A stretch of 57,669 nt of DNA, filler included, from Porpidia crustulata (lineage: Eukaryota), in the NCBI GenBank assembly GCA_964255105.1. It is 5 parts of 5 records of this genome, joined end to end, with 100 filler letters (N's around TTAATTAATTAA, not from the genome) between each part and the next. Parts side by side here need not be neighbours in the genome. Positions count along the whole stretch, not along the records: positions 34,680 to 46,126 come from CAXUWE010000658.1; 4 more parts are not named here. One strand, 5' to 3'. The position numbers were made by a program, and so were the translations under genes. Below are positions 1-57,669 of this stretch, one piece after another; positions within the stretch are counted from its first letter, which is position 1; each line of letters opens with the position of its first letter. The notes under the pieces were generated by a model that saw only the letters and a program-made list of their open reading frames with translations, searched no databases and was not told the DNA's origin.

Positions 1-257
1 GTTGGTTAGGGTTGACGAGCTGGGAGGGGATGGGAGAGCAGAATCTGCATCGGTTAATTCATACTTGAGAGGCGAGGCGATGCGATGCTAGATGCTACCC
101 ACTCTCTCAATCACCGAAGAAGCTTTTATCTCGACTGATTCTTTACAGCTGGGATTTTTGGTTTTTTTCGGTTTGACTGGAATTCACACATATCTTGCGC
201 CTTTCTTTCGGTAGCTTTTGCTACCCTACACTATTCGTCATCGTCGCTTTTCTCGTC

Positions 258-1169
258 TTAACTTACCATCGTCTCCGGAGGATAAATCCCCGACGGTTCT
301 TGCAACACGCCTATCTTTGATTGTTCGATCTCACGATTTAAACCTGATTTTACCCCCGATTGTTTGGTATCGCAATACATCCTCCCATATTCGCTAGATA
401 GAACCCTGGACCGCCGGTGACATCGAATATACAGTATACCGCCGTGATAGATGCCGAGACTCATGTTCCACGAGTAGACCGGCTTGGTAGTTTTGGAGTT
501 GGATATCTCACGGGAAAAACGTTGAGCTGATGATTAGCCATGAGGGCGCGTTGCATTTTTGTTGAAAAGGCTTTTTTGCGGAGCGAGGGCGTCGATGGGA
601 GTAGGTCAGGTCCTTGAGGGTGGAACGCAGTGGCGGCCGCTTGGATGCCAGGATTCTTGCATCTTCTGACCCCCAAGCCCATTCATACGCACCAGATTCT
701 TCACTAAGTTCTCCTTAAAACTCCGCAGAAATAGCCAAACCGCCGTAGCAATGAACAATGACCTTGCCATTAGCGTAATCCTCTATTAGACGGCCGTACC
801 CGCGGTATTCCTTGCTGAAAGAAAGGGGTAGATAGAGGAGCTTGGAGAAGGTTTGATGGGGAGATCGGCTTTGTGGGGTTTTGCTGGGGGAATTAAGGGG
901 TTGGTTGGTATTGGAGGAGCGGAACTGTGGGGCGTGGTGGTGGTTTGATGGAGGAAGTATGGATGTAGCCAGGGGCTGGGATATTGTCATTTTTCAAGGC
1001 ATAAGTCTTGTCAGTGATCATAACCTTGAAGACGTCGGATTGGACGTTCTACCCATCGGTACTGAGCAGTCGTCCAACTTCTACCTTGCTTGGCCTTCCC
1101 GTCCTCGAATAGATGTATTTCGGGGCCCTCGAATTCAGGAAGAGGCCTGTTGAATAGAATACCCACCAT
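258..1169 (-). pseudogene. Degenerate FTA2-domain (PF13095-like, kinase-fold) fungal protein
   Basis: Reading across frames gives MVGILFNRPLPEFEGPEIHLF, then VFKVMITDKTYALK, SKEYRGYGRLIEDYANGKVIVHCYGGL, PLRSTLKDL and DIQLQNYQAGLLVE. These match the family's LP..GP.L..F / VFKV.I.GK.YALK / ECRAYGRL...V.CYGYL / DI...NY.GGLLVDFS motifs in the right order, with several stops and frameshifts. 3' end is approximate. Confidence 0.65.
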
Positions 1170-1689
1170 TGTAATCTTTGCTAAGGAGAGGACCAGCAGG
1201 CTGGACAGTTTTGAATGTCAGGGATCTAGATTTTGGTCCTTGATTCTGATGGCGAGGTTGGAGAGCCCCAGTACTAGATATATCCGACGTAGGACATGCT
1301 GTCAGGTGTTTTGGTCGAGGTTTTACAGTGGAGAATAGCACCGTTCCGGTAAAGGCATGGGCGATGTAATGTTCTTGTAGGCTAGATTGTTCATGGCCTT
1401 ATAATGTATTGTATCTATATCCCTCCCTCCGTATCTGCCTTCCTCCATATCTACCTTCGGTCTGACATCCACGTGAGGGCGCAGTGTAGATATACCGCAA
1501 CGTACTTCGTTCACGGGTGAAAGCTGACGGACGAAGACTGTTAAGCTGCTCGCAGCAAGAGTTTCTTTGATCAAAGTAAACGTACATTAAAGTAGATGAC
1601 GCGTTTGGTCTAGCACTGTACAAGATGAGTAGGGAGAAACAAGTTCTGTCATTCGAATCTGCGCTTTGATCTATGTGCAGATGCTACTC

Positions 1690-2140
1690 ACGATGAAGAA
1701 CGAGTAGAGAACATAAAGATTTTAGTTTCTTAAGTTGACCGTAAAAGCCAGCTAAGCTCCGAGCTTTAAGCCTTGAGACGTCGGTCCACTAGCTATGAGC
1801 GTACTCTATTGAGAACGAAGACATTTGAGATATCTCTGCTTATTGAATTATAAAACTTTCGTCGAGACGCGATGTAATGGAGGATTTTATGCTCGAAAAG
1901 GTCGATCGGATTTCTTACCTCTCGTAAATCTACGTCTGTGCGACAGAAACAGCTTAAAATTCTCGTTGTCAAAAAAGATAGACTCGATTGAAAAGATGGG
2001 TATTGTATATGCAAAATGAATCCTGTTAATGCTCGACCTCCATATAGATTTTGCAGCTCAAAGATAGATTTTCAGGTCTTAATACTTTGATTTATTTCCT
2101 TCTAAATGTTTGATTTTTTATCGTCTCAATTCCTTACAGC
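1690..2140. repeat. AT-rich, probably mutated (RIP-like) repeat relic
   Basis: Visibly lower GC than the flanking genes, rich in TA/TCG/CGA and poor in CC/GG, with no coherent ORF. Judged by eye only. Confidence 0.3.
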
Positions 2141-2296
2141 CTACTTCTGCATGAGATCTAAAAGAAGATCGCGCCTTGCATACTACACTGGGGTATTGTA
2201 CACGGATGTAATCCAAGAAACCAGATGCGATGCGGAGATTTTCTAGGCAATGCACTTGTTATTCGGCACGAAAGTACTATTGATGCGTATGCGCCA

Positions 2297-4177
2297 TCAG
2301 AAGAATTGCAGAATAGAAAAGAGCTTAAAGAACATCGCCCTTCCCTCGCCCCCCTCGTTTACAACATCGATACTGCTGCTAAAAAGCTGCAGTGATGTTA
2401 TATTCTGTTGATGAACGACCGAGTAGATTGCAAAAGGACCGGCAACGCCGATTAAATTAAGTTGCACTGTTGTCGAAAAATCAATTTTCGGGCTCATGTT
2501 CCCCGGCTGAGGGACTGGTAGGGCGATGGTTCCTTTCAATGTGCGAGGAGGATTGGATGTTCGGAGCTAGAGAGTTGCAAAGTATTAAATAAGGGTCTGC
2601 AAAAATCTTGGAATAGGAGGTTAGACTTACAGCGGCAGTAATGTTGAAAGTGAACTCGTGGGATGGATCGATGATGTTATACGTAGCGAGGCCAGGACTG
2701 ATAGAACATAGGGTTGGTATAATGAAGAGCGTGTCCTGGAGCTGGAATCTTTGGTCGTTGACTTGCAGGGCTGAGAGCCCGCTGCTTCCTGCAAATGAGA
2801 GGGTGAATGGATAGTGGAAAGTAGATCCATAGATCCCGATACCGTGATCAACATGATCAGTGGTAGCTTTTACCCCTGCCGGGAGGAGTCGTCGATTTCG
2901 ATCTACAATAGTAACACTTAAGCTTGTAGGAGCAGAAGGAGACCCCGTAACCTCAATGTGTCTCAAGAAACCCGAAAGAGTCATTTTTCCGCTCCAGTCA
3001 ACGTTGAGAGTGAGATTGGAAAATCCTATATTGGTTGGGTCGACGACGGGAGTCAGTTGAACTCCTTTTGGTACAGTCTCGATCATCCGAGTAAAAAGAC
3101 TAGTACAGGTTGATCGATACCGATCTGAAGACTGTGCCAGCTTTCGTACTGTATCATTTCCGTCCGAGCTATAAAGACGTAGATCTGATTGGACGGTCTT
3201 ATTGGTTGTGGTGACGAGAGGGCCCCCTCGACTCCCGTCGCCGTGGACATACTGCTGGATCACATCAACATCAAAGTTTGCGACCGTGTCGTCAAATGAA
3301 ATTCGGCCTCCAGCATTATTCACACCGACTGCCGACTCAGGTACGATCTGTGGGAAGTTGGAATGGTGCACCCCTCCCATTGTGTGTCCGCAAGCGGTCA
3401 GTCCTATCGTATCTTCTTGACTAAATCCTGCGCCTGAGAAGTCGGCTAGGGTAGTCTTGATGTCAGTCTCGGGCAAGGGAACTCCTGCAGGGCCTGGCCC
3501 TGTGGCATCTACACGGCCGCCTCGGAGGGGTATCTGAGGTCCTCCACAGGCACCAGTAGACAGTGCAACCCCTAGCGCTAAGAGATCCGCCATTGATACT
3601 TTGGCACTGAAGAAGAAGCTAAAGAAGAAGAGTGTGTCGTTGAAAGCGGTACCGACATTCTCCGGACGAGACAGTTCAAACCCGATGGATGCATCAAGAC
3701 CACCGGTTCCGGCTGCAACGTTCGCAGTTACGAAGTCATCTACGTGGAATTAGCACATTCCCTTATTCTCCCCAGCATGGCTCTTTGAAACCGCAGTGCT
3801 CATATTGACTAGAGGATTTCCAAGGTGAGGTCGTCATTCAGAAACTCAAATTTTGTCTGTAGGAAATCTGTCACAACGGAAAGTTTCAACGGCCTTGGCC
3901 GACTCGAAGAGATTATGGAAATTGCCTTACGGAAAGCAACACGGATCCATTGAGCTGAAGTCTGCCGCCCTAAACTATTGTTGTTTTGACCGGTGGTGGA
4001 GTCAACATAGTTGGTGCACGGTACGATACCAGAGTTGACGCCTTGTGGGCCGGTGTTATCCAAGTAAAGATGTTCAAGCTCGTTTAGAATGTATGCTTGC
4101 GAATCCGGAAGCATCTGAGAAGAAATCACACGAATAACCGCAACAACAAGAACGGTATATTCAAGGATTCTGAGCAT
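2297..4177 (-). CDS. Secreted hybrid-B type heme peroxidase (peroxidase-catalase superfamily), no WSC domain seen
   Basis: Signal peptide. Splicing intron 3740-3930 rebuilds the distal motif QWIRVAFHD, followed by GGLDASI, SMADL, IPLRGGRVDA and the proximal ACGHTMGGVH. A second intron (~2567-2630) joins the last exon, which ends at 2297. Confidence 0.85.
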
Positions 4178-5084
4178 GTTGGCAAATGACAGATGGTATC
4201 GAACTCAACGATCTAGCATCTGTGGGCCAGTAATATCAATGAGGGTACTTGGGGAGTAGAGTATGCGTCGCTGGGCCCCGTCCATATATCGAGGGTCTCT
4301 AGCAAGACTAAAATTATACTTATAAGCACCTGCTCCAAACTACTGCAGAGCGACGCTGACTGTTCATGCAATGAAAACTTTATCGTCTTAGTAATCGTTC
4401 GCTGTAATTGCATGATTGGTAATCTTCAGTCTGATTCAAAGAAACCTTTCTGGTTTATCGACAGTAGTCGAGTACTAAAGCGTTGTCCTGCTATTGATAT
4501 GCATAGCTTTAAGTGATCTGGGGTCGCCACGTATAAGCGCAGCCACTTCCGCTGCAAGGGACTCTAGGCAGGTAATTCAATGGATGTCATGCGACCTTCC
4601 ATCTTGTCTGTTAATTGCGCAGATTCCATTCTCTAGATGTCATGATTTTGATGGCAGATTTCTTCGTGTTCCAGGCCTTCATCGATGAAAAGAAACATAC
4701 CTGCACACCCCTCCTATTGACTCCCGATCCTGCCTTCTTTCATCGACGTTTTACAATGGGCTTTCGATCGATTGGGGTCGATGAATCGGGAGATGGGCAT
4801 GCAACTCTAGACTATTCCGGTGCTGAATTTTGGACACCTTGTACTTACTCGGAGGGACTTAGTCACCATCTTTGCGGCCTTCATGTAGCTCGCTGACAAA
4901 CGCACACTGATGGTGTGTTAGAACCGCAAGTTTTGCTATTGCTTATGCTGTGACTGTGCAATTTTGTAAAATCAAAGGACTTAAATGACTCTCGAACGTG
5001 AGTGCCTCATCCAAACACCTTAGGAAGATAATTGCCTTCATAGATTCAACTCGGCATCAACTTATATAGGCCAAAGCCACAATC

Positions 5085-7226
5085 ATGTTCCAAGTTGGCG
5101 GGTTCATGCTCATTAGTGTATTCGTTTTTGTCTTATCACCGCTTCGAATTGGTACCTTTGCAGTCAAAGTTCCATACCACTCGCGAGATAATGTAGAAAG
5201 ATGCAAATGTATGCCCGGTGACGCTTGTTGGCCATCTACAGATGACTGGACAGCCTTCAACAGCAGTATTGGTGGGAAATTGATAGCAACAATTCCACTT
5301 GGGTCACCATGCCATGACCCGGCCTATGATGAGACTATATGTTCATCTCTAAGGAATCAGTGGTTTCGGCCGGATATACAGTAAGACTCTGTGGTCTTTG
5401 ACACCAGCAAAGTTTCATATCTCTTACAATTTCTTCTGCTGAACCGGTGAATATGATACAGCTATGCATCGTCTTCATCTGTAATGGCTCCATTCTTCGC
5501 AAATCATAGCTGCGATCCATTTGCTGCCGAAAATTCGGCGTGTGAAATCGGCACGTATGTTCGTTACGCCATCAACGTTACTGAGCCACGAGACATTGCC
5601 GTTGGGGTTGCGTTTGCGAGGCGGAGGAATATCCGGCTCGTGATCCGCAATACAGGCCATGAGTACGTGCAAGGGTTCTCCATTGTGGTTGGAGTGCATA
5701 TATCGAGTTGCTGATGCGGTGTTACTTCAAGTTACCTGGGCAAGTCGACTGGAGATGGTGCACTTGCTATATGGACGCACCATCTTAAGAAAATCGAATT
5801 CTTCGATTATAAAAGCGCGTATTACACAGGCAAAGCCATCAAAATGCATGCAGGCGTGCAGGGGTTTGAAGCATATGCTGCCGCAGACAAAGAAGGGCTG
5901 AATGTGGTTGGTGGCGAATGTCCTACTGTAGGAATCGCAGGTTTGTGACGCCATCTTGCACTGAAGTTCTCCACTTCATCCCTGATCATGAGGATAGGCG
6001 GATACACCCAAGGTGGTGGGCACTCTGCGCTTTCTTCGCGTTACGGACTGGCTGCAGATCAGACTCTGGAATGGGAAGTCATGACTGCAAATGGTAGATT
6101 GCTTCGCGCTTCCCCTACCGAGAACTCAGATCTGTACTGGGCGCTGAGCGGTGGTGGTGGTGGGACGTATGGCGTGGTATATTCATTAACCTCAAGAGTC
6201 CATCCAGACGCCCCGGTTTCAGGGGCAACTCTTAACTTCACGAGAGCAGGGCTCTCCGACGACATCTATTACAAATTAATAGGCTCTTGGCACAAACGCC
6301 TAATACCGATCACTGATGCTGGATGCTATGCTCTCACACTTGTCACAAAAGAAGTTTTCATGGTCTATCCGGTCCTATGCTCTGGAGTTCCCAAAAAAGA
6401 CCTCGAGAACCTTCTTGGACCTTTCACAACCGAGCTTTCCCATGCAGCAGTCAATTTCACCGCAGAGTATTCCGAGTACCCTGGCTATGCCACAGGATAT
6501 ACAGGACTGATCTACCCGGCATATGCCGGGAACTCGACAAGTATCTCACAAGTAGGCGGCAGGCTAATCCCTCGATCTGTCGTTGGGACGAATAATGATG
6601 CGCTCACTACCGCCGTGAGAAACATTACTGGTGATATACCCTTCATAAGTGTCTCAATGAATACCCCAAAAACCACTGCTCATCTCGATAATGCGGTACT
6701 TTTCCACTTACTTGCTGGCATTTCGTATCGTTAATTGAGGAGATAGGTTCTCCCAGCGTGGAGAGAAAATCTGCTTCTCGTCGTACTTCAAGCGTTAGTT
6801 CTCCTTCGTTAGCGCCCGATCTGCAGCTAGTGACGCTGAGCTGACGTGCTCTGGGTTTCAAAGACCATGGGATGAGACCGCACCGTGGTCGGAGATGGTC
6901 GCTTTGCAACGCAAAATGACAGAAGATTGGGTTCCTCAACTGACCGCATTGGCGCCCGACAGTGGCTGCTATCTAAATGAGGTACGAATCTTGACTTCAA
7001 AAGGCAAATAGGTTGGAAAGTCGTACTGTCAGCTAACGATCCGTAACCCTGAAACCAGGCAGACTTCAACCAACCAAATTGGCAGCAAAACTTTTACGGA
7101 TCCCACTATGAAAAGCTCCAAGCCATCAAAGACAAATATGACCCAGACCATACCTTCTATGCGACCACTGCTATTGGAAGCGAGTACTGGAAGGTTGAGA
7201 CGGACGGGCGGCTTTGCGAGGCTTGA
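5085..7226 (+). CDS. Secreted berberine-bridge-enzyme-like FAD oxidoreductase (AA7-like / isoamyl alcohol oxidase type), multi-exon
   Basis: CKCMPGDACWPS N-terminus, RNTGHDYLGKS (covalent-FAD His, spliced), GECPTVG, GGYTQGGGHS, LYWALSGGGGGTYGVV and a C-terminal BBE domain YLNEADF...KYDP. Six GT-AG introns give an intact frame ending TGA at 7224-7226. Confidence 0.9.
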
Positions 7227-7498
7227 AATGGCTATCATATTTCTAGGACTCTTAACTCTCTCGAGCAGACAGTTGTGCAGCCATGATGGGAATCTATCAT
7301 ATTCTAAATATCTCCGCAATTAACAGTGAAAAGTGACATAGCTAGACGTATCGGAAGAGCCTCCAATACGTATCATGATTTAATAGATAGCATCGCACGA
7401 TTTGCTATTATTAATACTGAAATTGACAACAAGACCGTAGTAAATTTCCAATTGAATCACATGGCATATACTGAGAGCCGAGGAAAGGGTTGCAATGT

Positions 7499-8268
7499 TT
7501 ATGCCTCAGCATTGGATAAAGAGGATGCGAAATCGGGAATCTGCTTACTATCAGACATGACGGTAGCTGCAAATCCCGCGACTCGGGGTGCGGCTTGGGA
7601 AGTCCCTGACACAATGCTGGTGGCGCCGTTGGGTCCAATCCACACGGACCTAATGCCAGTTCTAGCGGTGGAGATAGTCACGCACTTGCCCCAATTGAAG
7701 TTTTGACTCTTGCTGTAGCTGACGTCGGTAGATGCGACTGTGATCACTTCCTTGTACTGAGTCGGCGCAACGTTACACGCGTTCTTATTGCTGTCATCAG
7801 CTGCGGCGACGATGGCAATTCCTCGTTTGTATATAGCTTGCAAGTCTTCATGAATAAAGATGCCTACCTGAACACTGGCGAGGCTCCTATATCTGCGTAA
7901 GACTGTAATCAACGTACTTCTCGTTAGCTGGCTTGAATCTTATGTCGTTGCGGTCGAAGCTATGTGGATCATCATTCTCTGCAGGCATAGCAATGAAGCC
8001 AAACATATCGGGCTCCACGTACATGACCCTGAGATTTCGCTGGATACGACCAATCAAATCCGTATAGAAGGTATCAGCATAGCCGTTGACGAAGTCGAAT
8101 CGTGACTCGATGCCAGGCTTGAGGTCCGCGCCGATACTGAGCGTATGGTCTATTAGCGTAGCATTATCATGAAGGAATGATCCAGCTATAGCCTGTTATT
8201 AGAGGTATTGGCGCTGCTAGCGCCGCAGTGACTGCATCCCACCAGGAGACGGAGATGGCACGTCGCAT
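7499..8268 (-). pseudogene. Proteinase-K/subtilisin (S8) remnant with an internal deletion
   Basis: I9 propeptide remnant (FDFVNGYA...LRVMYVEPD) lies only about 100 bp from the C-terminal part (VITVAST, NWGKCV, SGTSQAAPRVAG). The catalytic Asp (DTG) and His (HGTHVAG) segments are absent. Confidence 0.75.
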
Positions 8269-8627
8269 GATGGAGTCAACAGACTCATACTGGCCCAGAT
8301 TCGCCATCTATTTAGTATCAGGCCCCGTTCACGGAGGGTATGCTGCATGTTTAAGCGCATGTGTACCATGCGGTGGGGGATTCTAGTACGTCGGTACTAA
8401 CCTCCGAGCTGCCCTTTTTGACAACGCAAAGTGCGCGAGGATCAGTGGCATTGAGGCTCACGAACTTGGGGAGTGGCAGCTGACAGCAGGACTCCTTGCA
8501 TTTTCACCGCAGGAGTGATATTGTAAATTGGAACTCGAGTCCGGATGTACTAGGAAGAACCGAAACACATCTCTTCAGCTGGTCAAGTACCAACACCAAC
8601 CATCACTTTCCACAACAAAGACAGAAT

Positions 8628-10728
8628 CTAAGAGTTCGATCCGATATTGATCTTGACCCCGTTCGCGGCCAGGACTGAGAACATGCCTCCTAGGGTTGGT
8701 CTCGCATAGCCGACCGGCCCATACCATTCGCCCGCCTTGTCACCACTGATGATGAATCTATCTGGGAAAGGCAGATTGTTCTTTCCGTTTGTCAAGAACC
8801 TATACTCATCCGCAATTATCTCTTCCTGAATTGTGGCGCCGCATGTTGGAGCGACCCACATCGCCCAGACGCCATTGCTTTGAGGCCATGAGCCTGCATA
8901 AGGATAGCCTGTTGCCGTGGCATGCTGTTCGTACCATGCACATTGCATTTGACGAATGTCTGAGGAGAAGGTGTTGAGGTCGAGCAGCTGGTCGGAATAG
9001 AGATTGAAGATCGTACCCCAGGTGGAGTCATTGCCGTAATTATACGTAAAATGCGTCCTTTCTTTATTCAGTCCCAGACCATCGGTGACAAGTTTGTTCA
9101 CAAAGCTCTTGGCTGTGGTGCTGTAGCTCTGGTCGCCGGTTATGGCCGCGTAAGCGTTAAGGCCAATCGCAGAGACAAGGGCCAGATTGGTCTGGTTGGC
9201 GGAAGCGGGGATAGAGTCGACGGTGTCAAGCTGAGAAATGGGGTGCAAGCCGTTTTTCACCAGGTAGTCCGCGTATTGTCGCAGGATCTTGGCATGCGTC
9301 TGAGCAAAGCTTATATCGCTGGTGAGCTTTTGGTAGTCATAAAATAAGATCAAGAAGCCAGCATTGGCTTCCAGGATAATTTTTTCGGCATTTCCGGCAT
9401 TGTGTCCAGTGGCATTTGAGTAGGAAGCTCCGATATCATGAATTGCGTAAGGATGCGACCATTTGCCGGTGTCAAGGTATGCAGCGATAGGTGCGAGTAG
9501 CATTTTGATCCATGTTGGGCCAAGGACGTTCATGATAGGGAACATAGGGTAGATCACGTCAATAGTGTTGACGCTACCATCGCTAGAAATCTCCTTGAGA
9601 AATACATAGGGATTGCTTGTGTCTAGCGTATCCAGGGGAATGATGAGTTCAAGCGCTCCAAAACTAGAAGCAATGTCAGCTTGTCGACCTCACGAGCCGC
9701 AGATGCACCTACACTTGTCTGACAGTAGCGCTTGTAATAGCTGAATTATTTGCTAGAGACAGCACTTGACTGCTGAGCAATTTGTTGGTCAAAGGAATTT
9801 GACTCCTCGTTTGCGGCCTGAAAATCGCGGAAGAAAAAGTCCACAGCTTGTAGAGGAGTGGGATATTTGGATCGATAGTACGAAGTCTGCGCTTTGCCGA
9901 GATAATTAATAGCGTTATCTCAAAGATGGCCGACTGCAAAGGTAGCGGCCGCTTTGGATGAGACCTTTCCCAGGTCCTTTGCCACACCAGCGGTATCGCC
10001 CTTACCCTGTCCTCCAAGCTTGCCACTTTCAACGAATCCAGAGTAGACTGCTTGCCCGTCGCCACTTTGATGCGTAGCTACAGAACTGCTTGACTGCTCA
10101 ACCGCCAATGCGATGTGGCCATAAGTCGCCATATCGTGTCTCTCAGTGTAATGAATGAAATTGGGTATGCTCATATAGATCGCAGATACGGTTTGAGTAC
10201 TGTTGTAGGCGAAGTCTAGAAATTGGACCTGTTCGCCGGTCCAACGAGAGTTAATCCCACTCATGACTTGAACGTCGTGTGCCACGCCATCCTTGCTTGT
10301 AGCCGTGACTGTGAAATAGCTAAACGGTAGGGACTGACGGATATAATTTCCTGGCGACACCGGCGAGAAGAAGTCCAGAACAAAATTGACGGAGCCAGCC
10401 TCAAGATCGACGACTGTGTGTGTGTGCTTGTGTACTTGATGGAGCTTTGAGATGCTAGTGGGCAGTTGGGTATAACTTCTGGAACACCGAAAAGACTAAA
10501 AGTCTTGCTGTCCACCCTTGCCAGGATCGTCCAGTGCAATGGCTGACCCTGCCAGAACTGAGCCTTTGCGATGGGAAAGTTATTTGATTGATCGCCGGGT
10601 ACCCATGCCGACAGATATGGACTTCGTACTGCTAGAGGATATGACGGCAAGTTGGCGCTGACGAGGGTTAGCAGATATATGCTGAAGAGACTGACTCCGG
10701 CGAGCGCCCGCAAGCTAAATAGAACCAT
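8628..10728 (-). pseudogene. gtaA: Secreted glutaminase GtaA-family gene carrying three lesions
   Basis: PSYPLAVRSPYLSAW, RQSLPFSY, KEISSDGSVNTIDVIYP, HDIG, NQTNLA, ARPTLGG. Lesions: +2 frameshift in the (TG)6 tract at 10415-10426, in-frame TGA at 9920-9922, and +1 frameshift near 9746-9750. Confidence 0.85.
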
Positions 10729-11350
10729 GCTATCGGCATGTACTGCAGAACAAATTCGACAAGAGTTGGAAAGAAATGAATGTGATGCTTTATACCAGAA
10801 TTAAGGAAGGCCAAAGCCACTGCAACTGCAATATAATTTGTCAAGAAGAGACGTGATGGTGCAACAGATGTAGATCTCCAGTGCCCTCTTGGATTTACCA
10901 ATGGGAGCCTCCTCAAGAGACATGTTGCTGGTAACGCCGACTTCTGGCACCAGCGCCTTCTAGGCTGGTGGCCTAAGTTGAGGGAGTACTGTTCACCGTT
11001 GAGCCGCAGCAAGCTGACTCAGATTCATAACATAGACAGCAAGAACTGAGAGATGAGATGGCTGAAGCGCAATTCGACGTCAGCTTCAGGGAACATTGCT
11101 GCTCCTCCGCCTGCGCTGAGCTCCAGGAACAGCGGCCGGCGCTGTCCCTTGAGCTGGCAGTCCGTGTGCCATCAGCATTTTCGGGTACCATACCTAGAGA
11201 GTCAATCACCATACCTATGATCGTTACTCCCCCGAGGGATGCTTACCTTACCATTATGATTGTAATGTTAGGGTTAGGATAAACACCTATGTATTGCACA
11301 GTCGAGCGTGAGACTGCTAGCCCCTTTCGGTCTAGAGTTCCTGCTGACTA

Positions 11351-11466
11351 ACGTAATCCGACACTAAACGCACGCCGACACTAAACGCACACCCCACCAC
11401 AATCAATCATTACCTCTATAGAATTAATTTGTTCAACGAACAACGAAGATAAAGCTATAGCAATCA
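11351..11466 (+). mobile_element. Terminal end of a Fot1/pogo (Tc1-mariner) DNA transposon, cut off by the contig end
   Basis: TA (11349-11350) is followed by ACGTAATCC, the TIR start typical of fungal Fot1/Tan1/Aft1-like elements, with a perfect 16-bp internal direct repeat CCGACACTAAACGCAC (11358-11373 and 11375-11390). Confidence 0.7.
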
Positions 11467-11566
11467 NNNNNNNNNNNNNNNNNNNNNNNNNNNNNNNNNN
11501 NNNNNNNNNNTTAATTAATTAANNNNNNNNNNNNNNNNNNNNNNNNNNNNNNNNNNNNNNNNNNNN
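11467..11566. other. Artificial contig spacer N44-TTAATTAATTAA-N44
   Basis: Exactly 100 nt, six-frame stop core, identical at four positions. Confidence 0.98.
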
Positions 11567-11596
11567 CCCGGGCCTCCCCACCCAAAGCCCCGCACA

Positions 11597-11959
11597 ATGG
11601 CCTCCATCGCCGAAAAGCGCGTCGCCGCTCGCGAGGTCATTGATATTCTTTGCGAGATCTCCACTATTCTGGTATTTCCCCCTTGGTCCGCTCATGGAGC
11701 GCAGCCCTCACATGGCTAACATGAGCATGTGCAGAATACCCACCTCGATCGTCCGACGCTCTCGGTATGTGTGTCTTTGATAGAGAACGGTGTCAATCCT
11801 GAGGCGCTCGCGGTGAGTGGGTCATGCCTGGGAGCTCAGGAGGCGGATCGTCAAGAGCGGTGCTGATACGATGGTGAATAGACTGTGATCAATGAGTTGA
11901 GGCAACATGGGGGTAATGTGCCCAAGGACAGTCAAAAGAGCAGTGGGGAGTCTGGTTAG
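11597..11959 (+). CDS. MZT1: Mitotic-spindle organizing protein 1 (MOZART1), 3 exons, missed by the ORF track
   Basis: Spliced product [59 protein letters not shown]..., with canonical GT-AG introns. Confidence 0.92.
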
Positions 11960-12155
11960 AGAAAATTGTTCCCAAAAGCACTTGGGGGGTCTAGACGCAT
12001 GGGTCTGAAGCGATGATACCCGTTTCTCACAAGGGAGTCCGGGATATATCTTCCAGGGCACTGGACTGGAAAATAGGGTGGTGGGATAAACACTTGAATT
12101 TGCAGAGCATAGGATACCATGTTCTACATCAATTACACTTGACTAAAGAAACATC

Positions 12156-13712
12156 TCACGAATTTCCGACAAGCTTATCCGCTTCTGCATCCTTGGTGCC
12201 AATCTTTTCCTGAGGCTCCAGCTTCTTTGTTCCTGGAGAACTGATATTGTCATTCATAGCCGAGGCAGCCGTTTCCTTCAGCCGGTCGCTGTCGTCCACG
12301 CGGATGTCTTTCTTCTTGGAGTCGTCATCATCACTGTCTCCAAGACTGAAGGGATCATGGTCTGCTACAGGGCTAGGATCGACAGCTGCCAGAGGCTGCC
12401 ATTTGCTCGTTTTAGCGCCAGTACCAGAGCCAGGCTGATTCTTAGGCTCAGGCGATGCGCGATATCCAACATCTATTTCTTCCGGAGGGCCTTTTTGGAA
12501 AGACACTCGACGGCCATTGTTCGACTGCGGTCGTGCGGGAGTGGGTTTGAAGAGATCGGGGTTTGCTAAGGGTCGGTTCGAACGTCGTTGGGGCGCTTCA
12601 ATAAGTTAGCAAGTGAAGAGACCATCATAGATCCAGGTGTAAGCCCACTATCTGAGTCCCTTAAGTGGAGGTTGGTGAAGTCGTCTCCTAAGACTTGTGG
12701 ATCTGCATCGTATCGTTCTTGGTCGGCACTTCGCCTGCCAAATTCACCACTTCTTCGCCCGCCAGACTGCCCTTGAGAAGGACCGCCGCTATAGCCTTGC
12801 GCTGCGTGCACAGGTTGGCCCTGGAAGTTCTCATCTTCTTCACCATCGATCCTCTTTTTCAATTTATTGACCCAGCTATTGATTGTTGACTGCGTCTCAA
12901 TAAAACCTTTCTTGAGATTGTCGCGAATAACAGGTAGATCATCTAGCTACCAAGTTAGAACAACACAGAATCCTGGAGAGTAGTACAAGTACCATCGATG
13001 AAGCTGCGTTCCCGGTCGTCGTAAACTTCATCAGGCTTCAGGCCAGTATTCGACTTGGATCGTAAGGCTTGGGGCTGCCGTCCTCGTTGCTCTTGTGGGC
13101 CCCTTGAGCTTGGAGTGTATGAGGTTGAGGAGTTGTAGTGTTCCGCAAGTTGTCGGGCGTATTGTTCATCGGCTAGGAGCTGGCTTTCTTGAGTGGAAGT
13201 GGGGACCATGGGGGCTTGCCTCGGTCTTGGCGGCTGTGGTGGGGGTGCTGGCTCAGGTTCTATCTGAGAATCCGGATCTGACATGCCTGGATGGAGTCAG
13301 CATCCCTACTAATTCTAGTTGTGGATTTGGCCTCAGACCTAGCAGAGCATTGAACGCGGGCTCAACTCTCCCGCCGCTGGCCCGCAAGACAGCCTTGACG
13401 ACCGCAGCATCTATGGCTGGGAAGGCTTCTTTGAGAGTGATCTCTGCTTGCTGCTCTGGGTTCATGGGCCGAGGTGGTTTTGGAGGAGGTAAGTCTTCCC
13501 CAGAGCCAGGCTGTGGTACTGAAGTGGGAGTATTGGAAGGCACTTTGCGGTGGGAAGGGGATGATGGAATCTCATGGGGTTCATCGTCAAAATCCAACTC
13601 GCGCGCAGTGGTGGGTGACTCCGGAGGTCCAGTGGGCTTCTGCGAATGGAGTCAGTACGCCTACCACCAGATTTCAGCGCACGTTTCATACTGATTTTTC
13701 TGGATCAGACAT
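12156..13712 (-). CDS. CUE5: CUE-domain ubiquitin-binding protein (Cue5-like), multi-exon
   Basis: CUE domain TLKEAFPAIDAAVVKAVLRASGGRVEPAFNALL, QLLADEQYARQLAEHY, YDADPQVLGDDF and C-terminal DPFSLGDSDD. ATG at 13712 (MSDPEKS, then GTATGA donor). Confidence 0.85.
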
Positions 13713-14024
13713 GGCGTTCGGCTTGGCACTGCACAGAAGATGATTAGAGCGGTAAGGACCAGAAAGCTTGGAAGAGCACGATTAATTATCCAGGTGGTCT
13801 GTGTATGCCTATGACGAATGTATGAATTGCGGAACTGCTGCGCCACAATCGATAGCAGGCGGGGCTGACGGACGAGATCCTTGTCAATGCCCTGTATATC
13901 CTTTGCTCAAATATTTTCAAAGCACTTCAGATCCATATCCGAGTTCTCATAATTGTGGCGTAGTGCAATTCGAGGAAGATCTTGAAATTCGTTGACTTAG
14001 TAGACCCAAATGTTTTGACAAAAC

Positions 14025-16167
14025 ATGGCTGCAGATTCCGATGTTGCAACCTCTTTCATACCGTCTCTACACAAGCCTGCTTCCTTACTTCCAATCGCCC
14101 GCCATCGTCAGAGCTTGTTGTATTTGATCGAAACATTTCCTGTCACCATCGTGGTTGGGCAGACAGGAAGTGGGAAAACTACTCAGATTCCTCAGTTTCT
14201 CGAGCAGGCAGGATGGACCGAAGGAAACAAGGTCATAGCAGTGACTCAGGTAGGTAAGTCATGTCATGAACCAAAACGCATCCATAAACACCGCTTGTTG
14301 ACATGCACTTCTAGCCTCGAAGGGTGGCTGCCACGACAGTTGCTACAAGGGTTGCAGAAGAAATGAGATGCAAGCTGGGTGAAGAAGTAGGCTACTCAAT
14401 CAGGTTTGAGGACTTGACAAGCGCAAAGACTCGAATCAAATTCCTGACTGACGGTCTTCTGCTTCGGGAGGCGTTAGCAGACCCTTTGTTATCACGGTAT
14501 TCTGTGATCATGGTCGACGAGGCGCACGAACGCTCACTAAGCACCGACATCTTACTTGGCGTGCTCAAGAAAATCAGGAAAAGAAGGCCAGAGCTTCGAA
14601 TTGTTGTCAGCAGTGCCACTTTGCAAGCTGAGGATTTTCTACAATTCTTTGCTGGTGTCGAAACTAGCTATGCTTCAACAGACAGGCCATTTGGTGGCAA
14701 CATCGGTAGAATTATTAGCCTGGAAGGAAGAATGTACCCAGTGGATACTCTATATTTAGAAGAGCATTCCGAAGATTACGTTGAAACGGCTGTAAAAACC
14801 GTCTTCGACATTCATGCAAATGAAGCCAATGGAGACATTCTACTTTTCTTAACAGGTCGAGAGGAGATTGATACCGCAATCCAAATGATCGCAGATCGTG
14901 CGGCCTTACTACATCCCCGAGCAATGTCAATTCTTCCACTACCTCTCTATGCCGGCCTTTCAACCGAGCAACAGCTATACGTATTTGAGCCTGCACCAGA
15001 GAACACTAGAAAAATCATCGTTTCCACGAATATTGCTGAGGCTTCTGTAACGATAAATGGCATAGTCTATGTTGTGGATTGTGGTTTTGTCAAATTACGT
15101 GCTTTCAACCCCCAAAGCGGTATTGAGACCTTGACAGCCACACAAATCTCCAAAGCTTCAGCTACCCAACGAGCTGGTAGGGCAGGGCGGACTAAGGCAG
15201 GAAAATGTTACCGGTTGTATACCGAGCCGGATTACCAAGCTCTAGATGACGCGACAGTACCTGAAATCCAGAGATCCAATCTTGCGCCTATTTTGCTCCA
15301 GCTGAAAGCGTTGGGTATTGACAACGTTATCAGATTCGACTTCCTCACTCCTCCACCAGCAGAGCTGATCATTCGGGCCATGGAGCTTCTCTACGCTCTA
15401 GGTGCAGTAGACGATTACGCAAAGCTTACGCGACCACTCGGTGTCCGCATGGCTGAGCTCTCCGTGGAACCTATGATGGCTAAAGTTCTTCTGGCCTCAC
15501 CAAGCTTCGGCTGTCTAAGCGAGATTCTCTCTATTGCCGCTATGACCAGTCAGCAGGGGTCGGTTTGGTTCCAGCATGACGGTGAAAAGAAAGCCGGTGA
15601 TAGTGCAAGGCGAAAATTTGCCGCCGAAGAAGGGGATCACCTTACCTTACTCAATGTCTACCAGGCTTTCGTTACCAAAGGCAGGAAAGAATCGAAGTGG
15701 TGCCGGGATAATTACCTCAACTACAAATCTATGATCCGAGCTGTGAGCGTTCGTGCTCAATTGAAGAGATACCTTGAAAGATTTGGCATTAATGTCGATG
15801 AATCTCTTGCAGCCAAGAAAGGTCCTGACGACGTCCAGGACACGGGCGGGGCAATCAGAAAATGTTTGACGAGTGGCTATTTTGCTAACGCTGCCAGAAT
15901 GCAGCCCGACGGCACCTTCAAACCCACCGGTAGTGGTAGTGTGCTACACGCTCACCCCAGCTCGTTGCTATTCGTAAGAACCCCCTCTCTAACCACCTGA
16001 ATCAAATATACTGGTTTAACAACTAGCAGAATAGGAAAGCTGACTGGGTTATTTTCCATGAGATCCTGGAGACCGGAAATAAGACTTTTATTCGAGATAT
16101 TACAAAGATCGAGAAGAGCTGGCTTCTTGATGGGTCATTGTCTGCATATTATCAAGTTAAGGGGTAA
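14025..16167 (+). CDS. DHX35: DEAH-box RNA helicase DHX35-like
   Basis: GQTGSGKTTQIPQ, DEAHER, SAT, STNIAEAS, QRAGRAGR and HA2/OB regions. Two introns; last exon NRKADWVIFHE...YYQVKG*. Confidence 0.85.
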
Positions 16168-16542
16168 CCTGGGGGGGAGTTAGTTGTGGTAAAACTAGGG
16201 TTTAGTCGTGGCATCTTGTTATCTCTATAACATGGTTATCATTTCTGACTTGGTGTATGAGCATCAGTTGTTAAAGCCGTGAATACAGAATCAATGTATC
16301 TATGACCATTTGAGATTACAGATTTTGGAGGATCTGGCGACCTACCATATGTGATACCAGGACTTCGAGAAGAGGTTTCCTGGTATTTGAGTCATGATTC
16401 ACGAACAGAGGACACCGTCATCTCGGAAAGCCCTTTAGAAACGCTGTAGCAAATCGAGATATCGATTCACAATTGGAAACACCCGAGGATCGTGCGCCCG
16501 CGCCTTCGCTCATCTGCTCCCTCATCATGACTTCCTCCTAAA

Positions 16543-17243
16543 ATGTCTCACCACGAAAGCCATGACCACAGCCACGATCATGGACATAACCATAGTGATG
16601 AAACAGAGCCAGCACTCCAGACTCTCATCTGGAAACAAATCGATTTCGAAAGTATAAGGACCCTGAATGAAAGTGAGCCCGACAGCGGCGCGAAGATTGT
16701 CGAGAAGACGTGGCCGCAACGCCTGAACCCTGAGCCAGAACTTGTCAGTGATGCGGATGAGCAGCTGCTCATGTTTGTGCCGTAGGAGGTTTCCCCCAAC
16801 ATGTTTGAATTCAAGCTCATACAAGTCCGCCCTCTAGCTTCGCCGGCGCCCTTAAAGTCCACTCCATCCTCATTCGCTCCTCGGATTCACCCTCTGCCCC
16901 TCGCACCCTGAAGCTTTTCATCAACAACGACTCCCTTGATTTCACTGCCGCCACCGATCTGTCCCCTACCCAGTCTCTGACCCTCTCCCGGACTAATGAC
17001 ATTCAGGAGCTTCCGATCAAGAGAGCACTTTTTGGTAATACGTACAATCTGAACTTGTACGTCGAGGACAACTACGGAGATGATGCTACAAGGATCTGCT
17101 GGATAGGTTTCAAGGGGGAAATGAAAAATCTGACTAGAGAGCCAGTGGAGGTGTTGTATGAGAAGGCGGCCAATCCGAAGGATCATACGCTGGTTCAGGG
17201 GATTGGGGATATGTCTACTTCCGGGTTGCGGCATGGGATGTAG
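16543..17243 (+). CDS. PITHD1: PITH-domain protein
   Basis: His-rich N-terminus, LVSDADEQLLMFVPF (spliced), SAPRTLKLFIN, NYGDDATRI, LYEKAANPKDH. One intron. Confidence 0.85.
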
Positions 17244-17542
17244 GGGAAGGCACGGGATTGGGTCTTAGACTCCAGTGGAAGGTCTGTTTAGGATTGCCGC
17301 ACGGACAATAGGTCTTACTGGCTGCCTCATGGAGTATTAGTGGGAAGCACACGACATCTTGCTCATTTTTAAGGACGTTGAATTATTTGAGCTTGGCCGC
17401 AACCAAATGATCACCGGAGATTCTGAAACCAAGTTTACCAAAAACGCTATGGCTATGGCAATCACTAAGACCCAAATGTCCGCCATTAACTGTGACAAAC
17501 ACCAACGCTATGCAATGAGGCAGTCCAACTCTATGTCCCAGC

Positions 17543-18243
17543 TCAGCCTTCTATTGGCTGTGCCTGCAATTTTTGTTCCCCTCGGGCTCTCGCCCTTGCT
17601 TTCTGTCGTCCCAGCATTTCCTCTTGCTCTTCTTCCCTCTCAAGTTCCGTTTTCGGTGCCTCGGGCATTTCAACAGTATCTGGTCTTTTCACACCGCTGA
17701 TTTCTCCCTCCAAAGCCTCTAACTCATCCTCTACCTCATCCTCGTCTTGGTTCGACATCTGCCCTCCCAACATCTCACTGATCTCCTTCTGTGCCGTTCT
17801 TGCCTCCTCATTTTCCCCCATCAGCTTCTCTACCTGGTCGATACTGCCCATTTCCGCATTTATCTGCTTCAAAACGGTCGTCCCTTGCTTGAGTCCGTAC
17901 ATGACGTCGCTCTGGATCTGCGCATAGTCCACGCTAGCGATCAAGTGTTCCAACGTCTCAAGCTGAGCATCGGCCTTTTCCAAGAGGGATTCTTGGAACT
18001 TCTTTTGGCGCAGAGCGAGGAGAGCTTTCGGTTTATCCCCTCGCTGCAGGCATGATTTAGCGACTGCGGTTTCGCGGTCGGTGATTATGGTGATGCGCTT
18101 CTGGTATTGGTGGACATTGTCGCGCTGGTTCTTCAAGCTCAGGATTGCCCTAAGAATATATTAGATGAGTGTGGTGGCGTCACAACAAGCACAACAGACC
18201 TATCCTTACTCGATATTTTATGCGAGCTTGGAGTATTACCCAT
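17543..18243 (-). CDS. VPS20: ESCRT-III subunit Vps20 (CHMP6)
   Basis: MGNTPSS N-myristoylation-type start and a Snf7 helical domain (LKNQRDNVHQYQKRI...EDEVEDELEAL). One intron. Confidence 0.9.
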
Positions 18244-18423
18244 TGCGACATGATCTGACAATGCGTGGGCGCCTCACCACATGCCGTTCGAGAGACTGCA
18301 ATCTTCAACGACGCACTTAGCGTGCGGGTAGCTTCCGCTTATCGATAATGCAAAGGCAGGGATATGCGTATTTCCTTTCCAGGAACAATTTGAATTGAAT
18401 ACTGAGGTGATTTCGAGTCAATA

Positions 18424-20662
18424 ATGCCATCACGGTTCGGATATGGTAGACCCACGTTGGGTCAGGGCTTGGATAAAGAGGTATGCATTGGTCTATGTTG
18501 ATATGTGTAAATGCAAGCTCATATTTTAGGTGTATCAAATTGTTCGCAAGCTCGTTGATGAGCAAGCGCTCTCCGACGAAACCAAACGGCTGCGGATATC
18601 CATTCCAGCCGTGTACGAGAAAATCAAGAAGTCTAATTCAAGTTTGAATCGTAAGAATAAAAAGCTTCTGGAGGATAGCATCGAGCGGGTTCTGGATGTT
18701 TTGAAGGAAGACGAGGATAGTCAAGATGAAATGGGTTCAATCGACGAAAACTTTGACGGCTTTGAATCTGCGGAAAAGTCAGCGAATGGGATGAATAAAA
18801 GTATAGTGGGGGCATGGGCGAACAAACCGTCTGCAAAAAGCGGCATACCGGAAGCTTCAAATGAAGAGCGAGATACGCCAACTGCAGCAGCGGTGCCGAG
18901 GAAGAGACAATTAGACGGCCAGCCGCCGACTAAAAAGCGTAAAGCTGCACCAGAAATCGACCGCTCGCCCCCTACACATGTGTCATTAGCAGACTTGGGA
19001 GGGGTTGATCCCGTAATCCAACAGCTGGAGGACCTGGTGGTTTTGCCGCTACTACAGCCAGGGATATATGCAGCATCGAAAATACAGCCTCCGCGTGGAA
19101 TTCTTTTACATGGTCCTCCTGGTTGTGGCAAAACTATGATAGCAAATGCCTTCGCTGCAGAACTCGGGGTGCCATTCATAGCTATATCGGCGCCCTCTAT
19201 AGTCTCGGGTATGTCTGGAGAGTCAGAAAAAGCATTGAGAGACCATTTCGAAGAGGCCAAAAAGGTGGCACCCTGCCTAGTCTTTATCGACGAGATTGAC
19301 GCAATAACACCGAAAAGAGAGAGTGCGCAACGTGAAATGGAGAAGCGTATCGTGGCACAGCTGCTTACATGTATGGACGACTTGAGAGGCAAAGCCGTGA
19401 TTGTTATAGCAGCGACCAATAGACCTGACAGTTTAGATCCAGCATTAAGACGCGGCGGAAGGTTTGACAAGGAGATCAATTTGGGTGTGCCTAGTGAGGC
19501 AGTGCGTGAACAGATTCTCAGGGCTCTAACAAGAGACATGGTGTTTTCGGGAACTCTTGATTTCCGTCAGCTGGCCAAACTGACACCTGGTTTTGTAGGT
19601 GCTGATCTTAACGACCTCGTCTCAACGGCCGGTTCTGCAGCTATCAAAAGATTTCTAGATACAATGAAGTATGAAGCTGGCAACATGGATGTTGACAAAG
19701 ATACTGCACCAGCTTCTGAGACAGTCTTGGAGCTAAGACAGTTGATAAAGCGAGCAAAGGAGCCGCCTTTAGTGGGAGCTACAGCAATTTCTATCGGGTA
19801 TGATGACTTTCTGATCGCGCTGCCCAAAATTCAGCCCTCTTCCAAACGCGAGGGATTTGCTACAATACCCGACACGACATGGGCAGATATAGGTGCACTT
19901 CGGCCGGTTCGTGAAGAGCTACTCACTGCAATCGTTGAGCCTATCCGAAGTCCCGAGAAGTACGAGCGAGTCGGCATCACTGCGCCTACCGGAGTCCTAC
20001 TTTGGGGTCCTCCTGGATGTGGGAAAACGCTACTCGCCAAGGCTGTAGCTAATGAATCCAAAGCGAACTTTATTAGTGTGAAAGGTCCAGAGCTTCTCAA
20101 CAAATACGTAGGAGAATCGGAAAGAGCAGTACGACAGGTGTTTGTCCGCGCTCGATCTTCCATCCCTTGTGTGATCTTCTTCGATGAGCTTGATGCTCTA
20201 GTGCCGAGGAGGGACGACTCTCTCTCCGAGTCCTCAGCCCGAGTGGTGAACACTCTTCTCACAGAATTAGACGGTCTAAGTAATAGGCAGGGGATCTATG
20301 TGATAGCAGCAACAAATCGACCGGATATAATTGACCCAGCAATGCTCAGACCAGGACGGCTGGAAACACTGCTCTTTGTCGACTTGCCAGGTGCGGAAGA
20401 GAGGGTGGAGATCCTCCAGACTCTTAGTCGAAACCTTAGTGTTCCGTATACGGCTGATGTTGCTGAAGTTGCTAGAGGCTGCGAGGGCTTCAGCGGGGCT
20501 GATTTGGAAAGCTTGCTTCGACGGGCTGGATATGCTGCTATTAAAAGAAACGACAGCATCAACTTTGCGGACTTCATATTAGCTCGAGCCAAAGTCAAGC
20601 CAAGTGTCGGTGATCGAAAGAAATACGATCGTCTGAAGCTATCTTGGGGCTCCGGAATTTGA
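18424..20662 (+). CDS. RIX7: Ribosome-biogenesis AAA+ ATPase Rix7 (NVL)
   Basis: Two AAA modules (GPPGCGKT twice, FIDEID/FFDELD, QPSSKREGFAT). A short first exon MPSRFGYGRPTLGQGLDKE splices to VYQIVRKL. Confidence 0.93.
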
Positions 20663-21270
20663 TCGTGTCCCGGTATTCCCCTGAGAGTAAAGCTACCTTG
20701 CTCCTGTAGAATTCACGCATCACAATATCACGTCGATCTTGCTGCAAATTGTGCGCTTGCTTTATTCTCAATCTACACAGAGCCAACAATAATCAAAAGG
20801 AAGCAGGGCACCCATGATAAATGGGCTGCAGTTATGCGACAGATGATAGTGATATAGTGAGGACTAGGAGGTTGATTGGATGAACGGGGATGTACAATCC
20901 TTACTCGGCAAAGGGTTTTCTAGACTGGGAGACCCTTTGGCTTGAACAATTGCTACTTGAACTCTACCGCACATGACAGGGAGATTCTTCCATTACACCC
21001 CTGTGGGTATCTATGGAAATTGTGGCATAGAACCAGATCTGCCCGTGATTTGAAGCGCCAAACCAAATAGGAGACACAGTCGTACCTTCCTACAAAGATT
21101 AGGACTCAGCGCTACTCATACGCACCACGTTTGTTTGGAGCAAGGCAAAAGCTATCTCTACCATCGCCATTCCATCTTCTCTGTACTCAACCGGCAATAG
21201 CATTCGTTTACAAATACGTCTAGACTGACACGTTGCCATCCTTATCATACATTTCGTTACCAGCCATTCA

Positions 21271-22941
21271 ATGAGAAACATCAAGTCTGGAATCAACAGC
21301 GCTACAAAGTCCGTACACAAGACAGCAACGATGCTTAAGAAAAGGCTTTCCGGTATCCTACCTAATGGACTCGGCAAAGGCCTTCCCCAGATGCCCAATA
21401 CATCTCAGCTATCGAGAAGGAGCCTGGTGAAGCATTTCTTATCCCACTGGCTTCACGTTATCTGGAAAGACTTGTTCTGGATACTCAAGGTGCTTGGCGT
21501 CATATACTACCTGAACAAGTCGAACATTTTCAAGCCAAAGGACCGCATATTCCCCATGTGGTTGAATCCAAACACACAATTGTGGGAGGGTCCTGTAGAG
21601 TTCAGCTATCCACACATCTCAATGATACTGAGCACTTTCAATTGTGCCATTGCTGTCATGGTCATACCACTTGCGGTCATCTTCATCATGCAGCTTTTCG
21701 TGAGGAGCTTCTGGGACTTGAATGCTGCTATAATGGGGTTGTTGAAGTCAATGACTTTGATGTAAGTCTGAGGTTTCTCATCGGAATCGGGGCTTTTTCT
21801 TGTACAGCTTCCTCGATTATTCTATCCATCATCTCAACGCTATACCACCGCTACAACTGACATTGGAATATTGCACAGGACATTTTTTCAATGTGCTCTA
21901 AAGCAATACATCGGAGCCTTCCGTCCTTACTTCCTCATCGCCTGTAACCCAGACACGAATGCTCTGAACAGGCTTGCCCAGGAGAATCTGCAGCATATCA
22001 ATAGCACGGTCAACGGAACAATCGCATACCACCGAGTGTTTGCCACCACCGCAGTTTGCAGGCCCGAACATCCCCTACTACTCAGGAGCGCCATGCAATC
22101 ATACCCAAGCGGTCACACGGGAAGTGCATTTGCTTCCGGTGTGTTTTTGGCGCTGTATCTGAATGCGAAGCTCAAGGCATTTTCGGACTACAACACAAAT
22201 TTCTGGAAGGTCATGGCTGTAGCGGCTCCGATTATAGGGGCTATCCTTATCGCGGGGGGTTTGACAATTGACCATGTGAGCTCCTCGTTCCTTTTCGCTT
22301 GCCAAGATTCTTCTCTTCAACCCACGCTTCATCAGGCCCCTTCCCAAACCAATCACTCCAGCTAACCTACAGCTCCCCAGAACCATCACCCCCGCGACAT
22401 CCTCCTTTCCATCCCCATCGGCGTTCTCTGCGCCCTGTTCGCCTATCGCGCCAGCTACCTCTCCCTCTTCTCCTACCACACAAATCACATCCCCCTCATC
22501 CACCCCGACCTCGGTCAATCCGTACTTCCTCCCGCCCTCGGAGCCGCACTGCCAGTTGGCAAGGACGTGGCGGTCAGATGGCCCAAGACGCCGGTCGGGG
22601 CTGAACTGCCCCTCAGCGTATCACATCCACCGAATCTTGGGGACGGTGCTCCGGGCCTAATTGCCGGAACGACGAGTCTACCTCGGGAAGTACCGAACCC
22701 CTTGGGAGGCATGGAGGGCTTGGACCGAAGAGCGCCTAGCGGCCACGGGTCGACAGAGGATAGGGGCCATGGGTCGACGGAGGACAGGCAACCGACCAGC
22801 GGCGGTGGCGACGGAACTTTCGATGACGGCGCCATGTTGAGCGAGGATATTGAGTTGGACGAGAGGCTGCGGGCGAGTGAGGATGTGGGGTTGCGGGTCA
22901 GGTTCGATGATGGGTTGGAAAGGGGCGAGCAGATGGTTTGA
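21271..22941 (+). CDS. PAP2-family lipid phosphate phosphatase (DPP1/LPP-like), 3 exons
   Basis: KQYIGAFRP (domain 1), SYPSGH (domain 2), LTIDHNHHPRD (domain 3, spliced) and hydrophobic TM segments. Confidence 0.8.
22741..22788 (+). repeat. In-frame 24-bp tandem duplication (GHGSTEDR x2) in the PAP2 tail
   Basis: ggccacgggtcgacagaggatagg / ggccatgggtcgacggaggacagg. Confidence 0.85.
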
Positions 22942-23023
22942 CTCGATGGGGATGTCGGTGAGGATGTGGAGGTGGTTGTGGAGGTGCGGGTGCAAGGGGT
23001 TAAGGTTGAGGTTAGGGTGGTTT

Positions 23024-23123
23024 NNNNNNNNNNNNNNNNNNNNNNNNNNNNNNNNNNNNNNNNNNNNTTAATTAATTAANNNNNNNNNNNNNNNNNNNNN
23101 NNNNNNNNNNNNNNNNNNNNNNN
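23024..23123. other. Artificial contig spacer
   Basis: N44-TTAATTAATTAA-N44. Confidence 0.98.
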
Positions 23124-25531
23124 GTTTCTTGTTTGCAGTGTGGGTTGGGGAGGGCTGCTTACGACGCCGGTGACTTTGTTGCCGATGAAGTTGGCCGGCT
23201 GGTTGATGTTGTCGCTCGAGAGGAGAAAGTAATTATTCAGGCTCCTTCGCAAGATCGCAAGCATCAGGTTTCCCCTCGCCTCCATGCTGGCGTCCCCAAT
23301 CACGCGACCCCACATCTTGACCGCGTATGCGAAGAAGGCATCTTCGGAGCTCGATTCTTCGTCCTTTGAGTCGGCGGATTCGAACAGGCCTTTGGCAAAC
23401 GAGTGGCCGTGATACCAGTCAAAGGATCGAGAAAAGGGAAAGTAGTCGTCCTGCACTGAGTTCGCAGCGTCTCGGACGAGCGTTTGCACGTAATCTTTGT
23501 TGAGGACAAGCCAATGGGGATCGAGATAGGCGATTACGGCGGCTGCGTGGATGAAGTAGCCGTAATGGAAATGATGATCGTTGTAGCACGTGTTACCGAA
23601 ATCTTGCCCCATGTCGCCTGTGGTATAAGTGCCGGAAGAGACGACGCCTTTCCAGGCGGTATCGTAGACTAAAGGAAACTTCTGCCGATTGGTCGCGAAC
23701 CTCGCAAAGGCCCCCTTGAGCTCTTCGAGGCCCTGGAGCGCGAGCATAGGTTGCTGGAGGAGGTCGTGCACGGTATAAACTAAAGTGGCGAATTTGCTGA
23801 GAGCTTTGCCGGAAAAGTACATGCTGTCGAGGTCCGTCTGGGCGTTCATATCTTGGTTGATTTCAGCGTGGGCGGTTTGGTTGATGATTTTTATTGCTTC
23901 AGCTGAAAATGTCTTTATGTTGCCTTTCGATGGTGACCACGGGGCGAAGCCGATGTCTATAGGGAGGTTTGGTTCAATGAGAGTCCAGGCATCTGCGAGT
24001 ATCGCAGTCGCCATGCCTTTCGTGGTGGTCTGAAGTTGGATTGAGGTTTTGATCATGGGGATGCTGTTGCTGAGAGATTGAACGTGATGTGGTAGTGCAT
24101 ACATTAGAAGCTGAGCTGAAGTAGATGTCATGCCTCCCTTCGTCCATTGAATTTGATACGTGCCGGTTGATCCACTTGTAGAACCAGTGATATTGGCAGT
24201 GACAGCATAAACGCCGACGGACCTATCGTAGCTCATCTCACCAGTTAGACCAGCTGGATTCTTTGCGACTTGAATGGTGCCTGACCAGCCAGGTAGACCT
24301 CGCAGCAACGTATTTGAGACCAGATTTAACTGAGGATTCTGCCCGTTATTCGACATGGCATAAAGGAGCCAAGTCTTCCCATCCTCTAGAGTAATGCGGT
24401 ATTTGAATATGCCTGGATGGGAAAATGCCACAGAATCCACTCTCCGGAAAACTACACTACTTTGTATTGCAGGCTGTAGATTTGTATATTCTCCAGTGAC
24501 AAACCCCATGCCTTGAACAAGTGGAAACGTAATCCTTGAGGCCGACCTAGCTCGAGGTGACAAATTCGCATTTACAGAGGATGCTTGTAAATTATCTGTA
24601 GTAAGAAGTGTAGCAGGTCCAAGTTCGGTCGCGGACAAGATGATGGACTGTATTTCAACCGGATTAATGACATATTGTACAGGCGATCCCGGGATAGCAT
24701 GATTTTGTGGCCCGTACACCCTTTGATCCGCGTCGATATTAGAGATAGCGATACCCCAGCTTTGGGCATTGCCGTTACCCTTGCTCCATGTCAGGGAATA
24801 TGGATGTGTCCACGTGCCCTGACCTTGAGAGCCAAGAAAAAGATTTGCGTAGAACTTATTCGTTGACGTTGGGTTCTTCTGAGGAACCTAGTTGCACTTT
24901 TGTGAGTAAGATAATCGGAAGCTAGAGGTTCTTGAACTCACAATTCCTAGTCTGGGTACGGGATGCTCTCCTCTCGATGGAATCTGTCGTGGAGGTGGAC
25001 CAATCGCGACTGGTTGAAATATGTCTGTTGCTCTCATTTCAGTTAGTTCTGGGGATCTTACCTTTAGTAGACCAGCAGACCCAGTCTTATTCATAGCCTC
25101 CGTTGGTGATATTGATGTCGCTGCGGTTAGAGCGGGTAAGAAAGGCGTCAAAGATATTGGCGATGCAATGAATAGCGTTGGAAATGGTAGTATCGACGGT
25201 CTCCCTTGCGTTTCGAGGGTAGTGTAGAGCACCTTCTCAAATGACTTAGCGATCAACATCTAGTAATAGAAGTGTGACCAATCTGATGACTAGCAGAAAT
25301 AACTACTGAACTCACCCCTTTTGTCCCCGGTTCCGTTGTCGTAGATGCGGTCTTTGGTGGGATTTGAAAGATGCTGATGTTCCCGATCCAGGGTACGGAG
25401 AAATTACCAGTCGCAAAGGCCCTAGTGGAAGATTTTCTCGTACGGTCTTTTGGTATGTCTTGGGTTGAACAGAACTGTAAACAAGTCAGCATTATCATAG
25501 GAATGACGCGATATATTTGCAAATAGATCAT
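23124..25531 (-). CDS. GH81 endo-1,3-beta-glucanase (Eng1/Acf2 family), 3'-truncated by the contig end
   Basis: TNKFYANLFLG, FPLVQGMGFVTG, DSMYFSGKALSKFA, YNDHHFHYGY, FDWYHGHSFAKG, DEESSSED. Start codon could be 25531 or 25498. Confidence 0.9.
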
Positions 25532-26249
25532 GATATATCAGAGAGCAAGACCAATACAACGAAATAAAATTGACTAAACCTCAGATGAACAGTAGCTTCT
25601 ATATACACTGTTTCTTGAGGAAATATATGAAATATTCGAAATATATTCAAGACGGAGACTGAGACGGTTTGTAGCGATCCAAAGAAACGCATAGATCGCT
25701 CTTCAGACGTAAGCCAAAAGCAAATTGTGAGATTGATTGGAGCTCGGGAACGTGGATAACAGTAAAGTGCAAGAAATAGACACCAGGGGGCATGGCGTAG
25801 AGTTGAAGAGACTTTGCAGGTACATATAGAAATCAACATCATTCCATAAGCAACTCAGGCAACGACTACCACGTGGGAACAACCCACATAATTGTCGCAA
25901 AACTCGTGGCAACGTCCGTGGAATGCAAATGATCTGGACACCCACTGTCGATTATTGCTCAAAGTCATTGGTCAAGCATCGAGTGGACTCTGATATTGGA
26001 TATCTGTTACGAAGCTTCTCTTCCAGTACCAGTCGGCAGGTCTGTTGGATTGCGTAGGGCTAGCCCTGTAACCGGGCTTGAAACTTTTCGCCTCGATATA
26101 AAATCTCACCAGATTGGTTACTTCATGATATATGCCCGCAAGTATCTATCTGAACGTTGCTATGATTTGCTAGATACTATCCCAATATCCTTTGTGACTA
26201 AGGTTCTCATGTCTAGGCGTATATCAGCCAGCTCTTTGCTGTCGTGATC

Positions 26250-29200
26250 CTAGATGATTGGCTTAATCATCGGTGCAATGATGCCTTGTTTTATGAGAAT
26301 CCGAGGCTTCGTTGCCGACTGGAAAGTCTCCTTTGTTGTCCATTCTGGTCCTACCGGCAGCCTCAGACTCCGCTCATACTGCTGTCTATTCTCAAATGGA
26401 TGTGGTAGGTTAGATGCCAAGTATTTCGCGTTCTTCTTAGCCCTCTTCTCATTGATAATTACTCTCTTCAATTTTGCATCCTTTCGCCTCTCCTTTGGGA
26501 TGCCCTCCTCTTTCTTTAAGAGTCGACCTTTATTGCGCTTCTGTTCTTTCTTGCTGATCCCCTCCCCTGTCCAGTTACCCCACCCTGGCAACGTCATATC
26601 GATAATTTTTTCATCCTCGTCATGGACAATCTCAGCTTTCTCCTCGTCAAAGTTCGCGACCACTTCATCGCCGGCAAAAGCTCTGTGGATTAAATCTTGA
26701 TTGCGAAGTACAAATGGCACTTGATTTTCTTCGTCGTCTTCTACGTCGTCATCCCTGACTTCATCAAGTTCCTTCGCAATGGATGTTATAATGCCCTGCT
26801 CTGCTTCCCGCTCTATTTGAGGGCCCTTGAGCGCTGATCGTGTTCTTGAACTGGAATTGTCAGACTTTGTGAAAACCTCTGGGAGGGCGTCGATGAACGC
26901 TGGTGCTTGAACGTCTTGCGTCTTCCGGTCGCGATTGTTTGTTTTTCTAACCCCGTTTGATAACCACGGATTTTCGGCCGTCTCTGAAATCGGCTCATTC
27001 ATTGGTGCTGAAAGTTTTCGGGCATAATCACGGCTAATAGAAGGCCTTTCATATGGAATGCTTTGGCCTCTCGTATCGTTAGTGTCGACCACAATCTTCA
27101 AGCCTCCATCATCGGAAGCCGCTAAGGCTATATGGTCTTCATTATCTGAAGCCCTTTCTTCGAACTCATTCTCTGCTTCTGGTCGCGCAACTTCCGCGCG
27201 CGAAGACCTATGGTTCGTTGGCCCATAGGTCCTTCGTCCAGGACCGTCAGTCACATCTTCTTCACTGGAAGTTTCCTGACCGGCAATCTCCCTGCGCATG
27301 TTCTCTATCTCAGCGTCATTGAGTTTTTTGCGATGAGCTTCAGCAGTTCTCATGAATTTCAAGGAAGCTAGAGACGATCTGGAATCACCTTCCCTCAAAC
27401 CATGTCCACCGCTATCGTCGCCAACTTGCTCTAAGCGTCTACTGAGCTTGCGCGCACTCCTTTGGTCTCCATCTTCGACATAATTCTCTGCCCTCCCTTC
27501 TTCAGAGTCCGTGTCAGATGAGAGAGATCCATCTTCATCATCGACTACATCCTTTCCCTCCATTCTTTTTCGAAGTTCTTCTCCCCTCCTCGCCATTTCG
27601 GTAACTCCGGTGCGCGCATCCTCATCCCACATCGCCCTTCCACTGTCTTTGACACCCCTTGCCCATTTGCTCTCCCGATGCCGAGCACCCATTCTTTCCT
27701 TTGCTCGACGCCTATCTTTCCGTTCCTGCTCACTCTCAGAATCAATCGCACCAGCGGTAGCCAATGCATCTTTATCCTCCTGAGCGCCCCTCTCCCGTTC
27801 CTTACGGTGCACTCGTCGGTAAGACTTGCTCTTAATTTTGTTAATCCTCTTAGCTCGGATTTCCTCGCGGAATAAGAGCTCTCGGGCTTGTCGTAACTCT
27901 GCTCTTCGGGCTTGTACGTCTTCTATGGGCAGCTTTTTAGACTCTAATTCCTCGAAAGCTTGAAGCTGGCTTTCTTCGGACTTTTTATTACTAGACGCAA
28001 GTCCACTTTCTTGTAAAATGTTCTGTATTGTACTCTCAAGAGCCGTCATTGGCTGTGAGTTAGACTTGGGCAGTAACCGCTGGGTTCCTTGAGCCGCAAT
28101 TGCTTCTGGATTTTGCAGTGGGAAAGAGAGGTGCTCAGCTCTTCTATTGTGCTTCACAGTATCAATCCAGCGCGTCAGAGTTTCTTTGCTTTTCTCATAT
28201 GCGGCTGCTCGATCCAAGCGATCTTGCTGCCTCTTGGCGAGGGGTACAACTAGTTTCTTAGGTATACCGGTACGTTTACCAGAGGATTTAGAATCGCTAT
28301 CGGCAAGAATCTTTAACGACTTTTTCAATTTGGGGTCCGTAATAGTTGGGAGTAAATCGGCAATTGTAAGTTTCTGTCTCGAGTTCAACCCAAATTCAGA
28401 CGGAGTGGTATTCTCCTGGGCATCAGGACCAGACTTGTGCCGAGATGCATGCTGCAAGTCTTGATCATTGATAGTAGAAACAAGTTGCTGTAGAGACATC
28501 AGTTTACTAGATTCTTCAACGCCACCCTCATCTTCTGAAATTGATAACACTGATTCCTCCCCCGAAATTTCACTGTCCGCCGTTTGATCATCAATTTCAG
28601 ATTGACGGATTTCACGTCGCTTCTGGCTTGCGGCCGTAATCTTCTCGTATTTCTCCGCATCACTAACACCATCATCAAGAATGGCAGCAAGGTCGACCGC
28701 CTCGTCTCCAAGATCATCATCATCTACGGCTGCATCATTTCCCTCTTCCAAATCCTCATGTAAGTCTATGTCATGTAGCTCGTCGTCCTCTTGTGAGTAT
28801 TCTGTCGGCTTTCTTGGAGGTTTTCTCGGCAAGCTTGGAGTCGAGCCCCCACGGAACGTAAAGCCTTCAAATCTGTCTTCGTCGCTTGCGTCCATGGCTT
28901 CGTCGCTGTCCAGATCGCTGTCATCTTCCATATCAACATCTCCTAAAACCCACTCGTTACCGTCACTATCACTTCCACCCTCAATCGTACGGCCAAAGCG
29001 ATCCTTCCCACCAGCCCGTGGTTTTTTAGATCTTTGACGGCCATCGTCTTGCTCGGAATCTTCCTGCGAAGCTTCTCTCTTGCGCTTAGAAGAGTCTTGT
29101 TCGATTTCGCCGAGTCGACCTTGACGATGCTTTGCTCGTTGAGGATGCTGCTGCTCAGCAATAGCTAAAGCATTCAGAGAACGCTTACCTGCCTTTTTGG

Positions 29201-29261
29201 CACTTTTCTTGTTTCTCGATTTTCCAACAGACGGCGCTGCCGTTGATTGCCTGCCTGGCAT
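26250..29261 (-). CDS. UTP14: SSU processome component Utp14
   Basis: 1003-aa intronless ORF with RAKRINKIKSKSYRRV, ERMGARH, LPGWGNWTG and LRLPVGPEWTTKETFQ. Confidence 0.95.
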   Translation of the reverse strand: MPGRQSTAAPSVGKSRNKKSAKKAGKRSLNALAIAEQQHPQRAKHRQGRLGEIEQDSSKRKREASQEDSEQDDGRQRSKKPRAGGKDRFGRTIEGGSDSDGNEWVLGDVDMEDDSDLDSDEAMDASDEDRFEGFTFRGGSTPSLPRKPPRKPTEYSQEDDELHDIDLHEDLEEGNDAAVDDDDLGDEAVDLAAILDDGVSDAEKYEKITAASQKRREIRQSEIDDQTADSEISGEESVLSISEDEGGVEESSKLMSLQQLVSTINDQDLQHASRHKSGPDAQENTTPSEFGLNSRQKLTIADLLPTITDPKLKKSLKILADSDSKSSGKRTGIPKKLVVPLAKRQQDRLDRAAAYEKSKETLTRWIDTVKHNRRAEHLSFPLQNPEAIAAQGTQRLLPKSNSQPMTALESTIQNILQESGLASSNKKSEESQLQAFEELESKKLPIEDVQARRAELRQARELLFREEIRAKRINKIKSKSYRRVHRKERERGAQEDKDALATAGAIDSESEQERKDRRRAKERMGARHRESKWARGVKDSGRAMWDEDARTGVTEMARRGEELRKRMEGKDVVDDEDGSLSSDTDSEEGRAENYVEDGDQRSARKLSRRLEQVGDDSGGHGLREGDSRSSLASLKFMRTAEAHRKKLNDAEIENMRREIAGQETSSEEDVTDGPGRRTYGPTNHRSSRAEVARPEAENEFEERASDNEDHIALAASDDGGLKIVVDTNDTRGQSIPYERPSISRDYARKLSAPMNEPISETAENPWLSNGVRKTNNRDRKTQDVQAPAFIDALPEVFTKSDNSSSRTRSALKGPQIEREAEQGIITSIAKELDEVRDDDVEDDEENQVPFVLRNQDLIHRAFAGDEVVANFDEEKAEIVHDEDEKIIDMTLPGWGNWTGEGISKKEQKRNKGRLLKKEEGIPKERRKDAKLKRVIINEKRAKKNAKYLASNLPHPFENRQQYERSLRLPVGPEWTTKETFQSATKPRILIKQGIIAPMIKPII

Positions 29262-29428
29262 TTTATTGAAAATGGACCCAATGTGTGTAAGTCGTGGTCC
29301 TCGGGTGCTCGAGAGTCTTCAAAGTGATGATCACCAACAGGGATTATCAGACGCTAACGCCGCCCCGTAGGGTTTCTCTTCGATTTGCAAATCTCGACAT
29401 CATGGTTTGATATAACTAAGTATCAGTC

Positions 29429-29802
29429 ATGGTCAAGCCTACCCAACCCCTCTTTCGTCGCATCCGCCGTCTCGCTCTCACCACAAAACAAGTCAATGGA
29501 GGATACTACAAAGGTACCGGTACCGGTTCAATGGGCCGACACACCAAGCATGGGGGATACATAATCGATTGGCGCAAAGTCCGCACATACGTTGTGCCAA
29601 AAAATTTGAATGATTTCAAAGTAATTGGACCTCCAGCTTCTACATGGTAGATCCGAAAGGTGCTGACAGTTAATTATAGCTCACGCCCTTTGTCACTAAT
29701 AACATGGAGCGACTAAGGGGCCAATTTACAGGATATCCCGAGGGAGGGTTCAGTGGGGACAGATATCTAGAGCATTGGAAAGAGAAGAATGGCACAGATT
29801 AG
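29429..29802 (+). CDS. MRPL27: Mitochondrial ribosomal protein mL41 (MRPL27)
   Basis: RRLALTTKQVNGGYYKGTGTGSMGRHTKHGGYIIDWRKVRTYVVP, spliced to LTPFVT...; stop TAG at 29800-29802. Confidence 0.9.
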
Positions 29803-30502
29803 TGAAGTGAATGGATATTGTACAATTACGGGAAAGCCATCGAATTTGGTATACCTATGACCCAGTGGACTGGTGGCATAGCAACGGTGTTCAGGTCATA
29901 GGGTGATTGGGCGTTATGGAATAAATCTGAGGATCTTCACCATGGATTCCTCTTCTGGCAGAGCTTATGGGATTTAATAGAGGCCTTGGGCGTGCAAGGA
30001 ATAAGGCATGATATAATTAAGTAGCAAAGTGAAAGCTTTACAGGCGATCAAAATCAACGTCTTCGGACGGGCGAGTCTTTCCGTACAAATCTATCAAAAC
30101 TGTTGAGATCACAAGCTCTCAAATCTATCATCTTGGCTTGCAGATATACTTAAGAACAGTAAACTCAATCCCTTGCTCATAAGAGTGGTATGATCAAAAG
30201 ATGATTATAGTGGCTGCATAACTAGATAGAAGCCACGAGAAGTTGTGCAAGCGCCACAAAAGCTCCCCAAATCTGCCTAGGCAAAGCGGGAGTGCGGCGA
30301 ACATTTTGACATTTCCAGTACGAGAGCGGCCATATCTATATGTTTATCGCTACTGCTGAATGGGTGCCTCTAAGGCTCCGTGCCATGTTCGTCAATTACT
30401 AATCCTCCATTCTGTCTGGTAGGCATACATCGACATGTACTTTTCACGCAGTCTGCACACTCGATAGCTCTTGGACTCGAGATAATCCACCGAACATTGT
30501 TC

Positions 30503-33500
30503 ATGATGTTTACGTCCTTTACTGGCAGCGCTCGGCCCCGCCGACAAGTAAATCTCTCGGGGCGAAATACGAATCCCTTCGCTGCGATCTCTGGTTCTCG
30601 ACCACAGAATTCTCCCTCGAGCGTACAGAATACTCTGGCTCACGCTCAGCAAGAACGATTGGTCAGACACCTTGAAAGGGAACGACCCCGAGCAGCAACA
30701 ACAATCCAAAAAACTTGGAGGGGACACAGAGCTCGCGAGGAAGCTAAATGGCACTGGAGATGTGACTGGGACTACAACGAAGCACAAGATCGGAATTCTA
30801 GCCAAAATGAAACAAGTCCAAACCCACTTCCCAATCCATACCGAACGGAGGAAGAGTGCTTGGGCCAGCTACGACTACTCGTACAGTTCGCCTCTTCCAA
30901 GGACGATGGTGATATTGGAAGACTACACTTGTTCACCGTAAGATACCTTAGGTCATTACATGCCCTGCATTCGGCCTGTCCTATGGAAGTTTGGACGTAT
31001 CCACTCTTGCGCCTTGCTAAAATCGTCATTAATGTCTTGAACCGTAGCAAGACTTCTCAAGTGTCTACAAACATAGTCAACAATCTTCTCAAACTCTTGT
31101 CAGTTCTAGCGACTACGATACCCGAAAAGCTTGCTTCACACTCCGTTCTTTACTATCAAGCCTTGGGGACCCTACTCACCTCTCACAACCCGGCCTTAAA
31201 TCAAGGCCTCAATCGAGTATTACTAGGGTCAGCTATCATTAGCTTAATGCAACCTGTTACGTCGAGGACGAGTATCGTATACGAGGGTTTTGCCAGCGAA
31301 CTCCTGATTTTGCCTGACCTTTCCACTCTTCTCGGTGATCTGAAGATAGTGGAAGATGGTCTTGATTACGAGCTACTGGCTACCATGCTCAATAAGTTAC
31401 TCTATCCCGCGTCGGGGCGAAGCCTTGTGGAACTCAAAAGTCGGGAGCATCTACTTTGGCTCCTGGCATACTTTGTTTATTTCCGTCGGTCGGCTCATGG
31501 CTTTGAGGGTGCTTCGTCGGAGATACCAGATACGCTGTATATTAATGTAATATCAAAGCTTATTTCGCATTTGGCGGACGATATCGGATCGCGCGTTGTT
31601 CCATCTGAAGAATCCCCGATGGTGGAGAGCAATTCCCCTGCTTCGACTTACCGTGCCACCGAGCCTTTACCCAGTTTTGTGCGGAGTGAAATCCTGACTC
31701 TAGTAAACCAGAATAGCGTCAGCAGTCTTCTTGTGCACATGGAAATCGCTCCTGGGTCGATTGACAAAGTATCCGACGCTTCGACTCAGGCATCATCCCT
31801 CGCTAGTTATGCCTTGACACTGTTGAGGGTTTTCCGTGCTAGACGGGACGAGATATTCATGTGGCTATATCGAGGATCTACCTCCCGACAATCTGGGAAC
31901 AAGCTTCCGGCAATCAAGTATTTTTTCAAAGCTTCTAGTGCTACCACAATTTACGGCTTGATCAAGAGAGACCCTCGGGAAGCAATAGCCTTGTTGCGGC
32001 CGGATAATGCCCGGAAACTTTCTACTAGATCTGGACTGCAGCTGTCATCAGAACCTTTAACCATGGAGTCAAGAAACCAGCAATGGCATATCATCCTTCT
32101 CTTCTTGGAGCTTTATACCGTCATATTGAGGTCCATGGATGATGATGAATTTCTATCCGGTGATTCTCCCTCCAACAACGCGCAGTCGTGGACACGACAG
32201 AGTGCCTTGCCACTCAACCAAGTCAAAGATCTCAGTGTCTTTCTCAAGAATCTAGCGTTCACGATGTATTGGAACACCACAGAGATAGCCGGAATTGAGG
32301 AGCCCAACGTTACAAATAGCCTTGCGGATTACTTCAGCGGGAAAGTGGGGTCGCCATCTGATAACGGTCAAGATGATCTCTCGACCAAGCTCGAGGGTAC
32401 GGTAATAGGTGGCGTGACTGGCATGACATTGCCTTATACGAAGGGTTTAGTGACGGGTCTCTTACGCATGGTCTACGAACGAGAGTAAGGAAGGGCCTTT
32501 AGAACCGTTGAGTATCTGGCGCTGACCTATCTACAGTTCTCGGCGAAAGTTCCTTCCCAGCGATCATTGGCTCATGACGAAGTGGTTTGAAATGGACAGA
32601 TTTATTTCCGCCGTGGTGGCCGAAGAAGAACAGAAGCACAGAATAGAGGAGTCTTACGGCGAAGGCGCAGAAGAGAACCAAATCGATGAGAAAGATGAAG
32701 ATGAATCAGATGATGTCAACCTTATTGGCACGTCGCGGACACAACAGGTCAAGAATATCGAGCGTCTAAAGAGACAGCAGCAGAAGGCGTCAAGGCGGAA
32801 ATATCTTCAATCTGTCACGCCTCGACTCGAGATCCTGCAGAACATGCCCTTTTTCGTTCCATTTGCGACTCGTGTAGAAATATTCCGTGAATTCGTGTTG
32901 TTAGACCAAATCAGAAGGAGAGGTTCTGCTGACGCAGACGAATGGAGATTTCGGATGATGAATTCTGGACCTTCCGGCGGAGATATGAGCAGACATCGTG
33001 CCAAGGTCCGACGAGAGAATATTTTCGATGATGCCTATGAACAATTTTACCAGCTTGGGGAAGGACTCAAGGAACCCATTCAGATCAAGTTCGTTGACAA
33101 ATTTGACACTGTTGAGGAAGGTATAGATGGTGGTGGTGTCACCAAAGAATTTCTTACAAGCGTGACCAGCGAAGCGTTTAGCCCCAATAATGGTCTAAAC
33201 CTGTTTATCGAGAACGACCAACATCTACTCTATCCAAATCCATCAGCTGTAGAAGAGCGAGAAGATCTCCTTCAACAAGCAGACGTCAAAAGAGGCTCTG
33301 CGGAGTGGACTCAATCTATCAGAGATTTGCTGCAGAGATACGAATTCCTCGGTCGAATTGTTGGCAAGTGCTTATACGAAGGGATCTTGATTGACGTTCA
33401 TTTCGCCGGGTTCTTTCTTATCAAATGGGCTTTGACCGGAGGCACTGGCTCAGCGGCCAAGGAGTCAGGCTACCGTGCTAATATTAACGACATTCGTGAC

Positions 33501-34245
33501 CTTGACGAGAGCTTATTCCAAGGACTGGTACGTCGTCATTTGAGTGACCTGCAAGCATCTATTGACATTCTTATAGCTCCAACTCAAAAATTATCCCGGC
33601 AATGTCGAAGATTTCTCCCTCGATTTTACCGTCACCGATACTCTCTCATCTACTAATCCAAGTAAAACCATCACCCACGAGCTCCGACCCAACGGCGCCG
33701 AGATCTCCGTCACAAATGCAAATCGTCTCATCTACATCTCGTGCCTCGCCCGTCATCGCTTGCAGCTTCAACCGTGGAAGCAAACCCACGCTTTTCTCAA
33801 AGGCTTGGGCACCGTCATCTCCCCGTCCTGGCTCTCCATGTTTAACCAAAGCGAACTCCAAACCCTCGTCGGCGGCGACAGCTCCGAGATCGACCTTGCC
33901 GATCTGCGCAAAAACACCCAATACGGCGGCCTCTACACCATCGGCACCGACGGGCTCGAGCACCCCAGCGTGCGCTATTTCTGGCAGGCGATGCAGTCCT
34001 TTCCCGACGTCGACAAGCGGAAAGTGCTGAAGTTCGTGACATCGACGCCTCGCGCGCCGTTGTTGGGTTTTGACCAATTGAACCCGCGGTTCAGTATCCG
34101 AGACAGCGGACACGATCAGACACGGCTTCCCAGCACAAGTACCTGTGTGAATCTGCTGAAGCTGCCCATCTATACGGATGTGGAGACGTTGAAGAACAGG
34201 CTGTTGTATAGTATTAACGCCGGCGCCGGTTTCAATCTCAGCTAA
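30503..34245 (+). CDS. HUL5: IQ-HECT E3 ubiquitin ligase (Hul5/UBE3C-like), 3 exons
   Basis: N-terminal SFTGSARPRRQVNLSGR, IQ motif IQKTWRGHR, and HECT motifs EEGIDGGGVTKEFL and RLPSTSTCVNLLKLP. Confidence 0.9.
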
Positions 34246-34579
34246 GACGGTCCTTTTTTCCTTTCTCTCTTGTAATATTTAGCGGCATTGATTTAGGTGC
34301 ATATGAGCGTGGGAGCTTGCAAGGGGGGCGCATTACTCTAGAATCCTGTCAGCCAGACGGTTTTGCAGACAACGATCGTTATGATTGTTTCTGAGGGATG
34401 GCACAGATGGACGATAGAGAGATGCCTTGTTGATGAAAGGTATAGATAGATTAAGCTGATAGTTGAGGTATTGAATTTTGCCTGCCCCAGCAAAACCCTC
34501 CATCTAACCACACAACTCTCCAAGCGACAAGGTGTGTTATTTCTTTGGGGAAACGCGATGCGATGGCCTAGCCTTAGAC

Positions 34580-34679
34580 NNNNNNNNNNNNNNNNNNNNN
34601 NNNNNNNNNNNNNNNNNNNNNNNTTAATTAATTAANNNNNNNNNNNNNNNNNNNNNNNNNNNNNNNNNNNNNNNNNNNN
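34580..34679. other. Artificial contig spacer
   Basis: N44-TTAATTAATTAA-N44. Confidence 0.98.
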
Positions 34680-35513
34680 GAGGAGGACAGGGACAAGCAC
34701 AGCGACAGTAGCCCCAACAACAATAGCAGCAGGCACGAGAGCCAGCGTGTTTCGTAACCAACCCTGGGATCTTCGTGTAGGATCTTACTTTGGGGGGGTG
34801 TAGAAAACGAGGTCGGTGGTGATTTGGTCTTTGAGGTTATTGAGGCCAAGATCCCGAGTGAACGCTCTTGGCAGAAAGCAGCAACTTAGAATATTTAGCA
34901 TGGGTGCACGATTGTGGTAATGATGCACTACTGAGAATCAGTAAGAACGCCGCTCAAAACGACGTCAAAGCCACATCACACCTGTACACAAAATTATCGT
35001 GTAGTCTGTGTGTAGTCGATACTGTGACGCGTTCCTTGACCGGCAGACCGGTTAGGCTGCCCCTCGCCGCCCTCCGCTTCCTGCTGCCCCCAGATCGACC
35101 GAGAACAGAACAGAACAAATATGAGACGGGTGGGAAGTTCTGGGTATCTAGTAGGAATTTGTTTATATATAAAGACCCCCCCTCATGACTTTGGAAGGAT
35201 CTAGGTGATTTAAACGCCTCCTAATGGTGAATTTGCCTAGCGACGGGTCTGGATCCTCACGATGACTTCCAGACATGGTAAGGGGATCCTTTACTTGAGT
35301 GGTGCTGTTACTCGGATTCACTCCGGTTTCTGCAGGATCACGTTTTGAAGATTGGATGGAATGATCCTGTGGGTTTCCGAATGACCCTATGCAAAGCCTC
35401 CTCGAGACGGGGTTTAAACCTCCGCAATGACCTTGCTCTATCCGTTCAGCAAGGCGATTTGACAGTAAGCAAAATGGTATCGCGTCAGCAAAAATGAAGA
35501 CGGTTCATCCCAT

Positions 35514-37580
35514 TTAATCATTGCCTCCACAACCATTGGTAAACCCTCCTCCTGCCGCCTGCACCACCTTGTTGTTCTTGAAACACCTCGCCCTGACCCA
35601 GATAGGCGTGTTGAAGGTAGCCACCCACTCATAGCCCTCGCTGCTAGGGGGCTTGAGATAATCGAAGGTCCACATCGTAACTCCAAGCCCCAAGCAGCCT
35701 TTGATAGACGGCAGGAGTGTTTTCTGGCCGTTGTCATAGTCACTGAAGCCTGAGCCGTAGATCTGGTAGCTGCTCCAAAAGCCATGATACCATCCTGTAC
35801 ACTTGCCGTCTGTCTTCTGAATGACCGGCCACGGGCGGTAGTCCGCGGCCGGCGTGACCTCGTACGTGTAACTGCCCCTTACCCAGTGGCCGCCAAACTT
35901 CCAGTTCATGGGATTTTTGTCATCGTTGCCATCACAACCGTTGATGAGGCGGTCAAAGGAATCGAGGCACTCTTGTTTGTTGAAATCCGCCACGTCATTA
36001 CCCAGCTGCAGCGTAAAGGTGTGCTCGTCAGGTGTGCCCTGGTGATAAGTGTTGGACGCTGTCCACCCGACCGTGTGCGAAGGCTGCTGTACATAGTTGT
36101 TGCAGAAGTCTTTGTAATTCTCATTCATGCGGTCTACCGCTGCGTACGCCTTGCGCCCGTCAGCCTGCCAGCAGCGGAAGTCGTCTTTCTTGACGCACGT
36201 CGGCGCTTTCACGCCCGCACTTCGGCGCGCAAGTCCATCAGCGTCTCTGTAGCAAAGGAGGCTATCGTGATATGGCCCAGCTCATTGGGGTGGAAGTTCT
36301 TCCCAAACGTATCCGGTAGTCCAAGACCCAGTGTTGCGTCGAAATTTCCGTCACCAGGGCAGCCGGGAGGGCTAGGCGCGCGGCGATCCAGCTTGTGCAA
36401 GTCGCGCGCAGCAGGATTCGCGGACTTCCACAGCAGGGTGTCATAAAGGTTTTCGTCGGCCACGCGCTTGGCTGTGGCCTCGAAACTGGCTCGCTCCGCC
36501 TCGTAGCGGACTGGGTCGCGGCGCTTGAGCTCGTCGTGGATGTATGGCTGGACATAAGAATTGGGCTTGAAGAACTGGAGGTCTGGCTGGGCGGGATCAG
36601 GATAATGACCGACAGAAGAAGGATCGCACATCTGGCCGGCCACTCCCGCATAAGGCCAAGGGTCCCAGTCAGAGAAACCGATCTTGTACTTGATGTTTGA
36701 GTCACCAGCAATGTCCGTGATGACCGACTGGGCGGCAGCGTTGATTCCCACGACTAATGCATTGAACTTGGCGCGGCGAGCTGCAGTCAGCGCCAGACCC
36801 GAGAATGAGAACCAACGTGGCATGGCCCAGTTTTGCTTGGTCGCACAGTCCTCATTGTCGGTGTTAAAGTACTGGGCATAGCCGTTGAACACAACGATGC
36901 TATCGGCGTTCATCTTGCTGTTGAGGGCCTGTAGGATCTGCTTGATGTTCGGCTTGAGGATCGTCTCGATGTTTTGCTGGGCTTTGTCGATGACGGCCTG
37001 GCAGGCGTCTTCGCCCTGGAAGGGCAGGAATATGCATTTCTTGATCATCGACGCCTGTCTCGTGCGTTAGTTCTCATTGCAGCACCCTCACGAGTTCACC
37101 CGCCGTCTCCGCACGCGAGGTTGGCCAACCGGGGGAAATTCCACCTACCAGACACAGGTCGTTGCCTCCGGCGGTCATCACGACCAGGTCCAGGTTTCCA
37201 TTCATGTCGTTTGCTTGCTTGTAGATGCCCTCTGAGCGGTCACCACTGCATGCGACGAACTGAAAGTCTTGCACAGCTGGGCCGAAAGCGCGATTGAGGA
37301 CCATCGGGTATGACCGGTCGTACCGCGAACAGAGCCAGTCATTTTGGTTGTGGAACACGCCACCCAGCTGAGTGCCCGATCCAATGCCGGCCGTGAAACT
37401 GTCACCAACCGCGGCCCACCGCTTGATCCAACCGAAGTCAGTCGGATCCGCCGCCCGCTTGATCAGGTTAGGGGAGGCGACAAGAGCGTTGGTTTCGTTG
37501 TCATGCGAAGTGAGTCTCATCACGTAGGCATCTGCCAGCCCCAGCAGTGCCAGCAACGAAATGGATAGGAACAGGACCAT
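35514..37580 (-). CDS. Secreted SGNH/GDSL hydrolase with a Cys-containing C-terminal extension, split by a 1-nt frameshift near 36216
   Basis: Signal peptide, GDSFTAGIG (block I Ser), ACSG, TAGGND (block III), KNFHPN (block V) and one intron (~37055-37148). GAA GTG C-G GGC GTG AAA needs one extra base to read EV(L)GVKAPTC into the 35514..36212 ORF. Confidence 0.75.
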
Positions 37581-38538
37581 TGCTGATTCTTAGAGTAGGA
37601 AGGGTGCGCAACGACGTTTCTGGATGTTCTGTCAGGGGTATGCTCAATACGTGAAGGACTGTGGATACTCGACTCACCAGTGTCCTCCTCCCTCAGAAAG
37701 GCACGTCGACGAGGAAATTGAAGTACTTCTGACTAGAAGACGAGGGCAGGGCACTACCACCTTGGGGCTGCAACGGCCGAGCTCCTTACGCCGACACCAC
37801 ACCACCCGTCTACAACCGGACGTCCCCCGCACATGCCGTCGAGGATGCGGTGAGATCACCTGCGTCGGCCATTTCGAGTAAGCTTCCATTCTCATTTCTT
37901 TTAATGTCAGCGCTGTGAACGGCCTGGCATCGACCAATAGTTTTCGATATTGCCTGTCCCCGCCCGGAATCCTACACGCTTGCAAGGCATCCAAACCAAG
38001 TCGTGCAGGTGACCGGAGAGCAAAGGGGCAGTGCAGCCCGCGATCCTATGTTGGGGCGGGGTGGGGCACAGCAGTGTAGAAGCCAATTGGTAGCGATCTC
38101 TGGTGTTGCAAGTGTGGGTAGGAAGTCAGACAGCATTCTACGACCGACGAGTACGTAAATTCGAAACGAAGCAGATGACTACTCCAGGCTGACTCAGCCA
38201 ACTAAGCCCTATTAAGCAATAGCATCTTTCAGTTATAACGTTGATGTTCAATCTCCACCGGCAGCACCAGAACAGAAGCTGACATGAGAATAGTCACAAC
38301 AGCCGGGCTGACACTCCCCTAGTGCTGTGACCCAACAGTGAGGGCAGCAGGGTCAGGGGCGTGTTGTCATGGGACTGCTGCCGCACTGTGCCAAATCGTA
38401 TCGAACGAACATCACAGCCAGCAAGAATGAGAGTGATAATGAGCAGCAACCACAGCTTGCCATGTCGACTCGCTCTTCCTCTGGCTGTCACCATCGGCAT
38501 CAGTTGAGCATCAAGTCGCCCGTTGACCATCAAACAAC

Positions 38539-39690
38539 ATGGCTCGTAACGCGTTAGTCCTTCTCGTGACTGCCTTCGCCGCGCACGGCGTGCTGGCCGG
38601 TCATGCCGACTGGGAGCCTCGACTCTATGGCCGCACCTCACTTGTCATTTCAGACGTCCCCGTCGTCGCTTTCGAGAATGCAACAGCCTACACGCTCGAG
38701 AAGCGCTGGGTTGGCGTCCACTCCGGCAGCGGCGATGCGGACACCCGGCTGTGGCCTGGAAAGACGATCAAGTACTGCTTCGACAACGACGACGCCAAGT
38801 CGAGACTGTTTGAGGACCTCAAGGACGGTGTCGAGCGGTGGTACGCCTCGGGGCTGCCCGAGGACTTCAAATTCGTCGAGGTCGGCGCCACGGCGTGCAC
38901 AAGCGACCGGAACAACGTGCTACTCATCAAGTACAGCGCGCCGGGGACGGGCCCTGGTCAGTCGGTGATGGCCACCTCGCCTGCGTTGCCGCCACTTTCC
39001 GGTATAGGACAGGGTCCGACCATGACGTTGACCGACGATGAGACGATGGGCATGCTCGACAAGGTTGCCAACTACGCGCACGAGCTGGGCCACGCCTGGG
39101 GCCTCCATCACGAGCACCAGAACCCGTTCTACTGGGAGCAAGCCTACGGGCATCAGAACGGCCACCTTTTTGGCGCCAACAACTTCAACTGCGCGAACCT
39201 CAAGGACTACGCCACCGCGCAGCAGAAGATCACGGATCGAATCAACAACTATCCCGGCGGCCTGGGCGGCGTTCTCTTTGAGAGGCACTACCAAGAAGTG
39301 TGTCAGGTGCGAGCGGTCGCAAGGCAATACCAGTTCAGCGCCACGGACTACCTGCCCTTTCCCCTGGCCGACCTCAATCTGGGGGACACGACGGGCAACG
39401 ACATCGATTAGGATAGCATCATGATCTATCCGAGCGGGGCCGGCAGCGTGGGCACCGCATCGCCCGGCGGGCCCGACAACCGGTTGAATATCCTGACTAA
39501 GCCAGACGGCAGCAGGATCGCGAGGAACCTGAACCCTAGCCCGCGAGATGTTGCCGGCTTGATCGCTCTGTACGGGGAGGTGAGGGTCGATGATGAGCCC
39601 CTGATGTCCGGGAAGAAGAGCAGCAGGTTTAACAAGTTCAAGGATGTGTTCAAGAAGAGCAAGAGTACGGGTGCCTCTGGCATATGCTGA
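38539..39690 (+). CDS. Secreted metzincin (astacin/M12A-like) zinc metalloprotease with one in-frame TAG at 39409-39411
   Basis: Signal peptide, LEKR maturation site and zinc motif HELGHAWGLHHEHQ. The same frame continues past the TAG into DSIMIYPS (Met-turn) and PSPRDVAGLIALY. Confidence 0.8.
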
Positions 39691-39987
39691 TTGTTCTGTT
39701 CGAGTTGGTGGGATGGAGAGATATGTCAGAGAAACTCTTCCAGCTACTCGGATCCGTTTTGGCTAGTTGATTAGATCATCTTTCGCCGTTGTTACTACTA
39801 CTCATGCTTCCTCTTGAATGCGTTCACTATCCGATAAATATACATGCAACTGCTTCACTGATTATTGGGTAATGACATATATTTGTCAACCCGGCTAGCA
39901 AACGGTTTTTCATGTAACATCAAGTGCTTGGTACAATAGTCGGATTATCCTTTTAGTTGTGGTCAAGTAAATATTCTCAATCTATTC

Positions 39988-41991
39988 CTAAGTGGTAGTT
40001 GAATTCGGAACAGCCGGCCATCCTTGAGCCCCAAAACACGGAATGTACGGTGGTTCTGGCGCAAGATCTGGAATCTTCGGTCGTCCTAAACCTTTACCCA
40101 GTGCATCAATCAATGTGCCGTCATCAAGATCGATGGCCCATATCATGGTCCTACAGTCGTTAGTTCTCCTTCGCAACTTGGGGGTAGGATGGGACTAGAG
40201 TGCTTACCCGCCTAAACACCGCTGATTGGCATAATCGACTTTCATCTTCAGTGTCTGGGCATCGTCCCAGCTGACCCACTGATTCGAGTTCCAGGTGACT
40301 ATCTTGACAGCCGCAACAGGGTCGAAGGTAACTAGGGCTCCGCCCGCGATAATTTTGACAATCTCGGCTGCCGAGAGTACGCCTGGGGTTCCCGTGCACG
40401 CACCACCATCAGCACCGGAAGAGAACGGACATCCCGCCGACATGCAGGAAGGGTTGGACATGGTGAAACCTTGAAAGAGAGAGAAAATCTGTCAGCGCTG
40501 ACTACGTGCTGAGGGAAGACCATAAAGACGGGAACTCGGTGGGGTGAAACAATGAATCAGCCTACTTCGTCCATAGAATCCAAGCCCTAGATTGATGCGG
40601 CCAGGGTTGATGTTATTGCGCCATAGCAGCTCCATGCCTTGATTAATCTCTGTTAGATTGGTGTGCGCGTAGGCAAAGGAGCCAATGGACTTGACAGTGC
40701 TGTCCCACACGCCGTCTGTAAAGCTTGGATCAGTAAAATCTTGAAGATCTAGAATGCCAAGAGAAGCTCACGAATATCGTAGGTCATGATATTGAACCAG
40801 TCAACGTGCTGTTCCAGATCAACAATGTTGAACCCTCTGAGATACCAGTAGGACGCCGGCTGTCGATTTTGTGTTAGAGTGTGTAACCAAGACTAAGATA
40901 TTGCTCGGAGCTCACCAGTGTAATAGACAGTCCAATTGGCGTTCCCAACGAGTTAAGTCGGCTCCTCAGCCGCTTCAGGAATGTGACATAGTTGTCGAAG
41001 TCCGCCTGAATGCCACCGCGATCATCCGCAACAGGGTACTCCCAATCAATGTCGATGCCGTCGAACCCATTCGAGGTGATAAACGATGTTACGGACTCAA
41101 AAAAGGCGTCTTGCGCTGATTGTGACCCTGCCAAATTGGAGAAGACAGTGCGTGTTGGGCCGGGGTCGTTCATGGCCCAGCCGCCTACCGCGATCCAGAC
41201 CTTCAGGTTTGGATCCCGATCTTTGAGCCGAGAGACGCGCCTGTACAAGGTCCCGGTGGTAGAGTCCATGGGCGCCAAGCGGAAGGTGGCAGGGTCAATG
41301 ATGGCAAAGGCAAAGTTAATGTGCGTGTAGAAACCCAATGGGATATCCTCGGGCTGCATATCTACGAGTATGAGTTGCTAGAGTCAGCTTCGTTCTCTTA
41401 AAGAGCTGTGTGCTCATAGATCATGCGCAACGTACTCCCACAGGGCCTTTGCCAATTCCATCCCTCATAGTACCCAATGGTGCGTTTGTTTGAGCTCCCC
41501 GCACCGACATCGCAGCTCGGCGATGTTACTGTCTTGGACCCGCAGAAGTCAGAGGTTGTGCCGCAGAAGCCAAACTTACTGCAGCACACGTTGAGTGGAC
41601 AAGTCGAAGCATTCGACCATTGCGCGCCCCAGCCTGGATCACATTCGCTCTTGTAGCCACAAGTCGAAGTACACTTGGGCCCGCAATAGTCAGGACCTAG
41701 TCCGCATACGCCAGCGCCCGAGGAGTCTCTTGAAAACGGCCACGTTATTGAGGGTTTGGGACGAATCGATTTGACGGGAGGGACTCACAATGGACCACAA
41801 CAACCGATCGAGCACGGCTTTGTCTTACTACAAACATAGCTATCACTACTAGAGGCAGCGGTTTGGGGATCGCTTTGCTGAGCATTGGACGCGAAGGAGG
41901 CGGCAGCAAAGACTGTGGTCAGATTGAAAGAGGAGCAGACGGGTAGCAGAAAGAGCCACAGCCGGCGGCCAAAGGAGAAACGTGAAGCCAT
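39988..41991 (-). CDS. GH18 subgroup-C (killer-toxin alpha-like) chitinase with N-terminal hevein/CBM18 modules, 7 exons, intact
   Basis: Signal peptide, CPLNVCCSKFGFCGTTSDFCG, RTIGYYEGW, YTHINFAFA, AVGGW, catalytic FDGIDIDWEYP, MTYDIHG, LGFYGRS and WAIDLDD. All six introns are GT-AG and keep the frame. Confidence 0.92.
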
Positions 41992-42535
41992 CGCGACAAT
42001 TCCTGAAGCACTGCTTGCTCGACGGGGAGAATATGAGGGGGGCGAGATGGGTCGAAGAGGGTAGTAGCAGATTAGCAAGGCCCATACAACGTGCTATCTG
42101 CTACGACTAAGTAGAGCTCCTGCTTTCTTCCTTCAATAACTTTAAGCCTTCTAGAGGTCAGCGTAGCCGGCGACTAGGGACCCATGCACCGCAGGGACAT
42201 CCCCGTGATCCATAGCGGTCAGCCCTCGGCCGTGCCACCCACTTCAGCCGGCTGACGGTCAGCTTCTCCTTTTGTTAGATGAATGTCACAAGACCAGCAT
42301 CTCTCACCGGTTTGACAGCGTATTCGACAGGATTTCGGCCTAATATCATTTGATAGGGCCGTGCGCTGACGTGACTTCTGGCGTGCAACTGCAGAGGCTT
42401 TCGGGTCCCGCGGACTTCTCTCTTTAGGAGCTTCTTTGCTCTCGAGGCACAGTCCCTTGATTAACGACGGTGTGCGCACCTCCGACCACCACTTTCACCA
42501 GAGGTTCGAACGGGGAGCCTCATCGATTAAGAACA

Positions 42536-44249
42536 ATGGCCTTCACCACTAGAGCCAGAGCAGCCCTGTTACTCGCCGTGTCGTCCCTCTTGCTGAGCGT
42601 GTATGCGCAAGACGTGTGCCCTCAAGCCCCGACTCTCTCCGGCACGCCATCCGAATGTAATATCTGGCATACGGTTGTCAGTGGTGTGGACACCTGTGCC
42701 ACCGTAGAGACGCAGTTTGGCATCACGTCCTCTCAATTCCTTGGGTGGAACCCCGCAGTCTCTTCCGACTGTCTGTCCAATTTCTGGGCGGGATATGCGT
42801 ACTGCGTGGGCATTGGCACTATCTCCAAACCTTGTTCCTCCTCCGTGAAAATTACCTCGACAACGTCTCAAAGCAGCAGCAGTACCAGCTCCATCACCAG
42901 CTCAACCATGAGCTCAATTGCTAGCTCCAACACAAGCTCGGGCAATGCAACCTACTCCACTCGCTGGCCGATCATTAGCTACAACCTGACGACAAGTAGT
43001 GTGAATACGGCGTGGCCACCGTCGCGCACGCAAGCAGGCCAGCCGAGCTACTGTATCTCCTGGCATTTAGTGAATAGCGGCGACACTTGCCAGACCATCG
43101 TAAACAGATATGGCGCAAGCCTTTCGATGGATAAGTTGTGAGTCCTGCTACTCATTTCCCTCGATCAAAACGGATGTAGTTAACTCAACCACCTCATAGC
43201 CTAACATGGAACCCCACACTTGGGACCGACTGCTCGGGTCTTTTCGTGGGTTGGTGGGTATGTACATCGATTCAGTCGCAGACCTCCGCAACGCTGGACT
43301 GGTTAGGAGCTGGTGCAACCAACGCGACGGTACCTCCGTCCACCGCCTGGACCCCGACCGCGTATCCAACCATCAACTCTAGTTTTGTCGCTTCACCTGT
43401 CCGGACTGGTATACCTAGTGATTGTCGGTCGTACTATCTAGCCCAGTCTGTAAGTACACATACCATTATCTATCAGATCTGCTAATGAGACTGTTACTTA
43501 CTCATGCGGGTTTGACCAGGGTGACACATGCCGCCAAATCCTAGCTCAGATCAGTTACATTACCCAAGACCAATTCATGGCCTGGAATCCTGCTCTCAGC
43601 GGCAACTGTGACGGTCTCTGGGCTGGTTACTACTACTGCGTGGCTGACTTCCCCTCATCCTCCTTGCCCATGCCACCAACGGTGACTACCAAACCATCGC
43701 CGACGGGAACAGGCAGTCCCAGCAATTGTGCAGCGTGGTATCTGACCACGTTCAACGAAGATTGTGACGCCCTCATCATGGAGTTTGGGACCTTCTCGAA
43801 GAATGATTTTATCTTGTGGAATCCGAGCGTTTGGTCGGATTGCTCGAACTTTCAGGTCAGTTGATGTTCACGAAAATCGCGCGACTTGCTTGAGTCCTGC
43901 TGACAAAATCTTCTCTGCATAGCAAAACATATATTACTGCGTGGCGGTCCCTGGCACACCCACTACCCGTACCGCATCAATCTCCACCACGGCTGCGCCG
44001 AGCTCAATTCCAACGCAAAGCGGCATGGCTTCCAACTGCACCGACGAGTGGCTCGTGGGTACCACTGACACTTGTGGCTCGATCGTCAAATCCAATGGCA
44101 TCTCTCTGGCCAGCTTTGAGGCCTGGAATCCCTCAGTTGGAAGCAACTCAACCGGCTGCACAGTGGCTCCAAACTATTATGTCTGTGTTGGCGTGAACAG
44201 GGCCATCACTATAAATAACCCTGTTGGTCCGACGATGGCACCGGGATAG
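42536..44249 (+). CDS. Secreted fungal-type LysM effector with five LysM domains, 4 exons
   Basis: Signal peptide and five C..(W/Y)..V..GDTC...WNP...C......Y.CV-type units separated by Ser/Thr/Pro linkers. Three GT-AG introns keep the frame. Confidence 0.92.
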
Positions 44250-44363
44250 CAAGAAGCTTTAGGCTAAACTCTGCGCGCTCAGCACGTTCTATTCGCGGAA
44301 TCGCAGTGCGAACAGTGACTGCTCGGGCCTGTGGTTGGACTCTTACTGCTGTATCGGTATCTC
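44250..44363 (+). pseudogene. Decayed sixth LysM domain 3' of the stop codon
   Basis: From 44281, in another frame: STFYSRNRSANSDCSGLWLDSYCCIGIS, matching the second half of the upstream LysM repeats. Confidence 0.7.
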
Positions 44364-44528
44364 AAGACGAGACGCAACAATCACCAGCGGTACACCTGTG
44401 CCTGCGTCAATATCATGAAGGCTACTAGGTCGTGGTCTGTCTGAGGTTAATACGTATATGTAGATAACGAACAAGAAGTGGTCTTTGCGCCGGAAGGTAA
44501 TTTGTTTCCGTTCATGTGGTCCTGTGAC

Positions 44529-45871
44529 TCAAAAGAGAATTGGAACATAGTATGTGTCGTCCTTGCCTTGCCTGAGCCAGTACCCTCGCTCACCTCCACC
44601 CGCGCCCTCATCTTCTTCAGTAGGTGTTAGAGAGCGCCAAACCCGGTTGGACATCCAGCCACTGGGGCCTACCTCGAACCGGTAGCCTTTCCCGATGCCT
44701 TCATGGAAGAGCGGCTCGAATATGGTAACAGGCAACGCCAGGTCGAACTGCTGCAACTGCGGCCCCAAGGCATGAGCCAAGCGATCCATAGGCATCAGAA
44801 TGTCGGCCTCGGGTCGGCTTCCGAGGTTATTAGTTGGTAGATAGATTGGGCCAACGAGGCAAATGTAAAGCTTGCGAAGATTCGGCAACGCCATTGGTAC
44901 TGCTTGGAGCAGAGCCTCAAAAGCCTCTTTGCCAGAGTTGGGGGGGTCTTGGGCCTGGGCTGGTCGGGATATCTCATTGAGTCGCCATACCATCTCGACT
45001 GAGGTGATGCTGGCCAGACGCTGCTGTGATAAGAGATGTGGAAGGTGGCAAATCATGACGCTGCTAGACATGTGAATAGTATTCGTAGCGTAGAGTATGT
45101 CAATGCCATCTATGTAGCTGCGAGTAGATATTAGCCAAGTCGTTTGGTTTGAGAGTGAGAGAGGCATTTCTGTAGAAGTCCCGCTGTGAAAATTGGGATC
45201 TTCCCTCCAGATGGCTCTTTAGTAACAACAAGATGGACTTTCTGACTCGGTACACCCAAATTGTATTATACGAGACCCACTTACGCCTGTCTACAGGCCA
45301 GGAGCCAGCCCATAATTCCCAAGAAGCACTTTTCGGGCGCCTTGCCTGGCCAGCCTTGACACCAGCCCGCCACGCCAGCCAGGCATTCGTCCTCCCACGG
45401 CTCCAAAACATGGCCATTCCCGCGAACAATATTCTCAGGATCACGGTGGCAAACGCAGCTAAACCATTGCCAGGCCTTGGACTTACTGACATCAAGCTTC
45501 AGCGGCGACTTGAGAAGCTTATGGCTTTCACAATTGAGGCCGCAGTGCCGGATCTTCTCGCCCAACATGCGCTTGTCCTGCTCGGTCATAGAAATCATCG
45601 GATGGTCAAAGGAGAGATCAATGTGTATGATGCGGTCGCCAAAAGCCTCAATGAGGATATCCCGGCGCAGTTCTGCTGGGAGGCGCAGGAAGAAAGGGCT
45701 GCTTGCGGTGGCTGCGGCCGTGGATACAATTATGGACTCGCGAGAAGGCGACGGTGTGAGGACACGCATTCGCTGCGGGGGTAGGAATGGCATTTCGCTT
45801 TCCGAAGATGTTTCTTTATGCTTACTAGAGTGTAGCCTTTTGCGGAGCCAATCGCTCAGTACGTTGGGCAT
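44529..45871 (-). CDS. DUF7730-like uncharacterised fungal protein, 2 exons
   Basis: SPFFLRLPAELRRDILIEAFGDRIIHIDL, then IMGWLLACRQA/YIDGIDILYATNTIH, a pattern typical of this family. One intron. Confidence 0.7.
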
Positions 45872-45959
45872 CGTGGCATCTTGACTTTCAGTGATGTTGA
45901 TTGACGAAGTTTGATTTGTAGACTTAGATGAACGACGGATGTCAGCAGAAAGCAACTGA

Positions 45960-46126
45960 ACATAAATCGTTGCCTCAGTTCTCAGAGTGTCGAATTCGAC
46001 TAAGTTTCTTCGAATTAATCGATTTATTAAATCTCTTCGAATTAACGTTTTATTTTAAATCGTTTTAAATTAATATGTTACGGCCATACCCACCATATCT
46101 AGTAGTATTGGACCAAGTCTTCCAAC
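45960..46126. repeat. Strongly AT-rich RIP-like relic followed by a possible LTR 5' end (TGTTACG at 46076)
   Basis: ttcgaattaatcgatttattaaatctcttcgaattaacgttttattttaaatcgttttaaattaata, then an abrupt switch to TGTTACGGCC at the contig end. Confidence 0.45.
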
Positions 46127-46226
46127 NNNNNNNNNNNNNNNNNNNNNNNNNNNNNNNNNNNNNNNNNNNNTTAATTAATTAANNNNNNNNNNNNNNNNNN
46201 NNNNNNNNNNNNNNNNNNNNNNNNNN
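46127..46226. other. Artificial contig spacer
   Basis: N44-TTAATTAATTAA-N44. Confidence 0.98.
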
Positions 46227-48431
46227 GAAATGGGGCTTACGATCGGATGAGATCTTCGGACTGACGACCCAGAGGGACGTCTTCGGGGAAGTAGAGGGTG
46301 TTGGGCCAGTCGACAATCTTGCGGTACGTATCGTGAGGTTCTTGGGCGCAGAAAGGGGGCCAGCCGACGAGACACTCGAACATGATAGCGCCGGCGGACC
46401 ACCAGTCGCATGTAAAGGTGTAGCCTTGGCCGGTGAAGATTTCGGGGGCGATGTAGTCTGGGGTTCCGACGGTGGAGTAGGCCATGACACGGCGGGACTT
46501 GCGCCAGGTGTTGATCTGAGACCGGTTGCTGACGGTGAGGTTGATTTGGTCGAGGGAGACGGAGTTGCGATCGCGAGGGCGGTTGGAGGAGCCTTTGAGG
46601 AGTTGTTGATAGTAAGAATTCTCGTGCTGAGCATGGAAGCCAGTGGATAGGCCAAAGTCGGTGAGCTTGATATGGCCGCCGCGGTCGAGCAGGATGTTGT
46701 CAGGCTTGATATCTCTATACAGAATCTTATTAACCATACCGCCACTAAGGTAGCCACAAGTTCTCGCCGGGTGGAGGGATGCATCACTAAGAGACGCAGG
46801 GTATGTAGTACAGAAGTAGGAAATGCAGTCAATTTAAGTAGAGAAACAGGTCTGGTCAAAAGCTGTATTGTTTGACGGCAAGGAAATAGAATGCTTGGAG
46901 GAAAAACTATTTCCGTCTATACAGTAAATAAGGAAAGCCTTGGACCTCACTCCGCGGACTAGCAGCGTATGCTTTCGGTCCTAACCTAGTCATCAAGAAT
47001 CATCGCGGAAATCTGTTGACAGCCTATTTTTGCCGCTGCATCCTCGCTTTCCACTCCGCTTCTAGAAATAACTTACCGTCGACGGACCAACAAAAGGATG
47101 ACCTAGCAGTACTCCAAATTCGGGATTTCAATGGAGTGCATACTAGAAATTGCAAAAGCACAGAACTCGACAGGACTGAAAAGGCAGAGCAGTATCTAGT
47201 GCAGATGCCTACACAAAGAAACGAGAAAGCGCTCTAAACTTACCGGTGAACATAACCAAGCTTATGCACAGCTTCGATAGCCAAGACAATTTCAGCCATG
47301 TAGAACCTCGTAATGTCTTCCGAAAAGATCTCATACTTGATCAACATAGTCATTAGATCTCCTCCGGGTAAAAATTCCATTAACATATACAGGTAAGTCG
47401 GGTCCTGAAATGTGGTATGCAGCTTCACGACCCAAGGGCTGTCTGATTCAGCTAAGATGTCGCGTTCCGCCCGCACGTGTGCCAACTGGTCTTTTTTGAA
47501 CATCTCCGTCTTTACGAGCGACTTTAGGGCATATATCTTTCCATCAGTCTTCCGTTGGACTAGTTTTACCTCCCCAAAGGCTCCCTTCCCAATTACCTTC
47601 ATCGTTGCGAAGTTGGTAGGTGATTCTTTCGTCCGTAAGAACCGAAGATACTGAGCCTCTGCCTTTAGCATTTGGTCTTTTCTCGATTTTTTCAGATAGT
47701 CCGATTTGGTTGGATCTCTCGTCAGATCTTCTAATTCTCGAGCACTGTCACAACAATCAGTTTAGTCTATGTAGTTCGGATCAACTGGACGCCTACCGGA
47801 CGTTCCGATCGCGAGCACGAGTAATATTCTCCTTGAAAAATGCCTCCACGAGCGCATGAAGTCCCTGACCACGCTTGGCCACGTTTGACGAAAATCTCTC
47901 GGGACTCTTCTCAGGCGGATCATCAAAATGGGAATGTGAGCTTGATCCAGGTAGCGGCGGGCTCAAAAGACTTCCATAATTCTGTTGAGGTGCAGCACCA
48001 CCAGTCCGGGGTCTCTGGTTTGGTGAGGGCTGACGACCGAAAGGGCTTCCTTGGCGTTGCGTACTTCCTAAGTTCTGGTTTGAGAACTGGTGGGCAAGAC
48101 CTGAAGTAGGGTCGTTGGCGGTGTAACCTCCTTGGCGTTGCTGGTAAGAGGCTTGCGGAGACTGAAGGCTCTGCTGCTGGTATTGTTGATACTGAGCCTG
48201 CTGGTATGGGGTATTTCCAAAATAATTCCCTGCTGAACCATAAGCACCAGGGCTCTGGATCTGGGCTGCAGCATAACTGGGTGGAACCTGGCCGCCTTGG
48301 TTTGAGAAGACAGGCTGAGGGAATGTTGATGGAGTTGTAGGGAAGACACGCTCGTTCGTGGCAGGATAATTGCGATCGTTGTTGTATCCTCCGCCTCCGA
48401 AGTCCAAATGTAAACGATTATTGGGTTCCAT
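46227..48431 (-). CDS. cot-1: NDR-family Ser/Thr kinase COT1/Cbk1, 3'-truncated by the contig end
   Basis: Gln-rich N-terminus, [25 protein letters not shown], spliced [17 protein letters not shown] and [14 protein letters not shown]. Confidence 0.93.
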
Positions 48432-49618
48432 AGTGGCTCGTGATTGTCGGATTATATTTTATCAGAGATTGTTAGTCACCTCCTTAATCGGTTGCCCGGG
48501 CTCAATACTTGGAACAAACGTCCTCGTTCAACAGAATTGAATGAGGCAGGGCTTTCGAAGAGTCTCGCAGCAGACCTAGTCAATGAAAACTAGACCACTG
48601 CATGCTTACTGGCACGCACTAGAAGAGGAAGACAGGAGGTAGGTTGTAATTGTTGTTGGTATCCCATGCATACCCATCCTTGAGCTACTCAGATATTTTA
48701 CCTAGTCACTAAGTCGCTATCCGGCGGCGCGGACCGGTAGCTCGTCGCTTACCAGGTCAATGAGACAACAGATGCCAGCTTGTCTCATAGAACGATGAAG
48801 TAGCACAGTCAGTATTACTACTATTACTATTGTGCGGTTTAGAAGGAGGTATGAAAAAGTGTTCGAGAACAGTATGATATGATCCATCAAACGTACCGAC
48901 AAGGTATATCCCTGTCTGGAGACCCTGTGTGGCGTCTGAAAAAAGGGGCCATGCGACACTGCAGGGTGTGGCACTTTGGGCTGCATGTGTCTCTCCTCTC
49001 TCCTGCAACCCTAATAGGACCAATACAACAATCAATAATTGAGCCTTGGTTGCCTCGATGCACTACGTGGTATAATAGACTTTCACACTGCAGCGACACC
49101 TGCATCATCCAGGAACAATGCGCCAATCGCTGTTGTAGATGATTGTTCAGTTGCCGCTGTCACCATTGCCTTCCAGACTCCAATTGTTATCCAAACGTCT
49201 ACACCGACTGGCTGACATGCGCTGCTGTCAACTCCTGGAAAAGGACTTTCCGCATCTTGACACGGGGGAAATAGCGATTGGCTACCCTCTGTTCCCGTAC
49301 CTTCCCAGCATTGTACTCCGTAGGCGGTTCTTGTATGAGTTTCAACGTCCATGACGGCCTGCTCCGTGCCTGTTGGCTGAAATTGCTAGAATTGCCTCAT
49401 ACTTTATATGCAACCGTTGCCAAGGTCAATATTTTCCAACGTTGCGACGCGCTGTCAAGAGTCAAAAAGACGTAAGAGTAGTATGCACCAAAATCTCTCA
49501 ATTGCAGCGCCATACGCCCTCAAGTTCCACATATTCCCAAAGTCTGACAATCAATATGATACACCTTTCCTATATGACTTTGCACAATGAAGAATTCCAC
49601 CCATCAAATACTGCCATT

Positions 49619-51711
49619 TCATGCACCATTCCTACTCACCCTTGCTGATCTTCGACGCTCGCTCGGAGCTTCCTCCTTCGCTGCTTTGCCCGTTGTACTT
49701 TTCTGCTTTTCTACTTTGCCCTTCCTCTCGGATTGGGCACCAACTCTTCTCTTCTTGCTTGGTGGCTTGCTCTCATCATCCTTGTGGTCGTCGCTAATGA
49801 CACCTTCTGGCTTGGACTCTCTGTCTTCGTGCTTCATCGAACGTTGAGTGCCTGCTGGCGTCTTTGATGTTTGCCTGGCTTCTTCATCTTCGTGCTTTGC
49901 AGGACGTTTTTTGCCTTTTGGTACCTCTGTCGTTGGCTCAACTTTTGCGTCCTGTTCTTCATGGGAATTGACCTTCTCTTGACTTTTCGTCGTCTTCTTC
50001 TTAATACCGCGCGGCTGTGATGCCACAAGAACTTTTTCTTCTTCATCAGATTTGATCGTCTTATCTTCCTTGTTCATCTTTTCTCGGTGAGCCTTCCCGC
50101 CAACCTTTGTGCTTTCACGCGGCTTCGCTTTGCCACCGGTTTTATCGTCCTGATCCGTTTCACCGTCATCTTCTTCACTTTCACCAAGATCTCCTGCGAC
50201 GGGTCCTGTCTTTTTCTGTACGCTCGGTACTATGGCGCTCGTTCTCCCACCCACGGTAATATGCTTAATACTTGCTCCATTCGGTAGCTTTTTCGGATCA
50301 TCTTTCTTACCTTTGCCCCATCGATGCTTGAACAGCCATTCCTCGGGAAACTTGCTGCTATCTGATAGCGTTGATACGGCAAGGCCGCAGACATAATGTA
50401 GAGAGCTGTGTAGTTGTTTGACTTGTTTCGATGTCAGTGTATTACTGTATTGTTCTGGGTGAATGCGGGCGTCATAAAGGAGCTCGTCACCAACCTATGA
50501 AGAACGCACAATTAGCATTACAGTTTTACGATTAAGCCTGAATTCTGCAGGATTTCCTCAGTCCTTATGATAGATAAGTGTCCCAAAGCTCATGCCTGCT
50601 TTCTAAGGGGGAGTAATTGACTGCAGAACATCGAGCTTACCCAATTACCTATTCCGCTAATGTTAGCTTGGTCTAGTAGAAGAGCTTTGATCGGGACTCT
50701 CTTGCTACCAAGCTTTTCTCCTAACCATTCTTCGGTCAATATGTCCTTATCAATCACTGGATCAGGACCGTTCTCTTTTAGTGGAGTAGTTTTACGCATA
50801 TCTTCCGCTGTACATCCGATGAGACGTATTCTCGCGAACCTCCGAGAATCAACAAAAGCAGCTTCGGTCTTTGGTTCTTCGGCGGTGGTAAGGGTAAATT
50901 TCCAAAATTTCGGAGGCCAAATCGGCTCTTCTGGCTTTGTGGGCCTGTAGTACGCTGTCTCCTCGTTACGGATCTTCCACCAGCCCGTCATGCCAAAATG
51001 GAACAGTGGATGCGGTGGGGATGACATGACGAGCCTGTGATACTGTCAGTCTAAACATAGTAGCTTGATAAAAGCAAATGCACAACAGGAAAGAATCTGG
51101 ATCAAGATCAAAGGAGTAGAGCTGTTACTCAACCACTACAGCCAAAACTCCTTGCGGGGTGTCCGAGGCAATAGCACGAATCCGTAACCCACAATGGTAC
51201 ACAGAACATGTACAGTAGTACTTTTTGGGTCTGCTTCATTGCATTTTAGAAATCCATAGAAGCTGAAGCTCACTCGAAGAGCAATTTCGATAGCCCTGGC
51301 TTTTTGCCGTGAGAAATCTATCCTATACGAACGTGCACTCTGTGCGGCAAGCACAATTTCAAAGGCATGGGAGTAGTACGCAGGATGTTAGGACTGATTC
51401 ACTCGGGATGAATATCAAATTGAGAAGCTACACGAGTTGAGTTTGCTAGAGATTTCCTCACCAGAAGTATTTGCCTTGCTGTCTAGCATCGACGACCTTC
51501 TTACCCGTAAGGGCCTTCTCAAACTCGGCAGCAGAAGTCCCGACTTTTCCGTAGACATTCTCATCGTGCTGCGCCTTAACTACCGCCAATGTTTTACCAA
51601 CGAGGTGCTTATGTATGTAGTGAACGATGCGAGCAACTAATTTAATTTCATTAGCCCTTAGTCGATGTAAGGATGGAATTGCTGGAACATACCTTCCCCG
51701 ATCTCCGGCAT
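49619..51711 (-). CDS. fpg: Formamidopyrimidine-DNA glycosylase (Fpg/MutM, fungal type) with a Lys/Glu-rich tail, 4 exons
   Basis: Catalytic N-terminal MPEIGEV, QQGKYFW, HFGMTG, FVDSRRFARI and the H2TH motif IKALLLDQANISGIGNWVGDE. Confidence 0.9.
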
Positions 51712-52269
51712 TTCGACAGCCTATCTGGAATATCGATTGGTAAGAAAAGTATGGCAAAGGTTAAGGACAGTTCGACGCCTTAGCTCTACCAGCAGTGCCG
51801 AATAGAAGTGTCGACAACCAGTGGAGCGCGAAGAATGATAGTGGCAGAAAATCGCGAGAAAAAATCTGGACGTTACTCGAAGAATCCAATCGGAGTACCG
51901 ACTCAGACAGATCAAATCCCTAAATGCTCTTTATGTCTTTCTAAACTAAAAGGGCTCCGTATAAAATCGCGAGGTCACGTGCCACCGCGACTTGGGGCTC
52001 CCTGACGGGATGACGATCCTGACCTTCTCGTCTATCTACTCTACATCGCATTTTCGCATTAACGCAAAACTAGAATTCAAGGCCGTTCTTTGTTACCTGT
52101 TGTATGTTATTGCAAGTTAGCTGGACAAAATGCAGTCTTGACTTGAACCTATGCAATATTGTTGCTAATAATTTATCCTCCAGGATACTCTTACAAGGTG
52201 GCAGGCTTCTTTTGGGCCCGATCGACTCAGAAAGAGGACCTCACTATTGTCGAGAAGTCACAAGGCAAT

Positions 52270-52909
52270 ATGTCGCAACCCTTGAATACGCCAAACCTAA
52301 CGCCGCAGTTCTGTTTCAACCAGACAGCATTACGAGGTGAGACTGACGGTTACACTTCGATCTGATTAACTCGAGCTAATTAAAGTATACCCAAGAGTAG
52401 ATTTTCTTCGCATATCTCGTGGCACCATCGATGACTCAATAGCGCAGAACCTCAACGCTCTAATAACTCCGTCAAGGGCAGGTTTCGATCCATCTTCTAC
52501 AGCAGAGCGGCAAATACGGCCTTTGAGTCGTCGGCCTGCGGATCTCCAATCATGTGAAAACTTCAAGAAAGATGTACTTTTTCGATCATGGCAGACAAGA
52601 TCAGATGTATTGAGCTACTGCGCCGGCGTAGCTCTAGATCCTAGCGATCCTGATCTTGAACTGAGGCATGCAGAGTCTATCAAAGACCGGGAAAGAATCG
52701 TTGATGAACGACTTGACCCTTACAGCGGCCGCTTTTTCCCACGAGAAGCACGGACCGAGTCGCTGGCCAACCTCGTCAGGAACGAAAGGAGTGTAGAGAG
52801 CATCATAAGAGCAAGGACATGGAATTTAGTCACGGAAAGATGTGGTGATACTGGAATCACTTGGGAAGAGGCGTTGAACAGATGGCGGCAAAGTCATGAC
52901 AGTCGTTGA
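52270..52909 (+). CDS. MIX23: Mix23/Cid2 (caffeine-induced death protein 2) family mitochondrial protein
   Basis: LTPQFCFNQTALR/DFLRISRGTIDDSIAQNLNAL, LFRSWQTRSDVLSYC, ERLDPYSGRFF and VESIIRARTW...ERC. One intron. Confidence 0.85.
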
Positions 52910-53683
52910 TGATGTGCGAGGTGTCTATCGTAGATGAGGCGCGATCGAAAGCATAAGCATGGGCGATATCTTTTGCATTTCTGCTACGATACATCTGCCC
53001 CGGAGTACGGATTTTATCTAAGCAAAATCATAACGGACAGATACTTTCTTGCCAGTTTTCCAAATCTCTGTTGGGAGTTGATACATATAGTGAAATAGCA
53101 AGAAAACAGGAGCGGCCGCATTTGGTCCAACATTCCCTCTATTATAATACACTCTACAATGCCATTCAGTCTGTATTTGTATGATACTGAAGAGGCTTGT
53201 CCTCCACATCTTCACATGCCGGGTTGACTCGGTAGGTAGGGTGGTAGGATTTCAGACATGTTGCTGGGTGATTAGTTCGAAGTCAATATTAGTGTCTAGA
53301 TATTACGAAGAGTTATATGGCTGAGTGAAATAGTATCATATCTTTGCACTGTATTCAACCTTCGTTACTTGATACATATTTTACTCTATCTTGTGTCCGA
53401 GGTGTACCGCGAATGATTTTCTCACGGCTTAGTGAAGCACCTCGGACCTGGAAACTCATCCCAGCGAAATTATCTATCATCCTGAATATTTCAATAAAAT
53501 ATTTCCACCGGTTGTTACCTAGATTGAGCCTAGATAATTACATGATGAAATTCCGAGGATAAATGATTTCAAAGGCGCATACTGCTTCGTGTGTGTGGTC
53601 TTTTGGGGACTCCATTTAGTCCCTACGGAAGGTCTCCCTGCACAGCAGCTCCTGCCTGTGTGTGCCTTGTCTTTGGATTGGTT

Positions 53684-56311
53684 ATGCCTCAACAATTGCC
53701 CTCAAAGGAGCGCTCGCTCTTTACTCAAGTTGTTAAGAACTATGAGAACAAGCAGTTCAAGAAAGGTAGGACTATGCGCCTGGAAAGTCTACCGTGTAGC
53801 TAACGACTATCAAAGGTCTCAAGGCAGCAGACCAGATCCTCCGCAAGGTCCCTAACCATGGAGATACTCAGGCCATGAAAGCTCTCATAATCAACTCCCA
53901 AGGAAATTCAGACGAAGCTTTTGCCCTTGCGAAACTAGCTTTAAAGAACGATATGGCGTCACACATATGTTGGCATGTCTATGGATTACTTTGGCGATTT
54001 GTCAAGAATTTCGAGGAGGCTATCAAAGCATACAGGTTTGCGTTGAAGCTGGAACCTGAGTCGCAGCAAATACAGAAGGATCTAGCACTGTTACAAATTC
54101 AAATGCGAGACTATCAGGGCTATATCCAAAGTCGACGGACAATACTCCAGTCTAGGAGTGGGCTACGACAGAATTGGACCGCGCTGGCAATCGCACAACA
54201 TTTAGCGGGTGAATTGGCCGATGCCGAGCAGACCCTCTCTACCTATGAAGATACCCTCAGATCGCCTCCACCGAAGACGGACACCGAGCACTCGGAGGCT
54301 ACTCTGTATAAGAATACAATCATTGCAGAAATGGGGGAGACCGAGCGGGCTTTAGAGCATCTGGATGCCGTATCTAAAAATAGTCTGGATAAAACAGCGG
54401 TCCTGGAGATGCGAGCACACTACTTACTGAAGCTCGGTAGGAAACAAGACGCCGAGAAAGTATACCGGGCGCTGCTAGCTCGGAATGCCGAATTTCGGCC
54501 ATATTACGAAGGACTTCAAGCTGCTCTGGACTTAGATAAGACAAATATCAAATCTTTGAAGAGCATGTATGATGAATTTGTATTGAAAAATCCTAAGGGG
54601 GATGCTGCCAGAAGAATTCCCTTAGATTTCTTGGAGGGTGATGACTTTCGGGAAACGGCTGATCAGTACCTACAGCATATGTTTCACAAGGGAATACCGT
54701 CTACTTTTGCGAACATCAAAGCTCTATACGCTAACAAAATAAAAAGAGAGGTAATCCAAAGTCTGGTAGAAAGCTATGCAGCTGGCACCCACGTTCCACA
54801 AGCTAATGGCTCTCCTGGGAAACAAGTCAATGGTCATGTAACTCTGTTCGACGATTCTGTACGATATTTCCTTGCGCAGCACTATAATTACCATCTTAGC
54901 CGGGATCTGCCCAAAGCCATGAAAATCGTCGGCCAAGGAATAGAGTCGAAGCCTGACTCGGTGGATCTCCACATGACGAAAGCCAGAATTCTAAAGCATG
55001 AGGGGAAAGTACGAGAAGCTGCAGAGATGATGGAAATTGCAAGAACTCTAGATGTAAGGGATCGTTACATCAATACAAAAGCCGCGAAGTACCAGTTACG
55101 AAATAACGACAATGAAGGAGCCATTACTAACATGGGTAAATTTACGAGGAACGAGGCCGTTGGGGGTGCGCTGGGGGACCTTCACGATATGCAATGCGTG
55201 TGGTTTATTACTGAGGATGGAGAAGCCTATCTGCGCCAAGGTAAACTTGGTTTGGCTCTGAAGCGGTTTACATCTATTCATAATATCTTTGAGATATGGC
55301 AGGAAGACCAATTTGACTTTCACACGTTTTCGTTACGAAAAGGCCAGATACGGGCATATGTGGACATGATAAGATGGGAAGATTATCTCAGAGAGGATCC
55401 ATTTTTCTCTCGCTCGGCTATTTCTGCTGCCAGAATCTATATCACGTTGCACGATCGCCCGCATCTTGCCAACGAACCTATGGCGGACGGTATGAATGGT
55501 GTTCTCAATAAGATGAATGCTGCTGAGCGTAAGAAAGCCCAGAAGAAAGCCAAGAAGGAGAAAGAGAAGCAAGAGCAGATAGAGGCAGAGAAGAAAGATG
55601 CGAAAAAGACTGCGGGGGGGCCCGATGCTGAGAATAAGAAAGAGGATAAAGACCCCAAGGGTATAAAGCTTTTGCAGACTGCGGAACCTCTGATGGACGC
55701 CATGAAGTTTGTGGCGCCACTACTGGAATTTAGCTCGAAGAATGTTGAGGCGCAGCATACCGGGTTTGAGATTTTCATCCGAAGAAGTAAGTGTCCCTGA
55801 CCGTGCAATTCTAAAAACGGTGCGCTAAAAGACATCTCTAGAGAAGTATCTCCTTGCCCTCCGCTGTCTACTTACAGCTCACTCCATGGATAAAATGAAT
55901 CCTACAACACACGAACAGTCTATCCGACTCCGCCACGCCCTTAATTCACTCTTTGAGCCACTGAACCCAAAGTTGAACGAGGTTATAGAATCAGAATTCT
56001 CCTCAATTCTTCCCAAAGACACCGATCTCTCCCAATACAATTCCGACTACCTATCAAAAAACAGCAATAGTGCCGCTCATGTGCAAGCTAGTATTTGTGC
56101 CCGAAATTTCTTGGAACTTGAGAGTCACTTGGAAAACCAAAAAGATATCCTTCGAACGCTAGCGCTTGGCTCGGTTTCTCAAAAGGATGCAGTCCGTGGT
56201 TTGGAGCTACTCAATGCATGGCAGGCAGATCAGAGAATCTGCGATGATTATATTGCTGCTGCGCACGAACGATGGCCACATGCTGGTACCTTTGAGAAGA
56301 AAGGGACGTGA
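53684..56311 (+). CDS. NAT1: NatA N-terminal acetyltransferase auxiliary subunit (Naa15), 3 exons
   Basis: MPQQLPSKERSLF...YENKQFKKG, SHICWHVYGLL, DRYINTKAAKYQLR, EDQFDFHTFSLRK and DKDPKG. Confidence 0.95.
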
Positions 56312-56768
56312 GATTCCAGGTGATGTATAAGGTACCAACGTCTGTAAGCGGGGCCGATCCACTACTTCTGGATGGCAAAACCCACACGTGCAATCAAAGC
56401 TACAATGGAGAGCAAAATACGAGGACATCTCGCCGTTCACGATCATGTAGAATAATTGAGAGATTTGAGGGGTGAATTTGAGCCGGAACGATTGGGCGAC
56501 GTGAAGTATATAAAATGTGTAGTGGCCACAGGTCACATACAAAATTCATCAAGTCTTCTTTGTTGAAAATAAGCTACATCACGTACCGTCAAAATGCATC
56601 TGCTGTAGAATTTCCATGCAACGTATCCATCACCATATTTGTTGTTGGCGGTGGGGATGAGACAGGCACACAGGGTTCCTTAGCCTTCATGGCCCATAGG
56701 GCTAGCCTTCTCGAAAAAGTTGACACAGGACACAGCTTTAAGTCATCAGAGCTCAAGGTCACTACACC

Positions 56769-57669
56769 ATGACAGACGCGTCGAAGCCTGTGTCAGCAGA
56801 AGCTGCCAAAGATGGCTCAACGTCTAAATTTCCAAAGACCACTCCGAAGCCCTCCCCCAAGCCTGTACAAAACCCCGTTTTCCGCATGATGGGTAATTCC
56901 TCCCCAACCCCCGAAGCTCGGTATTCAACTGATTCCACTACAGGCCTTCCCAACTTCCGTCTCAGACTCCCGTCTCGTAATTGGCTGATCTTCCTCTCTA
57001 TAAGTGGCTCCTTCACCACCGCTCTACTCTACGACCGCCATCACAAGAAGCGTGCTCAGAAAAGATGGTGCCATCTCGTTTCACACCTTGCACAGGACCC
57101 TATTCCCGTGAACACCATGCCCCGGAGAATCACAATCTTCCTATCTGCACCTCCAGGCGACGGGCTGAGGGTGGTACGGGAGCATTTCCATGAGTACGTG
57201 AAGCCAATCCTTGTGGCTGGAGCGCTGGATTGGGATGTTATCGAAGGAAGGAGAGAAGAGGATGTGAGAGCGGGATTGGCGGAGAAGATCAGGAAGCTGA
57301 GGCGGAGAAGGGGGGAGAAAGTGGCAGGTGAAGAGCTTCCAGAAGAAGATCTTCTGGATCAATTACGTCAGCATACAGGGACGAGGGAATGGGACGGCGT
57401 GCAGGGGGACTTAATCCTGGGTCGACACACGTGGAAAGAATATATTCGGGGCTTGCATGAGGGATGGCTAGGCCCCTTAGAAGCCCCTCGGCCTCCTGAA
57501 GCACCGCCTTCCGATCCTCCCCCAGCGCCCAATACGCCCTCTCAAGAAACCCCTTCCTTGGACCTCCAACCGACCTCTGACGATCCATCCACACCGGCAG
57601 AGCCTTCCACCCCATCCCCCGAGAAAAGCAAACCCAGCACTCCAACACCTCCGTACATCTCCCCAAGCG
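56769..57669 (+). CDS. TIM54: Mitochondrial inner-membrane translocase subunit Tim54, 3'-truncated
   Basis: NPVFRMMG/LPNFRLRLPSRNWLIF, YDRHHKKRAQKRW, PPGDGL, YVKPILVAGALDW and GRHTWKEYIRGLHEGWLGPL. One intron. Confidence 0.9.
   Translation, partial: MTDASKPVSAEAAKDGSTSKFPKTTPKPSPKPVQNPVFRMMGNSSPTPEARYSTDSTTGLPNFRLRLPSRNWLIFLSISGSFTTALLYDRHHKKRAQKRWCHLVSHLAQDPIPVNTMPRRITIFLSAPPGDGLRVVREHFHEYVKPILVAGALDWDVIEGRREEDVRAGLAEKIRKLRRRRGEKVAGEELPEEDLLDQLRQHTGTREWDGVQGDLILGRHTWKEYIRGLHEGWLGPLEAPRPPEAPPSDPPPAPNTPSQETPSLDLQPTSDDPSTPAEPSTPSPEKSKPSTPTPPYISPS

Follow-up and report, generated by a model that had tools for sequence, protein, structure and literature searches.

The locus lies on one contig of Porpidia crustulata, present in full (11,447 bp) at positions 34680-46126 of the window, as the whole 57,669-nucleotide stretch that was analysed is called here; the window consists of five pieces with N44-TTAATTAATTAA-N44 spacers between them. 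Four neighbouring genes are arranged on this contig as two divergent pairs, and each specifies a protein with a hydrophobic, signal-like N-terminal segment (Table 1). The gene models agree with a preliminary description of this DNA, which had reported four consecutive signal-peptide genes in two head-to-head pairs with the same starts; the span given there ran to 44363, while the LysM gene stops at 44249. The intergenic gaps measure 958, 297, 544 and 279 bp, and the leftmost 834 bp of the contig holds just two ORFs, both devoid of a start-plus-signal pattern and of a Pfam match. As had been stated before, the contig carries no housekeeping gene: besides the four genes there is a DUF7730 gene alone, which had tblastn matches in none of 12 related loci and is a neighbour outside the conserved unit. 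The repeat-like DNA earlier placed at the right end could not be recovered, as tandem or long dispersed repeats were absent from all 11,447 bp of the contig, right end included.

Table 1 Features of the four-gene locus and its surroundings (positions in the window)
Feature	Position	Strand	Basis
SGNH esterase gene: large insert, LDL-type lectin domain, C-terminal beta-rich part	35514..37580	-	Pfam and orthologue alignment
SGNH gene, start ATG	37580	-	Gene model
SGNH gene, exon 1	37580-37149	-	
SGNH gene, intron	37148-37055	-	
SGNH gene, exon 2	starts 37054	-	
SGNH block I GDSFTAG, with catalytic Ser	37386..37406	-	Motif
SGNH block III GGND	within 37152-37175	-	Motif
SGNH block V His, FHPNELGH	36272-36295	-	Motif
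SGNH frameshift: one nucleotide lost between 36217 and 36216, giving premature TGA at 36211-36209	36209..36217	-	Minus-strand reading
Divergent intergenic region SGNH/protease, 958 bp	37581..38538		Gene models
Astacin-like (M12A-type metzincin) protease gene, intronless, 383 codons, in-frame TAG	38539..39690	+	
Protease gene, start ATG	38539	+	Gene model
Zinc-binding motif HELGHAWGLHHEH (HExxHxxGxxHE)	39079..39117	+	Motif
Premature TAG, codon 291, two codons ahead of Met-turn SIMIY (39415-39429)	39409..39411	+	
Chitinase gene, 534 aa, with a signal-like N-terminus followed by two CBM18 modules and GH18	39988..41991	-	Pfam
Chitinase gene, start ATG	41991	-	Gene model
Chitinase gene, seven exons	41991-41789, 41728-41436, 41361-40916, 40859-40772, 40715-40566, 40469-40208, 40150-39988	-	
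Chitinase active-site motif DGIDIDWEYP	41062-41033	-	Motif
Divergent intergenic region chitinase/LysM, 544 bp	41992..42535		Gene models
LysM-only secreted protein gene, 504 aa, five LysM repeats	42536..44249	+	
LysM gene, start ATG	42536	+	Gene model
LysM gene, exons	42536-43137, 43200-43449, 43520-43855, 43923-44249	+	
DUF7730 gene, two ORF pieces	44529..46054	-	Pfam DUF7730 on both pieces

Pfam searches matched Lipase_GDSL_2 on exon 1 of the esterase gene and Fungal_lectin_2 (E 6.3e-45) on 35514-36281, the latter domain being absent from the preliminary description. The two reading frames of the gene together cover the orthologue P0097 from end to end (residues 1-421 and 417-654), and relatives of 600-710 aa carry PF13472, PF28342 and PF18647. 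Residues D58, S59, G137, N138, D139 and H397 (P0097 numbering) are unchanged across 34 SGNH homologues. The nearest solved relatives of the esterase domain are the extracellular lipase of S. rimosus (5MAL) and the phospholipase A1 of S. albidoflavus (4HYQ), with phmmer E values of 1.4e-14 and 3.8e-14 and Foldseek TM values, on target, of 0.78 and 0.76, respectively; in a VIA comparison with 5MAL, 232 of 234 residues were aligned (Z 27.7, rmsd 1.9). The enzyme thus resembles Streptomyces lipase/phospholipase A1, but is fused to an LDL-type lectin domain. Unlike 5MAL and 4HYQ, the fungal protein (~640 aa) has a long insert in its SGNH domain (PF28342 in the relatives) and, C-terminally, the lectin domain plus an additional beta-rich part.

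Homologues of the protease number 96 and are mostly about 300-420 aa long. The Pfam Astacin profile matched 10 of the 15 members of the protease alignment and left the window protease itself unmatched. Residues H181, E182, H185, G188, H191 and E192 are unchanged in 37 sequences. With astacin, BMP1/tolloid, the meprins and myroilysin (MEROPS M12A) the fungal proteins share the zinc motif HExxHxxGxxHE, a Tyr-containing Met-turn (SIMIY) and the predicted fold of the catalytic domain: P0373, the intact allele, as modelled by AF2, had its best matches in myroilysin, BMP1, astacin, LAST-MAM and meprin. Similarity beyond the zinc motif is, however, very low (PDB profile matches at E about 0.09), and the fungal family differs from known astacins by an N-terminal propeptide of its own, terminated by KR, and a nearly invariant Cys at the end of its C-terminal tail. 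The product is an astacin-type zinc protease that is probably synthesised as a zymogen.

In the chitinase, Pfam matched Chitin_bind_1 (two stretches) and Glyco_hydro_18; the gene model is 70 % identical over residues 1-531 to P0212, a Hypoxylon protein of likewise 534 aa. A LysM domain was not found in it by Pfam search, PF01476 was recorded for 0 of 120 chitinase relatives among the matches listed (precomputed Pfam column), and the protein lacks the long extension that clade C chitinases have at the C terminus. A short CBM18-GH18 protein without LysM, it therefore does not have the C-II zymocin-type architecture. In the LysM gene, Pfam LysM was matched on exon 1 (4.9e-6); four of the repeats fit the pattern C..WNP..YxC and the fifth was recognised by eye.

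Two lesions, both missed in the preliminary description, affect the window copy. The position of the premature TAG in the protease is W in 13 of 14 homologues and also in P0373, which is 99 % identical (379/383) and stems from a 12,824-bp contig. In the esterase gene, the C-terminal lectin part is no longer in frame as a result of the 1-nt deletion; the minus-strand sequence is gtg c/g ggc gtg (slash at the site), the homologue consensus is RAxVLGVxxPxC, and contigs from the independent runs X2 and X4 carry one additional base behind 36216. Gene content and order are preserved in both runs, X2 (a single 12,824-bp contig, ~98 % identical) and X4 (~92 %), and in the ~98 % identical strain both lesion sites are unbroken. 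Of 12 indels listed against these runs, 10 are in introns or intergenic DNA, one removes 9 nt from the LysM gene in frame and one is at the SGNH frameshift site. The cluster is decaying in the window strain through the nonsense codon in the protease gene and loss of the lectin part of the esterase by frameshift; as two of its four genes are broken, this copy is unable to work as a full set.

A metagenome search returned 12 loci, one of them with an 18-residue motif match only, leaving 11 that contain a genuine protease homologue. In 11 of 11, wherever sequence exists, it is accompanied by other genes of the set. The chitinase gene is convergent and downstream of the protease gene in all nine loci having more than 700 bp on that side. 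Upstream and divergent from the protease lies a LysM gene in five loci and an SGNH-lectin gene in three, while the remaining three loci start inside the protease gene. Homologous LysM genes are present in 6 of the 11 loci. Locus L011 contains all four genes in the order and on the strands seen in the window; L002 also has all four, SGNH and LysM having traded sides.

In named genomes, where linkage covers the SGNH, chitinase and protease genes (that of LysM comes from the metagenome loci), these three are adjacent, by locus tags or accessions, in Eurotio-, Sordario-, Leotio- and Lecanoromycetes and near each other on one contig in a Dothideomycete. They are three consecutive genes in Pestalotiopsis (KJ359_012062/063/064) and A. 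sclerotiicarbonarius (PYI10812/813/814). Adjacent pairs occur in A. niger (An15g00840/850, CAK42254/55), Thyridium (E0L32_009229/230), Pseudogymnoascus (V495_01789/790), Pyrenodesmia (Q9184_002558/559) and Microsporum ferrugineum (000812/813), as well as in F. solani, V. albo-atrum, A. mulundensis, A. hancockii, Cosmosporella and C. nupharicola. Linkage is not universal: among the matches listed, the V. albo-atrum protease homologue is on contig 596,696 and SGNH/chitinase on contig 286,431, and the listed protease homologues of Penicillium sp. DV-2018c and C. incanum are likewise off the SGNH/chitinase contig. A. lucknowensis and R. decipiens have whole-cluster duplicates. Given its recurrence in further genomes, the layout is far beyond chance. 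The suggestion that the four genes form a unit, which would have been undermined had SGNH and protease homologues been unlinked to chitinase and LysM genes elsewhere, is borne out by these loci.

Comparison of gene trees, proposed along with that suggestion, revealed clades common to the SGNH and chitinase trees, and to the protease and chitinase trees, that cut across taxonomy. For 29 matched SGNH/chitinase pairs, 16 of 26 splits are common (maximum 3 over 2000 label permutations); for 12 protease/chitinase pairs the figure is 4 of 9, reached by 0.05 % of permutations. One shared clade unites A. lucknowensis, P. zonata, Pestalotiopsis and Pseudogymnoascus (support 96 and 97), another Arachnomyces, Helicocarpus and Bipolaris (support 100 and 94), and the two clusters of Rhypophila decipiens sit in two different shared clades. 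These are FastTree trees with local support values, without species-tree reconciliation, and they therefore do not tell paralogy from horizontal transfer.

By gene type, the locus can be likened to the chiC1-lysm2 pair of C. rosea and the subgroup-C pairs of Trichoderma, in which a secreted GH18 chitinase with CBM18 is divergent from a secreted multi-LysM protein; the LysM neighbours in Trichoderma are presumably those named TAL6. It differs from such pairs in comprising more conserved genes, those for an astacin-type protease and an SGNH-lectin esterase as well, and in that the core invariant among the metagenome loci is protease plus chitinase rather than chitinase and LysM. The same three gene types stand on consecutive loci in A. 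niger, where An15g00840 is a CBM18-GH18 chitinase and An15g00850 a 638-aa SGNH-lectin protein. The part of the literature available for An15g00830 lists it as an M12A 'flavastacin' (PMC7804941); judged by position and family name, it may be the orthologue of the window protease. Descriptions of the four-gene unit or of the A. niger locus as a unit were not found in the literature, a full-text search on the four A. niger locus names matching An15g00830 only.

With genes, domains, linkage elsewhere and common gene-tree history as observed, the best overall explanation, at a probability of roughly 60 %, is that of a conserved, co-inherited four-gene secreted cluster of Pezizomycotina with joint extracellular action. 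The four proteins would be co-secreted and would act together on a single extracellular composite of chitin, protein and lipid, which might be the wall of another fungus with the membrane beneath it, or else chitinous debris. In this scheme chitin would be cleaved by the chitinase, wall proteins would be removed or processed by the protease, and ester or lipid components would be attacked by the esterase, guided by its lectin domain; the LysM protein would cover chitin of the producing fungus itself or sequester chitin fragments. The pay-off may be antagonism or feeding on chitinous remains. As a possible parallel, the accessible portions of two studies on C. rosea report that lysm2 adjoins chiC1 and that chitin induces both (PMC7176902), and that confrontation with F. 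graminearum induces chiC1 50-fold (PMC5999205).

The preliminary description had framed the locus as a zymocin-like antagonism system around a subgroup-C chitinase. Such a toxin system would have the chitinase as docking or entry subunit of a killer toxin, esterase and/or protease as payload or processing partners and LysM as immunity factor or shield. Published zymocin-like clusters are indeed small nuclear clusters around a secreted GH18 chitinase, patchily distributed and moving between genomic locations, and some include LysM-only genes; six relatives of this chitinase (P0226, P0291, P0301, P0382, P0385 and P0387) were auto-named 'killer toxin subunits alpha/beta' at source, and the LDL fold, namesake of the esterase's Pfam lectin domain, is common to the KP4, SMKT and Klus killer toxins in the accessible parts of two reports (PMC12637454, PMC13324453). 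Yet, in the available text of the survey of such clusters, the chitinases are always C-II, all but three with LysM domains, a gamma-toxin RNase gene adjoins, an immunity gene is sometimes present, and no cluster was detected in Leotiomycetes or Dothideomycetes (10.1101/2024.10.25.620242), two classes in which the present cluster type does occur. Here a short CBM18-only chitinase is accompanied by esterase and protease in place of gamma-toxin and immunity gene; the contig contains no gamma-toxin gene and, given its gaps and left end, no room for one of that size. All of the proteins begin with a signal-like segment of their own, and there is no indication of a complex. The toxin framing is unsupported and highly improbable for the locus.

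Self-directed wall remodelling during autolysis, sporulation or hyphal development, as with A. niger CfcI/CtcB or ChiB, is also quite unlikely. CBM18-GH18 chitinases do include the conidiation-specific, BrlA-dependent CfcI (An02g13580; PMC4309609), and LysM proteins influence development in C. rosea (PMC7176902), as far as the accessible text of these papers goes. The A. niger cluster member is, however, An15g00840 and not CfcI. In the supplement rows available, An15g00830 and An15g00840 do not exceed background under submerged growth or carbon starvation (RMA log2 about 3, exponential growth and starvation), and the An15g00840 signal shows no change from background (0.21-0.28 normalised) over a six-day course of starvation and sporulation, whether in wild type, delta-flbA or delta-brlA; the cluster thus has no documented activity in the one model organism examined, a point that weighs against the favoured explanation too. 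Loss here of two genes that are intact in the ~98 % identical strain suggests that their function is accessory and dispensable. That the neighbourhood is conserved by descent or a shared chromatin domain, with the genes acting independently, is unlikely too. A shared promoter word or motif was not found above shuffled controls, gene order varies, with SGNH and LysM trading sides, and the protease is elsewhere in some genomes. Joint extracellular action is favoured over this by adjacency or near-adjacency kept in five classes of Pezizomycotina, between which microsynteny is otherwise largely lost, by retention of all members even in rearranged orders, by the whole-cluster duplicates and by the common clades mixing taxonomic classes. 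All four products are, moreover, predicted to be secreted, and at least two of them to bind or cut chitin.

The genes for the SGNH-lectin esterase, the astacin-like protease, the CBM18-GH18 chitinase and the LysM-only protein of P. crustulata form a unit, as is supported by synteny and by a shared gene history, the linkage of the LysM gene coming solely from metagenome loci. The four genes lie on a complete contig, the fourth of the five pieces of approximately 11.45 kb that are joined in the 57,669-base window by four identical spacers; the protease fragment of the window, P0001, is assigned in the protein collection to a contig of the same 11,447 bp. Owing to this composite make-up, no feature may be read as spanning a joint. 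The G+C content of the cluster-bearing piece is 53.6 %, versus 47.8-49.9 % in the other four pieces. The statement in the preliminary description that no housekeeping gene is present holds for the cluster contig: the flanking genes for a HECT ligase and a protein kinase belong to other pieces. Both are ordinary, housekeeping-type genes. Repeat-like DNA, which had been reported at the right end of the contig, is not seen anywhere on it by TRF, which gave no hit, or by a repeat finder, which returned only 20- to 29-nt matches at chance level. The right end is occupied by a DUF7730 gene, for which tblastn gave no match in any of 12 related loci and which is therefore placed outside the conserved unit. 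The best shared promoter word, the 7-mer CACAGTG, was present in nine of the 12 intergenic regions compared, a count also reached by shuffled sequences, and thus gives no signal.

Features of the window, with the genes and motifs of the cluster contig
Feature	Position	Strand	Remarks
Spacers	11467-11566, 23024-23123, 34580-34679, 46127-46226		N44-TTAATTAATTAA-N44
HECT ubiquitin ligase C-terminal domain	32526-34245	+	Adjoining piece, different contig
Cluster contig (piece four)	34680-46126		Complete, 11,447 bp
Two ORFs	within 34680-35513		No Pfam match
Frame with Fungal_lectin_2	35514-36281		Pfam E 6.3e-45
SGNH frame-shift site	36220-36209	-	gtg c-g ggc gtg
SGNH gene	ATG 37580; exon 1 37580-37149; exon 2 from 37054	-	94-nt intron
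Protease gene	38539-39690	+	Intronless; zinc motif HELGHAWGLHHEH, SIMIY Met-turn
Extended zinc motif	39079-39117		
In-frame TAG in protease	39409-39411		
Met-turn	39415-39429		
Chitinase gene	41991-39988	-	Seven exons, 534 aa; signal-like N-terminus, two CBM18, GH18
DGIDIDWE of chitinase	41062-41039		
LysM gene	42536-44249	+	Four exons, 504 aa, five Cys-framed LysM repeats
DUF7730 gene	44529-46054	-	Pfam; two pieces
Protein kinase fragment	46237-46833	-	Adjoining piece, different contig

Metagenome contigs were scanned with the protease alignment, and the resulting 12 loci (L001-L012) were compared with the four window proteins by tblastn. One of them, L012, was discarded as a protease locus, the match being confined to an 18-residue motif. 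In the other 11 loci, cluster members adjoin the protease gene wherever contig sequence exists. The chitinase gene is located convergently downstream of the protease gene in all nine loci with more than 700 bp of downstream sequence; L005 and L010 stop 523 and 690 bp past the protease, respectively. The upstream, divergent position is taken by the LysM gene in five loci (L001, L002, L003, L005 and L010) and by the SGNH-lectin gene in three (L008, L009 and L011), while L004, L006 and L007 start within the protease gene. All four genes are present in the order and orientation of the window in L011, in which the identities of the protease, the esterase and the LysM protein are only 30-50 %, and also in L002, with the positions of the SGNH and LysM genes exchanged. 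A gene for a Zn2Cys6 transcription factor (4078-6318, minus strand) directly adjoins the SGNH-lectin gene in L011; none is present on the window contig.

Linkage of the three enzyme genes was also observed in named genomes, in agreement with the earlier proposal that the four genes belong together. Consecutive locus tags for the SGNH, chitinase and protease genes are found in Pestalotiopsis (KJ359_012062/063/064), and consecutive accessions in A. sclerotiicarbonarius (PYI10812/813/814). Consecutive tags are likewise carried by members in Thyridium curvatum (E0L32_009229/230), Pseudogymnoascus (V495_01789/790), Pyrenodesmia sp. 2 (Q9184_002558/559), C. nupharicola (COL922a_003304/305), Microsporum ferrugineum (000812/813) and M. 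audouinii (005360/361). An SGNH/chitinase pair is consecutive in A. niger (An15g00850/840), A. mulundensis, A. hancockii, A. ibericus, A. carbonarius, A. sclerotioniger and A. brasiliensis, and in F. solani, V. albo-atrum, Cosmosporella and Chaetomium olivicolor. Members are two or three tags apart in Parahypoxylon, Pyrenodesmia sp. 3, Helicocarpus and Arachnomyces, and the three enzyme genes were assigned to contigs of equal size in Hypoxylon sp. CI-4A (201,292), Penicilliopsis zonata (280,608) and A. lucknowensis (153,034). Exceptions are V. albo-atrum, Penicillium sp. DV-2018c and C. incanum, in which a protease homologue is listed on another contig than the SGNH gene. The carriers span the Eurotiomycetes, Sordariomycetes, Dothideomycetes, Leotiomycetes and Lecanoromycetes.

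The comparison of gene trees that had been proposed was made with FastTree trees of matched pairs from the same cluster; the support values given are local ones and not bootstraps. For 29 SGNH/chitinase pairs, 16 of 26 splits are common to both trees, with a maximum of 3 over 2000 label permutations. For 12 protease/chitinase pairs, four of nine splits are shared, a number reached by 0.05 % of the permutations. Genes that merely track the species tree would agree too; agreement against taxonomy is the telling point. Such agreement was obtained: both clusters of A. lucknowensis and that of P. zonata are placed with Pestalotiopsis, Chaetomium and Thermothielavioides, away from the other Aspergilli, in a clade that also takes in Pseudogymnoascus in the protease set (support 99/86 for the SGNH/chitinase trees and 96/97 for the protease/chitinase trees). 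Similarly, a clade with support 100/94 unites Arachnomyces and Helicocarpus, both Eurotiomycetes, with Bipolaris, a member of the Dothideomycetes, and the two clusters of Rhypophila decipiens sit in two different shared clades in both gene trees. As the trees agree also where they depart from taxonomy, the genes have been duplicated, lost or transferred together. The two cluster copies are on different contigs both in A. lucknowensis (P0200/P0257 and P0202/P0246) and in R. decipiens (P0148/P0280 and P0205/P0304).

The esterase carries Lipase_GDSL_2 on exon 1 (Pfam), and its SGNH blocks I, III and V (GDSFTAG, TAGGND and FHPNELGH) are invariant in 34 homologues; the Asp at position -3 from the His of block V was not identified in the protein. 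A PDB sequence search yielded the phospholipase A1 of S. albidoflavus (E 1.4e-14) and the lipase of S. rimosus (E 3.8e-14). Fold searches were done with a model of the SGNH orthologue P0097 (pLDDT 80.2), which is predicted to adopt the SGNH fold. Using Foldseek, target TM values of 0.78 and 0.76 were obtained for the same pair of enzymes, and VIA gave 5mal (Z 27.7, rmsd 1.9, 232/234 residues) followed by 1esc (Z 23.5). Carbohydrate esterases score far below the actinobacterial lipid esterases, and on sequence and model together the SGNH domain is placed closest to the secreted members of the latter. The core comprises approximately residues 50-414 of the model, with a long insert (PF28342 in relatives), and is followed by Fungal_lectin_2. 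The match to the latter (PF18647) spans profile positions 2-102 of 102, and the domain is also present in L011 and, going by their precomputed Pfam columns, in all 113 relatives among the matches listed. It was named after the lectin LDL of Lyophyllum decastes, the fold of which is described in two papers as the alpha/beta-sandwich of the killer toxins KP4, SMKT and Klus (PMC12637454, PMC13324453). The lectin domain of the esterase may share this fold; in both fold searches the hits were filled by the SGNH domain rather than by the lectin and C-terminal parts. The Pfam LDL model matches this domain weakly (E 0.0019, under the cut-off), and the alpha-galactosyl specificity cannot be transferred to it. 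In L011 the SGNH-lectin gene (6733-8925, minus strand) is a single intronless frame of 730 codons, open from stop to stop, in contrast to the gene in the window, which contains one intron or more.

In the protease, the extended zinc motif HExxHxxGxxHE reads HELGHAWGLHHEH, and across 37 sequences no exchange occurs at H181, E182, H185, G188, H191 or E192. The Met-turn SxMxY, of which the Tyr is the fifth zinc ligand in astacins, is SIMIY; S293, M295 and Y297 do not vary among 15 sequences, and in a set of 37 their conservation is 90 % or higher. An AF2 model of the intact allele P0373 (pLDDT 83.9, pTM 0.77) gave astacins as all of the top Foldseek matches (E 3e-7 to 1e-5, target TM 0.56-0.69), and the protease is accordingly modelled with the astacin catalytic-domain fold. 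The window protein has no match to PF01400 at E<=0.01; 10 of the 15 members of the alignment do (best E 2.7e-7). A PDB sequence search with the protease profile gave matches at the zinc motif only (E ~0.09). A KR pair (38695-38709) closes the low-confidence, disordered N-terminal segment of the model and R56 is at least 90 % conserved, which suggests a Kex2-type propeptide. The C-terminal tail of this fungal family ends in a nearly invariant Cys (alignment A3; 39670-39687), one of five conserved Cys residues, an odd total; it could be a latency or tethering Cys.

The chitinase model aligns at 70 % identity with P0212, a 534-aa protein from Hypoxylon, over residues 1-531 of the latter and is thus complete and of the short type. 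Chitin_bind_1 was found on two stretches (E 2.2e-15), N-terminal to a GH18 domain with the active-site motif DxxDxDxE (DGIDIDWEYP). LysM was matched by Pfam on none of the exons, and, going by their precomputed Pfam columns, PF01476 in none of the 120 relatives among the matches listed. With CBM18 and without LysM, the chitinase is not of the C-II (zymocin-type) kind by the architecture used in the literature. In the older sense, subgroup C comprises large chitinases of 140-170 kDa with multiple chitin-binding modules (PMC8042737). Of these features the cluster chitinase has CBM18 modules that precede an active GH18 domain; the large size and C-terminal extension are missing. The nearest long relatives are classical large chitinases of 966-1240 aa (P0320, P0322-P0326), which are 55-61 % identical over exon 3. 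Identification of the cluster chitinase with A. niger CfcI was wrong, the A. niger member being An15g00840. The LysM protein, with a hydrophobic N-terminus and its Cys-framed repeats (Pfam LysM 4.9e-6), is predicted to be of the LysM-only secreted type and to bind chitin.

Chitinase/LysM pairs and zymocin-like clusters are known. In C. rosea, lysm2 adjoins chiC1 and both are induced by chitin (PMC7176902); chiC1 was induced 50-fold against F. graminearum (PMC5999205). The only neighbour of these two genes given in the supplementary data of PMC5999205 is BN869_T00006499, which encodes an MFS transporter, and a full-text search for the ids of adjoining genes added nothing. The zymocin-like clusters of the Pezizomycotina, described in 2024 (10.1101/2024.10.25.620242), encode C-II chitinases, almost all with LysM domains, and a gamma-toxin RNase, sometimes with an immunity gene and sometimes with a LysM-only gene; none was found in the Leotiomycetes or Dothideomycetes. 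The cluster described here differs in having a CBM18-only chitinase and two extra enzymes, in the absence of a gamma-toxin-sized gene, and in its taxonomic range. No gene-sized interval on the contig is left unassigned, although a very divergent small gene could escape notice. The analogy with zymocin that had been drawn for the cluster is thus not borne out: the chitinase lacks LysM and no neighbouring gamma-toxin gene was seen on the contig. A published description of the four-gene combination was not found in a literature search that had most subscription journals outside its scope.

As a working model, it is most likely that the cluster encodes a set of co-released enzymes serving antagonism or feeding, which would act on a target made of chitin, protein and lipid while the LysM protein would guard or scavenge chitin. 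A bolder and improbable reading is that of a self-contained killing cassette made of proteins alone, which would pass as a unit from one fungal lineage to another. The lethal role would then fall to the lectin-guided lipase or phospholipase, with the target membrane as its site of action, while the chitinase would open the wall, the astacin would activate or assist, and the LysM protein would provide the immunity of the producer; horizontal transfer of the complete cassette would have left its traces in the class-mixing clades that the three enzyme trees share. The parallel with zymocin would be a functional one, in which a membrane-lytic payload replaces the tRNA nuclease. The sparse expression data, from A. 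niger, argue against a role in starvation, autolysis or conidiation: An15g00830 and An15g00840 give only background signal during submerged growth and starvation, as fits a conditionally silent locus.

To our knowledge, conserved fungal gene clusters beyond secondary metabolism and nutrient assimilation are rare. The present cluster would be such a case; as a four-gene set of secreted enzymes that has stayed linked in five classes of the Pezizomycotina, and has been duplicated and possibly transferred as a whole, it would also be distinct from the known chitinase/LysM pairs and zymocin-like clusters. Among its carriers are dermatophytes, plant pathogens, lichen fungi and industrial Aspergilli. 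It offers a handle on the old question of the role of 'killer-toxin-like' chitinases and their LysM neighbours, and a working context for two large uncharacterised families, the SGNH-PF28342-LDL esterases and the fungal astacin-like proteases. The A. niger locus has the three enzyme genes, for the protease (An15g00830), the chitinase (An15g00840) and the SGNH protein (An15g00850), at a defined position that is open to deletion, induction and assay. An15g00830 has been listed as an M12A 'flavastacin' (PMC7804941). A full-text search for the locus names returned the degradome paper alone, and a paper on mixed cultures of A. niger (PMC5476202) uses different gene ids, with no match in 12 of its 15 supplement files.

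The four-gene layout as originally observed is real but incomplete, and the lectin domain and two lesions have to be added to it. An in-frame TAG interrupts the protease frame at a column where homologues have W (13 of 14) or Y (one). Because it lies two codons ahead of the Met-turn, the product would be without the Met-turn and its Tyr, which in the window allele would stay untranslated. In the SGNH gene, the frame shifts just past the last catalytic block, where the consensus of 34 homologues is DLRAxVLGVxxPxCxxxDEFxCWQ. One base is gone from the Leu codon, so that a stop follows directly on RA; the lectin part lies in a different frame, and the two frames align to residues 1-421 and 417-654 of P0097. 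Of the public sequencing runs compared with the window, X2, from a separate study, contains a 12,824-bp contig approximately 98 % identical over 35400-44400, and X4 is approximately 92 % identical; both have one extra base behind 36216. P0373 (383 aa, from a 12,824-bp Logan contig) is identical to the window protease at 379 of 383 positions and has W at 291. The contigs of run X1, probably the source sample (99 % of sampled words), reproduce both lesions without any difference, which are hence not an artefact of one assembler. These comparisons settle that the TAG and the deletion are specific to the window strain, the copy of which has, judging from the interrupted frames, lost two of the four functions.

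Gene models were scripted from open frames and GT..AG sites, and all four proteins have a hydrophobic N-terminal stretch (maximum 10-residue Kyte-Doolittle 2.1-2.7). Out of 38 indel rows between the window and the run contigs, 12 were compared with the models, which they fit: 10 are in modelled introns or intergenic DNA, and the remaining two are an in-frame 9-nt deletion in the LysM gene and the SGNH frame-shift site. A 56-nt SGNH 'intron' (36220-36165) joining the esterase and lectin frames was rejected; it removes the conserved LGVxxPxCxxxDEFxCWQ segment, and close strains have merely one base more at the site. This model was the SGNH query in the tblastn of the loci and in the SGNH tree, where its 19 missing residues have a small effect. 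The GH18 active-site stretch at 41033-41070 draws short fragments from numerous unrelated contigs in each of the four runs, which explain the bump in depth and the loose ends observed there.
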